Shown here: positions 1-64,000 of the stretch, in pieces
How positions within the stretch are numbered: position 1 is the stretch's first letter
Layout: the number at the start of each line of letters is the position of its first letter
Source of the DNA: Blastocladiella emersonii ATCC 22665
Taxonomy: Eukaryota; Fungi; Blastocladiomycota
Reading direction: 5' to 3'
Length of the DNA: 64,000 bases
NCBI GenBank assembly: GCA_025594325.1
Contig: JANHCV010000010.1
Location: forward strand, 806,001-870,000
Program-made: the position numbers and the translations under genes
Notes under the pieces: model-generated
What the model was told of the DNA's origin: nothing
The model's database searches: none
What the model saw: only the letters and a program-made list of their open reading frames with translations

Positions 1-393
1 TGCGAGTTCTCGGGCTTGTTGAGCAGGAACAGCACGCCCGGCGCGATGTTGGTCGGCCCGAGGAACGCGGACGAGAAGCCTACCGTACGGCGCAGTCAAG
101 GCTCGCGCGCGTGTCAGCTCATGAAAGCTCGCCGCGTGGCTGAAGTATGAAGTGAGCTTGAACGGACCTGAGCACCACTTGCTGCTGGCGAGCGAGTAGC
201 CCTGGCACGTTCGTCCGGGCACGCCCGACTTGAACCCGGGCTCGAGGACCGCCTCGGTCGTCCCCGCGGCGAGCAGCAGGATAAGGGCGAGGAAGACGGC
301 CGAGGCGGCGACCGTGGCGCCGTGGCGGTGGTCGTGCCGCGAGGGGCGGACCCACGACGGCACCGAGGAGGGACGGCGGCCGGCGGCGGTCAT
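1..393 (-). CDS. Hypothetical secreted or membrane protein, 5' part (runs off the window)
   Basis: ATG at 393 in CACC-ATG context. Hydrophobic segment AVFLALILLLAAG. Intron 167-80 (GTCCGT...GCTGAC...GGTAG) joins ...SKWCS-G-FSSAFLGPTNIAPGVLFLLNKPENS in frame. Confidence 0.55.
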   Translation of the reverse strand, partial: MTAAGRRPSSVPSWVRPSRHDHRHGATVAASAVFLALILLLAAGTTEAVLEPGFKSGVPGRTCQGYSLASSKWCSGPFKLTSYFSHAASFHELTRARALTAPYGRLLVRVPRADQHRAGRAVPAQQARELA

Positions 394-843
394 GGTGGAC
401 GAAGGCGTGAGCGGCGCGGCGGCGACAGTTTCGAACGAAGTGATGGAGGTAGTGGTGCGAGATGCGGCCTGCGCGAGAGAACTGCCAGCGTTTGGATATG
501 AGGTAGAGGGTCCAGCCCGAAGCGGTTGCACAAAGTCGTGCGCGAGTCGAGGAGCCGAACAAACGTTGCGAGCGGGGAGAGTGGAAAGAGGACCGATTCA
601 AGGACGGCGGCGGCGACTCCCTGCGCAGTTCCCGAACAGGGTGGGCGATTTGATGAAATGGGTGATGAGCCACACGGGGCTTGCAGCCGACGCTGCGGAA
701 TACGCGTTGAGCCACAGTCACGTGCGCTCACGTCACGCGCGAGACACGGTGTGAGACACTCGCCGACGCGTCCCCGCGGCGCGGATTCGGTTGGGAAAAG
801 TCGGATTCACGCGTCTTTAACAGAACTCCACTAGTATACCACT

Positions 844-1623
844 TCAAATACCGCTCTCGGCGGCCGCGCGGTGCGCCGGGTGCTCGGCCCACCACGATCC
901 GACGTCGACCTTGCCCGCGATCACAAAGTCGAGCATGCGCTCCAGCGTCACCGAGAGCGACTCGTTGTGCTCGACGGCAGCTGCAGCCGAGCGCTCGCCT
1001 GCCCGAGACGCCGTTGCCGAGGCAGGATGGGATGTTGGAGCGCGAGGTGAACCCGCGCGCGAGGCCGTGGGTGGCGCGTCTGCTTGAGCGTCGGAGGCCG
1101 GGTCAGCTTGGGCTTGGATCTCGACGGCAATCGGACACAGCGACACGACGCGATGGTGATGTTCGACGCGAAAGAGCCAGCGCTACAGGTAAGGTACGCG
1201 CGCAGCGCCCGGAGGGCTTGCTTATGTGAGCCGAGAAATAGACGCTGATCAGCTCGGCAGATCCAAGCGCCCGCGCCGATACAGCATCCCATCGGCTGTC
1301 TTGGCGACTATCGGCGCCAGGCGCGCCTCGCGGACTGAGCCACCATTGGCGCGCCGCGCCACGCCGGCGGAAACGGCTCGTACCTGCTCACCAGCCGATG
1401 TCTGGATGTGACGCCAGTAGCCGCGCGTCGTCGACGACGGGATTGGCTTCCCCATGCTCGGCTTGCTGAACGTCGTCTGGTACTGCGCGGGCCGCTCCGA
1501 CACGACGGCGAGCCCGTCGGCGGGCACGTTGATGGGCGTCGTGCTCATGGCCCACTCGCGCGACAGCTTGAGCGAGCCGAGGATCCGCTCAATGTCGGCG
1601 ATGGCTGATGCATGGTCTGTCAT
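844..1623 (-). CDS. Two-exon protein, tentatively A-kinase anchor protein 14 (AKAP28)-like
   Basis: Exons 1623-1384 and 1182-844 join in phase 0 through a GTACGA...CTGTAG intron (192 aa). Segments IERILGSLKLSREWA, YQTTFSKPSMGKPIPSSTT, WLFRVEHHHRVV and MLDFVIAGKV recall the AKAP14 pattern. The family call is from memory. Confidence 0.5.
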
Positions 1624-2089
1624 GGTGTCTTAACGCATGGGGTGCTTGAAGCTGGCGGGCGCGAGGTTCAGGGACCGAGGTTTGGAGGTGACGCGAGCGC
1701 GATGCGCCTGAATGGGAGACATTACTGGTCAAGTTAACGACGCGTCATTCACGACGCGTCGCTTCATTGTCGACAGGCGCGGAGCTCATGGGTCAGTATT
1801 CTAAAACGTGTCGCGGTATCAGGAAATCCCGGATGGCGTTTAATTTTCGCTGCAGCGGCGCCACCTGCGCCACCGCGCCACGCTTCACGTTGCCGTTGCG
1901 CCGCCCTTCCTCCTCGACGACACCGAACGACGCCATGGAGTTCGCTCGGACACACGGCCGATGTATCGCGCGCGCTGAAGCGCTAGAGACTTGTTCTTGC
2001 GACTTATTGCACTCAACTTGCCGTGTCGGCGCACGGCCACCTCGCTCGACCGCCTCACTCTCGCCTCACCAACCACTTTCTCGCATCCC

Positions 2090-3566
2090 ATGGCCAAGAC
2101 GCTCACCCTGGCGGTGATCTTCGTCGCCGTGGCGCTGCTCGCTCTCCACGCCGAGGCCGCGACCTTCGCGCCGCCGAGCGACTGGTGCTACGTCGGCAAC
2201 TGCGCGCAGCCGCCCGCCGCGGCCGTCAAGTCGTACCTCGATGCCGAGCAGGCCGCGCTCGGCAACGGGCCCGCCAAGTGCGGCAACGGCGTGTGCGAGA
2301 TTCACCTCGGAGAGACGTGTGCGTCGTGCGCCGCCGACTGCGGCCAGTGCGCCATGGCCGCGCCCATCCGCGAGTGCAAGGTCAAGGGCGCCATGGCGCT
2401 GACGTTCGACGACGGGAGTTCGCAGTTTACGAGCGAGCTTGTTGATACGCTGAACGCGGTCAAGGTCCGCGGCACGTTCTTCGTGCTCGGCGTCGAGGTC
2501 ATGCGCACGCAGGTCCAGGGCGCGGCGCTCAAGAAGGCCTTCGACTGTACGTTGCTTCCGTACCGCCACGACTTCAAGGCGATGCTCACCGTCCTCGCGT
2601 GCCTGTAGCCGGCCACGTCATTGGCCTGCACACGTACACGCACCGCAGCCTCGGCGACAGCGGCCACGTCCAGTACAACAACCGGCCGGTGCCCAAGGGC
2701 GCCATGCCGTTCGCCGACCTCCGCGCCGAGCTCGTCCTCAACGACGTGGCTGTGCACTCGGTCATCGGCAAGCACGCGCGCTTCGTGCGCCCGCCTTTCC
2801 TCGACTTCAACGCCAAATCGATGAACTTTATGGAGACGGCCGGCTATGTCCCCGTGAACATCAACGGTACGCTCTCTCGACCTCCGGGTGGTGCCGTGGC
2901 GCCCTGCCGATGCTCTGGCAGCTCTCTAACATCGTAACAACGCGATCTCATCGTTTAGCTGATTCCAACGACTGGAAGCTCAACGCAACCGAGCGAGCGA
3001 CCCCTGAAAACGTCCTCGCCCAGTTCCGCGCCGCCTTTGAGATTGCTCGCCCTGCTGGCTCGTGGATTCACCTCCAGCACGATACGCTCGGCTACGTACG
3101 GCTCGCTCTTTCTTTCGCGCACTCGTCCTCATCGACGCGCCGTTCGCGTCCGTTCCTCGTTCGACTCACACTCCGCTCACCCCACCGCTCACGCCGTATG
3201 TAGTCGGTCCGCGCCGTCAAGCTGATCATCGAGTACCTGCGGACGCAGCCAGGCGTCAAGCTGGTCGGTCTCGACGAGTGCCTCGGCCAGGACGCGTACC
3301 GCGGCGAAAAGGACCTCCCGTTCGTCAACCGCGCGCTCGCGGCGCGTCTCTCCGGCCAGCCGGGCGCCGCTAACGCGACGGCCACCAAGAAACCCGACAT
3401 TCTCTCGACGCCGACCGAGGGCGGCGCCAAGGCCGTCGCGGCCACCACCACGCCCGATGCGACCGCGCAGCAACAACAGGTGTCGGCGGCGGCGGGCACG
3501 GGCACCGGCTCCGCGTGGAGCGCTGCGGCCATGGCTGCTGCGGCCGTGGTTGCTGCGGTTTTGTAA
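2090..3566 (+). CDS. Polysaccharide/chitin deacetylase (CE4, NodB domain) with signal peptide, Cys-rich N-terminal module and GPI-like tail; copy 1
   Basis: Exons 2090-2546, 2609-2866, 2959-3095, 3204-3566, all GT-AG. CE4 motifs TFDDGS, HTYTH, RPPF, DSNDW, LQHD. Hydrophobic C-terminus. Confidence 0.88.
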
Positions 3567-3834
3567 GGACCACACACCCAATCACTCGACTCACACTCGC
3601 GCGCATGGCTCACTGGATATACAGTTCACGTTTTTGCGCTCGCTCGTGCAGGTCAGGGACTCGATGATCGACCGACTTGAGCTCGCAACCTGGCAGCGAC
3701 AGCCTGGTGCCTCGCACGATCCCTCGCTTGTGTCCCGCTCAAAGGGCTTCGAGAGCAGCTCACTCTCCCGCAAGCATCGAACCATCGTCCTCAAACACTA
3801 TACCATAGACTAGACGGCCGCTGATAGACCACAC

Positions 3835-5391
3835 ATGGCTCACCCGCCCCACGCCCTCTCGCTGCTGCTCGTCCTCGCCCTGCTCGTGACGACCGTCACC
3901 GCCGCCTTCCCGCCCGCGAGCGAGTGGTGCTACCGCGGCAACTGCGCGCAGCCTCCCGCTGGTCTCGTCGCTCGCGACGTCGCGGCAGAGAACACGTACT
4001 TTGGCCCCGGCCCGGCGCGCTGCGGCGACGGGATCTGCGACGTCCGCAACGGCGAGACGTGCGCGAGCTGCCCCGCCGACTGCGGCGGGTGCACGCAGGG
4101 ATCGCCCCTGCGCCGGTGCCGCGCCCGCAACGTGTTTGCGCTGACCATCGACGATGGCCCGACGTCGGTCCGTTTCGCCGGCGACGATCTGATGACGACG
4201 CCCGAGGCACTGGATTGACGCCACGCGCTTCTCTAGTTCACCGCGGACACGGTCCGCTCGCTCAACGCGCTCGGCGTCAAGGCCACGTTCTTCGTCAACG
4301 GGGTCAAGGTGATGCGCGACCCGCAGTATGCCGCGGCCATGAAGCTCGCCTACGACAGTATGTTTCCCTCGCGTCGCGCCACGCACATGAGTCTCGCGCG
4401 CCCGCGCATCAAGCCGCATGCATGAATGAACGCTGACGCGCCGCGCCACACCTGCCCCCTTCCTCTAGGCGGCCATACGATCGGCACGCACACCTACTCG
4501 CATCGCAGCTTCGGGCCCAGCGGCGACGTGGCCGAGCCGGCGCGCGCGGTCCCGCGTGGCCCTGCGCCGTTCGCCCACATGCGCACCGAGCTCGTCATGA
4601 ACGACATTGCGATCCAGTCGGTGATCGGCGTGCGCCCGCGCTTCTTCCGCCCGCCGTACCTCGAGTTCCGCGCCGAGGCCATGGTGCTGCTCGACACGGC
4701 CGGGTACGACGTGGTTAACGTCAACGGTACGCCGCGACGACGCGTCACTTGGCGTCCATCACCTCTCTGATCACACCCCGTCCGCGTAGTCGACAGCGAC
4801 GACTGGCGACTTGAGAACTCGGCCAACGCGACGCCCGCCAAGGTGATCGAGCAGTTCATGGCCTCGTTCGCGCGCAGCCGCGGCGACGGGTCGCACATCT
4901 CGCTCCAGCACGACACGTACGCGTACTCGATGCGCGCGATCCCGGACCTCGTCCGCGACCTGCAGCGCCAGGGCTTGCGATTTGTCGGCATGGACGAGTG
5001 TCTCGGCGCGCCGGCGTACCGCGCCGGAGGGGATAACCCGTTCCTCGCTAAGCGCCTCGAGGGCAAGATCGCGGGCAACCAGCCGCAGCCGACGACTAGT
5101 ACGACGGCTAGCTCGACTTCGGCGGCTACTTTGACTACCACCTCGGCGGCCACGGCGGCGACGGGTACGGCGACGGCCGCCCCGACGGGCACGGCGACCG
5201 AGTCCGCCACCAGCGGCGCGGCGGGCGGCGCGAGCCCGACGGGCACGCCCAGCATCAACGGTGGCGGATCCAAGCCGAGCGGCGTCAACAACAACACGCC
5301 GACCTCGGGCGCCGGCGGCCACCACGGTGGCGTCGTCCCGCTCGCTCTCGTCGCGGGCGTCGCCGCCGCCCTTGTCGCCCTCCTCGGTTGA
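3835..5391 (+). CDS. Polysaccharide/chitin deacetylase (CE4); tandem copy 2, Ser/Thr-rich stalk and GPI-like tail
   Basis: Exons 3835-4167, 4237-4357, 4469-4726, 4790-5391. Motifs TIDDGP, HTYSH, RPPY, DSDDW, LQHD. Same CGDGxC...GETCASCPADCG N-terminal module as copy 1. Confidence 0.9.
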
Positions 5392-5982
5392 TCGGCCGGT
5401 CCAGGGACGTTGGGCGAACGACGCCCGCTCGGCAAGAATACGCGTTGGCCGTCGCCACAGCGCCGCCATGGCGGTGGCGTGGGCTCGAAATAGACTGCGT
5501 TTCCGCCCGGCCGGGTGCACCCGCGTCGGTGGTGCTTGTGATTCTTCCGTTTGCTCGCGAGAGTTGTTTCATCGCGGAGATGAGGTTGCCGCCGCGCTGT
5601 GACGTAGCGCGCGGACCCAGGAAGCCAGCATGAAAATTCGGGGCCCTGAGTGTGAGGAGGGGGCGCCCGCGGCCGTCGTCGTCGACGACGCGATCGCGTC
5701 GCGTGGAAGGTCAGAGAGCTCGGCCATGGCGGATCGCGTCCACGGTGACTAGCGTGATGCGCGCGGAAATGAACAAGGGAACATGGGTCCCGTGGGGCGA
5801 GGTGAAATGAACTTGGCCGTGGTGGCGGGCGGGCGGTCGGATTTTCTGCTTGAAACGCGTAGCCGCGGTGGCCGCCCACTGCGCCGACGGCGGCGGCCGG
5901 CCTCGACAACATGGGCGGCCGCCCTCCCGCTTGCTCTCTCTCCCGCATCACATCACTCCCGGTCCCTGCGCGCGCGCGATCC

Positions 5983-5988
5983 TATAAA
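5983..5988 (+). promoter_or_regulatory. Candidate TATA box of the aquaglyceroporin gene
   Basis: TATAAA about 85 nt upstream of ATG 6073 in otherwise very GC-rich DNA. Confidence 0.5.
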
Positions 5989-6072
5989 GCTGCTGGCAGC
6001 CCCCCGCGCACCCTCTCCTCTCTCCCGCTCCCAACCAACCTTCTTCCTCCTCCCCCCTCAACCACCATCACC

Positions 6073-7598
6073 ATGTCGTCCCCACAGCTGTCCGAGAAGC
6101 CCGACATGGAGTCGCAGGCCACCAAGATCTCGGGTCTCCGCCGGCTGCAGATCCAGTACCGCGAGGAGCTGTCCGAGTTCTTCGGCACGCTTATCATGCT
6201 GCTGTTCGGTCTCGGTGTCGTCGCCCAGACGGTGCTGTCCAAGGGCGCCGCCGGCGACTCGCTGTCGATCCACATCTCGTGGTGCCTCGCCGTCGTCTTC
6301 GGCATCTACTGCTCGGCGCCGTCCGGCGCGCACCTCAACCCGTCGGTGACGATCGGCCTCGGTACGGTTTCTCACGCTCGCCTCTGCTCCTCTCCCTTCC
6401 TGTCCCTCTCGCTCGCGCGCTCGCTAGCCCTGCCCGTTCCCACTCCCTCCCTCCCTGCCGCGTGTTGGCTGTTGTTGCGCCGTGGGGCCGAGGTAGCCGT
6501 GCACGCAGTCCTTGGCCCGCGCGGCTTGCCGTCGGCTTCCACGTCGCGCTCCCCCCGCGCCCTCATGGTTCGCGCCACATCGCTAGATCCCGTGTTTCAC
6601 GGGCTGGTTGCAGGAACATCTCGTTTCATCGCTCCGCCCGCTCGGGACGCTGGGACTGCCTGCTGCACCGCGCCGCGGTCCGCGTCGCTGAATGGCCAGC
6701 GATGGTCGCCCCCGCCGCGGTGATTCGTCGGGCCGTGGAATGAGCCTCATATTCCACGGCGGCCAGCAGCGGGCTACGTGGCGTGCGGCGCGCGGCGCGG
6801 TTCCCCCAACACCGCTATGCTCGCCTCGAGCGTGTTTGATGGCGCTGCTGATCCCCGAGCCGACGCGTCTCGTCCCTTGCAGCCCGGCTGCATGCCGCGT
6901 GGCGCGGCGCGAGCCAGCCCTCGATGCGACCATCCCAACTCTACATGATCCCTGCATCGTCGTCAACCCTCGATGGACTATCGCTAACCTCTACCTCGTC
7001 CTTCGCCGTAGCCGTGCACGGTGGCTTCGCCTGGTCCAAGGTCCCGCGGTACATTCTGGCGCAGATGCTCGGCGGCGTGGTCGCTGGCCTGCTCGTCTAC
7101 ATCAACTACATTTCGGCGTTCAACGCGTACGACGGCGGCGTGCGCACGGTGCCGCAGCGCGGCGACGCCGCGGCGGCCAAGATCGCGACCGCGGGCGTGT
7201 TCGCGACGTACCCGGCCGACTACCTGAACATCCCCGGCATGTTCTTCTCCGAGTTCTTTGCCACCATGCTCCTGTTCATCGGCATCCTGGCCATCGGCGA
7301 GGCCAAGAACGCCAACGCGCCCAAGTCGTACGGCCCGATCGCCGTCGGTCTCCTCGTCCTCGTCATCGGCTGCACGTTCGGCGTCCAGACGGGTTACGCC
7401 ATGAACCCCGCCCGTGATTTCGGCCCGCGTCTCGCTACCTTCATCGTCGGGTACGGCTCGGCCGTCTTCACCGCGTACGACGGCTACTTCTGGGTCCCGA
7501 TCGTCGCGCCCGTGCTCGGCGCTGTCTTTGGCGGCTACGTCTTCAAGCTGTTCCTCCACTGGGACGAGGACGAGGCCAAACTCGTCAAGGGCGAGTAA
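6073..7598 (+). CDS. Aquaglyceroporin (MIP family, GlpF/Fps1/AQP3-like)
   Basis: Exons 6073-6361 and 7012-7598 with a 650-nt intron. Motifs AEFFGT-like SEFFGT, SGAHLNPSVT, GYAMNPARDFGPR, YFWVPIVAP. Confidence 0.93.
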
Positions 7599-8068
7599 GT
7601 TGGCCTGCCCAAGGGACGCGACCAGCGTCTCGACCATCACCACCTCCGTTTTGAGAGTCCCCGCAGCGAGGGACTCCTCGACTAGATTTCCATCCTCTCA
7701 TTCTCCCGTACACTCGTGGCCATCGGTCCTTGTCGCCCTCGCGCTATGGCGAGGGCGAGGGACGCTTCGATGGCCCGCATCCTCACCACACCCGTTGTCA
7801 TTTGCTCTCCCACCCTTCCTCCTCCCCTAGACGTTGTTGCTGCAGCCAATAGCGAAAAGTGTTTTGCTCAACCTTGCGTGTGTATCTCTGAGGCGCGTCC
7901 TGGGATGCGAGACATCGGCGTCTCTCACGGGCCAAGCGCCACGTGCGGGGTTGCGTGATCGACGCGCTTCGTTCGGCTCTGCGGCGTGCTGACTGATCGC
8001 GCCTTGTTCGCGGCGATTCCGATGATGAGGGCCGACTGCCGCCTTCCTCCCCAACGGCCGGCCACGGC

Positions 8069-8074
8069 TATAAA
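8069..8074 (+). promoter_or_regulatory. Candidate TATA box of the aldo-keto reductase gene
   Basis: TATAAA about 85 nt upstream of ATG 8158. Confidence 0.5.
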
Positions 8075-8157
8075 GTGAGCGAGTGCCCCCGCTCTCCCTC
8101 CAGCGAGCTCTCTCAACTGGTCCCTGAACCACTACTACGCATCAACCACTACACACC

Positions 8158-9099
8158 ATGTCGCTCGGCCGCCACCTCGTCCTCAACACGGGCGCCAAGA
8201 TCCCGGCGCTGGGTCTCGGCACGTGGCAGAGCAAGCCCAACGAGGTTGGCAACGCGGTCGTGACGGCGCTCGACGCGGGCTACCGCCACCTGGACCTGGC
8301 GCACGTGTACCAGAACGAGGCCGAGATCGGTGCCGCGCTCAAGACGTGGTTCGCGGCGCACCCGGACGTCAAGCGGTCGGACGCCTTCATCACGTCCAAG
8401 CTGTGGAACACGTTCCACGCGCCCGCCGACGTGCAGAAGGGCCTCGAGACGTCCCTGCGCGACCTGCAGCTCGAGTACCTGGACCTGTACCTGATCCACT
8501 GGCCCATCGCGTTCAAGAACGACGGGACCGGCGCCCTCGCGCCCAAGGACGCAGACGGCCAGCTCGCGCTCGACACGACGCCGCTGCTCGACACGTGGAA
8601 GGCCATGGAGGCGCTGCTGGCGTCGGGCAAGGTCAAGGCGATCGGCGTGTCGAACGTCAACTCGGCCACGCTCCGGTACCTCGCGCAGAACGGCACCGTC
8701 GTGCCCGCCGTCAACCAGATCGAGCTCCACCCGTACCTGCCCCAGGACGAGCTGCTCGCCACCGCCAAGGAGCTCGGCGTCGTCCTCACGGCCTACTCGC
8801 CGCTCGGGTCCACGTCCGCGAACCCGTCGCTCCGCGAGAACGAGGTGATTGCCGAGATCGCGGCCAAGCACGGCAAGACCACGTCGCAGGTGCTCATCTC
8901 GTGGGCGATCCAGCGCGGGACCACGGTCATCCCCAAGTCGGTCAACGCCGACCGCGTCCGCGCCAACTTCAACGACTTTGTCCTCGACGAGGCCGACATG
9001 GCCAAGATCGCCGAGCTCGGCAAGGTCAACCTCCGCACCTGCGACCCCAAGGGGTTCTGGGGCGTCGATATCTTCTCGGAGAACAAGGTCATTGCCTAA
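8158..9099 (+). CDS. Aldo-keto reductase (NADP-dependent; GCY1/YPR1/AKR1A-like)
   Basis: Single 313-aa ORF. GLGTWQ, GYRHLD(LAHVY), ITSKLW, LDLYLIHWP, IGVSN, NQIELHP and IPKS motifs; catalytic D/Y/K/H tetrad present. Confidence 0.95.
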   Translation: MSLGRHLVLNTGAKIPALGLGTWQSKPNEVGNAVVTALDAGYRHLDLAHVYQNEAEIGAALKTWFAAHPDVKRSDAFITSKLWNTFHAPADVQKGLETSLRDLQLEYLDLYLIHWPIAFKNDGTGALAPKDADGQLALDTTPLLDTWKAMEALLASGKVKAIGVSNVNSATLRYLAQNGTVVPAVNQIELHPYLPQDELLATAKELGVVLTAYSPLGSTSANPSLRENEVIAEIAAKHGKTTSQVLISWAIQRGTTVIPKSVNADRVRANFNDFVLDEADMAKIAELGKVNLRTCDPKGFWGVDIFSENKVIA

Positions 9100-9320
9100 G
9101 CTCGCGCATTTAATACATGTACATTCATCTATCAGGACTTTGACACGGGTGGCAGGCGAGCTGACGGAAGCGTGCATCCGAGCCGAAGTGCGAGCCGAGT
9201 GAGTCGTTTGCTGTCTCGCAGCTCGTCTCGCACACGGCTTGCCTGCGCCTCTCAAAAGCGTCGGAGCAACCGGTAACCACACTCACTCTCTCCCCGCCTC
9301 CGCCACCCCTCGCACACAAG

Positions 9321-10140
9321 ATGAAATACGACGTCGCCAACACGATTGCCCTGCCCGAGACGGTGACGCCGGCGCTGTTCGGGGCCCTGCTCGCGCTGGT
9401 CGAGGAGAAGATGGGCGGCAACGACGGGTCGCACGACGTCGAGCACGTCCTGCGCGTGGTGCGCGTTGCCCTGCGCATCGCCCGCGCCGAGGCGGCCGCG
9501 GGCCGTGCGCCCAACGTTGACCTGCGCCGCGTCGTGGTCGTCGGCATGCTGCACGATGTCACGGACCACAAGTACATTGACGAGTACGTTCGCGGCAGCG
9601 AGTTCAAGGGCGAGGGACCGCGACTGATTACGCTCGCCGTGTAGCCCCGCCGAGGCGAACCGCGCCATCTACGAGACGCTGCAGGCGCACGGGTTCACGT
9701 CGTCGGACGTGGCGTGGGTGCTCGACACGATCGAGCTCATCTCGTTCCGCAAGGAGCAGGCGCGCATCGCCGCGGCCGCCGCTGCCGGCCAGCCCCTCCC
9801 CTCGCCGTCGCCCGAGCTGTGTGCGGTGCAGGACGCGGACCGCCTCGACGCCATTGGCGCGATTGGGATTGCGCGGTGCTTCACGTTCGGCGGGTCGCGC
9901 TCCCGCGCCCTGTACGAGGGCAACCACACGGACGCGGCGGCGATCGACGCCGAGGTCAGCAAGACGGGCGCCTTCGCGGCGTCGCCGGCGTCGCTGTACC
10001 ACTTCTACGAGAAGCTGTTCAAGCTCAAGGACCTCATGAAGACCGAGACGGGACGCAAGATGGCCGAGCGACGCCAGGCGGCGATGCACCGGTTCGTCGA
10101 CCAGTTCTGGTCCGAGGTCGCCCTCGACGAGGACGAGTAG
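9321..10140 (+). CDS. HD-domain metal-dependent phosphohydrolase (YedJ/YpgQ-like)
   Basis: Exons 9321-9583 and 9645-10140. Motifs SHDVEHVLRV, MLHDVTDHKY, VQDADRLDAIGAIGIARCF, HFYEKL...KTETG. Confidence 0.9.
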
Positions 10141-10741
10141 ACGGGTGTGGGAGTGACATGATGGGAGTGATTGTAATACAAGCTTAGCTCCATTCGCGAC
10201 CACGCGTTGATGAGGGAGAGAGAATTCACGCCGGCCGTGCCGGGCGTAATACGCGCGCGATGATTGCCGGCCGGCAGCCCGCACGTGAGACCGGCGGCCC
10301 CAGCGCTCGCGCGGCGGCGCCCTTGGGGCTCTGCCTCTCCCTGCCCCGCTCGCTCTTCCACCGAGTCCGTCAGCATCGCGCAGTGCCCGTCGCCAACCCC
10401 ATCGACTCGGTGCACTTGCCCGCCTGCGCTCTGCGCTCCATGAATCTGTGATTGCCGGCCTCGTCGTCGCCCGCTCGCTGCCCTCGTGCCCACCGACCCG
10501 CTGCCCCGTTTCCCACCGCGACGTCCGCTAGTGCGGCTCGGCCCCAACCCGCCCTGCCGCTCCCGCACTCTGCCGCGACGTCACTCTGCCGCTGCTGCGC
10601 CCTGCCCTGCCCTGCCCTGCCCATCTCGTTGGGCATCTGGTGCTCCCGACCCGCTCGACCTCCTCGCTCCTTTGCATCGCTCCGCAGGTGGCGCACTCTC
10701 CCCTCCGCTGCTCGTTCTCGATACGAGCTCCGCCCGAAACC

Positions 10742-12198
10742 ATGTCCGCAGCGCCCCCTGCGGCGTCCCCTACGTCGTCGTCCTCCTCGTCGCCGTCCCC
10801 ATCGCTCTCAGCCACCTCGTCGCTCGGCGGAACCCCAGAGCCGCCCGCGGGGAACCTGCCGTCGCCCACCCACACGGGCCCGAGCCCGCCGCTCTCGCCG
10901 CCCCACTGGGACTCGTCGGACGCTGCCAAGGTCGCTGCTGCGGCTGCTGCGCCGCTCGCCGAACCCATGAGCGTCGACGCGCCGCCATCAACGACTGCGG
11001 CGGCCGTTGCGCCCAACGAGGCGCCCGTCGTGCCGCGCCCCGCCGACGCCGACGCCATGGACGAGGACGCGCCCGCGCCGCAGTCCGACTCCGACTCCGA
11101 CTCCGACTCCGACGACGACGAGCCGCCGCTGCCGTACGACCTGCGCATCACGGGCATCGCCGACTCGGGCGCCAAGTCGCGCGTCGAGACCCAGATCAAG
11201 ATCGGCCTGCAGCTCGTCGACCGCGCCAACCCCGCCGCCAAGGTCACGCGGTTCCGCACCCTGCGCCTCCCGCCGCTCCTCGTCTCCAACGAGAAGTGGA
11301 TGCGCGCAAAGGACCCGCTCGTATCGGCCGCGAGCGACGATCCGAACGCCGCGGCGGAGGATGAGGAGCAGTTGGATGATAGTGCTGCGCTCTGGGTCTT
11401 TGCGTCCGTCGTCTGCGCGTCTGAGCCTGCCCGTGCGGTCACAGTGTGTCCGGGATGCGTCCAGCGCGAGGTGCGTTTGCGACTCGGAGACCATCACGAC
11501 CTATGTGTGTCTCACCTGCTATTGCTTCGCGACGTAGATCAAGCGCAACCAGCGGAAACGCCCGCCCGGCGCACCACCAACGCCGCCGCCGTCGTCCGTC
11601 TCGAGCCCGCGGTCCGGTACCGAGACCTCTTCATCCCGCCGTCGCCGCGGGGGCGCGTCCGACACCGCCCCCGCCCCACCCGCGCCACCGACGCCCGCCG
11701 ACGACCTGGCCATGAACGACCGCAAGATCCTGCTCGTCAACGCGCCCGCGATCCTCGACTTCGCGACGGGCGACGCGGTCCTGCCCACGCGCATCCCGTG
11801 CTACTCGCGCCACCACCGCGAGAAGCTCGGGTTCATCCTGCGCTTCGAGCTGCGCGACCGCGACGGCAACCCCGTCGCCCGCGGAGCCTCGGCGCCCATC
11901 CTCATCACCGACGACCACAAGTCCGTCAACAAGCTCAAGCGCAAGCAGGAGGCTGCGCGCGAGATGCAGCGCGAGCTGTCCATGGCAGCTGCGCCGGATG
12001 TCGCTGCGCAGCAGCAGGCGGCGGCGGCGATCCAGGCGGAGCAACAACAGCAGCACCTCCAGCTCCAGCAGATGCACCGCCAGGCCCACCACCAGCAGCA
12101 GCAGCAGCAGCAGCAGGTGCCCGCGGCGGCGGCTATGGATGTGTTCCAGCAGTCGTTTGCCGCGGCCGGGTTCCCCGCGCCACCGCCCGCGCAGCAGC

Positions 12199-12229
<31 letters not shown>

Positions 12230-15211
12230 GGGGATGCAGCTCCCCATCGAGATCCCGATGCCCGGCCAGCTCCCGCCATTCCACTCGCACCCGCACGCGG
12301 GCCTCTCCTCGGCCGCACCGGCACCCGCCGCCGTCCTCGCGCCCATGAACCTGTTGGACTCGTCGGTCCTCTCCGCCATGGACGCCATGTCGTCGTCGCA
12401 GCCGCACGACCCGACAGCTGCCCTCGCGGCCGCCGCCTTCAGCGCCGCCGCGTCCCCACACGCCACGCCCGGCGCCGCGCCCATCGCCTCGTTCGACGAC
12501 CCCGTCAGCCCGCGCGCGAGCAAGCGGCACCGCGTCGCGAGCCCGCAGGACGCGAGCGCGACCGCGACCGCAAACGCGCCGCTCTTCGCCCCCGGCACCA
12601 CGTTCTCGGACCCGATCCTCGACCAGTTCCTGTTCACGCCCATGGACCACGGCGCGTTCGCGCACGCTGCTGCCGCGGCGTCAGCGGCGGCGGTCCCGCC
12701 GCAGCAGCCGGTCGTGACGCCCGGGCCCGCGCAGACGTCGTTCCCGCAGAACGTCGATTTCGCCGCGGTCTCGGCCGCGGCAGCGGTGGCCCAGGTCCCG
12801 GCGTCGTACGCGTTCGGGTCGCCCGTGGGTGACGTCCAGCAGCAGCAGCAGCACCAGCAGCAGCCGTTCGGTACCCTGCCCATGTCGATCCCCGGGTTCG
12901 GCGTCGTTAACGTGCCCGTTGCAGGAGCGCTCTCGCCGCCGCCATTGCAGCAGCAGATCCAGCAGTTTCCGACGACGTCAGCGGTCGCGACGCCGACCGC
13001 GTCCATGTTCGCGCCGACCGCGTCGCTGCCGTTCGCTCCGCAGCAGCAACAGCCGATGCAGCAGCAGCCGCCACCACCACCAACATCCACAGCAGCGCCG
13101 CCGGGCTCGCTTGCTCAGCTTCTCGCCATGGCCAAGAACCTGTTCCCCAACAACAACGCTGCGGCGGTAGGAGGAGCGGGCTCCGCGGCCGCGAGCGTGC
13201 AGCAACAGCCGGCGGTCGCGCCCGCGGCCGAGGCGGCGCCGAACCCGATGGCGGCCATGCTCGCCAACCTGCCCAAGATCGAGCGCGTGATCCCCGCCGA
13301 GGGGCCCGTGCACGGCGGGATCGAGGTGACGCTGCTCGGCAGCGGGTTCAACGGTACGGGTGATGGTTTGAGCGGGGTGAAGCGTGCAGCTCGCTGACTC
13401 ACGTGTGCGCGAATGTGTAGAGTCGCTCACGATCCAGTTCGGCGACATCCCCGCGTCGTCGACCGCGTACTGGTCGCCCAACACGCTCGTGTGCGTGCTC
13501 CCGCCCGCACCCGCCGCGGGCGCCGTACCCGTGCTCATCAAGCAGGTGCACGACCTCGGGCTGTCGTCGCCGGGGGCGGACCAGCCGACGTTCCTGTACA
13601 AGGATGGTGCGTTCATTTTGGGGGATTCGTAGTGCTTCCTCGCCGAGCTGACCTCGTGTGCACGCGGTAGACAACGACCGCGCGCTCATGGAGCTCGCGC
13701 TGACGCTCATCGGGCTCAACCTGAACGGCAACGTCGACAACCCGCGCACCATCGCGTCGCGGATCGTCGCCACCTTCTCGCCCTTCAGCGGAGGCGGCGG
13801 CAGCAGTGGCGGTGCCGCGCAATCCCCACCATCCGCGACCCAGCGCGCGCCGCTCTCGCCCGCCGAGCTGTGGGACTGGCTCGCGCCGCGCACGCTCGCG
13901 CTCGAGGACCGCCTGCTCCGCTCGCTCGCGCTCGTCCGCAGCCTCATCGCCGACAACCCGGACACCCACGCCCCGCTCGCCGCGCAGCTCGCCAAGTCGG
14001 GCCCGTGGCTCCATCTCGCCATCCGCGCCCGCATGCCCCGCCTCGTCGCGTGGCTCGTCGGGCCCGGTGGGGTTCCGGTTCATGCCCGCGACAAGTGCGG
14101 GTGGACCGCCCTCGACCACGCGGTCCAGATCGGGTGGGCCGACGCGGCCGTCGGGCTCATGGACGTGATGCGCGCGGTGCCTCGGGCCGCTGAGGCGGCG
14201 GCGGTGGGTGCGGCCGTGGCGCCGAGTAGCGGCGAGCTCGCGATGCGGGCGGCGATTGACGCGGGCGGGCTCGCGGTCGCGGACCGGATTCCCGTCCTAC
14301 CGCCCCAGCACTCGTCGACCGTCCCGCCATCGCCCTCGCTGTCCGAGCCGGGCAAGCTCCGCTCGCGCACCGGCAAGGGCGGCAAGTCCAAGACCAAGTC
14401 GGGCATCGACCTGTCGGCGCGTCCCGCGTCCGCGACGGGCGTGACCGACGGCGACAGCGACACGGCGAGCGGGAGCGACGGTTTCTTCTCGTCCGCGGCG
14501 TCCCGCTTCCGCGACCGCCTCCCGTCCTCCTCCCTCCTCTTCTCAAGCCGTCGCCGTCGCCCGGCCTCGCTCACGGGCCTGCACATCCACGCGCGGCTCG
14601 AGCGCATCCTGCACCACCCGTGGACCGTGGTCGTGTGGCGGCTCCTCGCCATCGCGTTCCTGTGGCTGGTCCTCTCGGCGCAGCTCAAGGAGAACAACCA
14701 CGCCGCCGCCACCATGTCCACGGGCGAGGCCGCCGCGCACCGCGCGTTCCAGTCGCTCCGCGGCGGCGCCGCCAGCGTCAAGAACCTCGTCGCCCAGGCG
14801 ATCCCGACCGGGTTCCCGCTCTCGTTCGACGACCCGAGGTGGGCCGAGGTCGCGGCCGCCGCGGAAGCGCGCGAGCAGCAGTGGCGCCAGGAGGTTATCT
14901 CGCTCTGGGAGTCGGACGAGGCTCTTGATGGGGGTGCGGCCGGCGCCGCGGGGCGCGAGACGGTTGCCCGGTTCCGCGCGTTCGCTAACGATGACGGACG
15001 GCAGCAGCACCAGAAGCAGCACGCGCCGGCAGCCAAGCAGCCCGTGGTCGTCCTCGCCACGGCTACGGCGGACGAGAAGGCTGCGGGTGCTGGTCGGGTT
15101 CGTGTGGTTGGTGGCGAGGTGGACGCCGACGCAGCAGCGCGGCACCACGGCGTCCTCGAAGTCGAAGAGATCTGGGAGTTTGGCCGCGGATGGCGGTTGC
15201 ATGTTTCGTGA
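10742..15211 (+). CDS. SPT23: SPT23/MGA2-like membrane-bound transcription factor (SPT23 DNA-binding-like region, polyQ, IPT/TIG, ankyrin, TM)
   Basis: Introns at 11471-11537, about 13354-13420 and about 13607-13669. Motifs KSRVETQIKI, CPGCVQRE, RIPCYSRHHREKLGF, IERVIPAEGPVHGGIEVTLLG (IPT), RDKCGWTALDHA (ankyrin) and a late TM segment. Confidence 0.85.
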
Positions 15212-15621
15212 GCATGAATGTATTCGACTCTCTGTTTTTGTGATCGGTGCGGGGAAGAGCAAGGGCGAGAATGGAAGGGTGGGAGTGGCGCGCGGGTCAC
15301 GGTGTGGCGCAACGCGTCCATGACCGACCGCGGGTCGCGGTTTGAGGACGATGGGTCCGGAATGACCGACCAGCATACTCGAGGCTGACAAACAGATCAC
15401 GCGGACGCGGACATGAGGTGCAAACGTGTATTCAAGGGCGGGAGTGGTAAACACGGGGCGACCCAAATCGATCAACGGGACGAGAACGGACGCGGCAGGC
15501 AGCGGTCCTTGTGAGAGACGATTTGACTGGATCCAAATAAGCGCAACTTCGACTTGTAGTGAAAAGGTGCGGATCGGTCGGCAACTAGGCGTCGGGCAGC
15601 TTGGTTGCGCGCCAGCGGATT

Positions 15622-16938
15622 CTACTTGAGCTCGAGTCCGTGGTCGACGAACCACTGCAGCGAGTTGACCCATCCGAACTTGGACATGCGCTCCATGGCC
15701 CTGGCCGAATACTTGATTTCGCGGCCGGTGCGAGCAAACCAGTTCAGGACCGGGACCGAGCAGTGGTGCGGCGACACGGTGTCGATGGCGAGCTCCGTGT
15801 ACGTGAGCGCGGCCGGCGGCAAGTTCGCAGCGAGCCAATCCAGTGTGTGAATGTTGCCCGCCTGAGCGGCGAGGTTGATGACACGCGAACGCAAGATCCA
15901 GCGAGGGTCGCCGCGCGGAATGAGGTTGGCGAGGATCCAGGCGAGAATCGTCGTATCTGAAGCGTTGATGCCCGAGACAATCAGCATCTCGTGCTGCATG
16001 GAGCAAACCTCGGCACGAAACGTCGAAAACAGCCACTTGAGCGTATGAAGCGGGAACTTGTGGAAATCAAGCTCGAGGTCGGCTACTTGCACGGGCAAGT
16101 CTTGCGCAACCCACCACCGCAACACGTGGAGGTGGTTACCAAGACATGCTTCAAGGAATGGAGTGCGTTGCGTGAACTCGAGTCCGCGTGAGCGAAGCCA
16201 CTTGAGGACGTGCAAATGTCCTTTGGCTGCGGCGTGTTTAATGGCGCTCGTCGTAACCTTGAACTCGAGACCGCTCTTCCACCACCAGTCGAGTACGTCC
16301 ACATGTCCTGAGCTAGCTGCTCCATCAACGGCGCAGCTTGAGTATGTGAACGCGATGTTGTGCTCGACAAGCCACTCAAGCACGGCGCGACGACCGTCGC
16401 AAGATGCCCAGTCGACGGCGTCAGGCGAAAATTTCAGCTCAAGACCGCTCGTGCGCCACCACTCGAGGACCTCGATACATCCAGCTAGCATGGCTTTGTC
16501 GAGAGGTTTACAATCGTACGTAAACGGGGCTCCGGAAGTGCGCCATGCTTCGAGAACTTGGACGTGTAGCGTCCACAAGTTTGCAGGATGATTCGGCACG
16601 GGAAGACCAGACTTGAACCACCACGACAACAGGTCGTGGCGACCCTCCGTGCTTGGCTTTATGAGAGCGTCGACTGGGATCGGGACCTTGTAGTGAGCAG
16701 CGCCGCAATATTTGACATATTCTTTGATTAGCGGAAGGTTCATGGACTTGACGGCATCATGAAAAGTCGGCCGGATGTTGCGACGAAACACGACGCGGCG
16801 GAGCTTTGACAGTCCCGGGGCAACGCGCAGATACGGCAGCGGGTCGAAGCAATATTTTTCGCCAAGGACGGCGAGGACGAGCGTGACCTCGACCAACTCT
16901 ATAGGCAGCCGCTTGCAGCGAGTTCCATTGGATTTCAT
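15622..16938 (-). CDS. Intronless ankyrin-like repeat protein A with F-box-like N-terminal module; probably C-terminally truncated
   Basis: 438-aa ORF with repeated A(S/A)xxGHxxVLxWWxxSGL units. Paralogous to 21204-17198. Confidence 0.75.
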   Translation of the reverse strand: MKSNGTRCKRLPIELVEVTLVLAVLGEKYCFDPLPYLRVAPGLSKLRRVVFRRNIRPTFHDAVKSMNLPLIKEYVKYCGAAHYKVPIPVDALIKPSTEGRHDLLSWWFKSGLPVPNHPANLWTLHVQVLEAWRTSGAPFTYDCKPLDKAMLAGCIEVLEWWRTSGLELKFSPDAVDWASCDGRRAVLEWLVEHNIAFTYSSCAVDGAASSGHVDVLDWWWKSGLEFKVTTSAIKHAAAKGHLHVLKWLRSRGLEFTQRTPFLEACLGNHLHVLRWWVAQDLPVQVADLELDFHKFPLHTLKWLFSTFRAEVCSMQHEMLIVSGINASDTTILAWILANLIPRGDPRWILRSRVINLAAQAGNIHTLDWLAANLPPAALTYTELAIDTVSPHHCSVPVLNWFARTGREIKYSARAMERMSKFGWVNSLQWFVDHGLELK

Positions 16939-17489
16939 GGTTGTTTGTGGCTTAAAGGGAGGGAGGTGAGACCAAGGTCGTTGCGGTTTCGGGGGCGGCG
17001 AAGCGTGGGAGCGCTCGCGAAAGACGCGTGCGGGACATCACGTGCTGTGTACGACACGTGGTTTCGTCCCTTCCTTTTGAAAATACGAGGTGAGCGCGTT
17101 GCGATCACAAAATTTTGACGGAAGTGTAATAATCATATTGCAGACGCGAGACGTGCAGTCGGTAGCCAAGCCAGAAGACGGACTGAACAAGCTTAAACTA
17201 GAGGGACCAGGCTTCAAAGTCCGGCTCAGAATAAAAACAAATCGGGAGCCATCTCGCATACCACCATTTGGCAACCGAGATCTGACTCCGCTGTAGAGCG
17301 CGCGTGCCGATTGCTGGAGAGTATCTGAGGCGGTGCGCGTGGTTCGGGAACCACTGGAGCGAGGCGATCCAACCAAACTCAGGGCCCGTTTGGTTCAGAT
17401 CAGGTGGATCAGCTGAAAAAGTTGCCACGTTTCACCTCACCCCGTTCATCTCAGCGGCCGTGCGAACCAAACGCCCCGCTGGATGAACG

Positions 17490-17509
17490 CCCCCCCCCCC
17501 CCCCCCCCC
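17490..17509 (+). repeat. C20 homopolymer inside the left end of the Harbinger element
   Basis: Twenty consecutive C residues seen directly. Confidence 0.9.
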
Positions 17510-17602
17510 GCAATAAAATCTTTCCCACCTCTTTGCAGCCGCGCTTATTGCAACGAATCAACACCTAACCTCACGCATCGTGTTCTCGAGCCCTCAAACA
17601 AC

Positions 17603-18919
17603 ATGGGCAAGGGATACAACCGCAAGCTGCGCGGCCTAATGCTCACAGCCGCCCTCGCTCTCCTGCGACGTCTCGCTGCTCGCAACGAGCGCCGCTCGTG
17701 GGAGCCTATCCGCACGTCCACGCTTCCGGCGAGTCGTGGGTTCAAGAGCTGCTGACGTGCAACAGCGAAACGCGTTTTTCGGAAATCGCCCGTATGCCCC
17801 GCAAGACCTTCAAGGCCATCTGCCGCCTGTTCCGCGACCGTGGCCTTCTCGCCGACGGCCGCGAGCTGTCCGTCGAGGCGCGCTTCATGGTTTTTCTTGT
17901 CATGGCTGGCGAGGGCAGCACCAACCGCAACCTCAGGGAGCGGTTCCAAATCTCTGGCGAGACCGCGTCCAGGGTTCTGAAGCAAGTGCTCGACGCTCTG
18001 TACCGCCTGATGCCCGAGTTCATTGTCCAGCCGTCCGATTCTACGCCCGTGCATGAGCGCATCGCCCACGACCCAAAATACGCTCCGTTCCAGAACGCGG
18101 TCGGCGCGCTTGACGGAACGCACATCCCGTTTGTTGTGCCCACTAAGCTTCACGACTCGTTCCGAAACCGCAAGGGGACCATATCCTCAAATGTCCTCGC
18201 TGCCTGCGACTTTGACTTGAACTTCACCTACGTTCTTGCAGGGTGGGAGGGCAAGGCGCATGACTCGCGCGTGCTCTTGGACGCCTTCGCCCGTGGGTTC
18301 AAGATCCCCGCCGGCCGCTTCTACCTCGCCGACGGCGGCTACGCAAACCGCACGTCCATCATCGTGCCCTTCCGCGGTACCCGCTATCATCTTCGCGAGT
18401 TTGCCCGCGGCAAGGATGGGTACGTTCTCACTGCCATGACCATCACGTTGGCGCCATCTCATCCGCTTCATCAACGTACGTAGAGTTAAGAACCGCGAGG
18501 AGCTTTTCAATCTGCGTCACGCGTCGCTCCGCAACTCTGTTGAGCGTATCTTTGGCGTGCTCAAGAAGCGGTTCCGCGTCCTCTCGATTGGCGCGGCCTA
18601 CCCAATCAAGACTCAAGTCAAGCTTGTGTACGCGCTCTGCACGCTGCACAACATGATCAACAAGTGGAACCAAGGCGGCGACGCCTTCTTTCGCGACGCC
18701 GAGACGGAGCTCCGGCGCGCGCGGGACGCGGCGCGTGAGGCGCGTGTGCGTGGGCGCGAGCCCCTGAACGACGAGAACGAGGAGGACGACGAGGCCGCTG
18801 TCCTCGAGGCCTCGCTGGACGGAGCTCGTCAGCGCGGTATCTCGCTTCGGAACCGCATCGCAAATGTTCTTTGGACCGAGTACAGGCGCGTCATGGCCGC
18901 TCGTGGGACCCGTCTTTGA
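17603..18919 (+). pseudogene. Harbinger DDE transposase (DDE_Tnp_4-like) with an apparent 1-nt frameshift near 17725
   Basis: Motifs GALDGTH, RNRKG, AGWEGKAHDSRV, YLADGGY, YHL, ELFNLRHASLRNSVERIFGVLKKRF. Intron 18420-18483. The N-terminus (RTSTL) is one base out of frame with SGESWVQELL. Confidence 0.88.
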
Positions 18920-19232
18920 AGGCGCGAAATAATTGTTGTACCCGCATGCATGCTGTAATATACTGATTTGTCAAGTACTATAATGTTATATAAGCGATTC
19001 TAGATGATTTGACGCGTCGCTGAGGTCAGAACGCATCGGTGGAGACGCGTCGATCAATCACGTGACGTGCGAGACACTTTGAGAACCACGCGTTTCTCAA
19101 CGAGTCGCGTCATTTTCGAGCGAAGGGTAACGATTGAAGATACGATGGACACAAAGCCAGATGTATTGGACACAAATGGGCGAGAACAAGGCCAGGAAGC
19201 AACGCGAGGGGAGGGGGACATGTGCGAGTGAG

Positions 19233-19697
19233 CTACTGAATGAAAATCTCGAGGATGCGCTTGCGCTTCGATTCGGACACGGCCATGACGCGAAGCGCTT
19301 GATCCTCGGTCAGGCGGGTGGCGACGTCGATCTGGTACTCTTCATTGTCGTTGTACGCGTCCTGGACCCATTCAAGTGCGGCGGTCAGGACGGGCTTGGA
19401 GTCGGCGGTCGCGACGCTCTGGAACACCTCCTTGATGCCCATGAGGAATTCCGAGTCCGAGAGGCGACGCGAGCTGCTGTCCGAAGTGCGGCTGCGCTTG
19501 CTGGCGGGGGCCGCGTCGTCTTGACCATCGACACCTTCCACGTCACCAGACTCCTTGCCGTCCTGCTCGAGGTGCGAGTACTCGCCGGTGGTGGTCGAGC
19601 CGCCCCACGAAGGAAAACAGCGTTTATATAGGCCGGGAAGCACAGCCTGAAGGTTTCGGGGGCGAGCAGACGGGCAATTCAGCGACGAGGGTTCCAT
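19233..19697 (-). pseudogene. C-terminal remnant of the Harbinger accessory (Myb/SANT-like) ORF
   Basis: Convergent with the transposase. Begins near a GGSTTTGEYS motif and continues through an acidic/Ser linker into a helical tail. No Trp-rich Myb domain is visible upstream. Confidence 0.55.
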
Positions 19698-21544
19698 TCA
19701 GCTCATCCGGGGGTCGACCCAAACGCCGCGATGAACGCGACGGGGTGAAAATGCCACGTTTCAGCTGGGTGAACACCGGACCGTGTAAAATCGATTGATC
19801 CACCTGATTCACCCCGGAACCAAACGGGCCCTCAGTCATGCGCTCCATGGCCATGGTCGTGTACTTGCGCTCAAAGTCGGGCGGGGTGAAAAAGCAATCG
19901 TCGAGCCACCGATTGTACCACCATTTGGCCACCGCAATCTGGCCTCGATCGAAAGCGCGTGTGCCGATTCCTGGGTGGTACTTGAGACGGAGCCCGTGGT
20001 TCGGGAACCATTGGAGCGAGGTGGTCCAGCCGAACTGGGTCATGCGCTCCATCGCCAAGGGCGTGTACTTGATCTCGCAGCCATGCTGGTGGAACCACTC
20101 GAGGATTGGTACCGAGCAGCGAAACGGCGAGACCGCATCAATGGCATACGCTGTGTACGTGAGGGTCTCCGGCGGAATATTTGCCACCAGCCAGTTCAAG
20201 GCGACGATATTTCCAGCTTCGCAAGCGCGGTCGATGACGGACGGGGTCATGGTCCAATGCGGGTCGCAGCACGGGATGATGCTCGAAGCGAGCCAGGCCA
20301 GGAATGTCGAGTTTGGTGCAGTGAGACCTGTCATAATGAGATCATGTCGAGGCAGCGTATCAATCCAGTCCTTGCCAGCTTCAAGAATCCAGTCCAGGGT
20401 TACGCGTGGTAGGCGATGAAAATTCTGCCGGAGCAGGTTGAGATCAATGGGACCGCCGTGAGCCATCCACCAGCGCAAGATGTGGACATGGCCGTTCTGG
20501 CACGCCTTGAGGAAAGCGGAGTGCTGCTTGACTTGGAGGGTGCCGGTTCGCCACCACTCGAGCGAATTGAGGTGACCGGCGGCAGCTGCACCTTCGAAAG
20601 CAAAACTCGAGTAGCTGAACGGAATCCCGTGGTCGATGAACCACTGAAGAACGTGAGGATGGCCGTTGGCCGACGCGCGATCGACAGCATGATGCGTGAG
20701 CTTGACTTCATATCCGCTCGACCGCCACCATTGTAGCGCTTCAATACTTCCGGAAGCAGCAGCCGCTTCAATTGAGAAGTGATCGTACTGAAAAAACGGG
20801 ATACCAGAAGACCGCCAAAGCTCGAGAATCCGCGCATCAGTCGAGTAAGAGTGGGCAACGTGTCCCGTCACACGCAGTCCCGACGTGAGCCACCACGAAA
20901 CGAGGTCAAAGCGGTTGGACATGCTCGGTTGGACGAGGACGTTGTCCGAGACTTTGAAGTGGGCAGCGCCGTAGTGTCGAACGTACTCGCGGAGAAGCGG
21001 CAAGTTCATCGATTTTACCGCATCATTGAACGTCGGCAGGGTCATCTTCTTGAAGACAAGTGTTTGGAGCATAGGCATGCCCGGCGCCACATGCAGGTAC
21101 GGGAGCGGATTGAACCCGGGCTTTTCGCGGAGGACAGTGAGGATGAGGATGTCCTCAATAAGCTCGAGGGGCATCGCTCTGCGAGAAGTTTCATTTGCGG
21201 CCATGGCTTCAAGCTAGTCTTTTGCTCTCGGTGTGACAGGGTTGGAGGAGGACGGGTTTCAGCGAGGGGAAGCCATCACTGCACTCCCAGTACTGCATAC
21301 ACTGGGCCTCGTGACCGAACCGCAGGATTCCGATGAATATTCTCAAGAACAGGCCTCGGTTGCAGCAAGTCTTTGGTCCATTCGATCCGTGTGCGTCGAG
21401 CAACAGGGAGCGCAAGCGCGAGGCCAACCTTGGAGCCGACCAACGAGGCCACGGCGTGGCGCACGTCAAGTCGCCGCGTGTGTCGGCAACCTTCCTCGCT
21501 CTCGGTGGTCGCCCACTTGAATGAAGCAACGATAAACGCAGCTC

Positions 21545-24500
21545 ATGGAAAAATCGCGATTACTGATGGCAATGGTCCGCCGCGATCCGGAGGCCCGCGC
21601 CTCCGTCGCCGCGGTTCGCACCGCCGTGGAAGAGTCGGTTGCTTCCACCGACGCAACCCCCCACGCGGCTCGCCTTGGATCAATCACGAACGATCTTGGC
21701 GTGCTCCAGCTTCATGCTTCATCAATCGGCGTGAGACCCGCGACGGTGCTTGACGTGCTTGGCAACGACGTGATTCTCGCACGTCTCTACTTTGGCTTCC
21801 TCAATCCCAAGGCGTGGGCGCGCTTGTGTGGAACGAGCCGACTTGTGCGTAGCGCCATGATGAGCATCCCGGTCGAACATTTGATGCCGCGCCCCTCGAC
21901 TCGCGCGCGCGCCCTTCACGCCGCGGCCGTTGCGGGTAGCACGCAACGTGTGCGCGAGCTGCTGCCTCACGCCAGCAACCCGGATGTGCGCTTCCACCGC
22001 TGCGAACCGGCCCTGATTGCCGCCGTCAAGAACTTGCGGTACGACGTCGTCCGCGTCCTTCTTGACGCTGGCGCCTCGCCCATCCGCATCCACACCATGT
22101 CGCTGGGCAAGCGTGCAAACGCTTACCACACGGCCATCAAGACGGGCGACGCACCCATGGTCCGGCTGTTGTTGCGCAACTCGTCCGCTCTCAGACGCAA
22201 TCCCAATTTTGCCGTCAACCTCAAGGGCTCTGCTTGCCCCATGACCGCCCTTCACGTCGCCATTGTGAGCCGGTCCGTCGACGTGGTGGAGTTGCTTCTC
22301 GCTGCCGGCGTTCCGCTGCTCCCCGCCCTGACCCAGGCCGAGCTCAACGCCAGCCCGACTCCACCGCATTCGCTACCTCCGATTCCAGCACCTACAACAG
22401 GCACGCCCACGCCCAGTCCTTACCGCACCGACAAGGCCGTGCGTGACGCCTTGGAACGGCGCGCAAGGCGTGTTCGCCGTCCGCTGGATCTTCCTGCGAC
22501 GCGCGAGTCGGAGGCCGCGCTTCTCCTCGGTCTCGCTACTCTCGCTCGCAGCATGACCATGGTCCAGTGGCTCTTTTCGCAGCGTATCCCGGTCTCGGGT
22601 CACCCGCGTACATCAGCGTTGCACGGTCTGCTTGGGGGTAAGACGGCGCTCATGATTGCCGCTGCCCGCGGCGATCTAGCCATGTGTAAGCTGCTGGTCG
22701 AGGGCGGCGTGCCACTTGTTCCGCCGCCGGGCACGTTGTCACCAAAGAGTCGAATTGGGCGGCAGGCGATTGATATCGCACTTGAAGAGAAGAGCATTGA
22801 CGTGTTTAACTTTCTCCTCGCCGCGCACACCAACCAAGGCTGTATTGTTGGTCACACGTGCGGTTCGGCTTTGACTGTCAATGCAAACGAAAAGCGTCTC
22901 GTAAAGTCTTTTCTCCAGTGCGCTACGGTGCACGGTAAAGTTGATGTGTTCAAGGCTCTCATCGATGCCGGGGCCCAGATTACGACCCCATGGCGCCCGT
23001 GGACCCAACCTGCGCTGCCCGCGTCTATGGCTGCGCTTGAACGCGTGCCTGGCGTTGATGATGCAGGCGACGGTGGCTACGTTCTCATCTGCCTCGCTCT
23101 GCGGTCCCGCCACGTGTCCATTGTTGATCAACTGTGCGCGGCTGCAAAGTGGATTCCGTGGAACGCCGCGGAACACCTGCGCCAGCACGCCAAGTCTCAA
23201 TCCGTTGCTGGACCCAGCGATTACACTCCGCCATCGTTCCTTGCGCCTGTTTACTCGAGCGTGCCGTTGCTTGGCAAGACTCCACTTCATTTTGTCCTCT
23301 TGTGGCCGCCCCACTTGTGGCAGCCGGTGGCCAACAAACTGCTTGACGGACACGCGTTTGTTAACGTGCTCGACTGCAACGGGCGGACGCCGCTCGATCT
23401 TGCCCTTGCCGCGGACGGCGTTGGCATCAATCATCCCGTCGTCGTGCGGATCTTGGCGCGCGGCGTCTACGCGTCGCACAACACTTACGTCATGCTTCTG
23501 CACTACGCCATCGCCACCGGCAACGAAGCGCTGCTGGCCAAGGTCTTGTGTGCGTCGCCTGCAACTGGAACGCGCGCGGGCCCCGAGGCCCTCACGCCAG
23601 CGGTCATTGGCTTCACGCACCCGAGCTCGAAGGCGCAGGGCCGCCCGGCGATCGATTGCGACATCATGGTACGTGCTATTGTCCGCGAAACGGCATCAGC
23701 CAGCAATCTGACAACCGGACGCGCTCGAATCTCAGGACCTTCCGCCCATGCTCATCGCCAAGTTTTCGATCATTGCCCAGCCGCTTGACCCGAACTCCAA
23801 TTTCTCGCACAGCAACCCGATGCCCAATGCCGCGGGCCATCTCGACATGGCGGACTCCCGCGTGAGCTGCATCATCACGCCGCTGATGCGCGCCCTGATT
23901 CAGCGCCGCTTGAAAATGGTCGACATGCTTTTGGAGGCCGGCGCGAACCCAAACCTTGGTGCGGTCGGCGAGTGCGCCACCAGTGCGTTTTGCCCGCCAC
24001 CTGGGGTCGCCCTTTCGCGGTCACCGCTCGCCCAGGCCATCGCCATGGCCAACCGCGACGCTTTTGAGCTTCTTCTCCGCCATGGCGCAAGCATGCGAGT
24101 TGGCGAGCACTCCGTGACCAAGTGCGACGGGCGGATAACCATTGACTTGGAGTCTCGTCGCGGACCGTCGTCACTTGGCGGTGGTGCTGGGAACACCGCG
24201 GGCAAGTGGTGGGCTCCCGAAACCGATCCTGGTTGCCGTATGACGGTCGCTCGGTTTGCGCGTGCCTTGCTTGCGGCCGTCCAACGGCGGGAGCGGGAGT
24301 CGCTGGGCAACGGCGCCGAGTTCAAGTTTGTGCCTGTTTCGCGACTCGAATCGTCGTCGCACCTCGGCTCTTCGTTCACTCCCGCGCCTGTCGATCGGGC
24401 GCCAGCCATGTCCTTTGATTTCGGCAACGGCGACTCGGCTACTTTCGTGTCCGCGCCTGCATCCGATCCGACAACTGGTTTCGACTTTGTTGCCCCTGCA

Positions 24501-25223
24501 CCGGTCCCTGTTCCTCTCGGCCAGCGCCCCACCTTCCCGTCGACCACCATCACACCGCTTCGCAGCGCTGGCAGCGGTGCCACGCCCCAGTTTGCGCCGG
24601 CAAAATACGCGCCCGCGACCGTCACGCTTGACAACGACTCGGCCCACTTCTCGATCGCTTCGCTCGCGTCCAACCCGAACTTGACTTCGGCGGCGCTTGC
24701 GCCGTTCGTTGAGCTTCTCACCGCGCTCAATGCGCCGCACACGTGGCTCCGCATCCCGTGCGAGCGCGTATGCTTGCTCTCGCGCCGATTCATGGGCGTT
24801 CTTGGTCACAAGCACGACGAGAGCGCACGGTGTCTCGATTGCGACGTGAGTCGCGCAAGCGAGTTCAGTGGGTCATCGGCGGCCGCTTCTGCGCCCGAAA
24901 CGCCCGCGGGCATGCGCGCGAAACGACGCGGCGCGAGGACGACCGAAGCGCGATCTGGGCTCGCGTTTGGGTCATCAAGCAGCAGCAACGGAAGCGGTGG
25001 GCCGGCGATCTCGTCCTCTGCTCACTCCATCGCTGCTGGATCAACTGGGCCATCGCTGCCCTTCGCGTTCACGTTTGCTTCTTTGACATCGACATCCCCA
25101 TCGCCATCGCTTACTTCTGCTCCTGCGTCGACAAGCGCCCCGCTCCCCTTCACTTTTGGCGCAGCGGCGACGGACTCGGCTAGCGCAACGGGCGTTGCGT
25201 CGCCCGGACGTCCCTCAGCGTGA
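21545..25223 (+). CDS. Large ankyrin-repeat protein (about 1200 aa) with F-box-like segment and Ser/Phe-Gly-rich tail
   Basis: Intron 23669-23735 (GTACGT...CTGAC...CTCAG) joins the 747-aa and 491-aa ORFs in frame (IM-DLPPMLIAKF). Ankyrin units ALHAAAVAG, TALHVAIV, KTALMIAAARG, GRTPLDLA, TPLMRAL. F-box-like VLDVLGNDVILARLYFGFLNPKAWARLCGTSRLVR. Confidence 0.8.
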
Positions 25224-25610
25224 TTTGTTTGAAATATAGTTTCTGCATGAGTTTTAGTTTGTTAATATTGACTCGTAATCGACTTATCTTGAGCTGTGAT
25301 ATACCGGGCCAGCGCCCAAACATGCCGAACCACGGAAGGACTTTCGCATCTCGCGTCCTGCATCCATCGCTGGACCACGCATCGATGAAGGAGGCCATAA
25401 TCAATGTGTCTTCGCTCCTATTGATGATCACGGGTCTGGTTAAACGATCACGGCGGAACGAAGGTGAGTCGAAAACGACGCGTCGATTTATCATGTGATG
25501 AAGCAGTGTGGCTGAGACAACAGCGGGACGATCGCTGAGCGCGAGACGACGACTTTCACTCCCTGCACTCCTTGCCCCCTTCAATGAACGTCACGTAGAC
25601 TTGATGCAAA

Positions 25611-27334
25611 ATGCTCAAAGCTATTCATGTGCCCGAAATCCTTGAGACAATCCTTGTTTATGTCATTCGACAACACGACCCTGCCGACACGGCTGGGCTC
25701 CTCGAGTAAGCGCGCGTCTTGCCGCGGTCGCTCGCCCCGCATATTGAGCGTGTGCTCCTAAAATGCGCTGTAACTCTCTCTTATGATGCCGCTACTGCGC
25801 GCGGCGACATGGTCTTGCTCAACAAGCGGTCCACACATGGCTTCCCTCTCCACTGCTCACCCGATGCCCTCGAGACCGCCATCAAGGCACGCCACCTATC
25901 GACACTCGAATGGTGGCGAGACACGCGCTCGCTCGACCACTTGGAGATCCAAGCTGCTCTCATCAAGCGCCGCGTCAGGTCTTGCGCCTACGTTGCGCTT
26001 GGGCTTCCTCGTCCCTTGTCGCCCGATGACGTTGTCATCCAAATGATTCCTCCGCCCGACTATGATGTCGTCCTCGCCGAGCTTTGCGACAACGTTGCCA
26101 AGGGCGAGATTGGTGAGTTGTCACTCGATTACCTGCAGCTCACCACGGCTGGAGTCGACGTCCTCAACAGATCAATGGCGAGTCCCTCCCAGAAACTGCA
26201 GTCGATTACTGTCGAGGGCTGCACCATGGACCTTCCTCGTCTGCTCGCTATCCAGTTGCCCGAGACCCTTATCAACGCTAAATTTTGGAACCATTGGGTT
26301 AGCGGCCGAGCATCATCGATCGACCAGCTCTCTCCGATGACATGGCCCTCAAACCTCGAGTCGCTCACGTTTATATTTGCCGACCTTCCTCGAGCAGTTC
26401 CACTCCTTTTCCAGGGTCTTCCTGCGACGCTCCAGTCTCTTTCGGTTACCTACTGCTCGCTGGATGACCAAGCCGTCTTTGAACTCGTTCAGCTGTTGCC
26501 GAATACCCTCCACCATCTCGACTTGGATGGCAACGAACTTACTAGTGCGGGGCTTGCCTGTCTTCCGCCTCACCTTCCAGTCTCTCTCAAAGTTTTCAAG
26601 TTGGTTATCTTTCCTCCGAGACTCGTTGGGCCACAGCAAGCTACACTCGTGATTTGCGCGCCCATCCTACGCGCCTCACATCGCTAAGTATTATTTGTGG
26701 AAGCCTGCGTCACGGCGCGTTGGAGGCTTTCAAAGTTACCGCGTCCTCGCTGAGCCATCTTGGGCTCCACATGCTACGGCTCAAGAGACGTGCGGTTGAT
26801 ACGCTATGCAAGCTGCTTGCGGAGAACGCTGGAACTCTCGATTCTCTCGATGTCTTCAAGTGCACCATGCCGCGTGCCAGTCTGCTGACTCTACTTCCGT
26901 GGCTTCCCTCCGCTCTCAAACGGCTCAGGCTCAGCAATGTCCGCCTTGGGCCCGACGGCGCTGTCGACCTGGCGCTACACATGCCTCCTTCCCTTCAAAA
27001 GCTCGATCTCGGGTGCACGTGGCTTAATGACGCAGCGATTGCGGCACTGACGCCTGCGCTTCCAGCAACTCTTGCCGAGTTGAATCTCGGCTGGAACCAG
27101 GAGATCACGGATGTGGGAATCATGACTCTTGCGCCTGCACTTCCAGCAGCCCTTGTCAACCTGAACCTCGCTTCCAACAAAATGAGCGACGTGGGGGCGA
27201 CCGAGCTTGCGAGGCAGTTGCCAAAGGGGCTCAACATCCTCAATCTTCTGCGCAACAACGGAGTGACGGCCAATGGTCGGGCTGCCGTTCAGGCGCTCGC
27301 TCCGCCCGATGCGATGATCTGTTTTGGTGACTAA
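25611..27334 (+). pseudogene. RNI-like LRR gene with premature stop and frameshift
   Basis: MLKAIHVPEILETILVYVI...GLLE*ARVLPR has TAA at 25707-25709. A frame change near 26605 links the 322-aa and 226-aa ORFs. LxxLxLxxNxI repeats. Paralogous to 30074-28146. Confidence 0.8.
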
Positions 27335-27546
27335 GTCCGCCTTGCTTGACTTCCCGTATTTTTGCCCTTTGCGCCGTCGCGGCGTTGTGCTATCTCTTTC
27401 TAAACCTAGTCCAAATCTTCAATACATAATTAACGCTAACCCCACAGTATGTCATTTCTTACCTCACACAACAAGCGACAGCGTATTCTAGCTGTGACGT
27501 TCGCTCAAGGGAAGCTTGTTCTTGTAGCTCAGGAACCCTTCGACAC

Positions 27547-27840
27547 TTATCCCTTGCTCCAAAAGCGAGGGTGATTGTGGGATGTGGGCAATCGGGGCTC
27601 AAGCAGCTGGTCACGCTGTGGCGCAGCACGTCCTGAATGCTCAATCCAACTGAACGAAGTAAATATATTTACAGGAAGGGTTCGATCCATGTTCAATGAC
27701 AAAGCCCATAATGCTCCAACATGGTGCTCCAAGCTCGCGAGTAATACCTTGCGGCTACAATCGTCCGGGTCGCCGTGCCGCGCGATCGCATAAACAAGAA
27801 CCCGCTCGAGTATCTCGGGGACATGCATGGATCCGAGCAT
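27547..27840 (-). pseudogene. Relic 5' end of another LRR-family gene
   Basis: MLGSMHVPEILERVLVYAIARHGDPDD closely matches MLKAIHVPEILETILVYVIRQHDPAD, then degenerates. Confidence 0.6.
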
Positions 27841-28145
27841 TTTGCATCAAGTTAACGTTGCATAGAGTGAGGTTTTCGACGGCAGTGTGACGCGATGGAG
27901 AGAGCGAGACGGCGCTGGAGCCGGCAAGCCAGCTCGTTGGAAGCCCGCGCACTGCGGTCACATGATAGATCAACGCGTCGCTCGTCGCGTCCCTCGCCGC
28001 GGAGCTCGGGACGGATTTACCACCACCGTCACGCCAACCATATCGAGGTGCTATACTGGTGCATGACCGACGGGGTCGATCTCCAGCCAAAGTACGTCCA
28101 ACAAGCCTTGGCGACTCAAGAGGAACTGAAGGAAACCTGCTTATA

Positions 28146-30074
28146 TTACGTTCGCACGAACAACCCTCGCGGATTTTGCCCGAGCACGCGGACGCCCAAC
28201 GATTCGAGGCGTGCCTTTCCCTCGTTCGAGATACCCGTCCGCTTGAGATTCACAGTTTTCAGGGCCGAAAGAGCGCGAGCCTCGAGCAAGCCCGCGATCT
28301 TGTCGTCCACGCTCAAGTTGTCAAATAGATCAAGGGATGTGAGGGTGTCGGGGAAAGCAGAGACTAGCGGCGCTGCAGTGTCGCTTGAGATCGAGCACGA
28401 GTTGAGGACCAGGCTGACGAGAGAATCCGCGCGTCGAAGCCATGAAGCGAATGCCTCAACATCTTGAGTGGTGAGGGATGCGCCAGTTAGGGCTAAGTGA
28501 GCGAGGCCGCTTGCGTCAAGCCGCTCGAAGAAAGCCGCTACCGACTCGTACAAAATTCCGCAACCAACCAACTCGAGTTTCTTGATACTTGGTGGGATCA
28601 TCGCTCCAATAGTGGCCGGGCGAGGTGGGACCAGGGAAACGTTCTCAAGTTTGAGCTCCCGGAGACCGGTGCACGAGGTAAAGACCGCGTCAAGGAACTC
28701 GAGGAGTCGTAAATCACGGCCATAGATGCCAAACAGTTCGAGACGGGTCAGCGTTTGAGGAAGAGCAGAAACAAAATCGGCCAAGCTGTCGTAGTCGATG
28801 TGCTCGAATCCGAGGCCAAGCTTACTGAAGTGCGGCAGTTGACGCGCCATAAACGCTTCAGCTAGGGAACAATCCAACGCTTCGAAGCTAATATCAAGGT
28901 CGACGATTGACGCTGGGAGCGCTCCAACGACGAGCGTGGGATGAAGCCAGTAGGGAGGAAGCCAGTGTTGCTTGGGCGAAATACAGCATCGTTTGAGCGA
29001 AAGCCGCTGAAGCCTCGAAAGCTGGGGCAGCCGATGCAAAAAGGCTTGGAGTTCGCGATCCGTTGCCAGCGTGTTATCCGACAAATCCAATTCCAGCAAT
29101 CCGAGCGGAAGCAGCCCAAGAAGACCTGAAGCGTCGGAGCGTTGGGGAAACAGCTCAGAGCGTCTCCAAGTGTCGAAGCGTAGGGCAAAAAAGCATTTGC
29201 GCAGAATCAAGCGCTCCAGAGTTGGCGGGAGATGAAGTCCGAGAGCCGATGCGGCTGCCGTGTCGAGTTCGTTCTCGGATAGATCGAGGCTAGCCAGAGT
29301 GGGCGGCAGGCGAGGCACAAGCTCAACGATCGCGTGCGGGTTGAGTGAACAATATTGCAGGCTGAGTGAAGCCAAGGATGGCGGTAAGATGCACGAGAGC
29401 TGATCAATATCGGGAAACACGTTCTTGCTGAGATCGAGTCGGGTGATGGTGTTTGGAAGGTGAAGCGCGGCCGCACGGGCAACGCTGAGGTTGCAGCAGA
29501 TGAGCGAGATGCAAGTCACGCGCTGGTCAGGGCATGTGAGCGCGCGGTTGAGTCCCTCGATGCCGTCAAGCGTTAAGCGCTGCTTTTCGAGCTTGAGCTC
29601 CTCGAGTTGACCAGCAGCGATCGCGTCCTCGAGGTCCGCGACTGCTTTGTCGCATCGGGCAGGAAAAAGCGGCGAAAGCTTCGATTCCCGTGCGAGCGCA
29701 GTCAAAAGCCGCTCCTCTTTCTTGCAGTACTTCCAAATCCGCATGGTGGCGTAATGGTCTCGCCAGAACGCAATCACGTCGCCAAAGTCTTCATGGAGCG
29801 CGTGGTTGAGCGAATCATAGTCGATTGCGAGTGGGTATCCAAAGCTGTGCAGAAGCCGAAGAAGCGCCGCGTTGCCAGCCATCGTTGCTTGCTTGTAGTT
29901 GCATTGACAGTGATCGAGAACTGCCCGCGTAACTTTCGGAGCGATCGCGCGCGGGAGCACACCGAGGTACGGTGTCACTCCGCGCAGGTCCCCTGGAGGG
30001 TGAAGCTTGACGGCGCGGACCAGAACGGCCTCGATAATGTCGCCGACGGCCAGTTTAAATTGCAGCAAGTCCAT
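28146..30074 (-). CDS. Intact intronless RNI-like LRR protein with F-box-like/ankyrin-like N-terminus
   Basis: 642-aa ORF. LRRs such as ITRLDLSKN, LASLDLSENEL, LLELDLSDNTL, LTSLDLFDNL. Confidence 0.85.
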   Translation of the reverse strand: MDLLQFKLAVGDIIEAVLVRAVKLHPPGDLRGVTPYLGVLPRAIAPKVTRAVLDHCQCNYKQATMAGNAALLRLLHSFGYPLAIDYDSLNHALHEDFGDVIAFWRDHYATMRIWKYCKKEERLLTALARESKLSPLFPARCDKAVADLEDAIAAGQLEELKLEKQRLTLDGIEGLNRALTCPDQRVTCISLICCNLSVARAAALHLPNTITRLDLSKNVFPDIDQLSCILPPSLASLSLQYCSLNPHAIVELVPRLPPTLASLDLSENELDTAAASALGLHLPPTLERLILRKCFFALRFDTWRRSELFPQRSDASGLLGLLPLGLLELDLSDNTLATDRELQAFLHRLPQLSRLQRLSLKRCCISPKQHWLPPYWLHPTLVVGALPASIVDLDISFEALDCSLAEAFMARQLPHFSKLGLGFEHIDYDSLADFVSALPQTLTRLELFGIYGRDLRLLEFLDAVFTSCTGLRELKLENVSLVPPRPATIGAMIPPSIKKLELVGCGILYESVAAFFERLDASGLAHLALTGASLTTQDVEAFASWLRRADSLVSLVLNSCSISSDTAAPLVSAFPDTLTSLDLFDNLSVDDKIAGLLEARALSALKTVNLKRTGISNEGKARLESLGVRVLGQNPRGLFVRT

Positions 30075-30711
30075 GATTCATGAGGTACGTATGAGTTGAG
30101 GAGAGAAGTTAAATAACTCTGCGCGACTTAAAGAACGCACGCACGTCGCAGTCCACGTCACTGCCAACTCACTCACCTGCTCACTCACCCGGCTGCCGCT
30201 CGGTCGCACTCACTCACTCGAGGAAATTTGACTCATTTCGTTCGCTTGAGGAGTCAATTCTCGCTGCAATACAATCAGCCTCGGTTGCACCAAATTTCAT
30301 GGTTCATTAGATGCATGCGCGTTGAGAAGTGGGCTTGGGCGCTGACAATCAGGTTACATTGCAGCAAGTCCATGATTCATGAGATGCATGTGCGATGAGG
30401 AGTGGATTGAACTTGGCGGGAGTGGAGAGGGCGTCGCCGAAACGGCTCCCAGCTTGAGGGAGCTGGCGTCACGCCTGACGTCAGGTCCGAAGCATGGGTC
30501 GCGACGCGACAGCTGATGCCAGGGTCAAAATGTTTGCCATCAGGTCTGGCGTCAGACCACGCAGCAATCGTCGCGTCAGACGTGACGCCAGGCCTGACGC
30601 AACGCTTGATGCGAGGGTCGGTGCCTGGTTCGCGCCGCGCTCCCGGATAGCTCACGTGCTCACCCTGATAGGCATACTGATAGGCCGATTCGAATAATAG
30701 TGCTATAGTGA

Positions 30712-31880
30712 TCATGATACGCCGCTACACGCGGCCGCCACCGCGCCCATCCGGCGCTCGCGGCCCAAGCTCTTCCGCGGCCGCCGTCCCCGCCACTCCT
30801 TGATGCGCGGGAACGAGTGCTTGAGCTCGGTCTCGATGCCGCTGACCCGTGGCCGCCCGCCCACCTTCGACGTGGCAGTCGATCTTGATCGGGCTGAGCG
30901 GGTGCGCTTGATGGCCGCGCGGAGGCTGGCGCCCTTGATCTCCTTGAGTGACGTGATCTCGCACTTGGCGTCGGCGATGGCCACGGTCACCGACCGTCGC
31001 AGCGAGTCGGGCTTGGACTTCTGCGCCGCCGAGTGTCGTTGCCCTGGTGCAGAGGGGCGCAAGGTCAGCGACGCGTAGAGAGAGAGGGGCGGTGCGCGCG
31101 AGACGTACCGCGTGGTCCTCGTAGCCGAGGGCGACTTGTCCTTGCACTGCAGCGAGTCGAGGACCTTGGTCTTGTCGATGTTGGCGCCAGCAAGCTGCCG
31201 CTTGATCTGCAGTGAGACGCGTACGTGCGTGTTAGCGATGGGCTCGAAGCGCGCATCCTAGGCCGCGGACCAGGTCGAGAACGCACCGTGATCGAGCATG
31301 CCCTGGATCTCGCTGTATTTGACCTCGAACACCTTGGAGAGTCCGAGAAACAGCACGTCAGAGTCGATGACCATGGTCGGGGCCGTGGCTGCCGTTGCTC
31401 AAGGTCTTCGGCCGTCGCGGACGCGTCCTTGGTGACCATGGCGGTACAGCCGGTGATCGAGTCGAGCTTGGCCTCGCCGACGCCTTGGGCACGCGGACGA
31501 CGGCGCCCAAGAGTGCCGACACCCGCAGCAAGTGAGAAAGCGTACCGCATCGCCAAGCAGTTTGGCGGCCTTGATCACGTCGGCGAGGACCGCGGTTGCT
31601 TACACGGCCGAGGACGCGTCAGAAAGCGGGTCACGTCGTAGCCGCGGCGACACACGCGCACACATTGTCGAACTCGGCCGTGAACTCGCTTGGCGGGGCC
31701 CTTGTCGAACGTGTCGGTCGCGTAGACGCCTGACCTTGGACGCGTCACCGAGACGGCCGATCGTGTCAAACGAGGCGCACTTGGTGTTTTCGAGGCGTTG
31801 GTCGACACAATCGCTCGGTGGGCGGAGATCCGGACGAGTGAGGTGACGAAGGAGACGGGTCAGCGTGGTTCGAACGACAT
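30712..31880 (-). pseudogene. Decayed multi-intron gene of unknown function, divergent from the Plavaka transposase
   Basis: Several canonical introns on the minus strand (GTACGC...CCAAG, GTGCGT...GCTAAC...CTGCAG, GTACGT...GCTGAC...CCAG). They separate coding-like blocks (AVLADVIKAAKLLGDA, VIDSDVLFLGLSKVFEVKYSEI, IKRQLAGANIDKTKVLDSL) that do not join in one frame. Confidence 0.5.
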
Positions 31881-32539
31881 GTCAAGGCGGCGAGTGATAA
31901 GGGGGCGATGACGGACGGCACCGAGCCAATTCGACACATGGGTCAATCGGCAGCGGTGCCGTGCGTCGTAAGGGCGAAGAGTGTCGAGGGGAGGGGGAGG
32001 AAGTGGGGCGGATGAGTCGACGGAATACGCGCGCTCGCCGACTCAGCACGACGCGGATGCACCGCCGCGGCGGCGACGCACGTCTCCTTGGTTGGACCAA
32101 GCACGTCTCGGGGGTCGGTTCGTCGTCTTAGGCGAGCGTGGAGGCCGCGGACACGACTCGGACCCGGCGAGCGATGCTGCGAAGCCGGCCCCATGACGCG
32201 GGCGCCGCGGTGGCCGGCACGGTGTGGGCGACGTACGGGCGGGCCTGCGTGCGAGTCGCAAGAGCAGAGTGTGTCGATTGCATGGTGGTAAGTGGGGTCG
32301 GGCGGGGACTTGGCGGGTCGGCGGGAGCGGCAGCCATCCGCGCCCAACGCGCGCGCTGAAGAAGGATCGGCGGCGGACGAAAGCGTCACGTGGCATGACC
32401 TTCGCGTCCCTCGCCTCCCTCACCGCTCGACGCACCATGCAAATCTATCTTGCGAATCTATGCAACCGACCTGAAATGCCGAGCTCTACCTCTTGCTATG
32501 CCTGACGCTGTCAAATCTGTGTGTTTGCGCTCACACAGC

Positions 32540-33967
32540 CCCAATCTCGCCGTCGGAACTTGTCAAGTTCAAACTTCTCACGCTCTATGAGCTCCACTGC
32601 ACTCTGCTCCGCGGATCAGCGCCGAGTGACCGGTCGCTCGAGTACGCCGAACTGGCTCTCGGTTGGTTCAACCAGGCCGCTCGCCAAGTATGCGCGCGCC
32701 TCAACGACTCCACCGTGATCCACACGCTCAAGTACCACTGCCTGAGCGAGTACGTCGAGTTCATCAAGCGCTTCGGCCCCACCACGAACCTGTCGACCGA
32801 GGCGAGGGAGCGCGCGTACCAGTTCAACGCCAAGCTCGTGGTTAAGTTCACGAACCACACGGCGACCTCGACTGAACAGACGTTCTCGCGCATGGCCTCG
32901 TGCGTGGCCCTGCAGGCGATCGTGCGCGCGCGCTTGTGAGGGAGTGTGACCCCGCGGTACAGAATCGCTGGCTCTCGCGCGCCGTGGAGCATCACTAACG
33001 CTCGCGTCGTCACTCTCGCATCACAGGAATACGAGGGCATGGACGAGGTCTTCAACAACCTGGCCGAAGTGCGCCTGAGCACGCTCAAGGCGACGACGTT
33101 TGACCTCAGCAAGTTTGGTCCCGGGCGCGAGGTGCACTTCTGCTTCGGCACGACCGCGGAGTTGAGCGTCACCCAGCTCTCGACCTCGATTCCGTTCCTC
33201 GCCCAGATCCTCCACGGCTACCTGGCCGAGGATTCCGGACTCTCGGCGCAGCGCGCGGCCGACGACCCGCTGCTGGGTCCTGACGACGGCAAGGTACCCG
33301 CGTGCACGCGATCTGCATCAAATTGACGAGGAACTGACGCTTCCCGGCTCGCGATGCGTGTAGTTCCTCATGTCCAAGGCAATCTCGTTCGAGGCCTTCT
33401 CGCTCGGCGGGTTCCGCAACGAGCAGATCACGGGAACGTGCGAGTTCCCGACTCGCGGCAAATCGCACGCGGACTGGGTCATGGTACGCTGCTTGCTGAG
33501 CTCACACCCAAATCGTTCGGTCGCTAACATCTGCTATATCTCGCGTTCGGTAGTATCGCACGTCGGACAAGAAGGACCGCGTCGGGAAGCTAGCCGCCGC
33601 GCTGCACTTCACGCACAACGGCACTGAGCACGACATGGCCATTGTCGAACAGTTCCGCGTCCAGAACGACGCGCCGGGCAGCACCGTAACGTGCAAGGAC
33701 TTTCCCGTGCAGGCGCTCGCCCTGCATCCCGCGGAACCGGGTATAGGCCTCGGTCGGTACCACGCCGTGAGCGTGACGGACTTCCAGACGTTCGTCCACG
33801 TCGTGCCCAACTCCGATTGGCCCGCGGCGCCTACGCGCGCGGGCGCAGCCAACGCCCTGCTCAACAGCGAGTACAGGGAGTGGCTGCTCAATCCGTTCGA
33901 CTGCGCGGGGTCGGCCGCGCTCATGGCGTACCTGTGGGAGCGCGACCTGCTCGAGGTGGTTGTGTAG
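32540..33967 (+). mobile_element. 3' half of a Plavaka-type (CMC/CACTA superfamily) transposase gene, 5'-truncated
   Basis: KYHCLSEYVEFIKRFGPTTNLSTEARERAYQFNAKLVVKFTN matches the recalled Plavaka pattern K-x-H-x-L-x-H/E-Y...I-R-x-F-G...N-x-S-T-E...K...TN. Four exons (about 32540-32922, 33026-33293, 33364-33483, 33555-33967) join without stops. No N-terminal half or clear termini. Confidence 0.7.
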
Positions 33968-34289
33968 GGTACCCGTTGGGTCCCGCGGCGGCGCCCAGCG
34001 GGCGTCGCTGGTCGAAATACATGACCTCGCTCTCTCAGCTGCCGCGGCGGTGACCTTGCGCGCGTTTCGCGCTCGCGAGCAAGGCGGGCTCACAGGTAGA
34101 ACACGAATTACAGCGGGAAATCTCCTTCCGCCGCGTCACCGTCTCTAGTAGTCGCTCATAAACAAGTTGCATCAAGTTGGAGAAGAGTAGGATTCATGGT
34201 TCGTGGTCGGGGTATACGTGGCGGAGAGCCGGGACTCTCGCGTCGCAGTCCACGTCAGTGCCAACCCGGCTGCCTGAGCGTCACTCGCT

Positions 34290-34784
34290 CTCTAGAGATC
34301 TCCACTTTGTCGACCTCGGCACAGATTATCTTATGGACCAGGTAGTCGATCATTTGGTCGCCGCGGGTGGGCACACACGGTCGCGAACGTTCGTACATCT
34401 CAAGTGCGGGAATCAATCGTTCGTCGTAACCTGGGCCAGGGGAGACTGGCCTCGGAATGTGAAGTCTCCAAAACTCGAGTACCTCGTCAAATTCGCCTTC
34501 GGGCGCAGAGTGAAGTGACTCGAGGTCGATTTTGGGCTCGAAGCCAAAGGCTCGGCGGAGCTTTAGCAGCTGAATGTTACCTTGGCGTGTTGCGTGACTA
34601 AAGTCCGCGCGGTCGCAATGCTCGAGTACCGCACGCGTCACGTTTGGCACACGCGCGCGGGGCAGGACGCGAAGGTACTGCGCCATGCCGCGCAGGTCGT
34701 CCGGGGCGTGATGTCGAACCGCGCGGACCAAGATCGCCTCAAGGATTTCACCGATATTTTTAGCTTAGGTTACAGCAAGTTCAT
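34290..34784 (-). pseudogene. 5'-end relic of a paralogue of the 30074 LRR gene
   Basis: MNLL* (TAA at 34772-34770 where the intact gene has CAA), then a frameshift, then EILEAILVRAVRHHAPDDLRGMAQYLRVLPRARVPNVTRAVLEHC. This aligns with IIEAVLVRAVKLHPPGDLRGVTPYLGVLPRAIAPKVTRAVLDHC. Truncated before the LRRs. Confidence 0.8.
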
Positions 34785-37173
34785 GGTTCATTCGATGCAT
34801 GAGTGGGGTGTACGAGGGAGGAAGCGCGGAGGTGGGTGGGAAGCAGGGTGGGAAGTCGAACACGATGCGACGCCGCGCGTTTTTCTCCTGCTCGGCCGTG
34901 ACCCCGCACGGCTGTGACCTGCGCGTCGACACGCTCACGTTCCAAATTCCGGCTCGAGCCCCGTACTCATGTTTGCAGGGCTAGTGCGGCGGGTGGCCCT
35001 GAGGAACGACCAGTTGCGGGTGTAGCAACGGAAGCACTAGCCCAACGCGCGGCGATCGACCGCGAGGCACCTGAACTCGGCGCTGCGCAGCTCCGTGCTC
35101 GCGGGTGATGATGGCCTTTGCGGCGATCGACAAGACCATGAAGACCAAGTGCCCGCTCGTTGCGGACTGTGTGTCAGAATTTGACCTCTACGGCGCGCTC
35201 GTCGTGAAGCGTGAACAAGGCCATGGCGTACAGAGGCGCGGCCTCGACCTCGTCGGCGGCGGCCACGGTGGATGCCTTGGTTGTGCATCGCACCATCGTC
35301 GACGTGCTCGATCCGACCGTCGCGGACGTTGTATTCAGTCGACTTGGCGCAAGAACACGTCGAGGCCCTCGCGGATCCACTGAGCGAAGCAAGTGGCCGA
35401 GCGCTTGATCTCAAAAGCGAGACGGGGAACTTAGCGCGTGAGTCGGCCGTCCTGTCGGCGAGCACGAGGCGCGCGGCAGCATCTTGGCCCGCCGCAGCGA
35501 GCGTGGCCTCGACGCCGGCCTTTGCGCTCGCGCAGCGCGTTGTTCGCGATGGTGAGCAGCGCCGAGTCGCAGTACAGCTTGTGGCCATCGACCAGCGCGT
35601 GCTCATGGTTGAAAGTTGACGGCACGGTCGGTCGCGGCTCCAACTCCGCGAGGACGTTGATAAAACTCAGTCGCGCACGTCGAGATCTTGCTGAAGCGTT
35701 CAGAGATTGATGGCATCGTCACCGTGTGGTCGCGCCTCATGACGATCGCGTCGAGCGGCATGAGCGTGTTGTGTTGGTCAAGCTCGGGTCAGACATGAGT
35801 ACGGCATGGTTCAACCACGAGGGCCACAGTCATGGACGAGGCGCAGCGACGAACGGCGGCATACAACAACCAGTCGAGGTTCCATTACGCGCTGTAAGCT
35901 GATCGCTGATGTGAGTAGCGAATAGATGCTTCGCGACCCACGCATACAGCCCGATCTCGAGCCATGTTGTTGTTTGATGCGCAGGAACACGTTGCAGACG
36001 AGGCTGATACTCAGAGAGCGAGCGTGAGTGTGACGGCGGCCGCGGACGCGAAGACGCATCGTGCGTCCGTCCGCCGGGAGCCCGACGTGATCAGCGTGAC
36101 CCCACCGCTAATTGAGATCAGCGCGGACCCTGATCCGATCCCGATCGACCATGGCCTTCTCCGTCACGAGTCCGTGGCCACGGCCGGCCAAGCTCAGTGC
36201 GACGTCGCGCGGTACACATGAGATCGGCGCGAGGAAGCCTCACCAGTGGTGCATGTCGCCGCTGGTTTGCGGCTGCTTCACAAATCCGATGACAAGCAAC
36301 GCGATTGAACATATCGGCGGCACCGCGACCACATTTGCTGACTGGAGCCCGGCTGCGTTCATTGCACGACTCGCCCGCCACGAGCCGCCCCGAGACGCGG
36401 CGAGCGTGCGATCGTCCCCAGAGCGGATGCGAGCCCCCGCTCGCGCACCTCAGGTGACCTATCCCTCCGCGGACTGGATCTGCGTTCAAAAGGGGTCGGC
36501 CACGGGTCGCTCGGTCACCAGCTGAGCCGCTCGGTCGCGAGATTCCCCGCACCCCGCTTTCAGGACACAACCAACCACGAACTGCTCTCTGTTTCGGCCG
36601 AGCCGCAGCGCCTGTGCTCGCTGCGCACACCGCGATGGATCTAGCGCCGCCGCGGCCGTCGGATAGGCCTGCCCCGCGCACAAGGTCCACGCACCAGGAC
36701 GAACCTGCGCCCCTGCAACCCGTTGAGGCAAGCTAGAGGTCCAGCCAAGTCCGCGTTCTGGAGCATCCGAGTCCCACGCTGCGCGCGCGCGCGTGCGAGG
36801 TCCAGTTCAGGGGACGACCCCTTGCGCGCGCGGGTGGACTGCGTGGGCCGCGGCTGCGATGCGGGAAACCCACGCGGGACCGCCTGGCTCCCCCGCGCGC
36901 GCCGGAGCGGCCGGAGCGGTCGGCACGGGGCGCAGGCGTAGTCGGCCGTTTCACGCGCGACGCGGCGCCGATGCTCATCGATCGGGCCTCGGAACCGAGG
37001 GTCGAGACCCCCGAGTCGGCGGGCGGGTCGGCGTCGACCACCACGAGCAAACACACGCCTCACGCAACACACACACGCAAAAAAATCAAGAGGAGAGAGT
37101 ACAGGTATTGAAGACGGAAAAATGAATCAAGTAAAAAAAATTGCGACCACGACCACGACCACGGCTCCGCTCG

Positions 37174-40100
37174 CTACTCCCGCGGCGGCGGGTATCCTCC
37201 GTAACCGTGCGAGGGCGGCGGTCCGTGCTGCTGGTGATGGTGGTACGCCGCCATCGCCGCCGGATCGGCCCCGTCAGCAGCACCGCCCGCCGCAGCGGCA
37301 GCCGCCGCGGCCACGGCCATGTTGCGCGCGAGCGTGCGCCCGCGGAACTGCCGCGCCGAGTAGCGCGTGCGGATCCGCGTCGGCCGCTGCTGCTGCTGCT
37401 GCTGCTGCGGTTGCTGCTCCTGCTGCTGCGCGCTGGCGGCGGAGCTGGACACGGCGACGCCGCCCTCGGGCGCCGGTGCAGCCGCGCCGCTGCCGTCCTC
37501 GCCCTGCTGCTGCTGGTGGTCGCCGCGCTGCCCTTCGGCGCTGTCGCTGCCGGCCGACTCTTCATGATCATCGCTCGATCCCTCGCCGGCGGCGGCGCCG
37601 GCATCGAACCGCGGCGGCGCGTGCGGGTGCGGGTACTGCTGCGCGTGCGGGTGCGGGTGGCGCGGGAACAGCGGCGACGTGGTGGGCTGCTGCTGCTGCG
37701 GGTACCGCGGGTCGTCGCCAGCGGGGCCGCCGGGGTACTCGTCGTAGTACCCGGGCTCCGACGCCGGCGGCGGCGGCGGGTAGCCGTGGTGGTGGTACTG
37801 CGGCGCGTGCGGGTGCCCGTGCGGGTACCCGGGGTGCGGCGGCGGCGGCGGCGGCGCGTAGTGCGGGTGCGGGTGCGAGTGCGGCGGCGGCGGGTGGCCG
37901 CCACGCGCGGCGCTGGCGGGGCCGGACCACCCAGGATGCGGCGCGTGCTGCTGCTGGTGCTGCTGCTGTTGCGGGTGCGCGGGCGCGGGCGCGGGCGCGG
38001 GGACGGGCACGGCGTTCGGGGCAGTGGGCGCAGGCGGTCTTGATGGCGCCGAAGCTGCTGCCACCGCGGCCGCGGCCGCGGCCGACGCGTTTCCGCCACG
38101 GCCACCACGGCCTCGAGCTGCCGCGCCGCGACCCGATGCGGCGGCACCACGGCGCGCGTTACCGCGACGACGCGCCGGGGGCTCGTCGTCCTCATCGTCC
38201 TCATCGTCCTCATCCTCGTCGTCGTCCTCCTCGTCCTCGTCAAACGACGAGTCGCGGCCGCCGCGCGCGTGGTCGGCGGGGTTGGGCGGGATGCCCGCGG
38301 CGCTGCCGGTGAGGCCGGAGCCGCCGGGGTTCCCGTAGCGCGCGGCGGCGACGGCGGCCTGGGCGGCGGCGACCGAGAAGTCGGCCGTGTTGGGGTCGTA
38401 GGTGCCATAGCACGCGCAGTTGGTGCACAGGCTGACGCACACGGACCGCGGGATGCCGCAGCGCGACCGGCGGATCTGGTACTCGACGCCGAGCTGATTT
38501 GCGAGGAGTCAGCGAGATGGTCGCGAGCGAAGATGCGGAGAAGAGAGCGCGTACCGAGCGGATCGTCTGCTTGAGCGACAGGTGCTGGATCAGGTTCTGG
38601 TCCATGGGCCGGTACACGATGTGCTTGGACCGCACGATCTCGACCCAGTCCTACACATCGCGAGCGCACGGAAAGGTGAGCCCGCGATCTCGTAAAGAGC
38701 AACCAAACAAGCCGTACCTCGGACGGCACAATCATCTGGGTGCTGCCCTTCCACGAGAGACACCGGTCGCCGGGCCGCGTCGGGTCGATGGTGAGGTTGG
38801 ACCGGAGCCGGTTCCACTTCTTGCGCGGGAGCTGCGCCGCCTTGTGGGCCGTGGCGAGCTGCTCGGCCGTCACGTTCGAGTAGATCTGGAGCGGCACGGG
38901 CAGCCGCTCGGTCAGCGACATGGCCGCGGGCGGCGGCGGCGGGACGAGGAGCTCGGGCGGCACGCGGCTGTTGCTGTTGCCGTTGTTGTTGCTGCTGCGC
39001 GACGTCGGGGCCGCAGGCGCGGCGGCCGTGGTCGCGGGCGTCGCGGTGCCGCTGCTCCCGGCACTACCAGCAGCGCCGGCAGTGGTGGTGGCCACCGCGT
39101 TGCCGCCCGGGTCGAGCATGCTCGACGGCGTGCGCAGCGACGTGATGATGGCCGCGACCATGAGCGCGTACGTGGCGCGCGTGAAGACAAAGTACTTGCG
39201 CGGCTACAGCGACGACGTGCGAACGAGATCAGTGCTCGTTCGAGCCAGGACGCGTCGCGAAAAACACGTACCACGCGGCGCTTGTGGCCGGGCAATGGGC
39301 CGATCCCGGGCATCTCGTCGGGCATCGGCGGTGGCGCGAGCGCGAGGGTCGGCGGCGGGACGACGGCAGCCGCGGGCGGAGGTGGTGGAGGCGGCGGCGG
39401 CGGCGGTGACACAAAGACAGGTGCAGGCGCCGGCCGCGCGAGCGGGAGGACGGGTGCGGGCGGGAGCGTCGCGGGCGGCTGCTGCGGGTGTGCGCCGGGC
39501 GGCGGCGACATGTGTCGGATGGGCTGGAGCGGGCGGTTCCGGGGCGGCAGCGTGGTGACGATGCGGCCCGCCATGACGTTGACGGCGGCGATGGTGCGGC
39601 TCATCGGGTGCGCGTTGAGCCAGGCCGTGCGGAGGTCGCTCTGCGCCGGGTCGCCGGTCGGCATCATCGAGCCGTCGGGCGCAGGACCGCCGGCGCCGGT
39701 CGCCGACTCGCTGCCGCCCGTCATGGACACGTCACCGTCGGGCGAGTGCGCGGCGGGCGCAACGCCGCCGTCAGCACTGTCACGGTCGAGGGCCGTGTCG
39801 CCGGGCGGCATCGGCCGGCGCGCAGGATCAAAGTCGGGGTGGTGCGGGTGGTGGTACGGCGGCCACGTCGGCGACACGAATCCGTCGGGTCCGTGCGGCG
39901 GCGGCGGCCACGCGTCGGCGGGATCGGCGCCGTACGACCGCGGTGCGTGCGGGGGCGGGGGCGGTGGGCCGCCGTACGGCGGCGGGTAGTCGCCGGGATA
40001 CCCGGAGTAACCGCGTCGCGCGGGATCGACGCGGCGCCAGTCGTCGTACCCACCGTGCGGCGGTGGCGGGGGCATCGCGTGCGGGTGCGGCGGCGGGAGC

Positions 40101-41350
40101 CCGTCGCGGTAGTAGTGGTGGTGCGACGGCGGCGGGTACGGCGCGCCGCGCGGAGGCGGCGGGTAGTCGGGGTCGTAAGGGTGCGGGTACGGGTACGCGG
40201 TACTGCTGCTGCCGGGGTGGTGATGGTGGTGATGGTGCTGCTGCTGGGCGAGCGGGTGCATTGGCGGCGGGTACTTGCGCGCAGCGGCCGCAGCCGCGGC
40301 GCCCGGAGGCGGGAACCCGGCGACCGCGACGTCGCGCTCGTGGCCGGCGGGCGACGCGTCGGCCGAGGGCGGGCCCGACGGCGCCTGGCTCGGCGGGTTC
40401 GAGGGCGGCGCGTCGGGCTGCTGCTGCTGCTGCTGCGCGGGATCCGTGGCCGACTTTGGGCCGCCGCCGTCGGCCGCGCCGGGCCGCGACGAGACCGACG
40501 GAGGACCGGGCGGCGGGTACCCGTACGGCGAGGCCGCGTACGGATCGACGGGCGGCGGCGGGTTACGCGCATGGCGCGCCGCAGGACGGCCGAGACGCGG
40601 CGATCCGTGGGCCGTCGGGTACGGCTCGTCGCGGCGGAGGCGGGCGCCGGGCATGCGCATGGCGGGGCTGTGGCCGTGGCCGTGCGCAGTGCCGCGGTAG
40701 ACGGGCGGGTAGCCGGCGGGTGGGCCGAACGCGTCGCGCGGCGGCGGTGGCAGCGGCGGCGGGTAGTGGGGCGGTGCGGCGGCCGCGTGCGGGTGCGGGG
40801 GAGGGAGATGGTGCGGAGGAGGAGGAGGGCCGAGGGTCGGGTCAGAGTACGGGTAGTGGGGCGAGTAGGGCGGGTGTGGGTGGTCGTCGTGCGGGTGGCG
40901 GTAGGCAGCGGGCGCGGCCGCGGCGCGCGGGTGCTGCGAGGGCGGCGGCAGGTGGTGCGGGTGCGGGTACGCGTCGTGCGGCGACGGCTGGTGGTGATGC
41001 GGGTAGTGATGCGGGTGCGACGGGTACGGTGCAGGCAGTGGAGGGGCGCCAGGTCGGGTGTCCTCGGCCATGGGCCAGTCGGCGCCGTAGTGGGACCCCG
41101 GCTGCTGCTGATGTTGCGGGTGCGAGTGCTGGTGTTGCTGATGTTGCGCGTGCGGCGGAGGGCCCGATCGGACGGACTGCTTGTGCAGCGACGACGCCGA
41201 CGGGTCGCGCGGCGAGGCGCCGTCGTGGTCGGGCGCGCTCGCGCTCGCGGCCGCGGCGGCAGCAGCAGCAGCCGAGTCGCGCTGGTCGCGGTCGCGATCC
41301 CGCTGCTGCATCGCGGGCGAGTCGCGCGGGTCGTGGCCGGCGGGAGACAT
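37174..41350 (-). CDS. Large Pro/His/Tyr low-complexity protein containing an integrase zinc-binding (H2C2)-like domain; may start further upstream at 42555
   Basis: ATG at 41350; introns near 39271-39207, 38718-38655 and 38551-38493; stop at 37174. The ordered region reads KYFVFTRATY...WKGSTQMIVPSEDWVEIVRSKHIVY...QHLSLKQTIRSLGVEYQ...GIPRSVCVSLCTNC. Confidence 0.7.
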
Positions 41351-44171
41351 GGGCGGTGGGAAGCGGAAGCGGGCGGCGCGCGCGGCGGGTCGATGCGGGG
41401 CAGGGTCGCGGTCGAAGCCGGGGCCGACTGCAGCACGCGGCGAGTGGATGAGCGCGGTGCGGGCGGATTGGCGATGCCGTTGCACCGAGTGGGCGGGCGC
41501 GCGGGCAGGGGAGCGATGCAGGGAGAGGCGGAGCGAATCGAGGTCGGATTTGTCAGTGAACCAAGGTGGAGGCGCAATCCGGGGGTGGGGTGCGGGAGCG
41601 GCGAGGGCGCGCGGCGGGAAAAGCGGGGAGCGGGGCTGCTGCGCGCCGGGGGGAAAGAGCGAGCGCGGGAGCAAGCAGGATGAGAGGAGGCAGCAGCAGC
41701 GCGGCGCGCGCGGGAGCAAGGGCAAACGGGCGGCAGCGCGGTGCGGGCCGTGTTGCAGGGAGACAAGGGCGGGCCGAGGGCACCGCGAGTGTTTCCTCGA
41801 GGGAGGCAGGCGGGCAGGCGGCGGGTGGGAGCGGACACGCGCAGCCGCGGCGCCAAGCCCGGTTCGGCCACGACGCGCCGGCGGGCCGCCGCGACCGGCC
41901 ACAGCGCGCGCCGGCCACGCGCGCCGGCCACGCGCTCGTTCGCACGGTGCCGCGCGGCGCGCGCGCGTCGTTTCGATCACGATGACCGCAGACGCTGACG
42001 CTCGAAGCGACACGTCACGCCATGCCACCGCGGCTCACTCCCACGCCGCACACACCCGCGCGCCCCTGCGTCCGAGACACGGCGCAACGGCCTCCAACGC
42101 GTGCAGCGCATCCGCAAACACGGTGGCTCAGCACGTATCGTCACGGGCACGTCACGACGTGTCTCCGGCCAGCGCCGATCGGACACGCACCACCGCGGCG
42201 GCTGAGCGCGGAGCGCGGGCGGGATCGAGATGGGGGTGAGGTGCGAGCCGTGCAAACGCGCCGCCACCGCCGCCACGAGAGCCGCCGGCAGCGCGGGCGC
42301 GCCCGCCACGCCCCACACAGACCGCGGGATCCAGATGCCGCCGAGACCGCGCCGAGACCATGCACCCCACCCCGGCGCGCGTGTCGCAGCGGCATCACGC
42401 GCGACGCGCTGGCCCACGCCGCCACGCCACAGACGCGTCCGGTCGCGGTCGCTGGCCGGCGGCCGGCGGCGGCCATCGCGCTGGCTCGCGCGCACCCGAG
42501 GAGGTGGAAGGAGGGAAGGGAGTGAGGGCAACAGCAGCAGTAAATACATACTCATGAGGCAGGCGGGCTCGGTGGGTGCTGACGCGAGCTGGTCGCTGCT
42601 GGGCGGCGTCAATGATTGAGTTGAGCGAGGAGTCGTCGCTACACGTGCACCCGAGACGGCCGTGAGCGCCTTGCCTTGCGCGCGAGCGCCTCCGATCCAA
42701 ACGTACCTGCCCAAGGCCGGCGTGCAACTCTAAGCTGGACGCTTCGCTGAGCGCCACGGCCACGGAGTGCTGCTGCTCGAGGTGGGCCGAGCGTGGCGAG
42801 AAAGGAGGTGGCGGTCGCGCGTGGGCGGCCGTGGAGTGGACGGGCGGATCTGGCCTGGTCTTGCTGGTCGCTCGGTCGCGCGCGCGAGTCGCCCGAGACG
42901 CGGGATGTGCGCGAGATGAGGAGCGCGGCGGATCGATCGCCAGCGGCGCGTCGACGAGGGCGGGGCGCGGCAGCAGGCGAATCTGCGCGAAGGTGAGAGA
43001 AGGGCGAGCCGGGACAGCGCGCGGTGCACGGTCCACGGTGCGCGTGACGCGGGAGGGGGAGAGAGAGCGAGCGCCAGCAGGCGGGATGGGAGAGAGAGGG
43101 AGTGGCGGGGACGCGGCCACCCGGAGCGGCTCGGGCGCGCGCGGGGGACAGCAGTGTTGGCAATCAACCCAAACCAAACCCGCTCCAAGTCGAAGCCCGA
43201 GCCCACGCGACCTGGCCCGAAACCTCTGCCGAAACCCACGCGCGCGAGGCGGCAATCCGGCCAGCATCGGCCATGGCCGTGCACGCCGTGGCCGCGCGAG
43301 CCTGAGATCGGCCCACCTGCCCCGCTGCCCGCTGCCCGCTGCCCGCGGGTGTGTGTCGGCGCGCGCACGCGTGCCCGCCATCATGCCTCAACACGGTGTG
43401 TGCTCCGCCGCTGCCGTCCAGCTGTGTTTTCACCTCCCTGCCCGCTTGCGCGCCGCACCGCCGCGCGCAGCTCTCCTCCTGCTGCCACCGCGGCCCGCAC
43501 TGTTGGTGGCGGCCACGCCCACAATCCAGGTCCTGTCTGATCGGACGCCGATTGCCCCGGCGCTTCCCCGTCGCGACGCGACCGACGCGTGCCGCGGCCT
43601 CCTCCTCGTCCAGTCCGGCCCCACCTCGCACGCACACGCACACGCTCCGATTTCTTCTCCGTCGCGTCGTGGATGTGCGATTACAATCCTGAAACCCGGA
43701 CGCAAGGCCACGCAACCGCGATCGCCCCCGATCATTGGCCCGCAGCCGTGGCGCGAGGTGACGCCTGCCAGTCTGATGCTGGTCGTCCCGCACACGTGCC
43801 GCGTGTCTCTCACCGGCCCGACGTCACGCGTCAGGAGACGCGCCGCGCGTCCGCGCGTCATCCCGCCGACTCGTCGCGCTCCCACGTCCGCGTTCGGGGT
43901 CCGGCATCCGACAGCCGCCCGCGTTGTCGCCTTCTGCCTCCCGCCGCGGCCCAACGTTCCCACGCTAGTGTTCGTCTAATCACGACCGCGCGCTCTTCAT
44001 GTTCGCGCCACACGGCCGGTGACGTGAGACGCGCGTGCGTCCGCGAGCGGGCGGCGGGAGACGCGCGCAACGCATTTGCGCCACTCGCTCCGCCGCCCGC
44101 CTCCCCCCCTCGCGCGCCTCCCCCTCGCCCCGAACGCGTCTCCCACTTGCTGCATTGCGCACCCGACAACC

Positions 44172-45088
44172 ATGTCTGCATCCGACGCGCTGCCCGAGAC
44201 CGAGCCCGCCGCGCTCACCGAGCCGATCGTGGCGCAGCTCGAGGCGCTCTACACGGACCCGCGCGTCGTCGCCCGCTACGAGGCGCGCTTCCGTGCTCAT
44301 GCCGCATCGCATGCGCTCAAGCACTCGGCCAAACTGCACGCCGCGGACGAGACGCCCGACACGGTCAAGCAGGTGCTGCGCGGGCTCGCGGCCGTGACGA
44401 CGGCGAACGGCAAGCCGCTGGCGGCCGTCGCGCAGCTGTACGAGGTCGAGCCCGACTACTACGAGTGGTCGCTCGCCCGCCGCATGTGCCGGCTCGCCGC
44501 CCCGACGCGCAACCATTTGTGCAAGACCATCGTCATGGAGAACACGCGGTGCCCGCACAAGTCGATTGATGACCCGCGCTTCTCGCGCTACTACGCCGTC
44601 ATCGTGCAGTACACGGGCAAGCTCAACACCCAGAAGCTCTTCAACTTTGCCCGCGACCTCAAGGACCGCACCATCTCCAAGAAGAACTACAACTTCCGAC
44701 TCGTCGACCCCGCCGTGTCCGAGGAGCTCACGGGATACGGGAACAACGGGGTCTCGCCGTTCGGTACGCTCACGGCTTGTGCGCTCGCGTGTTGGTGCTG
44801 ATGTCCTTCGCGTCGCTAGGCATGAACTCGAACATTCCGATCATCCTCGCCAAGTCCATCACGGAACTCAGCGTACACTTGTCTCTCTCTCGCGCGCGCG
44901 CCCGCAGCAGCTCCTCTGCTCCCATCCCCTCCTTGTCCGCCTGCAATCCGAAGCTGACCACGACCACCGATCCTCGCGTCTAGCCCGCCATCTTCTGGCT
45001 TGGCGCCGGCCACGTCGACTGGAAGGTCGCCGTCCCGACCACCGAGTTCATCGAAGCCACGGGCTGCTTTGTCGCCGACCTCGAGTAA
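44172..45088 (+). CDS. YbaK/aminoacyl-tRNA-editing-domain protein (eukaryotic YbaK-like)
   Basis: Exons 44172-44763, 44820-44872, 44984-45088. Motifs DYYEWSL, HLCKTIVMENT, VIVQY...N, NFRLV...ELTGYGNNGVSPFG, FWLGAGHVDWKV. Confidence 0.85.
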
Positions 45089-46278
45089 ACGGCCAACGAT
45101 CACCGGTACCCGAATAGACTGACTGATTGCCCATCCGCACGTCCGCTGCGGAGCCCGCTTGCCTGGGAGCGGCTGTTCGCAAGGGAAGCGTGAGCGTGTT
45201 CCGTCGGCTTCGAGCTGCGAATTGGAGCCAAGGCGCGCTGACTTGGCCACACCGCGCTGGCTTGACGACGCGCGAACACCCGTTTTTCGCCGACGGGCGT
45301 CCGACGTGAGGACCCAGCCCGAGCTTGTGTGCTCCTGCGCTGCAAGCCAGCGTGCGCGGAGCACCCGGCGGGGATCTGGCTTCGCTCGCGCTTCACTGAT
45401 GCGGACAGCGATGAAGAACTCGCGTCGTGGTCGCAAGCAGCCGGCCATGCGACGCGCGAACCAGTGCTTCGGGTCAGGGATTCAAGGCGCAGCTGATCGG
45501 GCAACGCCACGCGCAGCTTGGAGTTGTGTGGCCGCTGCCTGGGCCGCCGCCGCTCCCCACGCGTTCGCCATGGACCTTGTCATGGAGCTGCTACGACGTA
45601 ACAGCTGGCTGCAACGGCACCAGACTCTCTTGCTTTATCTACTGTTGAGGGCCGATCGCTCTCGTCGCGTGGCTTGAACCGCGCGGCATGAGGCTGTTTG
45701 CTCTCGCGCGTCGCGTCGCGTCGCGTCGCGCCCCGGACGCTTGCTCTGAGGCTTAAGAGGCTACTCTAACACTAAGCTAGCTACGACGTGTCCTAACCGC
45801 GCAAGCGGCGGCCGTGACCACGAACTGCGTCGATCCTGCTCGCTGTCAGAACGCAAGGCCACTCACACGCCCGGCCGCGAACTCCTCGTTTGTTGCTTCG
45901 CGACACGTTTACGACGCACGTCGGACCGCTTCGCCTCGAGCAGCCGACTTGTTGAATTCCCGTTCGGCCAACGTGAGGCGCATTTCGTGCCTGACTCTAG
46001 CTGGATCTGGCTCACTTGCGGTTAGCCAGCAGTAGTTAATGACGACCGAACAGGATATCTAGCCGCCATCAAAGCTTCTCCAACGATGGTAAGCCTGCGG
46101 CTCGCCCACTAATCCCTAACATGATCAGCCAATTCGAAAGTGGGCTTTCGCGTCAGTGCCGCGGGATCTGATTGTTAGCTCGTTGCAGCTCGGCCCGGCC
46201 AAATAAGGCCAGCATTTTGCTTAGTCGTGTTCAAGACACTCGCCGCTCTATCGACCACCCTACTCGTAACTACTCGCA

Positions 46279-46659
46279 ATGGGAAACAAGGCTAAGGTAT
46301 GTCTCCTCGCCCGCGTAAATTGCGTGGGTTCGCCTAGACGCACGAGTTCCGCTCTGACACTGTGCATCGCTGCTTAGAACCGCCGGGGAAACTCCGTGAA
46401 GGAAGCGCAAGCTCACCCCCGTCAAGAAATGGACGTCGAGCATTCAACCTTCCAGCCTCAACACGGCCTCGGAGTTCGGGATTTTGTGCCTCCGTGGCAG
46501 CAGGCCGTCGTCGCTGTCTGCATCACATGCTGGTTGATGAGCGTGTGCATGGAAGCGGGTCCTGTCACTCCTTGGACTATCATTTACTGCTGCTCCATTG
46601 GAATCTTCGCGTCCATGGCGTTCAAGGAGCTCTATCATATCTTGTGCCGCGCCTGGTAA
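46279..46659 (+). CDS. Small two-exon putative membrane protein (about 99 aa, two hydrophobic segments)
   Basis: Exon 46279-46296 (MGNKAK). Intron 46297-46377 (GTATGT...CTGAC...TTAG) joins in frame to ...AVVAVCITCWLMSVCM...WTIIYCCSIGIFASMAF. Confidence 0.5.
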
Positions 46660-46739
46660 TCCCGCCCACCACACGCGTGTAATGCAATATAGTCCTTCCC
46701 CTCCTACTCTGATAAGCCCGTTCCGGAACACCTGAAGCG

Positions 46740-47550
46740 CGTACCTGACCTTGCTCACGAACCCCACAGGCAGGTCGGACGACGGCTTGATGTGCTTCTC
46801 TAAGTACTCGACCGCCTCGGCGACTGGCCCTGGTCCTTGAGAGCAGCTTGCCGTAGTTGTCGGGCGAACAGGTCCGATGCCGTGGGCCGTGGGGAACATT
46901 TCGCGGCGTCTTGAACGTGTCCATGGCCTTCTGGATCGACCCAAGCTTGTACTGGCTGACGCCGAGCTGGATATCTGCCAGCGGGAGTGCCGGGTCGAGG
47001 TCGATCAGAGTCGAGGCACGCGCTACACGTAGAACGCGCAAGTGAAGGTCAGCGCGGAGCCCGAGTCGACGTGGAAACTGAGTGCCCGCAGAAATCGTAC
47101 ATGAGGATCAATCTGGCCGCGTAAGTTGTAGATATCGGGGGTCGTTCTCCTCGACCTGCAGGGTCTTCTTGACCGCGTCGAGCCCGAACTAGACGGCGAG
47201 TGGCGGAGCAGGTCAGCACAACGGCCGCGGTCACAGCACCGCGAAACGACGCACCGACCGCGCGACACCTTGGCAATGTCGAAAGGGGTGGAACGAGTCG
47301 TCGTTGTCGAGAAACGCCACCGTCTCGCCCGTGAACATGCATCCGGATTGTCGCGAAAAGTTGGGGTCGGTCTTCGAGATGCGCTTGATCGACTTGGACG
47401 TTACCGCGGTCGCGAGTAACTGCGACATGATGGGGTTCTGATCGATCTCCGGGTCTCCGACACGCTGCAACACTCGACTTGCCTCGCGTTTGCATATTGG
47501 CAATCAAATCCTTGACGATAGTAGAGGATGCTTGAAGCAAGGCCTTCACG
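46740..47550 (-). pseudogene. TOM70: Degenerate intron-containing fragment of a TOM70-like TPR gene
   Basis: Blocks END(P)DIYNLRGQI, LDPALPLADIQLGVSQYKLGSIQKAMDTF and NYGKLL...EAVEYLEK resemble the recalled fungal Tom70 C-terminal TPRs (DPDIYYHRGQ; HIQLAVAQYK; NYYGELL). Several frameshifts; intron about 47099-47021 retained. Confidence 0.55.
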
Positions 47551-48131
47551 GGCTCTTACTGCTTCGCCACCAACCGATTGTCATCATCGTTCAAGCACGT
47601 ACCTACCCGTTGGATCGAGCACGAGTCATATGCACGTAATGTGGTGAGGCTGCGCCCGTTGAGGGGTCGAGGCACCGAGTCTCACCAGCGAGACGCGTCG
47701 CGAAATGGCGTGACCAGCGTGTGACCGCGTTGCGCCACCGTTTCCACTCACCCCATCAGTTTCCGTGCAATTCTTGGGTTTGAGGAGAGCCTTGCCGTGC
47801 TTAAGAGTCGTATGTGATACACGCTGCCTTTGTCCTACATGCAGGAACGAGCTCCGACCCGAGCGTCAGGTCAGGCCTTCGGCCGCTCATCAAGTGCCGC
47901 CCGCCGATCCGATAAAAATGCAGATCCCCGTGTTCTCGCCGGGCTCTGCTCGTCCAGGGTCATGCTCATCTGCGATGGCCGTGGCGCACCAATACACTCG
48001 GCTCGGCGACGTGGCCGCCAGGTCCTTGCCCGCCAAGGAGTTTGAGCTTAAAGTCATCTATAGTGACGCCCACGCAGCATACACGAAGCGCGAGCGATGA
48101 ATGGTACACGTCATCATCATCATCATCGTCA

Positions 48132-50643
48132 TCACGGCCCCGCCGCCGTCGGCGACGCAGGCCCCGCCTCGAGCCGCGTGAGCAGTTCCTCGAGCTGCTC
48201 GCGGTACGCCTGCTTAGCGTCCTGGAGCATGAGCGTGAGTTCCTCGCGCTCGACCTCGCGCTCGCCGAGGAGCTCGAGCACCGTGTTGAATCTGGTTTCG
48301 AGGTCGGCGTGCGCAGCCTCCTGGTCGGCGACGCGCGAGGCCAGCTCGTCGCGCTCGCGCGTCAGCTGCAGGACCTGCTGTGTCAGCTGCTCCTTGGCCG
48401 ACGCAAGGATCGCGATCTGCGTGCGCGTCGCGGCTGAGGTGTCGGCGCCGTTGCTGCTGCCAAACGCGGAGGAGGGCGGCGAGGAGCGGAACGAGAGCGA
48501 CGTCGTAGTAGTCTACACGGGGAAAACGACGGGGTCAGGTCGTGCCGACGAGAAGGAACCGCGGAGAGAACCGTACCTGGGGCGAAGTCGCGCCATTCTG
48601 CGCCGCAGCGCGAACCTGGGCCATCTCCTCGACGACCGCGCCGTACGCCGCACTCGCCTTCGCGATCGCCGCGTCCTGCGCCTCGATCTTGGCGACGAGC
48701 GCAGCCTCGCGGCGGCACCCGTCGTCGAGCTCCTTGCGCAGCTGCTCGACCTGCTGCTGGGTGACAGCGACGGCGTCGCGCGCCTGGGCGAGGCCGGCCT
48801 CGAGCGCCGCGACCTGGTCGCGCACGCGGTCAGCCTCAGCGGCGCGCGCAGCCTCGACGGTCGCCGCGAGCTCGGCAGCCGCCGCCTCGCGAACGAGCTG
48901 GACGGCCTCGAACTGCTCCTCGCGCGCGGCGGCGAGCTGGGCCTCGAGGCTCGCGACGTCAACGTACGCGGCGTCACGCGCGGCGTGGGCGGCGTCGGCT
49001 GCCGCGGTCCAGTGCGCGACGGCGGCCTGCAGCTCGACAATCAGCGCGTCGTCGGCGGTGTCCCCGCCGCTCCCCGCCGCCGCCGCGTCGGCCGCAGCGG
49101 ACCGGAGCGCCGCGAGCTCGGTCTCGGCCGTCGCCCACCGCGCGTCCCACTGCGCGCGCTCCGCGTCGCTCTGCGCGCGGGAATCGGCGAGCTGCGCCGC
49201 GACCGCCTGGAACTCGGCCTGTGCGCGCGCGGCCTGCGCGGCGAGATCACGGCTGCGCCGCCGCTCGGCCTCGAGCGCGGCGCCTTCGGCCGACTGGTCG
49301 CGGTCGCGGAGCTCGCGGAGTGCGGCGACCTCGGCGCGGAGCTCCGCCATCTCCTTGGCCGTAGCGTCGCGTTCGGCAGTCCACTCGGCCTGCACGGCGC
49401 TCAGCGTGTCGTTTGCGGCGCGCGATGCGGCAAGTTGGTCGCGTAGCGACGCGGACTCGGCGGCGAGGTCACGCTCGCGCGCGTTTGACGCGGCGAAGGC
49501 GGATTCGAGCGACTGGGTCTTGGCGAGGAGCTTCTTGATGGTGTCGCGCGTGCGCGAGAGCTGGTGGTCCCGGTCGGCGAGGTCGGCGCGTAGCGAGGCG
49601 GCGGCGGCGGAGGTTTGGGATAGGGCGGATTCGAGGTCGCGCACGCGGGCGGAGTCGGCGGCGGCGGCGGCGGCGGCGGTGGGTGCGGGGTCGAGAGCGC
49701 GGGGCGCGGCGGGGAGAGGTTCGGCGGGTGCGGGTGCTGGCTCGGAGAGGTCGATGAGCGGCACCGGCGGTTCCGTGGGCGCGACGGCAGCCGAGGCAGT
49801 CGGCGCCGAGTCCTCCACGACGACGAGCGGTGGTGGCTCCGAGACGTCCGAGGCGGAAACCACGGGGCTCAGGGCGGGCGATGGCGGGAGGGGCACGTCC
49901 TCGGGCCGCACCTCGACGACGGGCACCGGCACCACGGGAGCGAGAGCAGCAGGCGCGGGTTGTGCGGCAATCGGGGTAGGGACGGGAACCGGTGCAGCCG
50001 CAGCCGCAGCCGCCGCCGACGAGGAGAGCTGCGCGGCGGCGCTCAGGCGGCTCGAGAGACTGCGCCGTGGCGACGGCGACGGCGGCGCGTCGGCCCGCGT
50101 GGCGGCCTTGACGGGCGACGCGGCCACCGCCGCGGAATCAGCAGCAGGCAATCCATCCTCGTCGCCGCGCGTGGTCAGGACGCCCGAGTCGGTGCGGAAC
50201 AGGCTGCCCATGGCCTGCTTGAGGTGCTTGGGCGTCAGGTCGCGGGCGGCGGTGGTGGTCTGCAGCTGCGACGAGATGCTGGAGAAGACGGAGGACATGG
50301 GCGGCAGGGGCGACGCGGACGAGGAGCGTTTCGGCGAGGTGCCCGTCGTCGTCGCGGCGGCGGAAGCTGAAGCGGGCGCGGGTGCTGGGTCGACGGTCGG
50401 GAACTCGCCCCAGAAGCCAAAGTCCGGGTCGACCATCATGGGCGCTATACGCGGCGGAAGCGGTGTGAGGGAGGCTGTTGCGATGGACAAGCACACGCAC
50501 GGCGTACCAGCGGCCGTGGGCTCCGGGGCGCCATTTGCGCGCGGGGCGGTGACGGGGACCTCGAAGGCCTTGTCGAGCTGCGAGCCGGCCTTTTCGAGCG
50601 CGTCCTTGAACCAGGACTCGGACTTGTTGAAGAAGCCGGCCAT
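48132..50643 (-). CDS. TMF1: TMF1/SGM1-like golgin coiled-coil protein
   Basis: Introns 50507-50445 and 48576-48513. N-terminal WFKDALEKAGSQLDKA, long coiled coil, C-terminal TMF_TATA_bd-like RFNTVLELLGEREVEREEL...DAKQAYREQL. Confidence 0.78.
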
Positions 50644-51001
50644 CGTGATGGGCGAACCGCTCGATGGGCAAGGAAGGTCGGAGTGTGCGATGGGCGAGCG
50701 GGCCGAGTCGCCTGGCGGGCGCGTAGTTGGTGGCGTGGTTCCCGCTGGGCAGCCGAGCTTCGTTGCAGTCAGAGCGAGTGCTTTGCTGAAGGCAATGAGG
50801 GGAGGGAGAGGAGAAGGTGCGGCGGCGAGGGCACAGGCGAGGGCACAGGCAGAGCGAGAGGCGCGAGACGCGGCGCAGCCACGTCACGTTGGCAAAGCGC
50901 CACCGGGATCGCCAAAGCGAACGCGTGTGGGCTTTACTTCGCTGCCCTCCACTTCTCCCCCTGCAACGCAAACAACGAAGCAACTGCACGCAACGGCACC
51001 C

Positions 51002-51691
51002 ATGGCATCAACACTACGCAACGGACCGCCAGACATGAACGCGGCGGCGCCGTCCGAACCCGACGGCAGTGCGGGAGCGGGCAACGATGTGCCCCAGCCG
51101 CAGCCGCCACCGCAGCAGGTGCCACCACCACTACCGCTACCGCCACAACAGCAGCAGCCGCAGACGATCCCGCCGGAGCCCGAGGAGATGCTGCCGACCG
51201 AGAACATTGCGCTGGTGGCCAAGGGCGTGTACCGGTCGGCGTTCCCGAAGAAGAAGCACTTTGCGTTCCTCAAGAAGCTCGGGCTCAAGTCGATCCTGAC
51301 GCTGATCCTGGAAGAGTACCCGGAGCAGAACGTCAAGTTCCTCGAGGAGAACGGGATCACGTTGTTCCAGTTCGGCGTGGCGGGCAACAAGGAGCCGTTC
51401 GTCGACATCCCCGAGGACAAGATCGTGGCGGCGCTCGCGTGCCTCATGGACAAGCGCAACCACCCGATCCTGATCCACTGCAACAAGGGCAAGCACCGCA
51501 CCGGCTGCCTCGTCGGCTGTCTGCGCAAGCTGCAGCACTGGTCGCACACGTCCATCTTTGACGAGTACCGCCGATTCTCGCACCCAAAGTCGCGCTCCAT
51601 GGACCAGCAGTTCATCGAGCTGTTTGACACGGACAAGGCGTGGGCTGTCATCGACAAGCGCCACGTCCCTGACTGGCCCGAGCTGCGGTGA
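51002..51691 (+). CDS. SIW14: SIW14/PFA-DSP family phosphatase (inositol pyrophosphate phosphatase-like)
   Basis: Single exon, 229 aa. PTENIALVAKGVYRSAFP, HCNKGKHRTG P-loop, FDEYRRFSHPKSR...DQQFIELF. Confidence 0.93.
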   Translation: MASTLRNGPPDMNAAAPSEPDGSAGAGNDVPQPQPPPQQVPPPLPLPPQQQQPQTIPPEPEEMLPTENIALVAKGVYRSAFPKKKHFAFLKKLGLKSILTLILEEYPEQNVKFLEENGITLFQFGVAGNKEPFVDIPEDKIVAALACLMDKRNHPILIHCNKGKHRTGCLVGCLRKLQHWSHTSIFDEYRRFSHPKSRSMDQQFIELFDTDKAWAVIDKRHVPDWPELR

Positions 51692-51968
51692 CTGATAGAC
51701 TCGTAATTTTTTTTGTATCAGCATCGCGTCGTCGGTTGTTCGCGGCGCGGGAGAGCGAGCTCGCGGGGAGATGCGGCTCAGCTGCTCCGGCTTGTTCCGC
51801 CGACCATCCCGCCGCGCGCTCTTCTCCCTCAAAGTTGTCCTCCCTCCTCCCTCTCTCCCTCTGGGCAAGGCCACCCTCCACCACTGCCTGCATTGCACTC
51901 GTATGCCCATGAATCACACCATGTAACACCGCAGCTCTAACACCGGCCACGCTCTTTCAGCCTTCAAC

Positions 51969-52761
51969 ATGCCCAAGGCCATCATTGCTCCCTCCCTCCT
52001 GTCGGGCGACTGGGCGTTCCTGGCGCGCGACTGCAACGCCATGCTCGACCTCGGCGCCGACTACCTGCACATGGACATCATGGACGGCCACTTTGTCCCG
52101 AACCTGACCATTGGCGCCCCCGTCATCAAGTCGCTGCGCAAGCACACCAAGGGCTTCCTCGGTACTTTCTGTGAAAGGATCGGATCTGCTTCGGTACTGA
52201 CTTGGAGACGGCGTGCGTAGACTGCCACCTCATGGTGTCGCACCCCGAGCAGTGGGTCAAGGACTACGCGGCCGCCGGCGCCGACGGCTACACGTTCCAC
52301 GTCGAGGCTGCCAGTACGTTGCTCCCTCACCCTCTGCGCAACAACAAACGCTCACCTACGCCCCCGAACGTGTAGAGGACTCGGTCGCCCTGTGCCGCGA
52401 GATCCAGTCCGCCGGTATGCGCCCGGGCCTGGCCATCAAGCCGGGCACGCCCGTCGACGTGCTGTTCCCGATCATCGACGCGGTGGGCGCGGCCAACCTC
52501 GGCCTGGCGCTGATTATGACGGTCGAGCCGGGGTTCGGCGGCCAGTCGTTCATGGCCAACCAGATGCCCAAGGTCCGCGCCCTGCGCGAGCGGTACCCGG
52601 ACCTCGACATCCAGGTCGACGGCGGGCTCGCCCTCGACACGATCGAGGCCGCGGCTGAGGCCGGCGCGAACGCGATCGTCTCCGGCTCGGGGATCTTTGG
52701 CCACGCGGACAAGAAGGCTGCGATCGAGGGCCTGCGCGCGGCGGTCAACAAGCACAACTGA
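51969..52761 (+). CDS. RPE1: Ribulose-phosphate 3-epimerase
   Basis: Three exons. IAPSLL, LHMDIMDGHFVPNLT, DCHLMV, MTVEPGFGGQSF, IQVDGG, IVSGSGIF. Confidence 0.96.
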
Positions 52762-52904
52762 GCGGTTCTTATATTCATTGCGTGTTCATAAATGTCATTC
52801 CACATCCTTGGTCGTCGGCGCGATTCGCGGGAACCCGTGAGCGGACGCGAGTCACACGGCCGCGTGCCCACGCGTCACGCACCTCGCCTGCTCGTTGGCC
52901 AGCG

Positions 52905-52911
52905 TATAAAA
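52905..52911 (+). promoter_or_regulatory. Candidate TATA box of the FAD oxidoreductase gene
   Basis: TATAAAA about 75 nt upstream of ATG 52985. Confidence 0.5.
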
Positions 52912-52984
52912 GGGCCGGCCTGCCCCACTTCCCTCGCTCTCTCTCCCCGACACCACCCTAAACATTGCTCTGTATCACACGACC

Positions 52985-54752
52985 ATGCCATCGAACTGCT
53001 GCTGCACGCCGAAACCCGTCGCCGCGCACCCGTCCGCGCCCGTGTACCCTCCGCCGGGCCCGGAGCGCAACCCAGACGACGTGCTGATCCTGGGCGCCGG
53101 CGTCTTCGGCCTGTCGGCCGCACTCGAGTGGAAGCGCCGGTTCCCGCACGCACACGTGCTCGTCGTCGAGGCCGACACCCGCGCCGACGACGCCCGCGAC
53201 GCGGCGTCGTGCGACGTCAACAAGATCGTGCGGTTCGACTACGGGTCGAGCGCCGTGTACCGCGACCTCGGGCTCGCCGCCGTCGAGAAGTGGCGCGCCG
53301 GGTGGCCGTGCGCGGATGCGACGGACGCGGCGTACGTCGAGTCAGGCGTCCTGTTCGTCTGCCCTTCGCCGGACCGCGACTTTGCGTTCGCCGACGCGAC
53401 GCTGCGTGACGCCGACACGTGGATCCTGCCGGCGTCGCGGACCAAGCTCCCGCCCGCCACGCGCGTCCGGGACGCCGTGCTCGGCGAAACCGGCGAGCCC
53501 CTCGCCGCCCGGTTCCCCGCGATGCACGGCGCGGCCGCGGGCCTGCACGGGTACCTGCAGCCGTCGGGCGGGTGGGCGTACGCGTCCAAGTCGGTCGCGC
53601 AGGCGCGCGCGGCCGCCCAACGCCTCGGCGTCGTGTTCGTCCACGACACGGTCACCCGCGTCGTCCCCGGCGTCTGCTCGTGCAACCCCGCCGAGTGCAA
53701 GTGCCGCATGACGGGCGACGCGTCGGGGTGCGCGTGCGCGCCGTGTGGCGCGGCGGTCGCTGCACGGAAGGCCGGTGCCGCCCCCGCGCCGGCACCCGCG
53801 TGTACGTGCGGCGGTGAGGGGGAGTGCGACCCCGCGTGCCCCGCCAAGGAGATCAAGCCGATGCGGCACCCGCAGGTGCTGCTGGCGAGCGGCGAGCTGC
53901 GGTCCGCGCCGACCGTGATTGTCGCGACGGGCGCGTGGACGCCCGCGCTCGTGCCCGGGCTCGCGCCGCCGCATCTCGCCGCGCAGATGATGCCCGTCAT
54001 CAAGCTCGCGGTGCCCGAACACGCGCGCGAGCGGTACGTGTCGGGCAAGTTTCCGACGTGGGCAGTCGCGGTGACGGACGGTACGCGCTCTTGCGGTTTG
54101 GAGGGCGAGAGGCGAGAGCTAACGCAGTGTTGTAGGCATTCTCGTGTACGGCTTCCCGCTTTGCTCGGACGGCACGCTCAAGGTAGCCATCGACTACACG
54201 GGCTTCACCACCTCTTACTCTCCCACCTCACCCTCACTCGCCGCGACCACCGACCCGTCGACCCTCCACGGCTACCCGGCCTCGCGCACCTCCCTCCCCT
54301 CCTCCACCTTGCCACACTTCCGCGCCACCATCACCGCCCTATTCCCGGAAGCCCTCGACTTCCCGATCGCGTCGACGCGCCTGTGCACGTACACGAACAC
54401 GCGCGACCACCACTTCCACATCCACCGGCGGCCCGGCGGCGTGGTGCTGGCGACGGGCGGGTCGGGCCACGGGTTCAAGTTCTTCCCGGTCCTCGGCGAC
54501 GTGATCACGCGGATCGCGCGGAGTGAGGCGTGCGAGGTGACGGAGCTGTTTGCGCACGCGGCGGAGGGCGAGAAGACGGTGGTGGGGTCGACGTGGCAGC
54601 CGGCCGTGGTGGATGGGCCGTCGCTCGCGGACCAGCAGCAGGGCGGGTGTGGGCTCGGGTCCGATGAGGACGGCGCGGGGCCGCGCGCAATGGATGAGGA
54701 GACGCTCGTGAGTATGGTCGGCAAGTCGCTCAACGAGCTTACCGCCGTGTAG
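52985..54752 (+). CDS. FAD-dependent oxidoreductase (sarcosine/pipecolate/fructosyl-amino-acid oxidase family) with a Cys-rich insertion
   Basis: GAGVFG dinucleotide-binding motif, ASCDVNKIVR, VIVATGAW, RLCTYTNT (flavinylation-Cys position), GGSGHGFKFFPVLG. Intron about 54080-54136. Confidence 0.88.
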
Positions 54753-54891
54753 AAGTGATATAAGAAGCACATTGCATTGGAAGCGAACAAAAACTTGGTT
54801 GGTTGGTGGCACACACACGCACAAAATCGTCACAAAAAAAGTCATCTCCGGCCTTCGGCCGCGGCCGCGGCCGCGTCCCCGACGCCGCCGT

Positions 54892-57800
54892 CTAGAACAG
54901 GCCGGCCTCCTCGAGCAGGCGGACGAGCTTCTGGTCCTCGCGCTCGCGGGGCTCGCGGTTGAGCGAGATCTCGTAGAGCTCGCCCGACTCGCGGTTGTGG
55001 TTGATCATGTTGAGCAGGTACTCCTGGACCTCGGGCACGGGCTTGAGGTGGAACGGGAGCACCTGGAACTGCTGGATCTCGCGGATGATGTCGGCGGTCC
55101 GCTGCCGCTTGCTGAAGTTGACGAGCGGCTGCGGCGCATCTGCGCCATCGACGGATGCCGCCGCGTCGGGCATGCCGGGCACCTTGAGCACGTTCGGGTT
55201 GCCGTCCTCGAGGAACGTCAGGTCCGACAGGTACCGTCCGAGGAACGGGATGCACGGCGGGACGACCGCGTGCAGGAGCTCGCGGTACGTGGCGAAGTTC
55301 TTGTGCGGGTCGGTCACGGCGCGGAGGTCGTTGAGCACGCCCGTGGTCTTGGACGACAGCATCTCCCACGTCCGCGACAGGCGGTGGATGGGCGCCGAGT
55401 TGAGCGCGGCCAGGATCGAGAACAGCGTGTTGTAGTTGTTGAGCGACTTGCACCGGTCGGCGATCAGGATGTAGTGCTTGAGCAGCGAGCATCGCTTCTT
55501 GGGGTCCTCTTCCGCCAGAATGCTCTCGGCGACCCACCCCGTGACGCTGTTGGACATCTCGACCATGCGGCGCAGGTTCGGCGCGCGCGCCTTGGCCTCC
55601 TCGGCGGACCCGCGGTCCGCGCTCCACGCCTTGTTCAGGAACTCGGTGTAGATGAGCCGCGTGAAGTACGAGAACTCGATGAGCGTGAGCTGGCGCGCGA
55701 CTTCGAGCGGGTCGAGTTCCGTGAACTTGAGCTTCTTGAGCGACCGCGGGAGCACGGGCGCCGGCGGCGGGCCCGTCGGCGGCACGGGCGTCATGCCGTT
55801 GACGGGCGGGACCGGGCGGAGCGGGAGGTGCGGGGTGGCCGAGGACTCGCGCTTCTCGACGAGCTTGATGAGCTGAACCGACGACGTCGCCATGACGGGC
55901 CGCATCACGGTGCGCGCCCAGTTGCGCACGTGGTCGAGCGCGGCGAGGTCGTCGGGGATGTAGGGGAGGCAGTAGTGCTCGAGCCACGTCTTCATGACGT
56001 TGAAGACGCGCAGGCGGACGGGCGTCATCTTCTTCTCGATCCACACCTCGAGCTCCGCGTCCGACAGGCCCTGGGGCGGCTGGATCGAGAACCGCGCCAT
56101 GAGGCAGTTGATCAGGTCGGCCGACGTCATGAAGGTGCGGTACGAGAAGAGGAACCCGGTCATGAACGCCGCGTCGAACTGGTCGTGCAGCGTGAGCCGC
56201 TCGACGAGCGCGGGCAGCGTGCCGCCCTTGACCTGCGCCTCCATGTTGAACACGATCTCGCTCGGCGCGTAGTCGTAGGCCAGGAACCACGGCTGCTCCT
56301 CCTGCTGCTCGGCGAACCCGCGCGCGCCCGCGGCGCCGCCCGCGATCGTCGACGGGTCCACGTCGTCGCCAAAGAACCGGCGCAGCTTGGCCGAGTACGG
56401 CGTGGCGGGCGGCGACGACGCCATGGACGTCGCGCGCGCCGGGCCCGGGTAGCTGCTGACGCCCGACGACTGGTACGGCGGCGAGTGGATCGGAGAGGAA
56501 CCGTGGAAGGTCGCGGCCGACGCGGACCGCGGCGCGTACGCCTGTTGCGCGGCGCGCGCGGCGGCCGAATTCGCCAGCTCCGTGTTGAGCGCGAGCATCT
56601 CGCCGCCGACGGGCTTCTGCTGCGGGAACGGCGACACGGGCGACAGCGGGACCGCGGACGCGGCCATGGACGACCGGCGGTGCTCGCGGCGGTACTTGGC
56701 GTCGAGCAGCTGCTGCGTCGAGGCCAGGAGGTCCTTGACGGACCGCTCGACGACCGTGATGGAGACGACGACCTGCTCCATGGCGTTAGGCGGCGCGAGC
56801 GGGTCGGTCGCCTGCGACGTGGCCATGACGAGCCCGGCGATGTTGTTGTACAGGGACTGCTTGTGGATCTTGAACTCGTGCAGCAGCGGCGAGTCCGGGC
56901 CCTCCTCGAGCTGCACCTCCTCGATCAGCGACAGGAACTGGCCGACCTCGGTCACCGTGGTCCGCGTCAGCGTCAGCAGCGTGGCCACCGTGATCGACTC
57001 CTGCGTGTTGGCGTACAGCTTGCCGAGCGTCGACAGCACCGATGAGCTCACCGCGTCCAGCTGCTGCACGCTCTCGTGCGTCGCCAGCGAGATGCTCAGC
57101 GTGCGCGGGTCCGACGCGCGCTGGTGCTGCATGCGCGGCTCGGCGGCGGGGGCGAGGTCGGGCTGCGCGGCGGCCGCGGCCGCGGCGGCCTGTTCGGCGC
57201 GCTCGCGCTCCTCGCGCTCCTTCTCGCTACGGGTTCGCGCGGGCGGGAGTGTCAGCCGATGGTCTCCATCCCGAAAGCGTGTCAGCAAAACGTACTCGAG
57301 GATATCTGTCTTGACCTCAACACTGCACGCACGGGCAGCCTCAACGAACCCGCGGACGGCGGCGAGGAGGTCGGACGCCTCGCCGATCATCTTCTGGACA
57401 GCGTCGGGCGGGGGCCAGACGCCCGACGCGAGCTTAGCGGCGAGCACGAGCTTGGAGAGCGACCCGAGGAGGGCGCGGTGCTGGGTCTTGAGCGCCGGGT
57501 TGTTCTTGACGGCGGGGGCCTCCTTGTCGACGGCGCCCGAGGCGTGCAGCATGGCGCGGATCGCGTCGACAATGTGCGACGAGTTCGGGATGAACATGGC
57601 CTTGTTGCTGGCCTTGGCCGACTTGAGCAGCCGCTGGATCGCAGAGAAGATCTGCTGCGTGAGCAGCGACCACGCCTTCATCTGGCGCTCGGCCGGCGAC
57701 GACTGCGACGTGATGGACGCGGCGCTCGTCGACGGCGTCGGGGAGCCCGCGGTGGTGGAAGCAGCGGCGGGAGGGGCGTCGGCGGGCGGCGCGGAAATGG

Positions 57801-58452
57801 ACAGCGACGCGTTGGACGGGCGGCGCTGGCTGTCGGAATCGGGGGCCGTGGACGCGGACGCGGCCGAGGCGCGCGGGTTGGTGTTGGAGTTGGCGGTGCT
57901 GTGGACCGAGGCCGCGTCGCCGTTGACGGAGCCGGTGGCGGCGGCCGAAGGAGCGGCGGCGGTCGGCGAGGGGTCGGCCGAGGGCGGCTGGGCGGGCGTG
58001 TCCTCGAGCGAGGGCGGGTCGGGCATCGCACCCGCCAGGTAGTCGTTCTCCCACATGAGGGCGGGGAGGGTCCACGACATCTCGTCCGAGTCGTCGTGGT
58101 AGAAGAAGGTGCCCTGGCCGTCGTCCGTCTCCTGGAGCGACCACCCGTCGGGGAGCAGGAGCACGTTGTTGGTGCGCTCCCAGGCCGACTCGCCCGTGGC
58201 CTCGTTGTACCAGAAGGCCTGGCCGTCGGCGGCGATGCGCTTGACCCAGGCGGCCTCCTCGGCGCGCGACCGCAGGATGAGCGGCGGGGTCACGTAGTTG
58301 GACGGGAACCAGCCGCGCTCCTCGCGCAGCAGGCCGTCCCACCAGCCCGACTCGAGCTGCGTGAACACCTGAATCAGGTCGTCGGCGCGGAACGACAGGT
58401 TCGCCGTGTCGCCGCCGTCGTAGTCGTACAGCGCGCGCACGACGACGACCAT
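54892..58452 (-). CDS. CDC25: CDC25-like Ras guanine-nucleotide exchange factor (SH3, WW, REM, RasGEF)
   Basis: VRALYDY...GWWDG...RGWFPSNYV (SH3), LPDGW...FFYH...SWTLP (WW), VKGGTLPALVERLT (REM), EVARQLTL, NNYNTL, PPCIPFLGRYLSDLTFLEDGNP. Probable 69-nt in-frame intron 57295-57227. Confidence 0.94.
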   Translation of the reverse strand: MVVVVRALYDYDGGDTANLSFRADDLIQVFTQLESGWWDGLLREERGWFPSNYVTPPLILRSRAEEAAWVKRIAADGQAFWYNEATGESAWERTNNVLLLPDGWSLQETDDGQGTFFYHDDSDEMSWTLPALMWENDYLAGAMPDPPSLEDTPAQPPSADPSPTAAAPSAAATGSVNGDAASVHSTANSNTNPRASAASASTAPDSDSQRRPSNASLSISAPPADAPPAAASTTAGSPTPSTSAASITSQSSPAERQMKAWSLLTQQIFSAIQRLLKSAKASNKAMFIPNSSHIVDAIRAMLHASGAVDKEAPAVKNNPALKTQHRALLGSLSKLVLAAKLASGVWPPPDAVQKMIGEASDLLAAVRGFVEAARACSVEVKTDILEYVLLTRFRDGDHRLTLPPARTRSEKEREERERAEQAAAAAAAAQPDLAPAAEPRMQHQRASDPRTLSISLATHESVQQLDAVSSSVLSTLGKLYANTQESITVATLLTLTRTTVTEVGQFLSLIEEVQLEEGPDSPLLHEFKIHKQSLYNNIAGLVMATSQATDPLAPPNAMEQVVVSITVVERSVKDLLASTQQLLDAKYRREHRRSSMAASAVPLSPVSPFPQQKPVGGEMLALNTELANSAAARAAQQAYAPRSASAATFHGSSPIHSPPYQSSGVSSYPGPARATSMASSPPATPYSAKLRRFFGDDVDPSTIAGGAAGARGFAEQQEEQPWFLAYDYAPSEIVFNMEAQVKGGTLPALVERLTLHDQFDAAFMTGFLFSYRTFMTSADLINCLMARFSIQPPQGLSDAELEVWIEKKMTPVRLRVFNVMKTWLEHYCLPYIPDDLAALDHVRNWARTVMRPVMATSSVQLIKLVEKRESSATPHLPLRPVPPVNGMTPVPPTGPPPAPVLPRSLKKLKFTELDPLEVARQLTLIEFSYFTRLIYTEFLNKAWSADRGSAEEAKARAPNLRRMVEMSNSVTGWVAESILAEEDPKKRCSLLKHYILIADRCKSLNNYNTLFSILAALNSAPIHRLSRTWEMLSSKTTGVLNDLRAVTDPHKNFATYRELLHAVVPPCIPFLGRYLSDLTFLEDGNPNVLKVPGMPDAAASVDGADAPQPLVNFSKRQRTADIIREIQQFQVLPFHLKPVPEVQEYLLNMINHNRESGELYEISLNREPREREDQKLVRLLEEAGLF

Positions 58453-59080
58453 GGTGGTTGGAGGTGGTTGGTCTAGTGGGCTGGACTGCTGTATGGGTTA
58501 GGTTAGGTTGGGGCTCGAGAATGAAGATGAGTGCATAGCGTACAAGTTGAAGTTGAAGTGCAGCAGCAGCAGGTCGACTGCAGCGCTGAAGGAAGCGAGA
58601 GTGGCGTAGCGGCAACGGCGGCAGCTCGCGCACGCAGAACGAGTGGCGGGCAGCGGCGGTGGCGGGCGACAGCAGGAGCAGCTACGTTCACACGAAGTGA
58701 TAGTCCAGAGGTTGATACGTCGCAACGCAGAGAGCGGAGAGGAGAGGGGGCGAACGAGTGCACGGCAAGCACGCAGGCGCGGTGGCGGCGAAGCATCATG
58801 GCGCCGAGCCACGCCACGTGCGGGCGCCACACTCGGCAACGCCGCCCTCCGATTGGCCGGACCGCGCAGCCGTGCCCGCCCCCGCAAAAGCGCCGAGTGG
58901 CTCAGCGTCACGTGCAGGTTTGGAATGTGGCGCCCGCGCGGATCGACGCGTCGATGGCCCATGCACTCCCGTCGTGAGGGGGAGAGAGCGACGTCATGGC
59001 GGAGGAGAGCCCACATGGGGCGAATCGTGTATTCTGTACAGCATGGGATGCGATGGGATGTGCCACGGCAGCGACAGCGG

Positions 59081-59880
59081 CTACGGCGAGCCGGCGATGA
59101 CCGAGCGCACAGCCGTGTCCTCGTCCTCGGCGGGGATCTTGGCGCTGGCGACATCGTCCTCCTCGTCGTCCCCCGCATCGCCCTGGAGCCGCGACTCGGC
59201 CCACGCGAGGTACTCGGCGTACGTGCACTTGGCCTTGGCGCTGCGGTACCGGACGACGCGCAGCCCGTCGCGCAACTCATCATCGATCGGGCCGGCGTAC
59301 CCGGACTTGCGGATGAGCGAGTCGAGGGCGGCGACGTGGTCCCACCCCTGCTCGCGCGCAATCTCGGGCAGGTAGGTCGCCGAGTGGGCCTTGCCCGAGC
59401 GCGGGTCGCGGAAGAAGATGCGGATGCCGTGCTCGCCCACGACCCAGTCGAGCGGGTGCGCCGCGTCCTCAAAGTCGACCAGCAGCGACACGCTGCAGCT
59501 CAGGCGCGCCAGCTCGTGCTTGCCGATCGGCGAGAAGCGCGTGTCGCGCACCGCGCTCACCACCGCGTACTCGCGCAGACCGTCGCCGAGAGGCTGCGCG
59601 CTGAAGTTGCCGATGCACCCGCGCAGGCAAACGTCGGTCCCGCCGTTGCGGCCGCGGTGCGAGGTCGAGATGTTCCACGTCACGAACAGCGGGCTACACG
59701 CACGCGCGCACTTCGGTCAGGTTCGCCGGTTGAGGTGAGGCGCGGGAATGCTACTCACTATTCCGCATCAGCTCCATCGCCGAGCACCTCGGTCGCGTCG
59801 ACTTCCACGGCGTCCTCGCCGTCCAGGTGCTTGACCAGCACCTCGAAGCAGTAGTAGCAGTGCTCCTTGCTCGCGACCAT
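59081..59880 (-). CDS. AMMECR1: AMMECR1-domain protein
   Basis: Exons 59880-59759 and 59693-59081. HCYYCFEVL, YPLFVTW, LRGCIGNF, YAVVSAVRDTRF, WVVGEHGIRI, ATYLPEIAREQGW. Confidence 0.93.
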
Positions 59881-60170
59881 CTTGGTTTCATCCGATGCGG
59901 GAGCGAGCGCGGGCCGTTGGGGGACGAGCGAAGTCGAAGACGCGACGAAGCGAGCTGCAGGGCCGGCGTGAGCCGCACGTGGGCTTCTGCGCCACCCCTC
60001 AAACTTGTCTTCGCTTCGCCTCGCCGTTGCCAAATGTCTCCCTCCGCCCGCCTCTCCCTCCGCCCTCCCGCGCCCGACACCGACGCAAATGTACTACGCG
60101 TCCGCACTCCCTGCAACCCCCCTGACTCTCGCTGTACTAGACTAGACATCCCGCAAACACGCATCCGACC

Positions 60171-62171
60171 ATGTACGGCTGGCCCGGCCACTACCCCCCG
60201 ACCTACTACCCGCCGCAGCTCGCGCCGGCGCCGCCCGTCTACCCGGGGTACCGCCCGCCCATGGCGCCCGGCTACGCGCCCGCGCCTGGCGGCCCCGCCG
60301 GCTACCACGCTCCGCCGCGCCCGCCGCGCCCGCACTACGCCGGCGCAACTCGCCCGACCTTCACCAACCGCACACTCGACCTGCGCCCCAACAACCAGCA
60401 GCAGCAGCAGCAGCAGGTGCCCAAGGTCACCCCGCCCGCCAGCAAGGCGCCCGCGCCCGCTCGCACGCCCTCGGCCCCGCCCGCTCGCCCTATCTCGGTC
60501 CCTGCCACCACCACCACAACCCCCATCGTCCGCCCGCCCGCCCCCGCCTCGGCCCCCGCGACCGAGTACGTCCGCCTGTCCAACGGCTCGCTCGTGCGCA
60601 AGGACCTCGCCCACGCCGCCACGACCCCGTCGCCGTCGCCTTCCTCTACCCACCGCGCCCCGCACTCGGTCCCGATCCGCCACACCCCCTCGGCCCCTCC
60701 CGCGCAGTACGTGCGCACCGCCACGGGCAATCTGGTCCGCGCCGGGCTCGCCCCGGGCGCCACGGGCGCCAAGGTGCCCTTCCTCCGTCTGCCGAACGGG
60801 AACCTGGTGCGCCGCGACCTCGTCATCGCGCGGCTCGCGCGCAAACGCACGCTGCTCGACCAGCGCGTCGCCGCCGACCGCGCGCGCGCCATGTCGCGCA
60901 TGAACCCGACCGCGGCCGCCGCGTTCCGCCCCGGCCAGCGCACGCCTCGCCCTCCCCCCTCCTCGCGCCCGCGCACACCGACGGCCCCCGCCCCCGCCGC
61001 CAACCTCACGGCGCGCATCGTCCGCCACTGCGCCTTCTTCCAGTCGCGCGGCACTTGCTACAACGGGACCCAGTACCAGTTCCGGCACGACCCAGCGCGC
61101 GTCGCCGCGTGCCGGCTCAAGCTTTTTGGGAAGCCGCACGACGAGACCGCGTGCCCCTACAACCACACGCTCACCCCGCACAACACGCCCGTGTGCGCCC
61201 ACTTCAACCGCGGCAGCTGCTTCAACCCGCGCTGCCCGTTCTCGCACGTCAAGGTCGCCGACGACGCGCTCATCTGCACCGAGTTCCGCACCGGGTTCTG
61301 TACGCGGGGCAAGAAGTGTACGCGCCGGCATGTCTGGGAGTGCCTGCGCGGCGTCACCTGCGATTTCGCACCCTGCACGTTCGAGCACCCGCCCGGACGC
61401 AAGACGCCGCCGCCGCGCGAACCGTGGGTCCAGGGTGCGCGTGACTTCTCGCAGTACGATATCGCGTACAACCCGGCCGACGAGATGGACACGGGCTCCT
61501 CGTCGTCCTCGTCGTCGGCATCGGCGGCGGGCGTCAAGTCGCCCGAGTCCGAGTACGTCGAGGAGCTCGTGTGGGACGAGGACGAGGCCGTCGGCGACGT
61601 CGTTGACGACGACGGCGCTGCCGCGGGCGACCTCGACCCCATGGACGAGGACGCGATCGCCGAGCTCGACCTCGAGACCGTCGACGACGCCGAGCTGTTC
61701 TGGATCGACGACTCGCACCCGACCTCGAGCGCCGGGTCCATCACCAGCTTCGCCGACACCAGCGCCAGCAGCCCCGTCGTCCTCGAGATCAGTGACCGCG
61801 AGGACAGCGACGAAGAGGAGGAGGAGGACGAGGAGGAGGACGAGCCCATGGAGGTGCAGCAGCAGCAGCAGTCGGTGCCCGAGCAGGTCGTGGTCGACGA
61901 CGACTCGGACGACGAAGTCGAGGTCATTTTCGTATCCGCGCCCAAATCGCGCACGCCCGCCGCCAACAACGGCGCTGCGCCCGCCGTCCCGCACGTCGGG
62001 CTCGCCGTCGTCAGCAGCAACCCGCCACCACCGCCGCCGCCGCCGGCGACGCAGCCGCAGCCCATCTCCAAAAAGCAGCGCAAGAAGGCCGCCGCCCGCA
62101 GACGGAGGCTCGAGCGCGAGCAGCAACAGCACCAACAGCAACAGCAGCAGTACGCCGCCCAGTGGCAGTAG
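60171..62171 (+). CDS. Tandem CCCH zinc-finger protein (ZC3H3/Red5-like)
   Basis: 666-aa ORF. CAFFQSRGTC...HDPARVAAC, CPYNH, CAHFNRGSCFNPRCPFSHV, CTEFRTGFCTRGKKCTRRH. Acidic tail and basic C-terminal NLS-like run. Confidence 0.82.
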   Translation: MYGWPGHYPPTYYPPQLAPAPPVYPGYRPPMAPGYAPAPGGPAGYHAPPRPPRPHYAGATRPTFTNRTLDLRPNNQQQQQQQVPKVTPPASKAPAPARTPSAPPARPISVPATTTTTPIVRPPAPASAPATEYVRLSNGSLVRKDLAHAATTPSPSPSSTHRAPHSVPIRHTPSAPPAQYVRTATGNLVRAGLAPGATGAKVPFLRLPNGNLVRRDLVIARLARKRTLLDQRVAADRARAMSRMNPTAAAAFRPGQRTPRPPPSSRPRTPTAPAPAANLTARIVRHCAFFQSRGTCYNGTQYQFRHDPARVAACRLKLFGKPHDETACPYNHTLTPHNTPVCAHFNRGSCFNPRCPFSHVKVADDALICTEFRTGFCTRGKKCTRRHVWECLRGVTCDFAPCTFEHPPGRKTPPPREPWVQGARDFSQYDIAYNPADEMDTGSSSSSSSASAAGVKSPESEYVEELVWDEDEAVGDVVDDDGAAAGDLDPMDEDAIAELDLETVDDAELFWIDDSHPTSSAGSITSFADTSASSPVVLEISDREDSDEEEEEDEEEDEPMEVQQQQQSVPEQVVVDDDSDDEVEVIFVSAPKSRTPAANNGAAPAVPHVGLAVVSSNPPPPPPPPATQPQPISKKQRKKAAARRRRLEREQQQHQQQQQQYAAQWQ

Positions 62172-62784
62172 GCGTGTGATCTGGTACGTTCTTTCCTTCT
62201 CACCCGCTTGCGCGTGCGCGCGCGTCGTGCCGCCCGTGCTCTCGAGTCGCCAAGGTGCAACCGCGGTACGTTGCTCCTCGCCTGGGTCGTCCGTCGTCGC
62301 CGTGCAACTCACCACCCTCCGCGCCATGTCAACCAAGGCCGCTCGCGACCCCGAGTCCGCCCGCGTTCGCGCTACGAGTCGTTCCACCTCGCGTTCGCTA
62401 AGTTCTCGCTCAACCCGCTCGTCCGCACCCTCCCTCGCCCCCCGCCGTCGTCGCTCTGCCCTCCTCGACCAACCGGATCTCGGCGCGTCGCTATCGTCGT
62501 TGTCGTTGTCGTTGTGGTACTCGGCTGGCTGGCATCCGCGTCGTGCTTGTAGGTCGCTTCTCTCCCCCTCGCTCGCTCGCTTGACCGCTCGACTTGAATG
62601 GTACGATCGCATTGCCCACTGTGGCCGTGCGTGCGGCCCCGTTCGCGTCGTCGTCGTTCGAGTGCACTTTTTCTCCCCTCCCTCGTCCCGCCGCCCGAAA
62701 AAGATGATGATGAAAGCGGGACTCTGTTGACGATGACGAAAAGAAGACATGAAAAAAAGTATCTGTACAACAACCCCTCTTGAG

Positions 62785-64000
62785 CTACTCGGCCACGGCC
62801 ATGGCCGGCGCGCCGCCGCCCGGCGCCACGACGTTGCTGGTCCCGCGAAGCCGGCCCTGGATATCCCCCGACCGGCGCGCCTCCCACGCGAGCCCGCACA
62901 GGACGATGAGCCCGCTGCTCGTCCCCGAAATCGTATGCGCGGCGAGCGGCACCCAGAACATGAACCGGTCGTATCCCGTCATGGCGTCGCCGCGCCGGCA
63001 CCCGCCGTCGACCACGGCCGTCAGCACGTGCATCAGGTTGACCGCCGCGAAGACCAGCGACGACAGCGGGAGCACCGTGAACGTCAGCTGCATCCGGCGC
63101 ACCACCCCCGACATCAGCATCGCCTGCAGCTGCCGACGCAGCGCCGCCGTGTTCTGCGTCGTCGAGGCCGACACCGACGAGGTGCCGTGCAGGCGCGACG
63201 TCTCGTCGTCGAGCGCCGACTCGGTGCCCGGCGCGCCCGTCGCGTTGCTGTGCGAGCGCGAGCGGGAAGAGGTACGCTGCTGCGACAGCTTCTGGATCAG
63301 CGCGATCATCGACAGCCGCTGCGTCCCCGTCAGCGTGCCGCCGAGCGCCACCGACTCGCGCGGCTTGGTGAGGTCCCCAGCGGGCGCGGCGCCGGTGGTG
63401 GTGGCCGTCGCGCGGCTCGACCAGCTCGCGTCCGGCGCTGCGCCGGCGAGCAGCGGCGCGCCCGCGGAACTGCCCGGGCTCGCCGTCGAGAACCGGAGCG
63501 AGGTGCCGAGCGCCGCGGTCCCTGCGGAGCTGGCGAGCCGCGCGCTCGAATTGAGCGACGAGCCGAGGTCGGGCCCGCTCGACGCGGGGATCGCGGCGGC
63601 GCTGCTGCGCTGGATCGTGGTGCCAACGGGTTTCGCGGGGCTCTGCTGGTTCTGGTTGTGGTTGCCCTGGGTGCGGTTGGTGCCGAGGACGACGGCGACG
63701 AGCTGGTGGCCGTACAGGCCCATGAGGATGCCGAACACGGCGACGAGGAACCCCCACATGCTCCAGAGCGCCATGTGCACGCCGCGGTTGGTCGCGTCCG
63801 AGGTCGGGACACCGAGCGTGACGGCAAAGGCGACGGTGGCGACGGTCGGGACGATGGTGAACCCGAACATGAACGTGTCGAGGACGAGCGGCGGCGGCGA
63901 GGGGACGGCGAGGATCGCGCTGGTGAAGAGCGACAGCGGCGGGTGCTGCTTGGCGGTGCCGCGCAGCGTGCGTTTCGCGGACGCCGGGATCGAGTAGATG
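62785..64000 (-). CDS. Multi-pass membrane protein, GPCR-like 3' part (5' end outside the window)
   Basis: Open frame to TAG at 62785. At least four hydrophobic helices, with a long Ser/Ala-rich loop between the second and third visible helices, as expected for TM5-ICL3-TM6-TM7. Confidence 0.6.
   Translation of the reverse strand, partial: IYSIPASAKRTLRGTAKQHPPLSLFTSAILAVPSPPPLVLDTFMFGFTIVPTVATVAFAVTLGVPTSDATNRGVHMALWSMWGFLVAVFGILMGLYGHQLVAVVLGTNRTQGNHNQNQQSPAKPVGTTIQRSSAAAIPASSGPDLGSSLNSSARLASSAGTAALGTSLRFSTASPGSSAGAPLLAGAAPDASWSSRATATTTGAAPAGDLTKPRESVALGGTLTGTQRLSMIALIQKLSQQRTSSRSRSHSNATGAPGTESALDDETSRLHGTSSVSASTTQNTAALRRQLQAMLMSGVVRRMQLTFTVLPLSSLVFAAVNLMHVLTAVVDGGCRRGDAMTGYDRFMFWVPLAAHTISGTSSGLIVLCGLAWEARRSGDIQGRLRGTSNVVAPGGGAPAMAVAE

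Follow-up and report, generated by a model that had tools for sequence, protein, structure and literature searches.

FBXL-type F-box/LRR proteins such as Skp2, Grr1 and FBXL3 are substrate receptors of SCF ubiquitin ligases, and F-box families are large and fast-turning in plants and nematodes. Ankyrin repeats are also found joined to modules of this kind: AnkB of Legionella carries an N-terminal F-box ahead of its ankyrin repeats, poxvirus ANK/PRANC proteins combine ankyrin repeats with an F-box-like module, the C-terminal PRANC, and the ASB (SOCS box) and FEM1 proteins are ankyrin-repeat cullin-RING receptors whose ankyrin array binds the target. Here we describe a cluster in the water fungus Blastocladiella emersonii ATCC 22665, at 15.6-34.8 kb of the analysed stretch of 64,000 nucleotides (the window), in which a related N-terminal segment (the head) opens six genes or relics. 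In the reading that we favor, with a probability of roughly 60%, the cluster would form part of a single Blastocladiomycota-specific superfamily of soluble repeat proteins that joins a constant head-ankyrin unit to variable repeats, acts in an adaptor-like manner (a step taken from the architecture) and decays locally. No signal-peptide-like start or clear membrane segment was seen in the family proteins.

All six N-termini listed by the first-pass annotation were found in the sequence, and all six copies align to the family profile; five of the start positions stand, and the sixth, 34784, is approximate only, EILEAIL beginning at 34749 on the minus strand and the likely Met lying at 34791. 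AnkA is an intact ankyrin-type gene whose open reading frame translates into 438 aa (15622-16938, minus strand, Met at 16938), the usual length among intact ankyrin-type paralogues (434-456 aa); its head covers about aa 1-57 (16768-16938) and W-W ankyrin repeats come after it. AnkB, a 526-aa ankyrin-type open reading frame (19624-21204, minus strand, Met at 21204), shares 45% identity with AnkA over the full length. By blastn to paralogues, among them L002 (80.5% over 1348 bp) and L003 (77%), its family homology extends from 21204 down to about 19863-19874 and stops beside a Harbinger element abutting its 3' end, and its final ~80 codons are non-family sequence, thereby indicating that the 3' end of AnkB, next to the element, is disturbed. 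The element contains a Harbinger/PIF-type DDE transposase frame (17698-18483, plus strand; Pfam DDE_Tnp_4, E = 3.9e-12, and HTH_Tnp_4), and adjoining its left end is a remnant derived from the 3' portion of an ankyrin-type gene (17213-17380, minus strand), with 68% identity to AnkB aa 390-445 (tblastn) and blastn identities of 79% to window positions 19916-20036 and 75% to L002.

The LRR-type copies comprise one intact gene and three broken ones. A pseudogene at 25611-27334 (plus strand, Met at 25611), in which translation reveals head, ankyrin units and LRRs, bears a TAA at 25707-25709 in place of a Tyr conserved among paralogues and changes frame near 26650-26690, its open reading frames 25719-26687 and 26654-27334 lying in different frames and both containing LRR_6; it matches the intact LRR gene at E = 3e-32 (tblastn), and L006 is its nearest available paralogue (72% DNA identity). 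Inverted with respect to it, a head-only relic of the same subfamily (27547-27840, minus strand, Met at 27840; translation MLGSMHVPEILERVLVYAI...) is devoid of any repeat part downstream. The intact LRR-type member encodes 642 aa (28146-30074, minus strand, Met at 30074). The remaining relic, recognized by six-frame translation (34255-34791, minus strand), keeps head and ankyrin part without the LRR part, has an in-frame stop at 34767 near its start, shows 40% identity to aa 10-169 of the intact LRR protein (E = 7e-31, tblastn) and has an own-genome match at C2:840456-840758. With AnkA and the LRR gene intact, the 3' end of AnkB disturbed and the other copies broken, the initial estimate that about three of seven copies are intact or nearly so was about right.

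The cluster also includes a large canonical ankyrin protein (21545-25223, plus strand; a 747-aa open reading frame and an overlapping one of 491 aa; Pfam Ank_2, E = 1e-32), to which a more canonical F-box had been attributed. This attribution is not upheld, as the protein gave no hhalign match to the head profile, no Pfam F-box match and, when compared with the F-box profile, just a weak hhalign match at aa 68-105 (36 columns, E = 0.003, probability 10%). These results rule it out as a head-family member or a clear F-box protein; it is a neighbour of the family.

The claim that one N-terminal module heads both repeat families is borne out at the profile level. Pairwise BLASTP of AnkA or AnkB with the LRR gene is non-significant (E = 0.4-1.6), which is what a chance likeness of short amphipathic helices would predict; this explanation is refuted, however, by hhalign of 26 ankyrin-type against 27 LRR-type heads (probability 96.5%, E = 8.2e-10, 77 columns), by a single HMM that retrieves both architectures and by genome loci matched by both head queries, and we give it practically no weight. 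The merged alignment of the two head types is coherent (the head alignments include AnkA, AnkB and the intact LRR gene, and the family profiles were built on ~50 paralogues), and its motif reads LPxELIExILxxAV, a loop, Y-L-R-V-x-P and a third helix. At the sequence level, then, ankyrin-type and LRR-type heads are homologous, with a resemblance beyond chance that is visible to profiles only. Since the profile alignment spans 77 columns, the shared unit, which comprises the three helices and the first ankyrin repeat, is longer than the 40-55 aa first proposed and measures ~77 aa.

Downstream of this unit the two architectures are as originally described, namely a head followed either by W-W ankyrin-like repeats or by about two ankyrin units and RNI-type LRRs. 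Pfam Ank_4 is detected in AnkA (E = 2e-13) and AnkB (E = 1e-10), and LRR_6, an RNI-type family, in 28146-30074 (E = 5e-8), in the two pseudogene frames (E = 1.6e-11 and 5e-5) and in 16 of 56 database members. FNIP repeats were considered as a third architecture and rejected, their weak matches in six database members and at two weak genome places being treated as LRR cross-matches. In the intact LRR protein the head helices lie at aa 10-24, 30-37 and 46-55, two ankyrin repeats at aa 58-110, a linker helix at 120-133 and the LRRs from about aa 160. The AF2 model of aa 1-135 (pLDDT 89.6, pTM 0.77) confidently places three helices before two ankyrin repeats, the latter between head and LRRs, and ankyrin domains are recovered by VIA-align for aa 52/58-134 (Z 5-6.5) and for residues 58-110 (Z 4.6-6.5); FEM1B and ASB9 are among these matches because of the ankyrin fold alone. 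A word-based protein search with aa 1-110 of the LRR protein returned no matches, and an atlas search with the whole protein returned generic LRR or ankyrin clusters only, below 0.9.

These models bear on the view that the head merely caps the ankyrin solenoid at its N-terminus, as a lineage-specific addition devoid of any docking role, the proteins being generic scaffolds and the F-box likeness convergent. Head and ankyrin repeats are predicted as one confident folded unit (pLDDT ~96 across aa 11-110), the homology between the two families continues past the head through the first ankyrin repeat, and a known docking domain was not detected. On the other hand, a model of the head only folds independently (pLDDT 83.6), and it would be surprising for a plain cap to be conserved more strongly than any other segment in hundreds of paralogues and across genera. 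We consider a mere capping role rather unlikely.

The description of the module as F-box-like holds in the ankyrin type as far as helix 1 goes and fails for F-box membership. No Pfam F-box was found in 109 members (53 heads at E <= 10 and 56 database members at E <= 0.01), in the 10 of 56 database members rescanned at E <= 10 or, at E <= 0.1, in eight window proteins; likewise, none of the 72 genome places retrieved with PF12937 at E <= 10 coincides with the 238 listed family places or falls in the window, and PF00646 places are absent from both the window and the family loci. By hhalign, the genome's own canonical F-box profile aligns to helix 1 only (16-19 columns; probability 38% for the ankyrin type and 4% for the LRR type), and under a forced global alignment the scores drop, 22.2 becoming 15.0 and 15.7 becoming 13.5. 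The core of F-box helices 2 and 3 (V-(S/C)-(K/R)-x-W ... L-W) cannot be aligned, and an invariant V-x-P takes the place of V-(S/C)-(K/R)-x-W. F-box proteins are also missing from the PDB sequence-profile search, which gave chance matches only (bile acid receptor, E >= 0.2), and from the fold searches: Foldseek found no match below E 1 and no F-box chain with either model, and the top 50 of the wide VIA-align search contained none either, its best hits (Z 5.1) being unrelated helical pieces in a comparison in which small domains score low and which had no F-box positive control.

The opposite case, in which the head would be a genuine F-box that has diverged very far and the family a giant set of SCF substrate receptors with putative Skp1 binding through the head, draws in part on the ankyrin-type helix 1. 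Its consensus RLPxELIExILI conforms to the F-box helix 1 motif L-P-x-E-(I/L)-x-x-x-I-L; its hhalign score of 22.2 over 19 columns exceeds 100 column-permuted controls (mean 7.9, sd 1.5, maximum 12.7), although the resulting z-score is overstated because permutation destroys helix periodicity; and it is the only region of the full-length ankyrin-type profile that matches the F-box (23.5; next best region 12.0). The LRR-type head, by comparison, keeps the motif in part, with the Pro lost, and is not the best region of its full-length profile, i.e. it does not rise above its own background. The three helices of about F-box size, their N-terminal position, with LRR or ankyrin repeats behind them in the manner of FBXL-type proteins, and the F-box clusters that language-model comparison places next to AnkB aa 1-60 (0.80 and 0.75, no more than a lead) point in the same direction, as do the three Skp1-like loci of the genome, whose number is uninformative as a sign of SCF expansion. 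Taken together, these comparisons do not support classing the head as an F-box. A diverged F-box is thus a doubtful reading, and it is only tentatively that we entertain a Blastocladiomycota-specific F-box offshoot escaping all current profiles, whereby several hundred extra SCF receptors would coexist with three Skp1-like genes; if true, this would be among the largest ubiquitin-receptor expansions known in fungi. Given that the likeness to F-boxes is confined to the first helix, a ubiquitin-ligase role, and with it an SCF-adaptor function of the head-ankyrin family, is no more than a possibility.

The search of the genome and of related fungi for further members was productive. The B. emersonii genome holds 88 matches to the ankyrin-type head and, for the LRR-type head, 356 candidates, mostly in single open frames of 400-700 aa, which together with the decayed local copies agrees with the initial proposal of an undescribed, expanded family with gene birth and death. 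Among 1.84 billion proteins a profile search found 63 representatives, with E values down to 1.3e-21. Thirty of them were looked up, and 23 of these come from B. emersonii ATCC 22665, KAI9188264.1, KAI9168168.1 and KAI9183188.1 being true family members. The Allomyces and Catenaria members are ankyrin-type, and among the sampled database matches LRR-type members occur in B. emersonii only. Judged from this sample of database matches, the LRR type may be derived from the ankyrin type. Family entries are unnamed and undescribed, annotated as 'hypothetical protein' or 'Leucine-rich repeat-containing protein'; database entries P0001 and P0002 agree in sequence with loci L005 and L036, and the window's own copies are absent from the database matches (best 40% identity).

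Intact copies are under purifying selection and are real genes: the planned dN/dS estimate yielded 0.13-0.9 for the closest intact pairs, below 1 in every region, and 0.24-0.28 for AnkB versus L003. The head is the best-conserved part of the proteins, a ranking inflated because the paralogues were gathered by head search; dS of the head is about half that of the LRR part, and some of its conservation may stem from gene conversion or 5' constraint. Recent tandem duplication within the window is ruled out, as the window copies are not mutual nearest relatives and no DNA match surpasses 81% (a level that none of 56 loci passes against any window copy). A large clustered family in a lower-GC island, with many pseudogenes and transposons and with LRR and ankyrin arrays, which are common recognition modules, might suggest a diversifying repertoire for immunity, allorecognition or effector functions; yet the region-wide dN/dS below 1 and the lack of close recent duplicates speak against it, and NB-ARC/NACHT, TIR, death-fold and signal peptide are all absent (Pfam of window and database members; sequence check). 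The immune or effector role suggested by the first-pass annotation hence finds no support, and we regard such a repertoire as quite improbable.

In the superfamily reading that we prefer, the common unit of ~77 aa would consist of a head of three helices and the ankyrin repeats to which it is fused; the older form, also found in Allomyces and Catenaria, would continue with more W-W ankyrin repeats, and a derivative expanded in B. emersonii would carry RNI-type LRRs in place of the distal ankyrin repeats. The cluster illustrates how repeat arrays are swapped while the head stays constant. Of the local copies, two or three are probably functional and under purifying selection, the others having presumably been destroyed by nonsense mutation, frameshift, truncation and transposon insertion. 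As suggested by this architecture, the proteins are most likely adaptors, in which the constant part, head plus ankyrin repeats, would contact a partner common to all members, leaving recognition of the differing targets to the variable array. Among candidate partners Skp1/SCF ranks first, even though the head cannot be classed as an F-box. If the head does dock to Skp1, F-boxes would have to be defined more broadly in sequence, and an early-diverging fungus would prove to have a ubiquitin-targeting repertoire of very large size; failing that, the head would be a new docking or capping domain. The family looks like one of the largest in B. emersonii, a model zoosporic fungus, and is invisible to Pfam; the genome paper makes no mention of it, much of it, including the intact genes of the window, seems missing from the deposited annotation, and a head profile would allow its genes to be annotated across the Blastocladiomycota.

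Compared with FBXL-type proteins, the present family is similarly large and fast-turning, has a short helical N-terminal module ahead of RNI-like LRRs and shares, in the ankyrin type, helix 1 LPxE(L/I)xxxIL, but it differs in the two ankyrin repeats inserted between head and LRRs, in helices 2 and 3, and in the lack of F-box HMM matches and of any fold match in the structure searches made. Legionella AnkB and poxvirus ANK/PRANC proteins are recognizable by F-box or PRANC profiles, whereas the head is recognized by neither; as in those proteins, for which ligase docking is known, a small helical module is joined to ankyrin repeats. Unlike ASB and FEM1 proteins, the family shows no SOCS, BC or Cul box, and it resembles them in the use of ankyrin arrays as the putative target-binding part of an adaptor, as its architecture suggests.

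The N-terminal segments of the ankyrin-type and LRR-type genes in this cluster are, as judged by profile alignment, homologous. Pairwise BLASTP between the two types gives no significant match (E 0.4-1.6), an outcome that the first-pass annotation had named as speaking against a common module, but the comparison of profiles overturns it: when 60 paralogue loci of the same genome were fetched and their heads, i.e. the three-helix N-terminal segments, were aligned as 26 ankyrin-type (A1) and 27 LRR-type (A2) sequences, hhalign matched the two alignments with a probability of 96.5% and an E-value of 8.2e-10 over 77 columns. The merged alignment of both heads (A4) is coherent, the L of helix 1 and the V being invariant and the P of V-x-P near-invariant. 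Since the homology extends through the first ankyrin repeat, the shared segment of 40-55 aa originally described was too short. Searched against the genome, the ankyrin-type N-terminal 110 aa find 88 places and the LRR-type head 356 candidates, 150 of which were scored (all E < 2e-6); the open frames at family places are mostly single and 400-700 aa long.

All six N-termini claimed at the outset are present in the sequence; in Pfam, the ankyrin genes match Ank_4 and the LRR genes match LRR_6. AnkA (15622-16938, start at 16938, minus strand) is intact and encodes 438 aa, and AnkB (19624-21204, start at 21204, minus strand) is a 526-aa open reading frame with a disturbed 3' end. The LRR gene at 28146-30074 (start at 30074, minus strand) is intact with 642 aa, while an LRR pseudogene starting at 25611 on the plus strand carries TAA at 25707 in place of a conserved Tyr and changes frame further on. 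Only the head is left of the minus-strand copy starting at 27840, and a minus-strand relic with EILEAIL at 34749 has an early stop at 34767 and lacks the LRR part. In AnkB the family homology ends near 19863, next to a Harbinger element that carries a DDE_Tnp_4 open reading frame. A seventh piece, the 3' ankyrin relic at 17213-17380, abuts this element on the left; it copies 19916-20036 within AnkB at 79% identity and does not continue that gene, so that a single insertion dividing a single gene may be too simple an account.

An AF2 model of residues 1-135 of the intact LRR gene, built on an alignment with 46 paralogues (pLDDT 89.6, pTM 0.77), places the head helices at 10-24, 30-37 and 46-55, followed by two ankyrin repeats (helices 60-65/69-77 and 86-94/98-106) and an additional helix at 120-133. 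In VIA-align, residues 52/58-134 align to dozens of ankyrin domains (Z 4.6-6.5), and the head matches unrelated helical pieces only. The model of the isolated AnkB head (aa 1-58; pLDDT 83.6) has helices at 13-26, 34-38 and 44-55.

That this head is an F-box, as the first-pass annotation suggested with the term F-box-like, is not borne out: it has no Pfam F-box match, and its profile similarity stops after helix 1. No F-box family is found in the window proteins (Pfam, E <= 0.1), in any of 53 heads (E <= 10), in any of 56 database members (E <= 0.01) or in any of 10 of the latter rescanned at E <= 10, Allomyces and Catenaria proteins included. Ordinary F-box genes exist in the genome (47 PF12937 and 27 PF00646 places); the window contains none of these, and none of the 72 PF12937 places obtained at E <= 10 overlaps a listed family place (n = 238). 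When 28 F-boxes native to this genome were made into a profile (A3), its alignment with the ankyrin-type head spanned just 19 columns, at a probability of 37.6%, and that with the LRR-type head 16 columns, at 4.4%; both scores fall when a global alignment is forced on head and F-box profile. An F-box protein is likewise absent from the results of the PDB sequence-profile search, and none is listed for either model by Foldseek or VIA-align, in searches where small domains give low Z and which lacked an F-box positive control.

The helix-1 match itself is more than noise: it scores 22.2, and 100 F-box profiles with permuted columns score 7.9 +/- 1.5 (maximum 12.7), a comparison whose z-score is generous because permutation destroys helix periodicity. 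With the full-length ankyrin-type profile the helix-1 region is the single best match to the F-box (23.5; next best 12.0), and the LRR-type head does not stand out in the same comparison. F-box clusters are the nearest to AnkB aa 1-60 in a language-model atlas (0.80 and 0.75), values that lie under the level at which such matches can be trusted and hence provide a lead only. On our reading, the F-box likeness is confined to helix 1, the rest of the head not being F-box-like, and descent of the head from an F-box is possible, though less likely than not. Elsewhere in the genome, weak PF12937 matches limited to profile positions 2-30 occur on G000:C20 (1073624, 1158736, 1172050, 1341452) and at C5:347222, in open reading frames several of which are long (500-680 aa) and one of which has 130 aa; these may constitute a separate family with a diverged F-box.

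The head-ankyrin family is restricted to the Blastocladiomycota lineage. A search of 1.84 billion representative proteins with the A4 profile (E <= 1e-3) returned 63 proteins, with a best E of 1.3e-21 and none below 1e-30; 23 of the 30 looked up are from B. emersonii ATCC 22665 and six from Allomyces macrogynus, A. arbusculus, A. javanicus and Catenaria anguillulae, and a few are spurious repeat hits. Members from the outgroup, Allomyces and Catenaria, are ankyrin-type without exception and the LRR-type members sampled come from B. emersonii only, which argues that the ankyrin form is older; we infer that the LRR type arose from head plus ankyrin repeats through replacement of the distal repeats, an order read from this distribution and not from a rooted tree.

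The N-terminal stretches compared for paralogue loci L005 and L036 are identical to those of the GenBank proteins KAI9188264.1 and KAI9168168.1 from B. emersonii ATCC 22665, in agreement with the genome being that of this strain. The window's own intact genes (15622-16938, 19624-21204, 28146-30074) are rows of the query profile, yet they are missing among the public-protein matches (best identity 40%) and apparently lack annotation in the genome as deposited. In KAI9168245.1 (P0023), KAI9168406.1 (P0025) and KAI9156002.1 (P0036), the head lies far inside long annotated proteins, as at aa 1056-1127 of a 1494-aa 'Nitrogen permease regulator 3' (NPR3) protein; such entries are probably gene models merging a family gene with its neighbour. 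Ankyrin, leucine-rich and F-box all go unmentioned in the genome paper (PMC9730499), nor is the family treated in a paper about expansions in early-diverging fungi.

The window corresponds to G000:C2:806001-870000 in an assembly of 32.65 Mb and 21 contigs, the contig number also given for B. emersonii in the genome paper (PMC9730499). The cluster sits in a lower-GC island at 16-36 kb (55-65% GC, mostly <62%), as against 65-77% in most of the remaining window, and transposon sequences also lie inside this island (16000-36000). Downstream of the intact LRR gene, a transposon-block piece (30790-30998) shares 76% identity with L002:3123-3323, DNA of contig 5 that adjoins a family gene of the ankyrin type, so that one mobile element family neighbours family genes at separate loci.

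Intact pairs that are closest to each other have dN/dS values of 0.13-0.9 across the head, ankyrin, linker and LRR parts, and dS is mostly 0.3-2; by these codon comparisons the intact copies are under purifying selection, and they are old, functional genes that were not amplified recently. Of all parts, the head shows the lowest dN, and its dS is also about half that of the LRR part (among the LRR-type loci L031-L059, 0.3-0.7 vs 0.6-1.5 in the same gene pairs), so that its high conservation may partly reflect gene conversion or the collection of paralogues; the low head dS hints at gene conversion or an additional constraint at the 5' end. Across 56 loci, no relative exceeds 81% DNA identity to any window copy and the copies are not one another's closest kin, which points to an old mixed neighbourhood in decay and not to a fresh tandem array. 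The birth-and-death process initially invoked holds in its long-term sense.

Two C-terminal repeat architectures are carried on one homologous head-ankyrin unit, in proteins with no signal-peptide-like start. Such proteins probably act as adaptors, the head-ankyrin unit serving as a constant docking unit and the repeats as a variable binding array. As a partner, the strongest single candidate would be Skp1/SCF. The genome contains three Skp1-like loci (C15:2012492-2012704, C1:792512-792658 and C1:3199651-3199794); most fungi have one Skp1.
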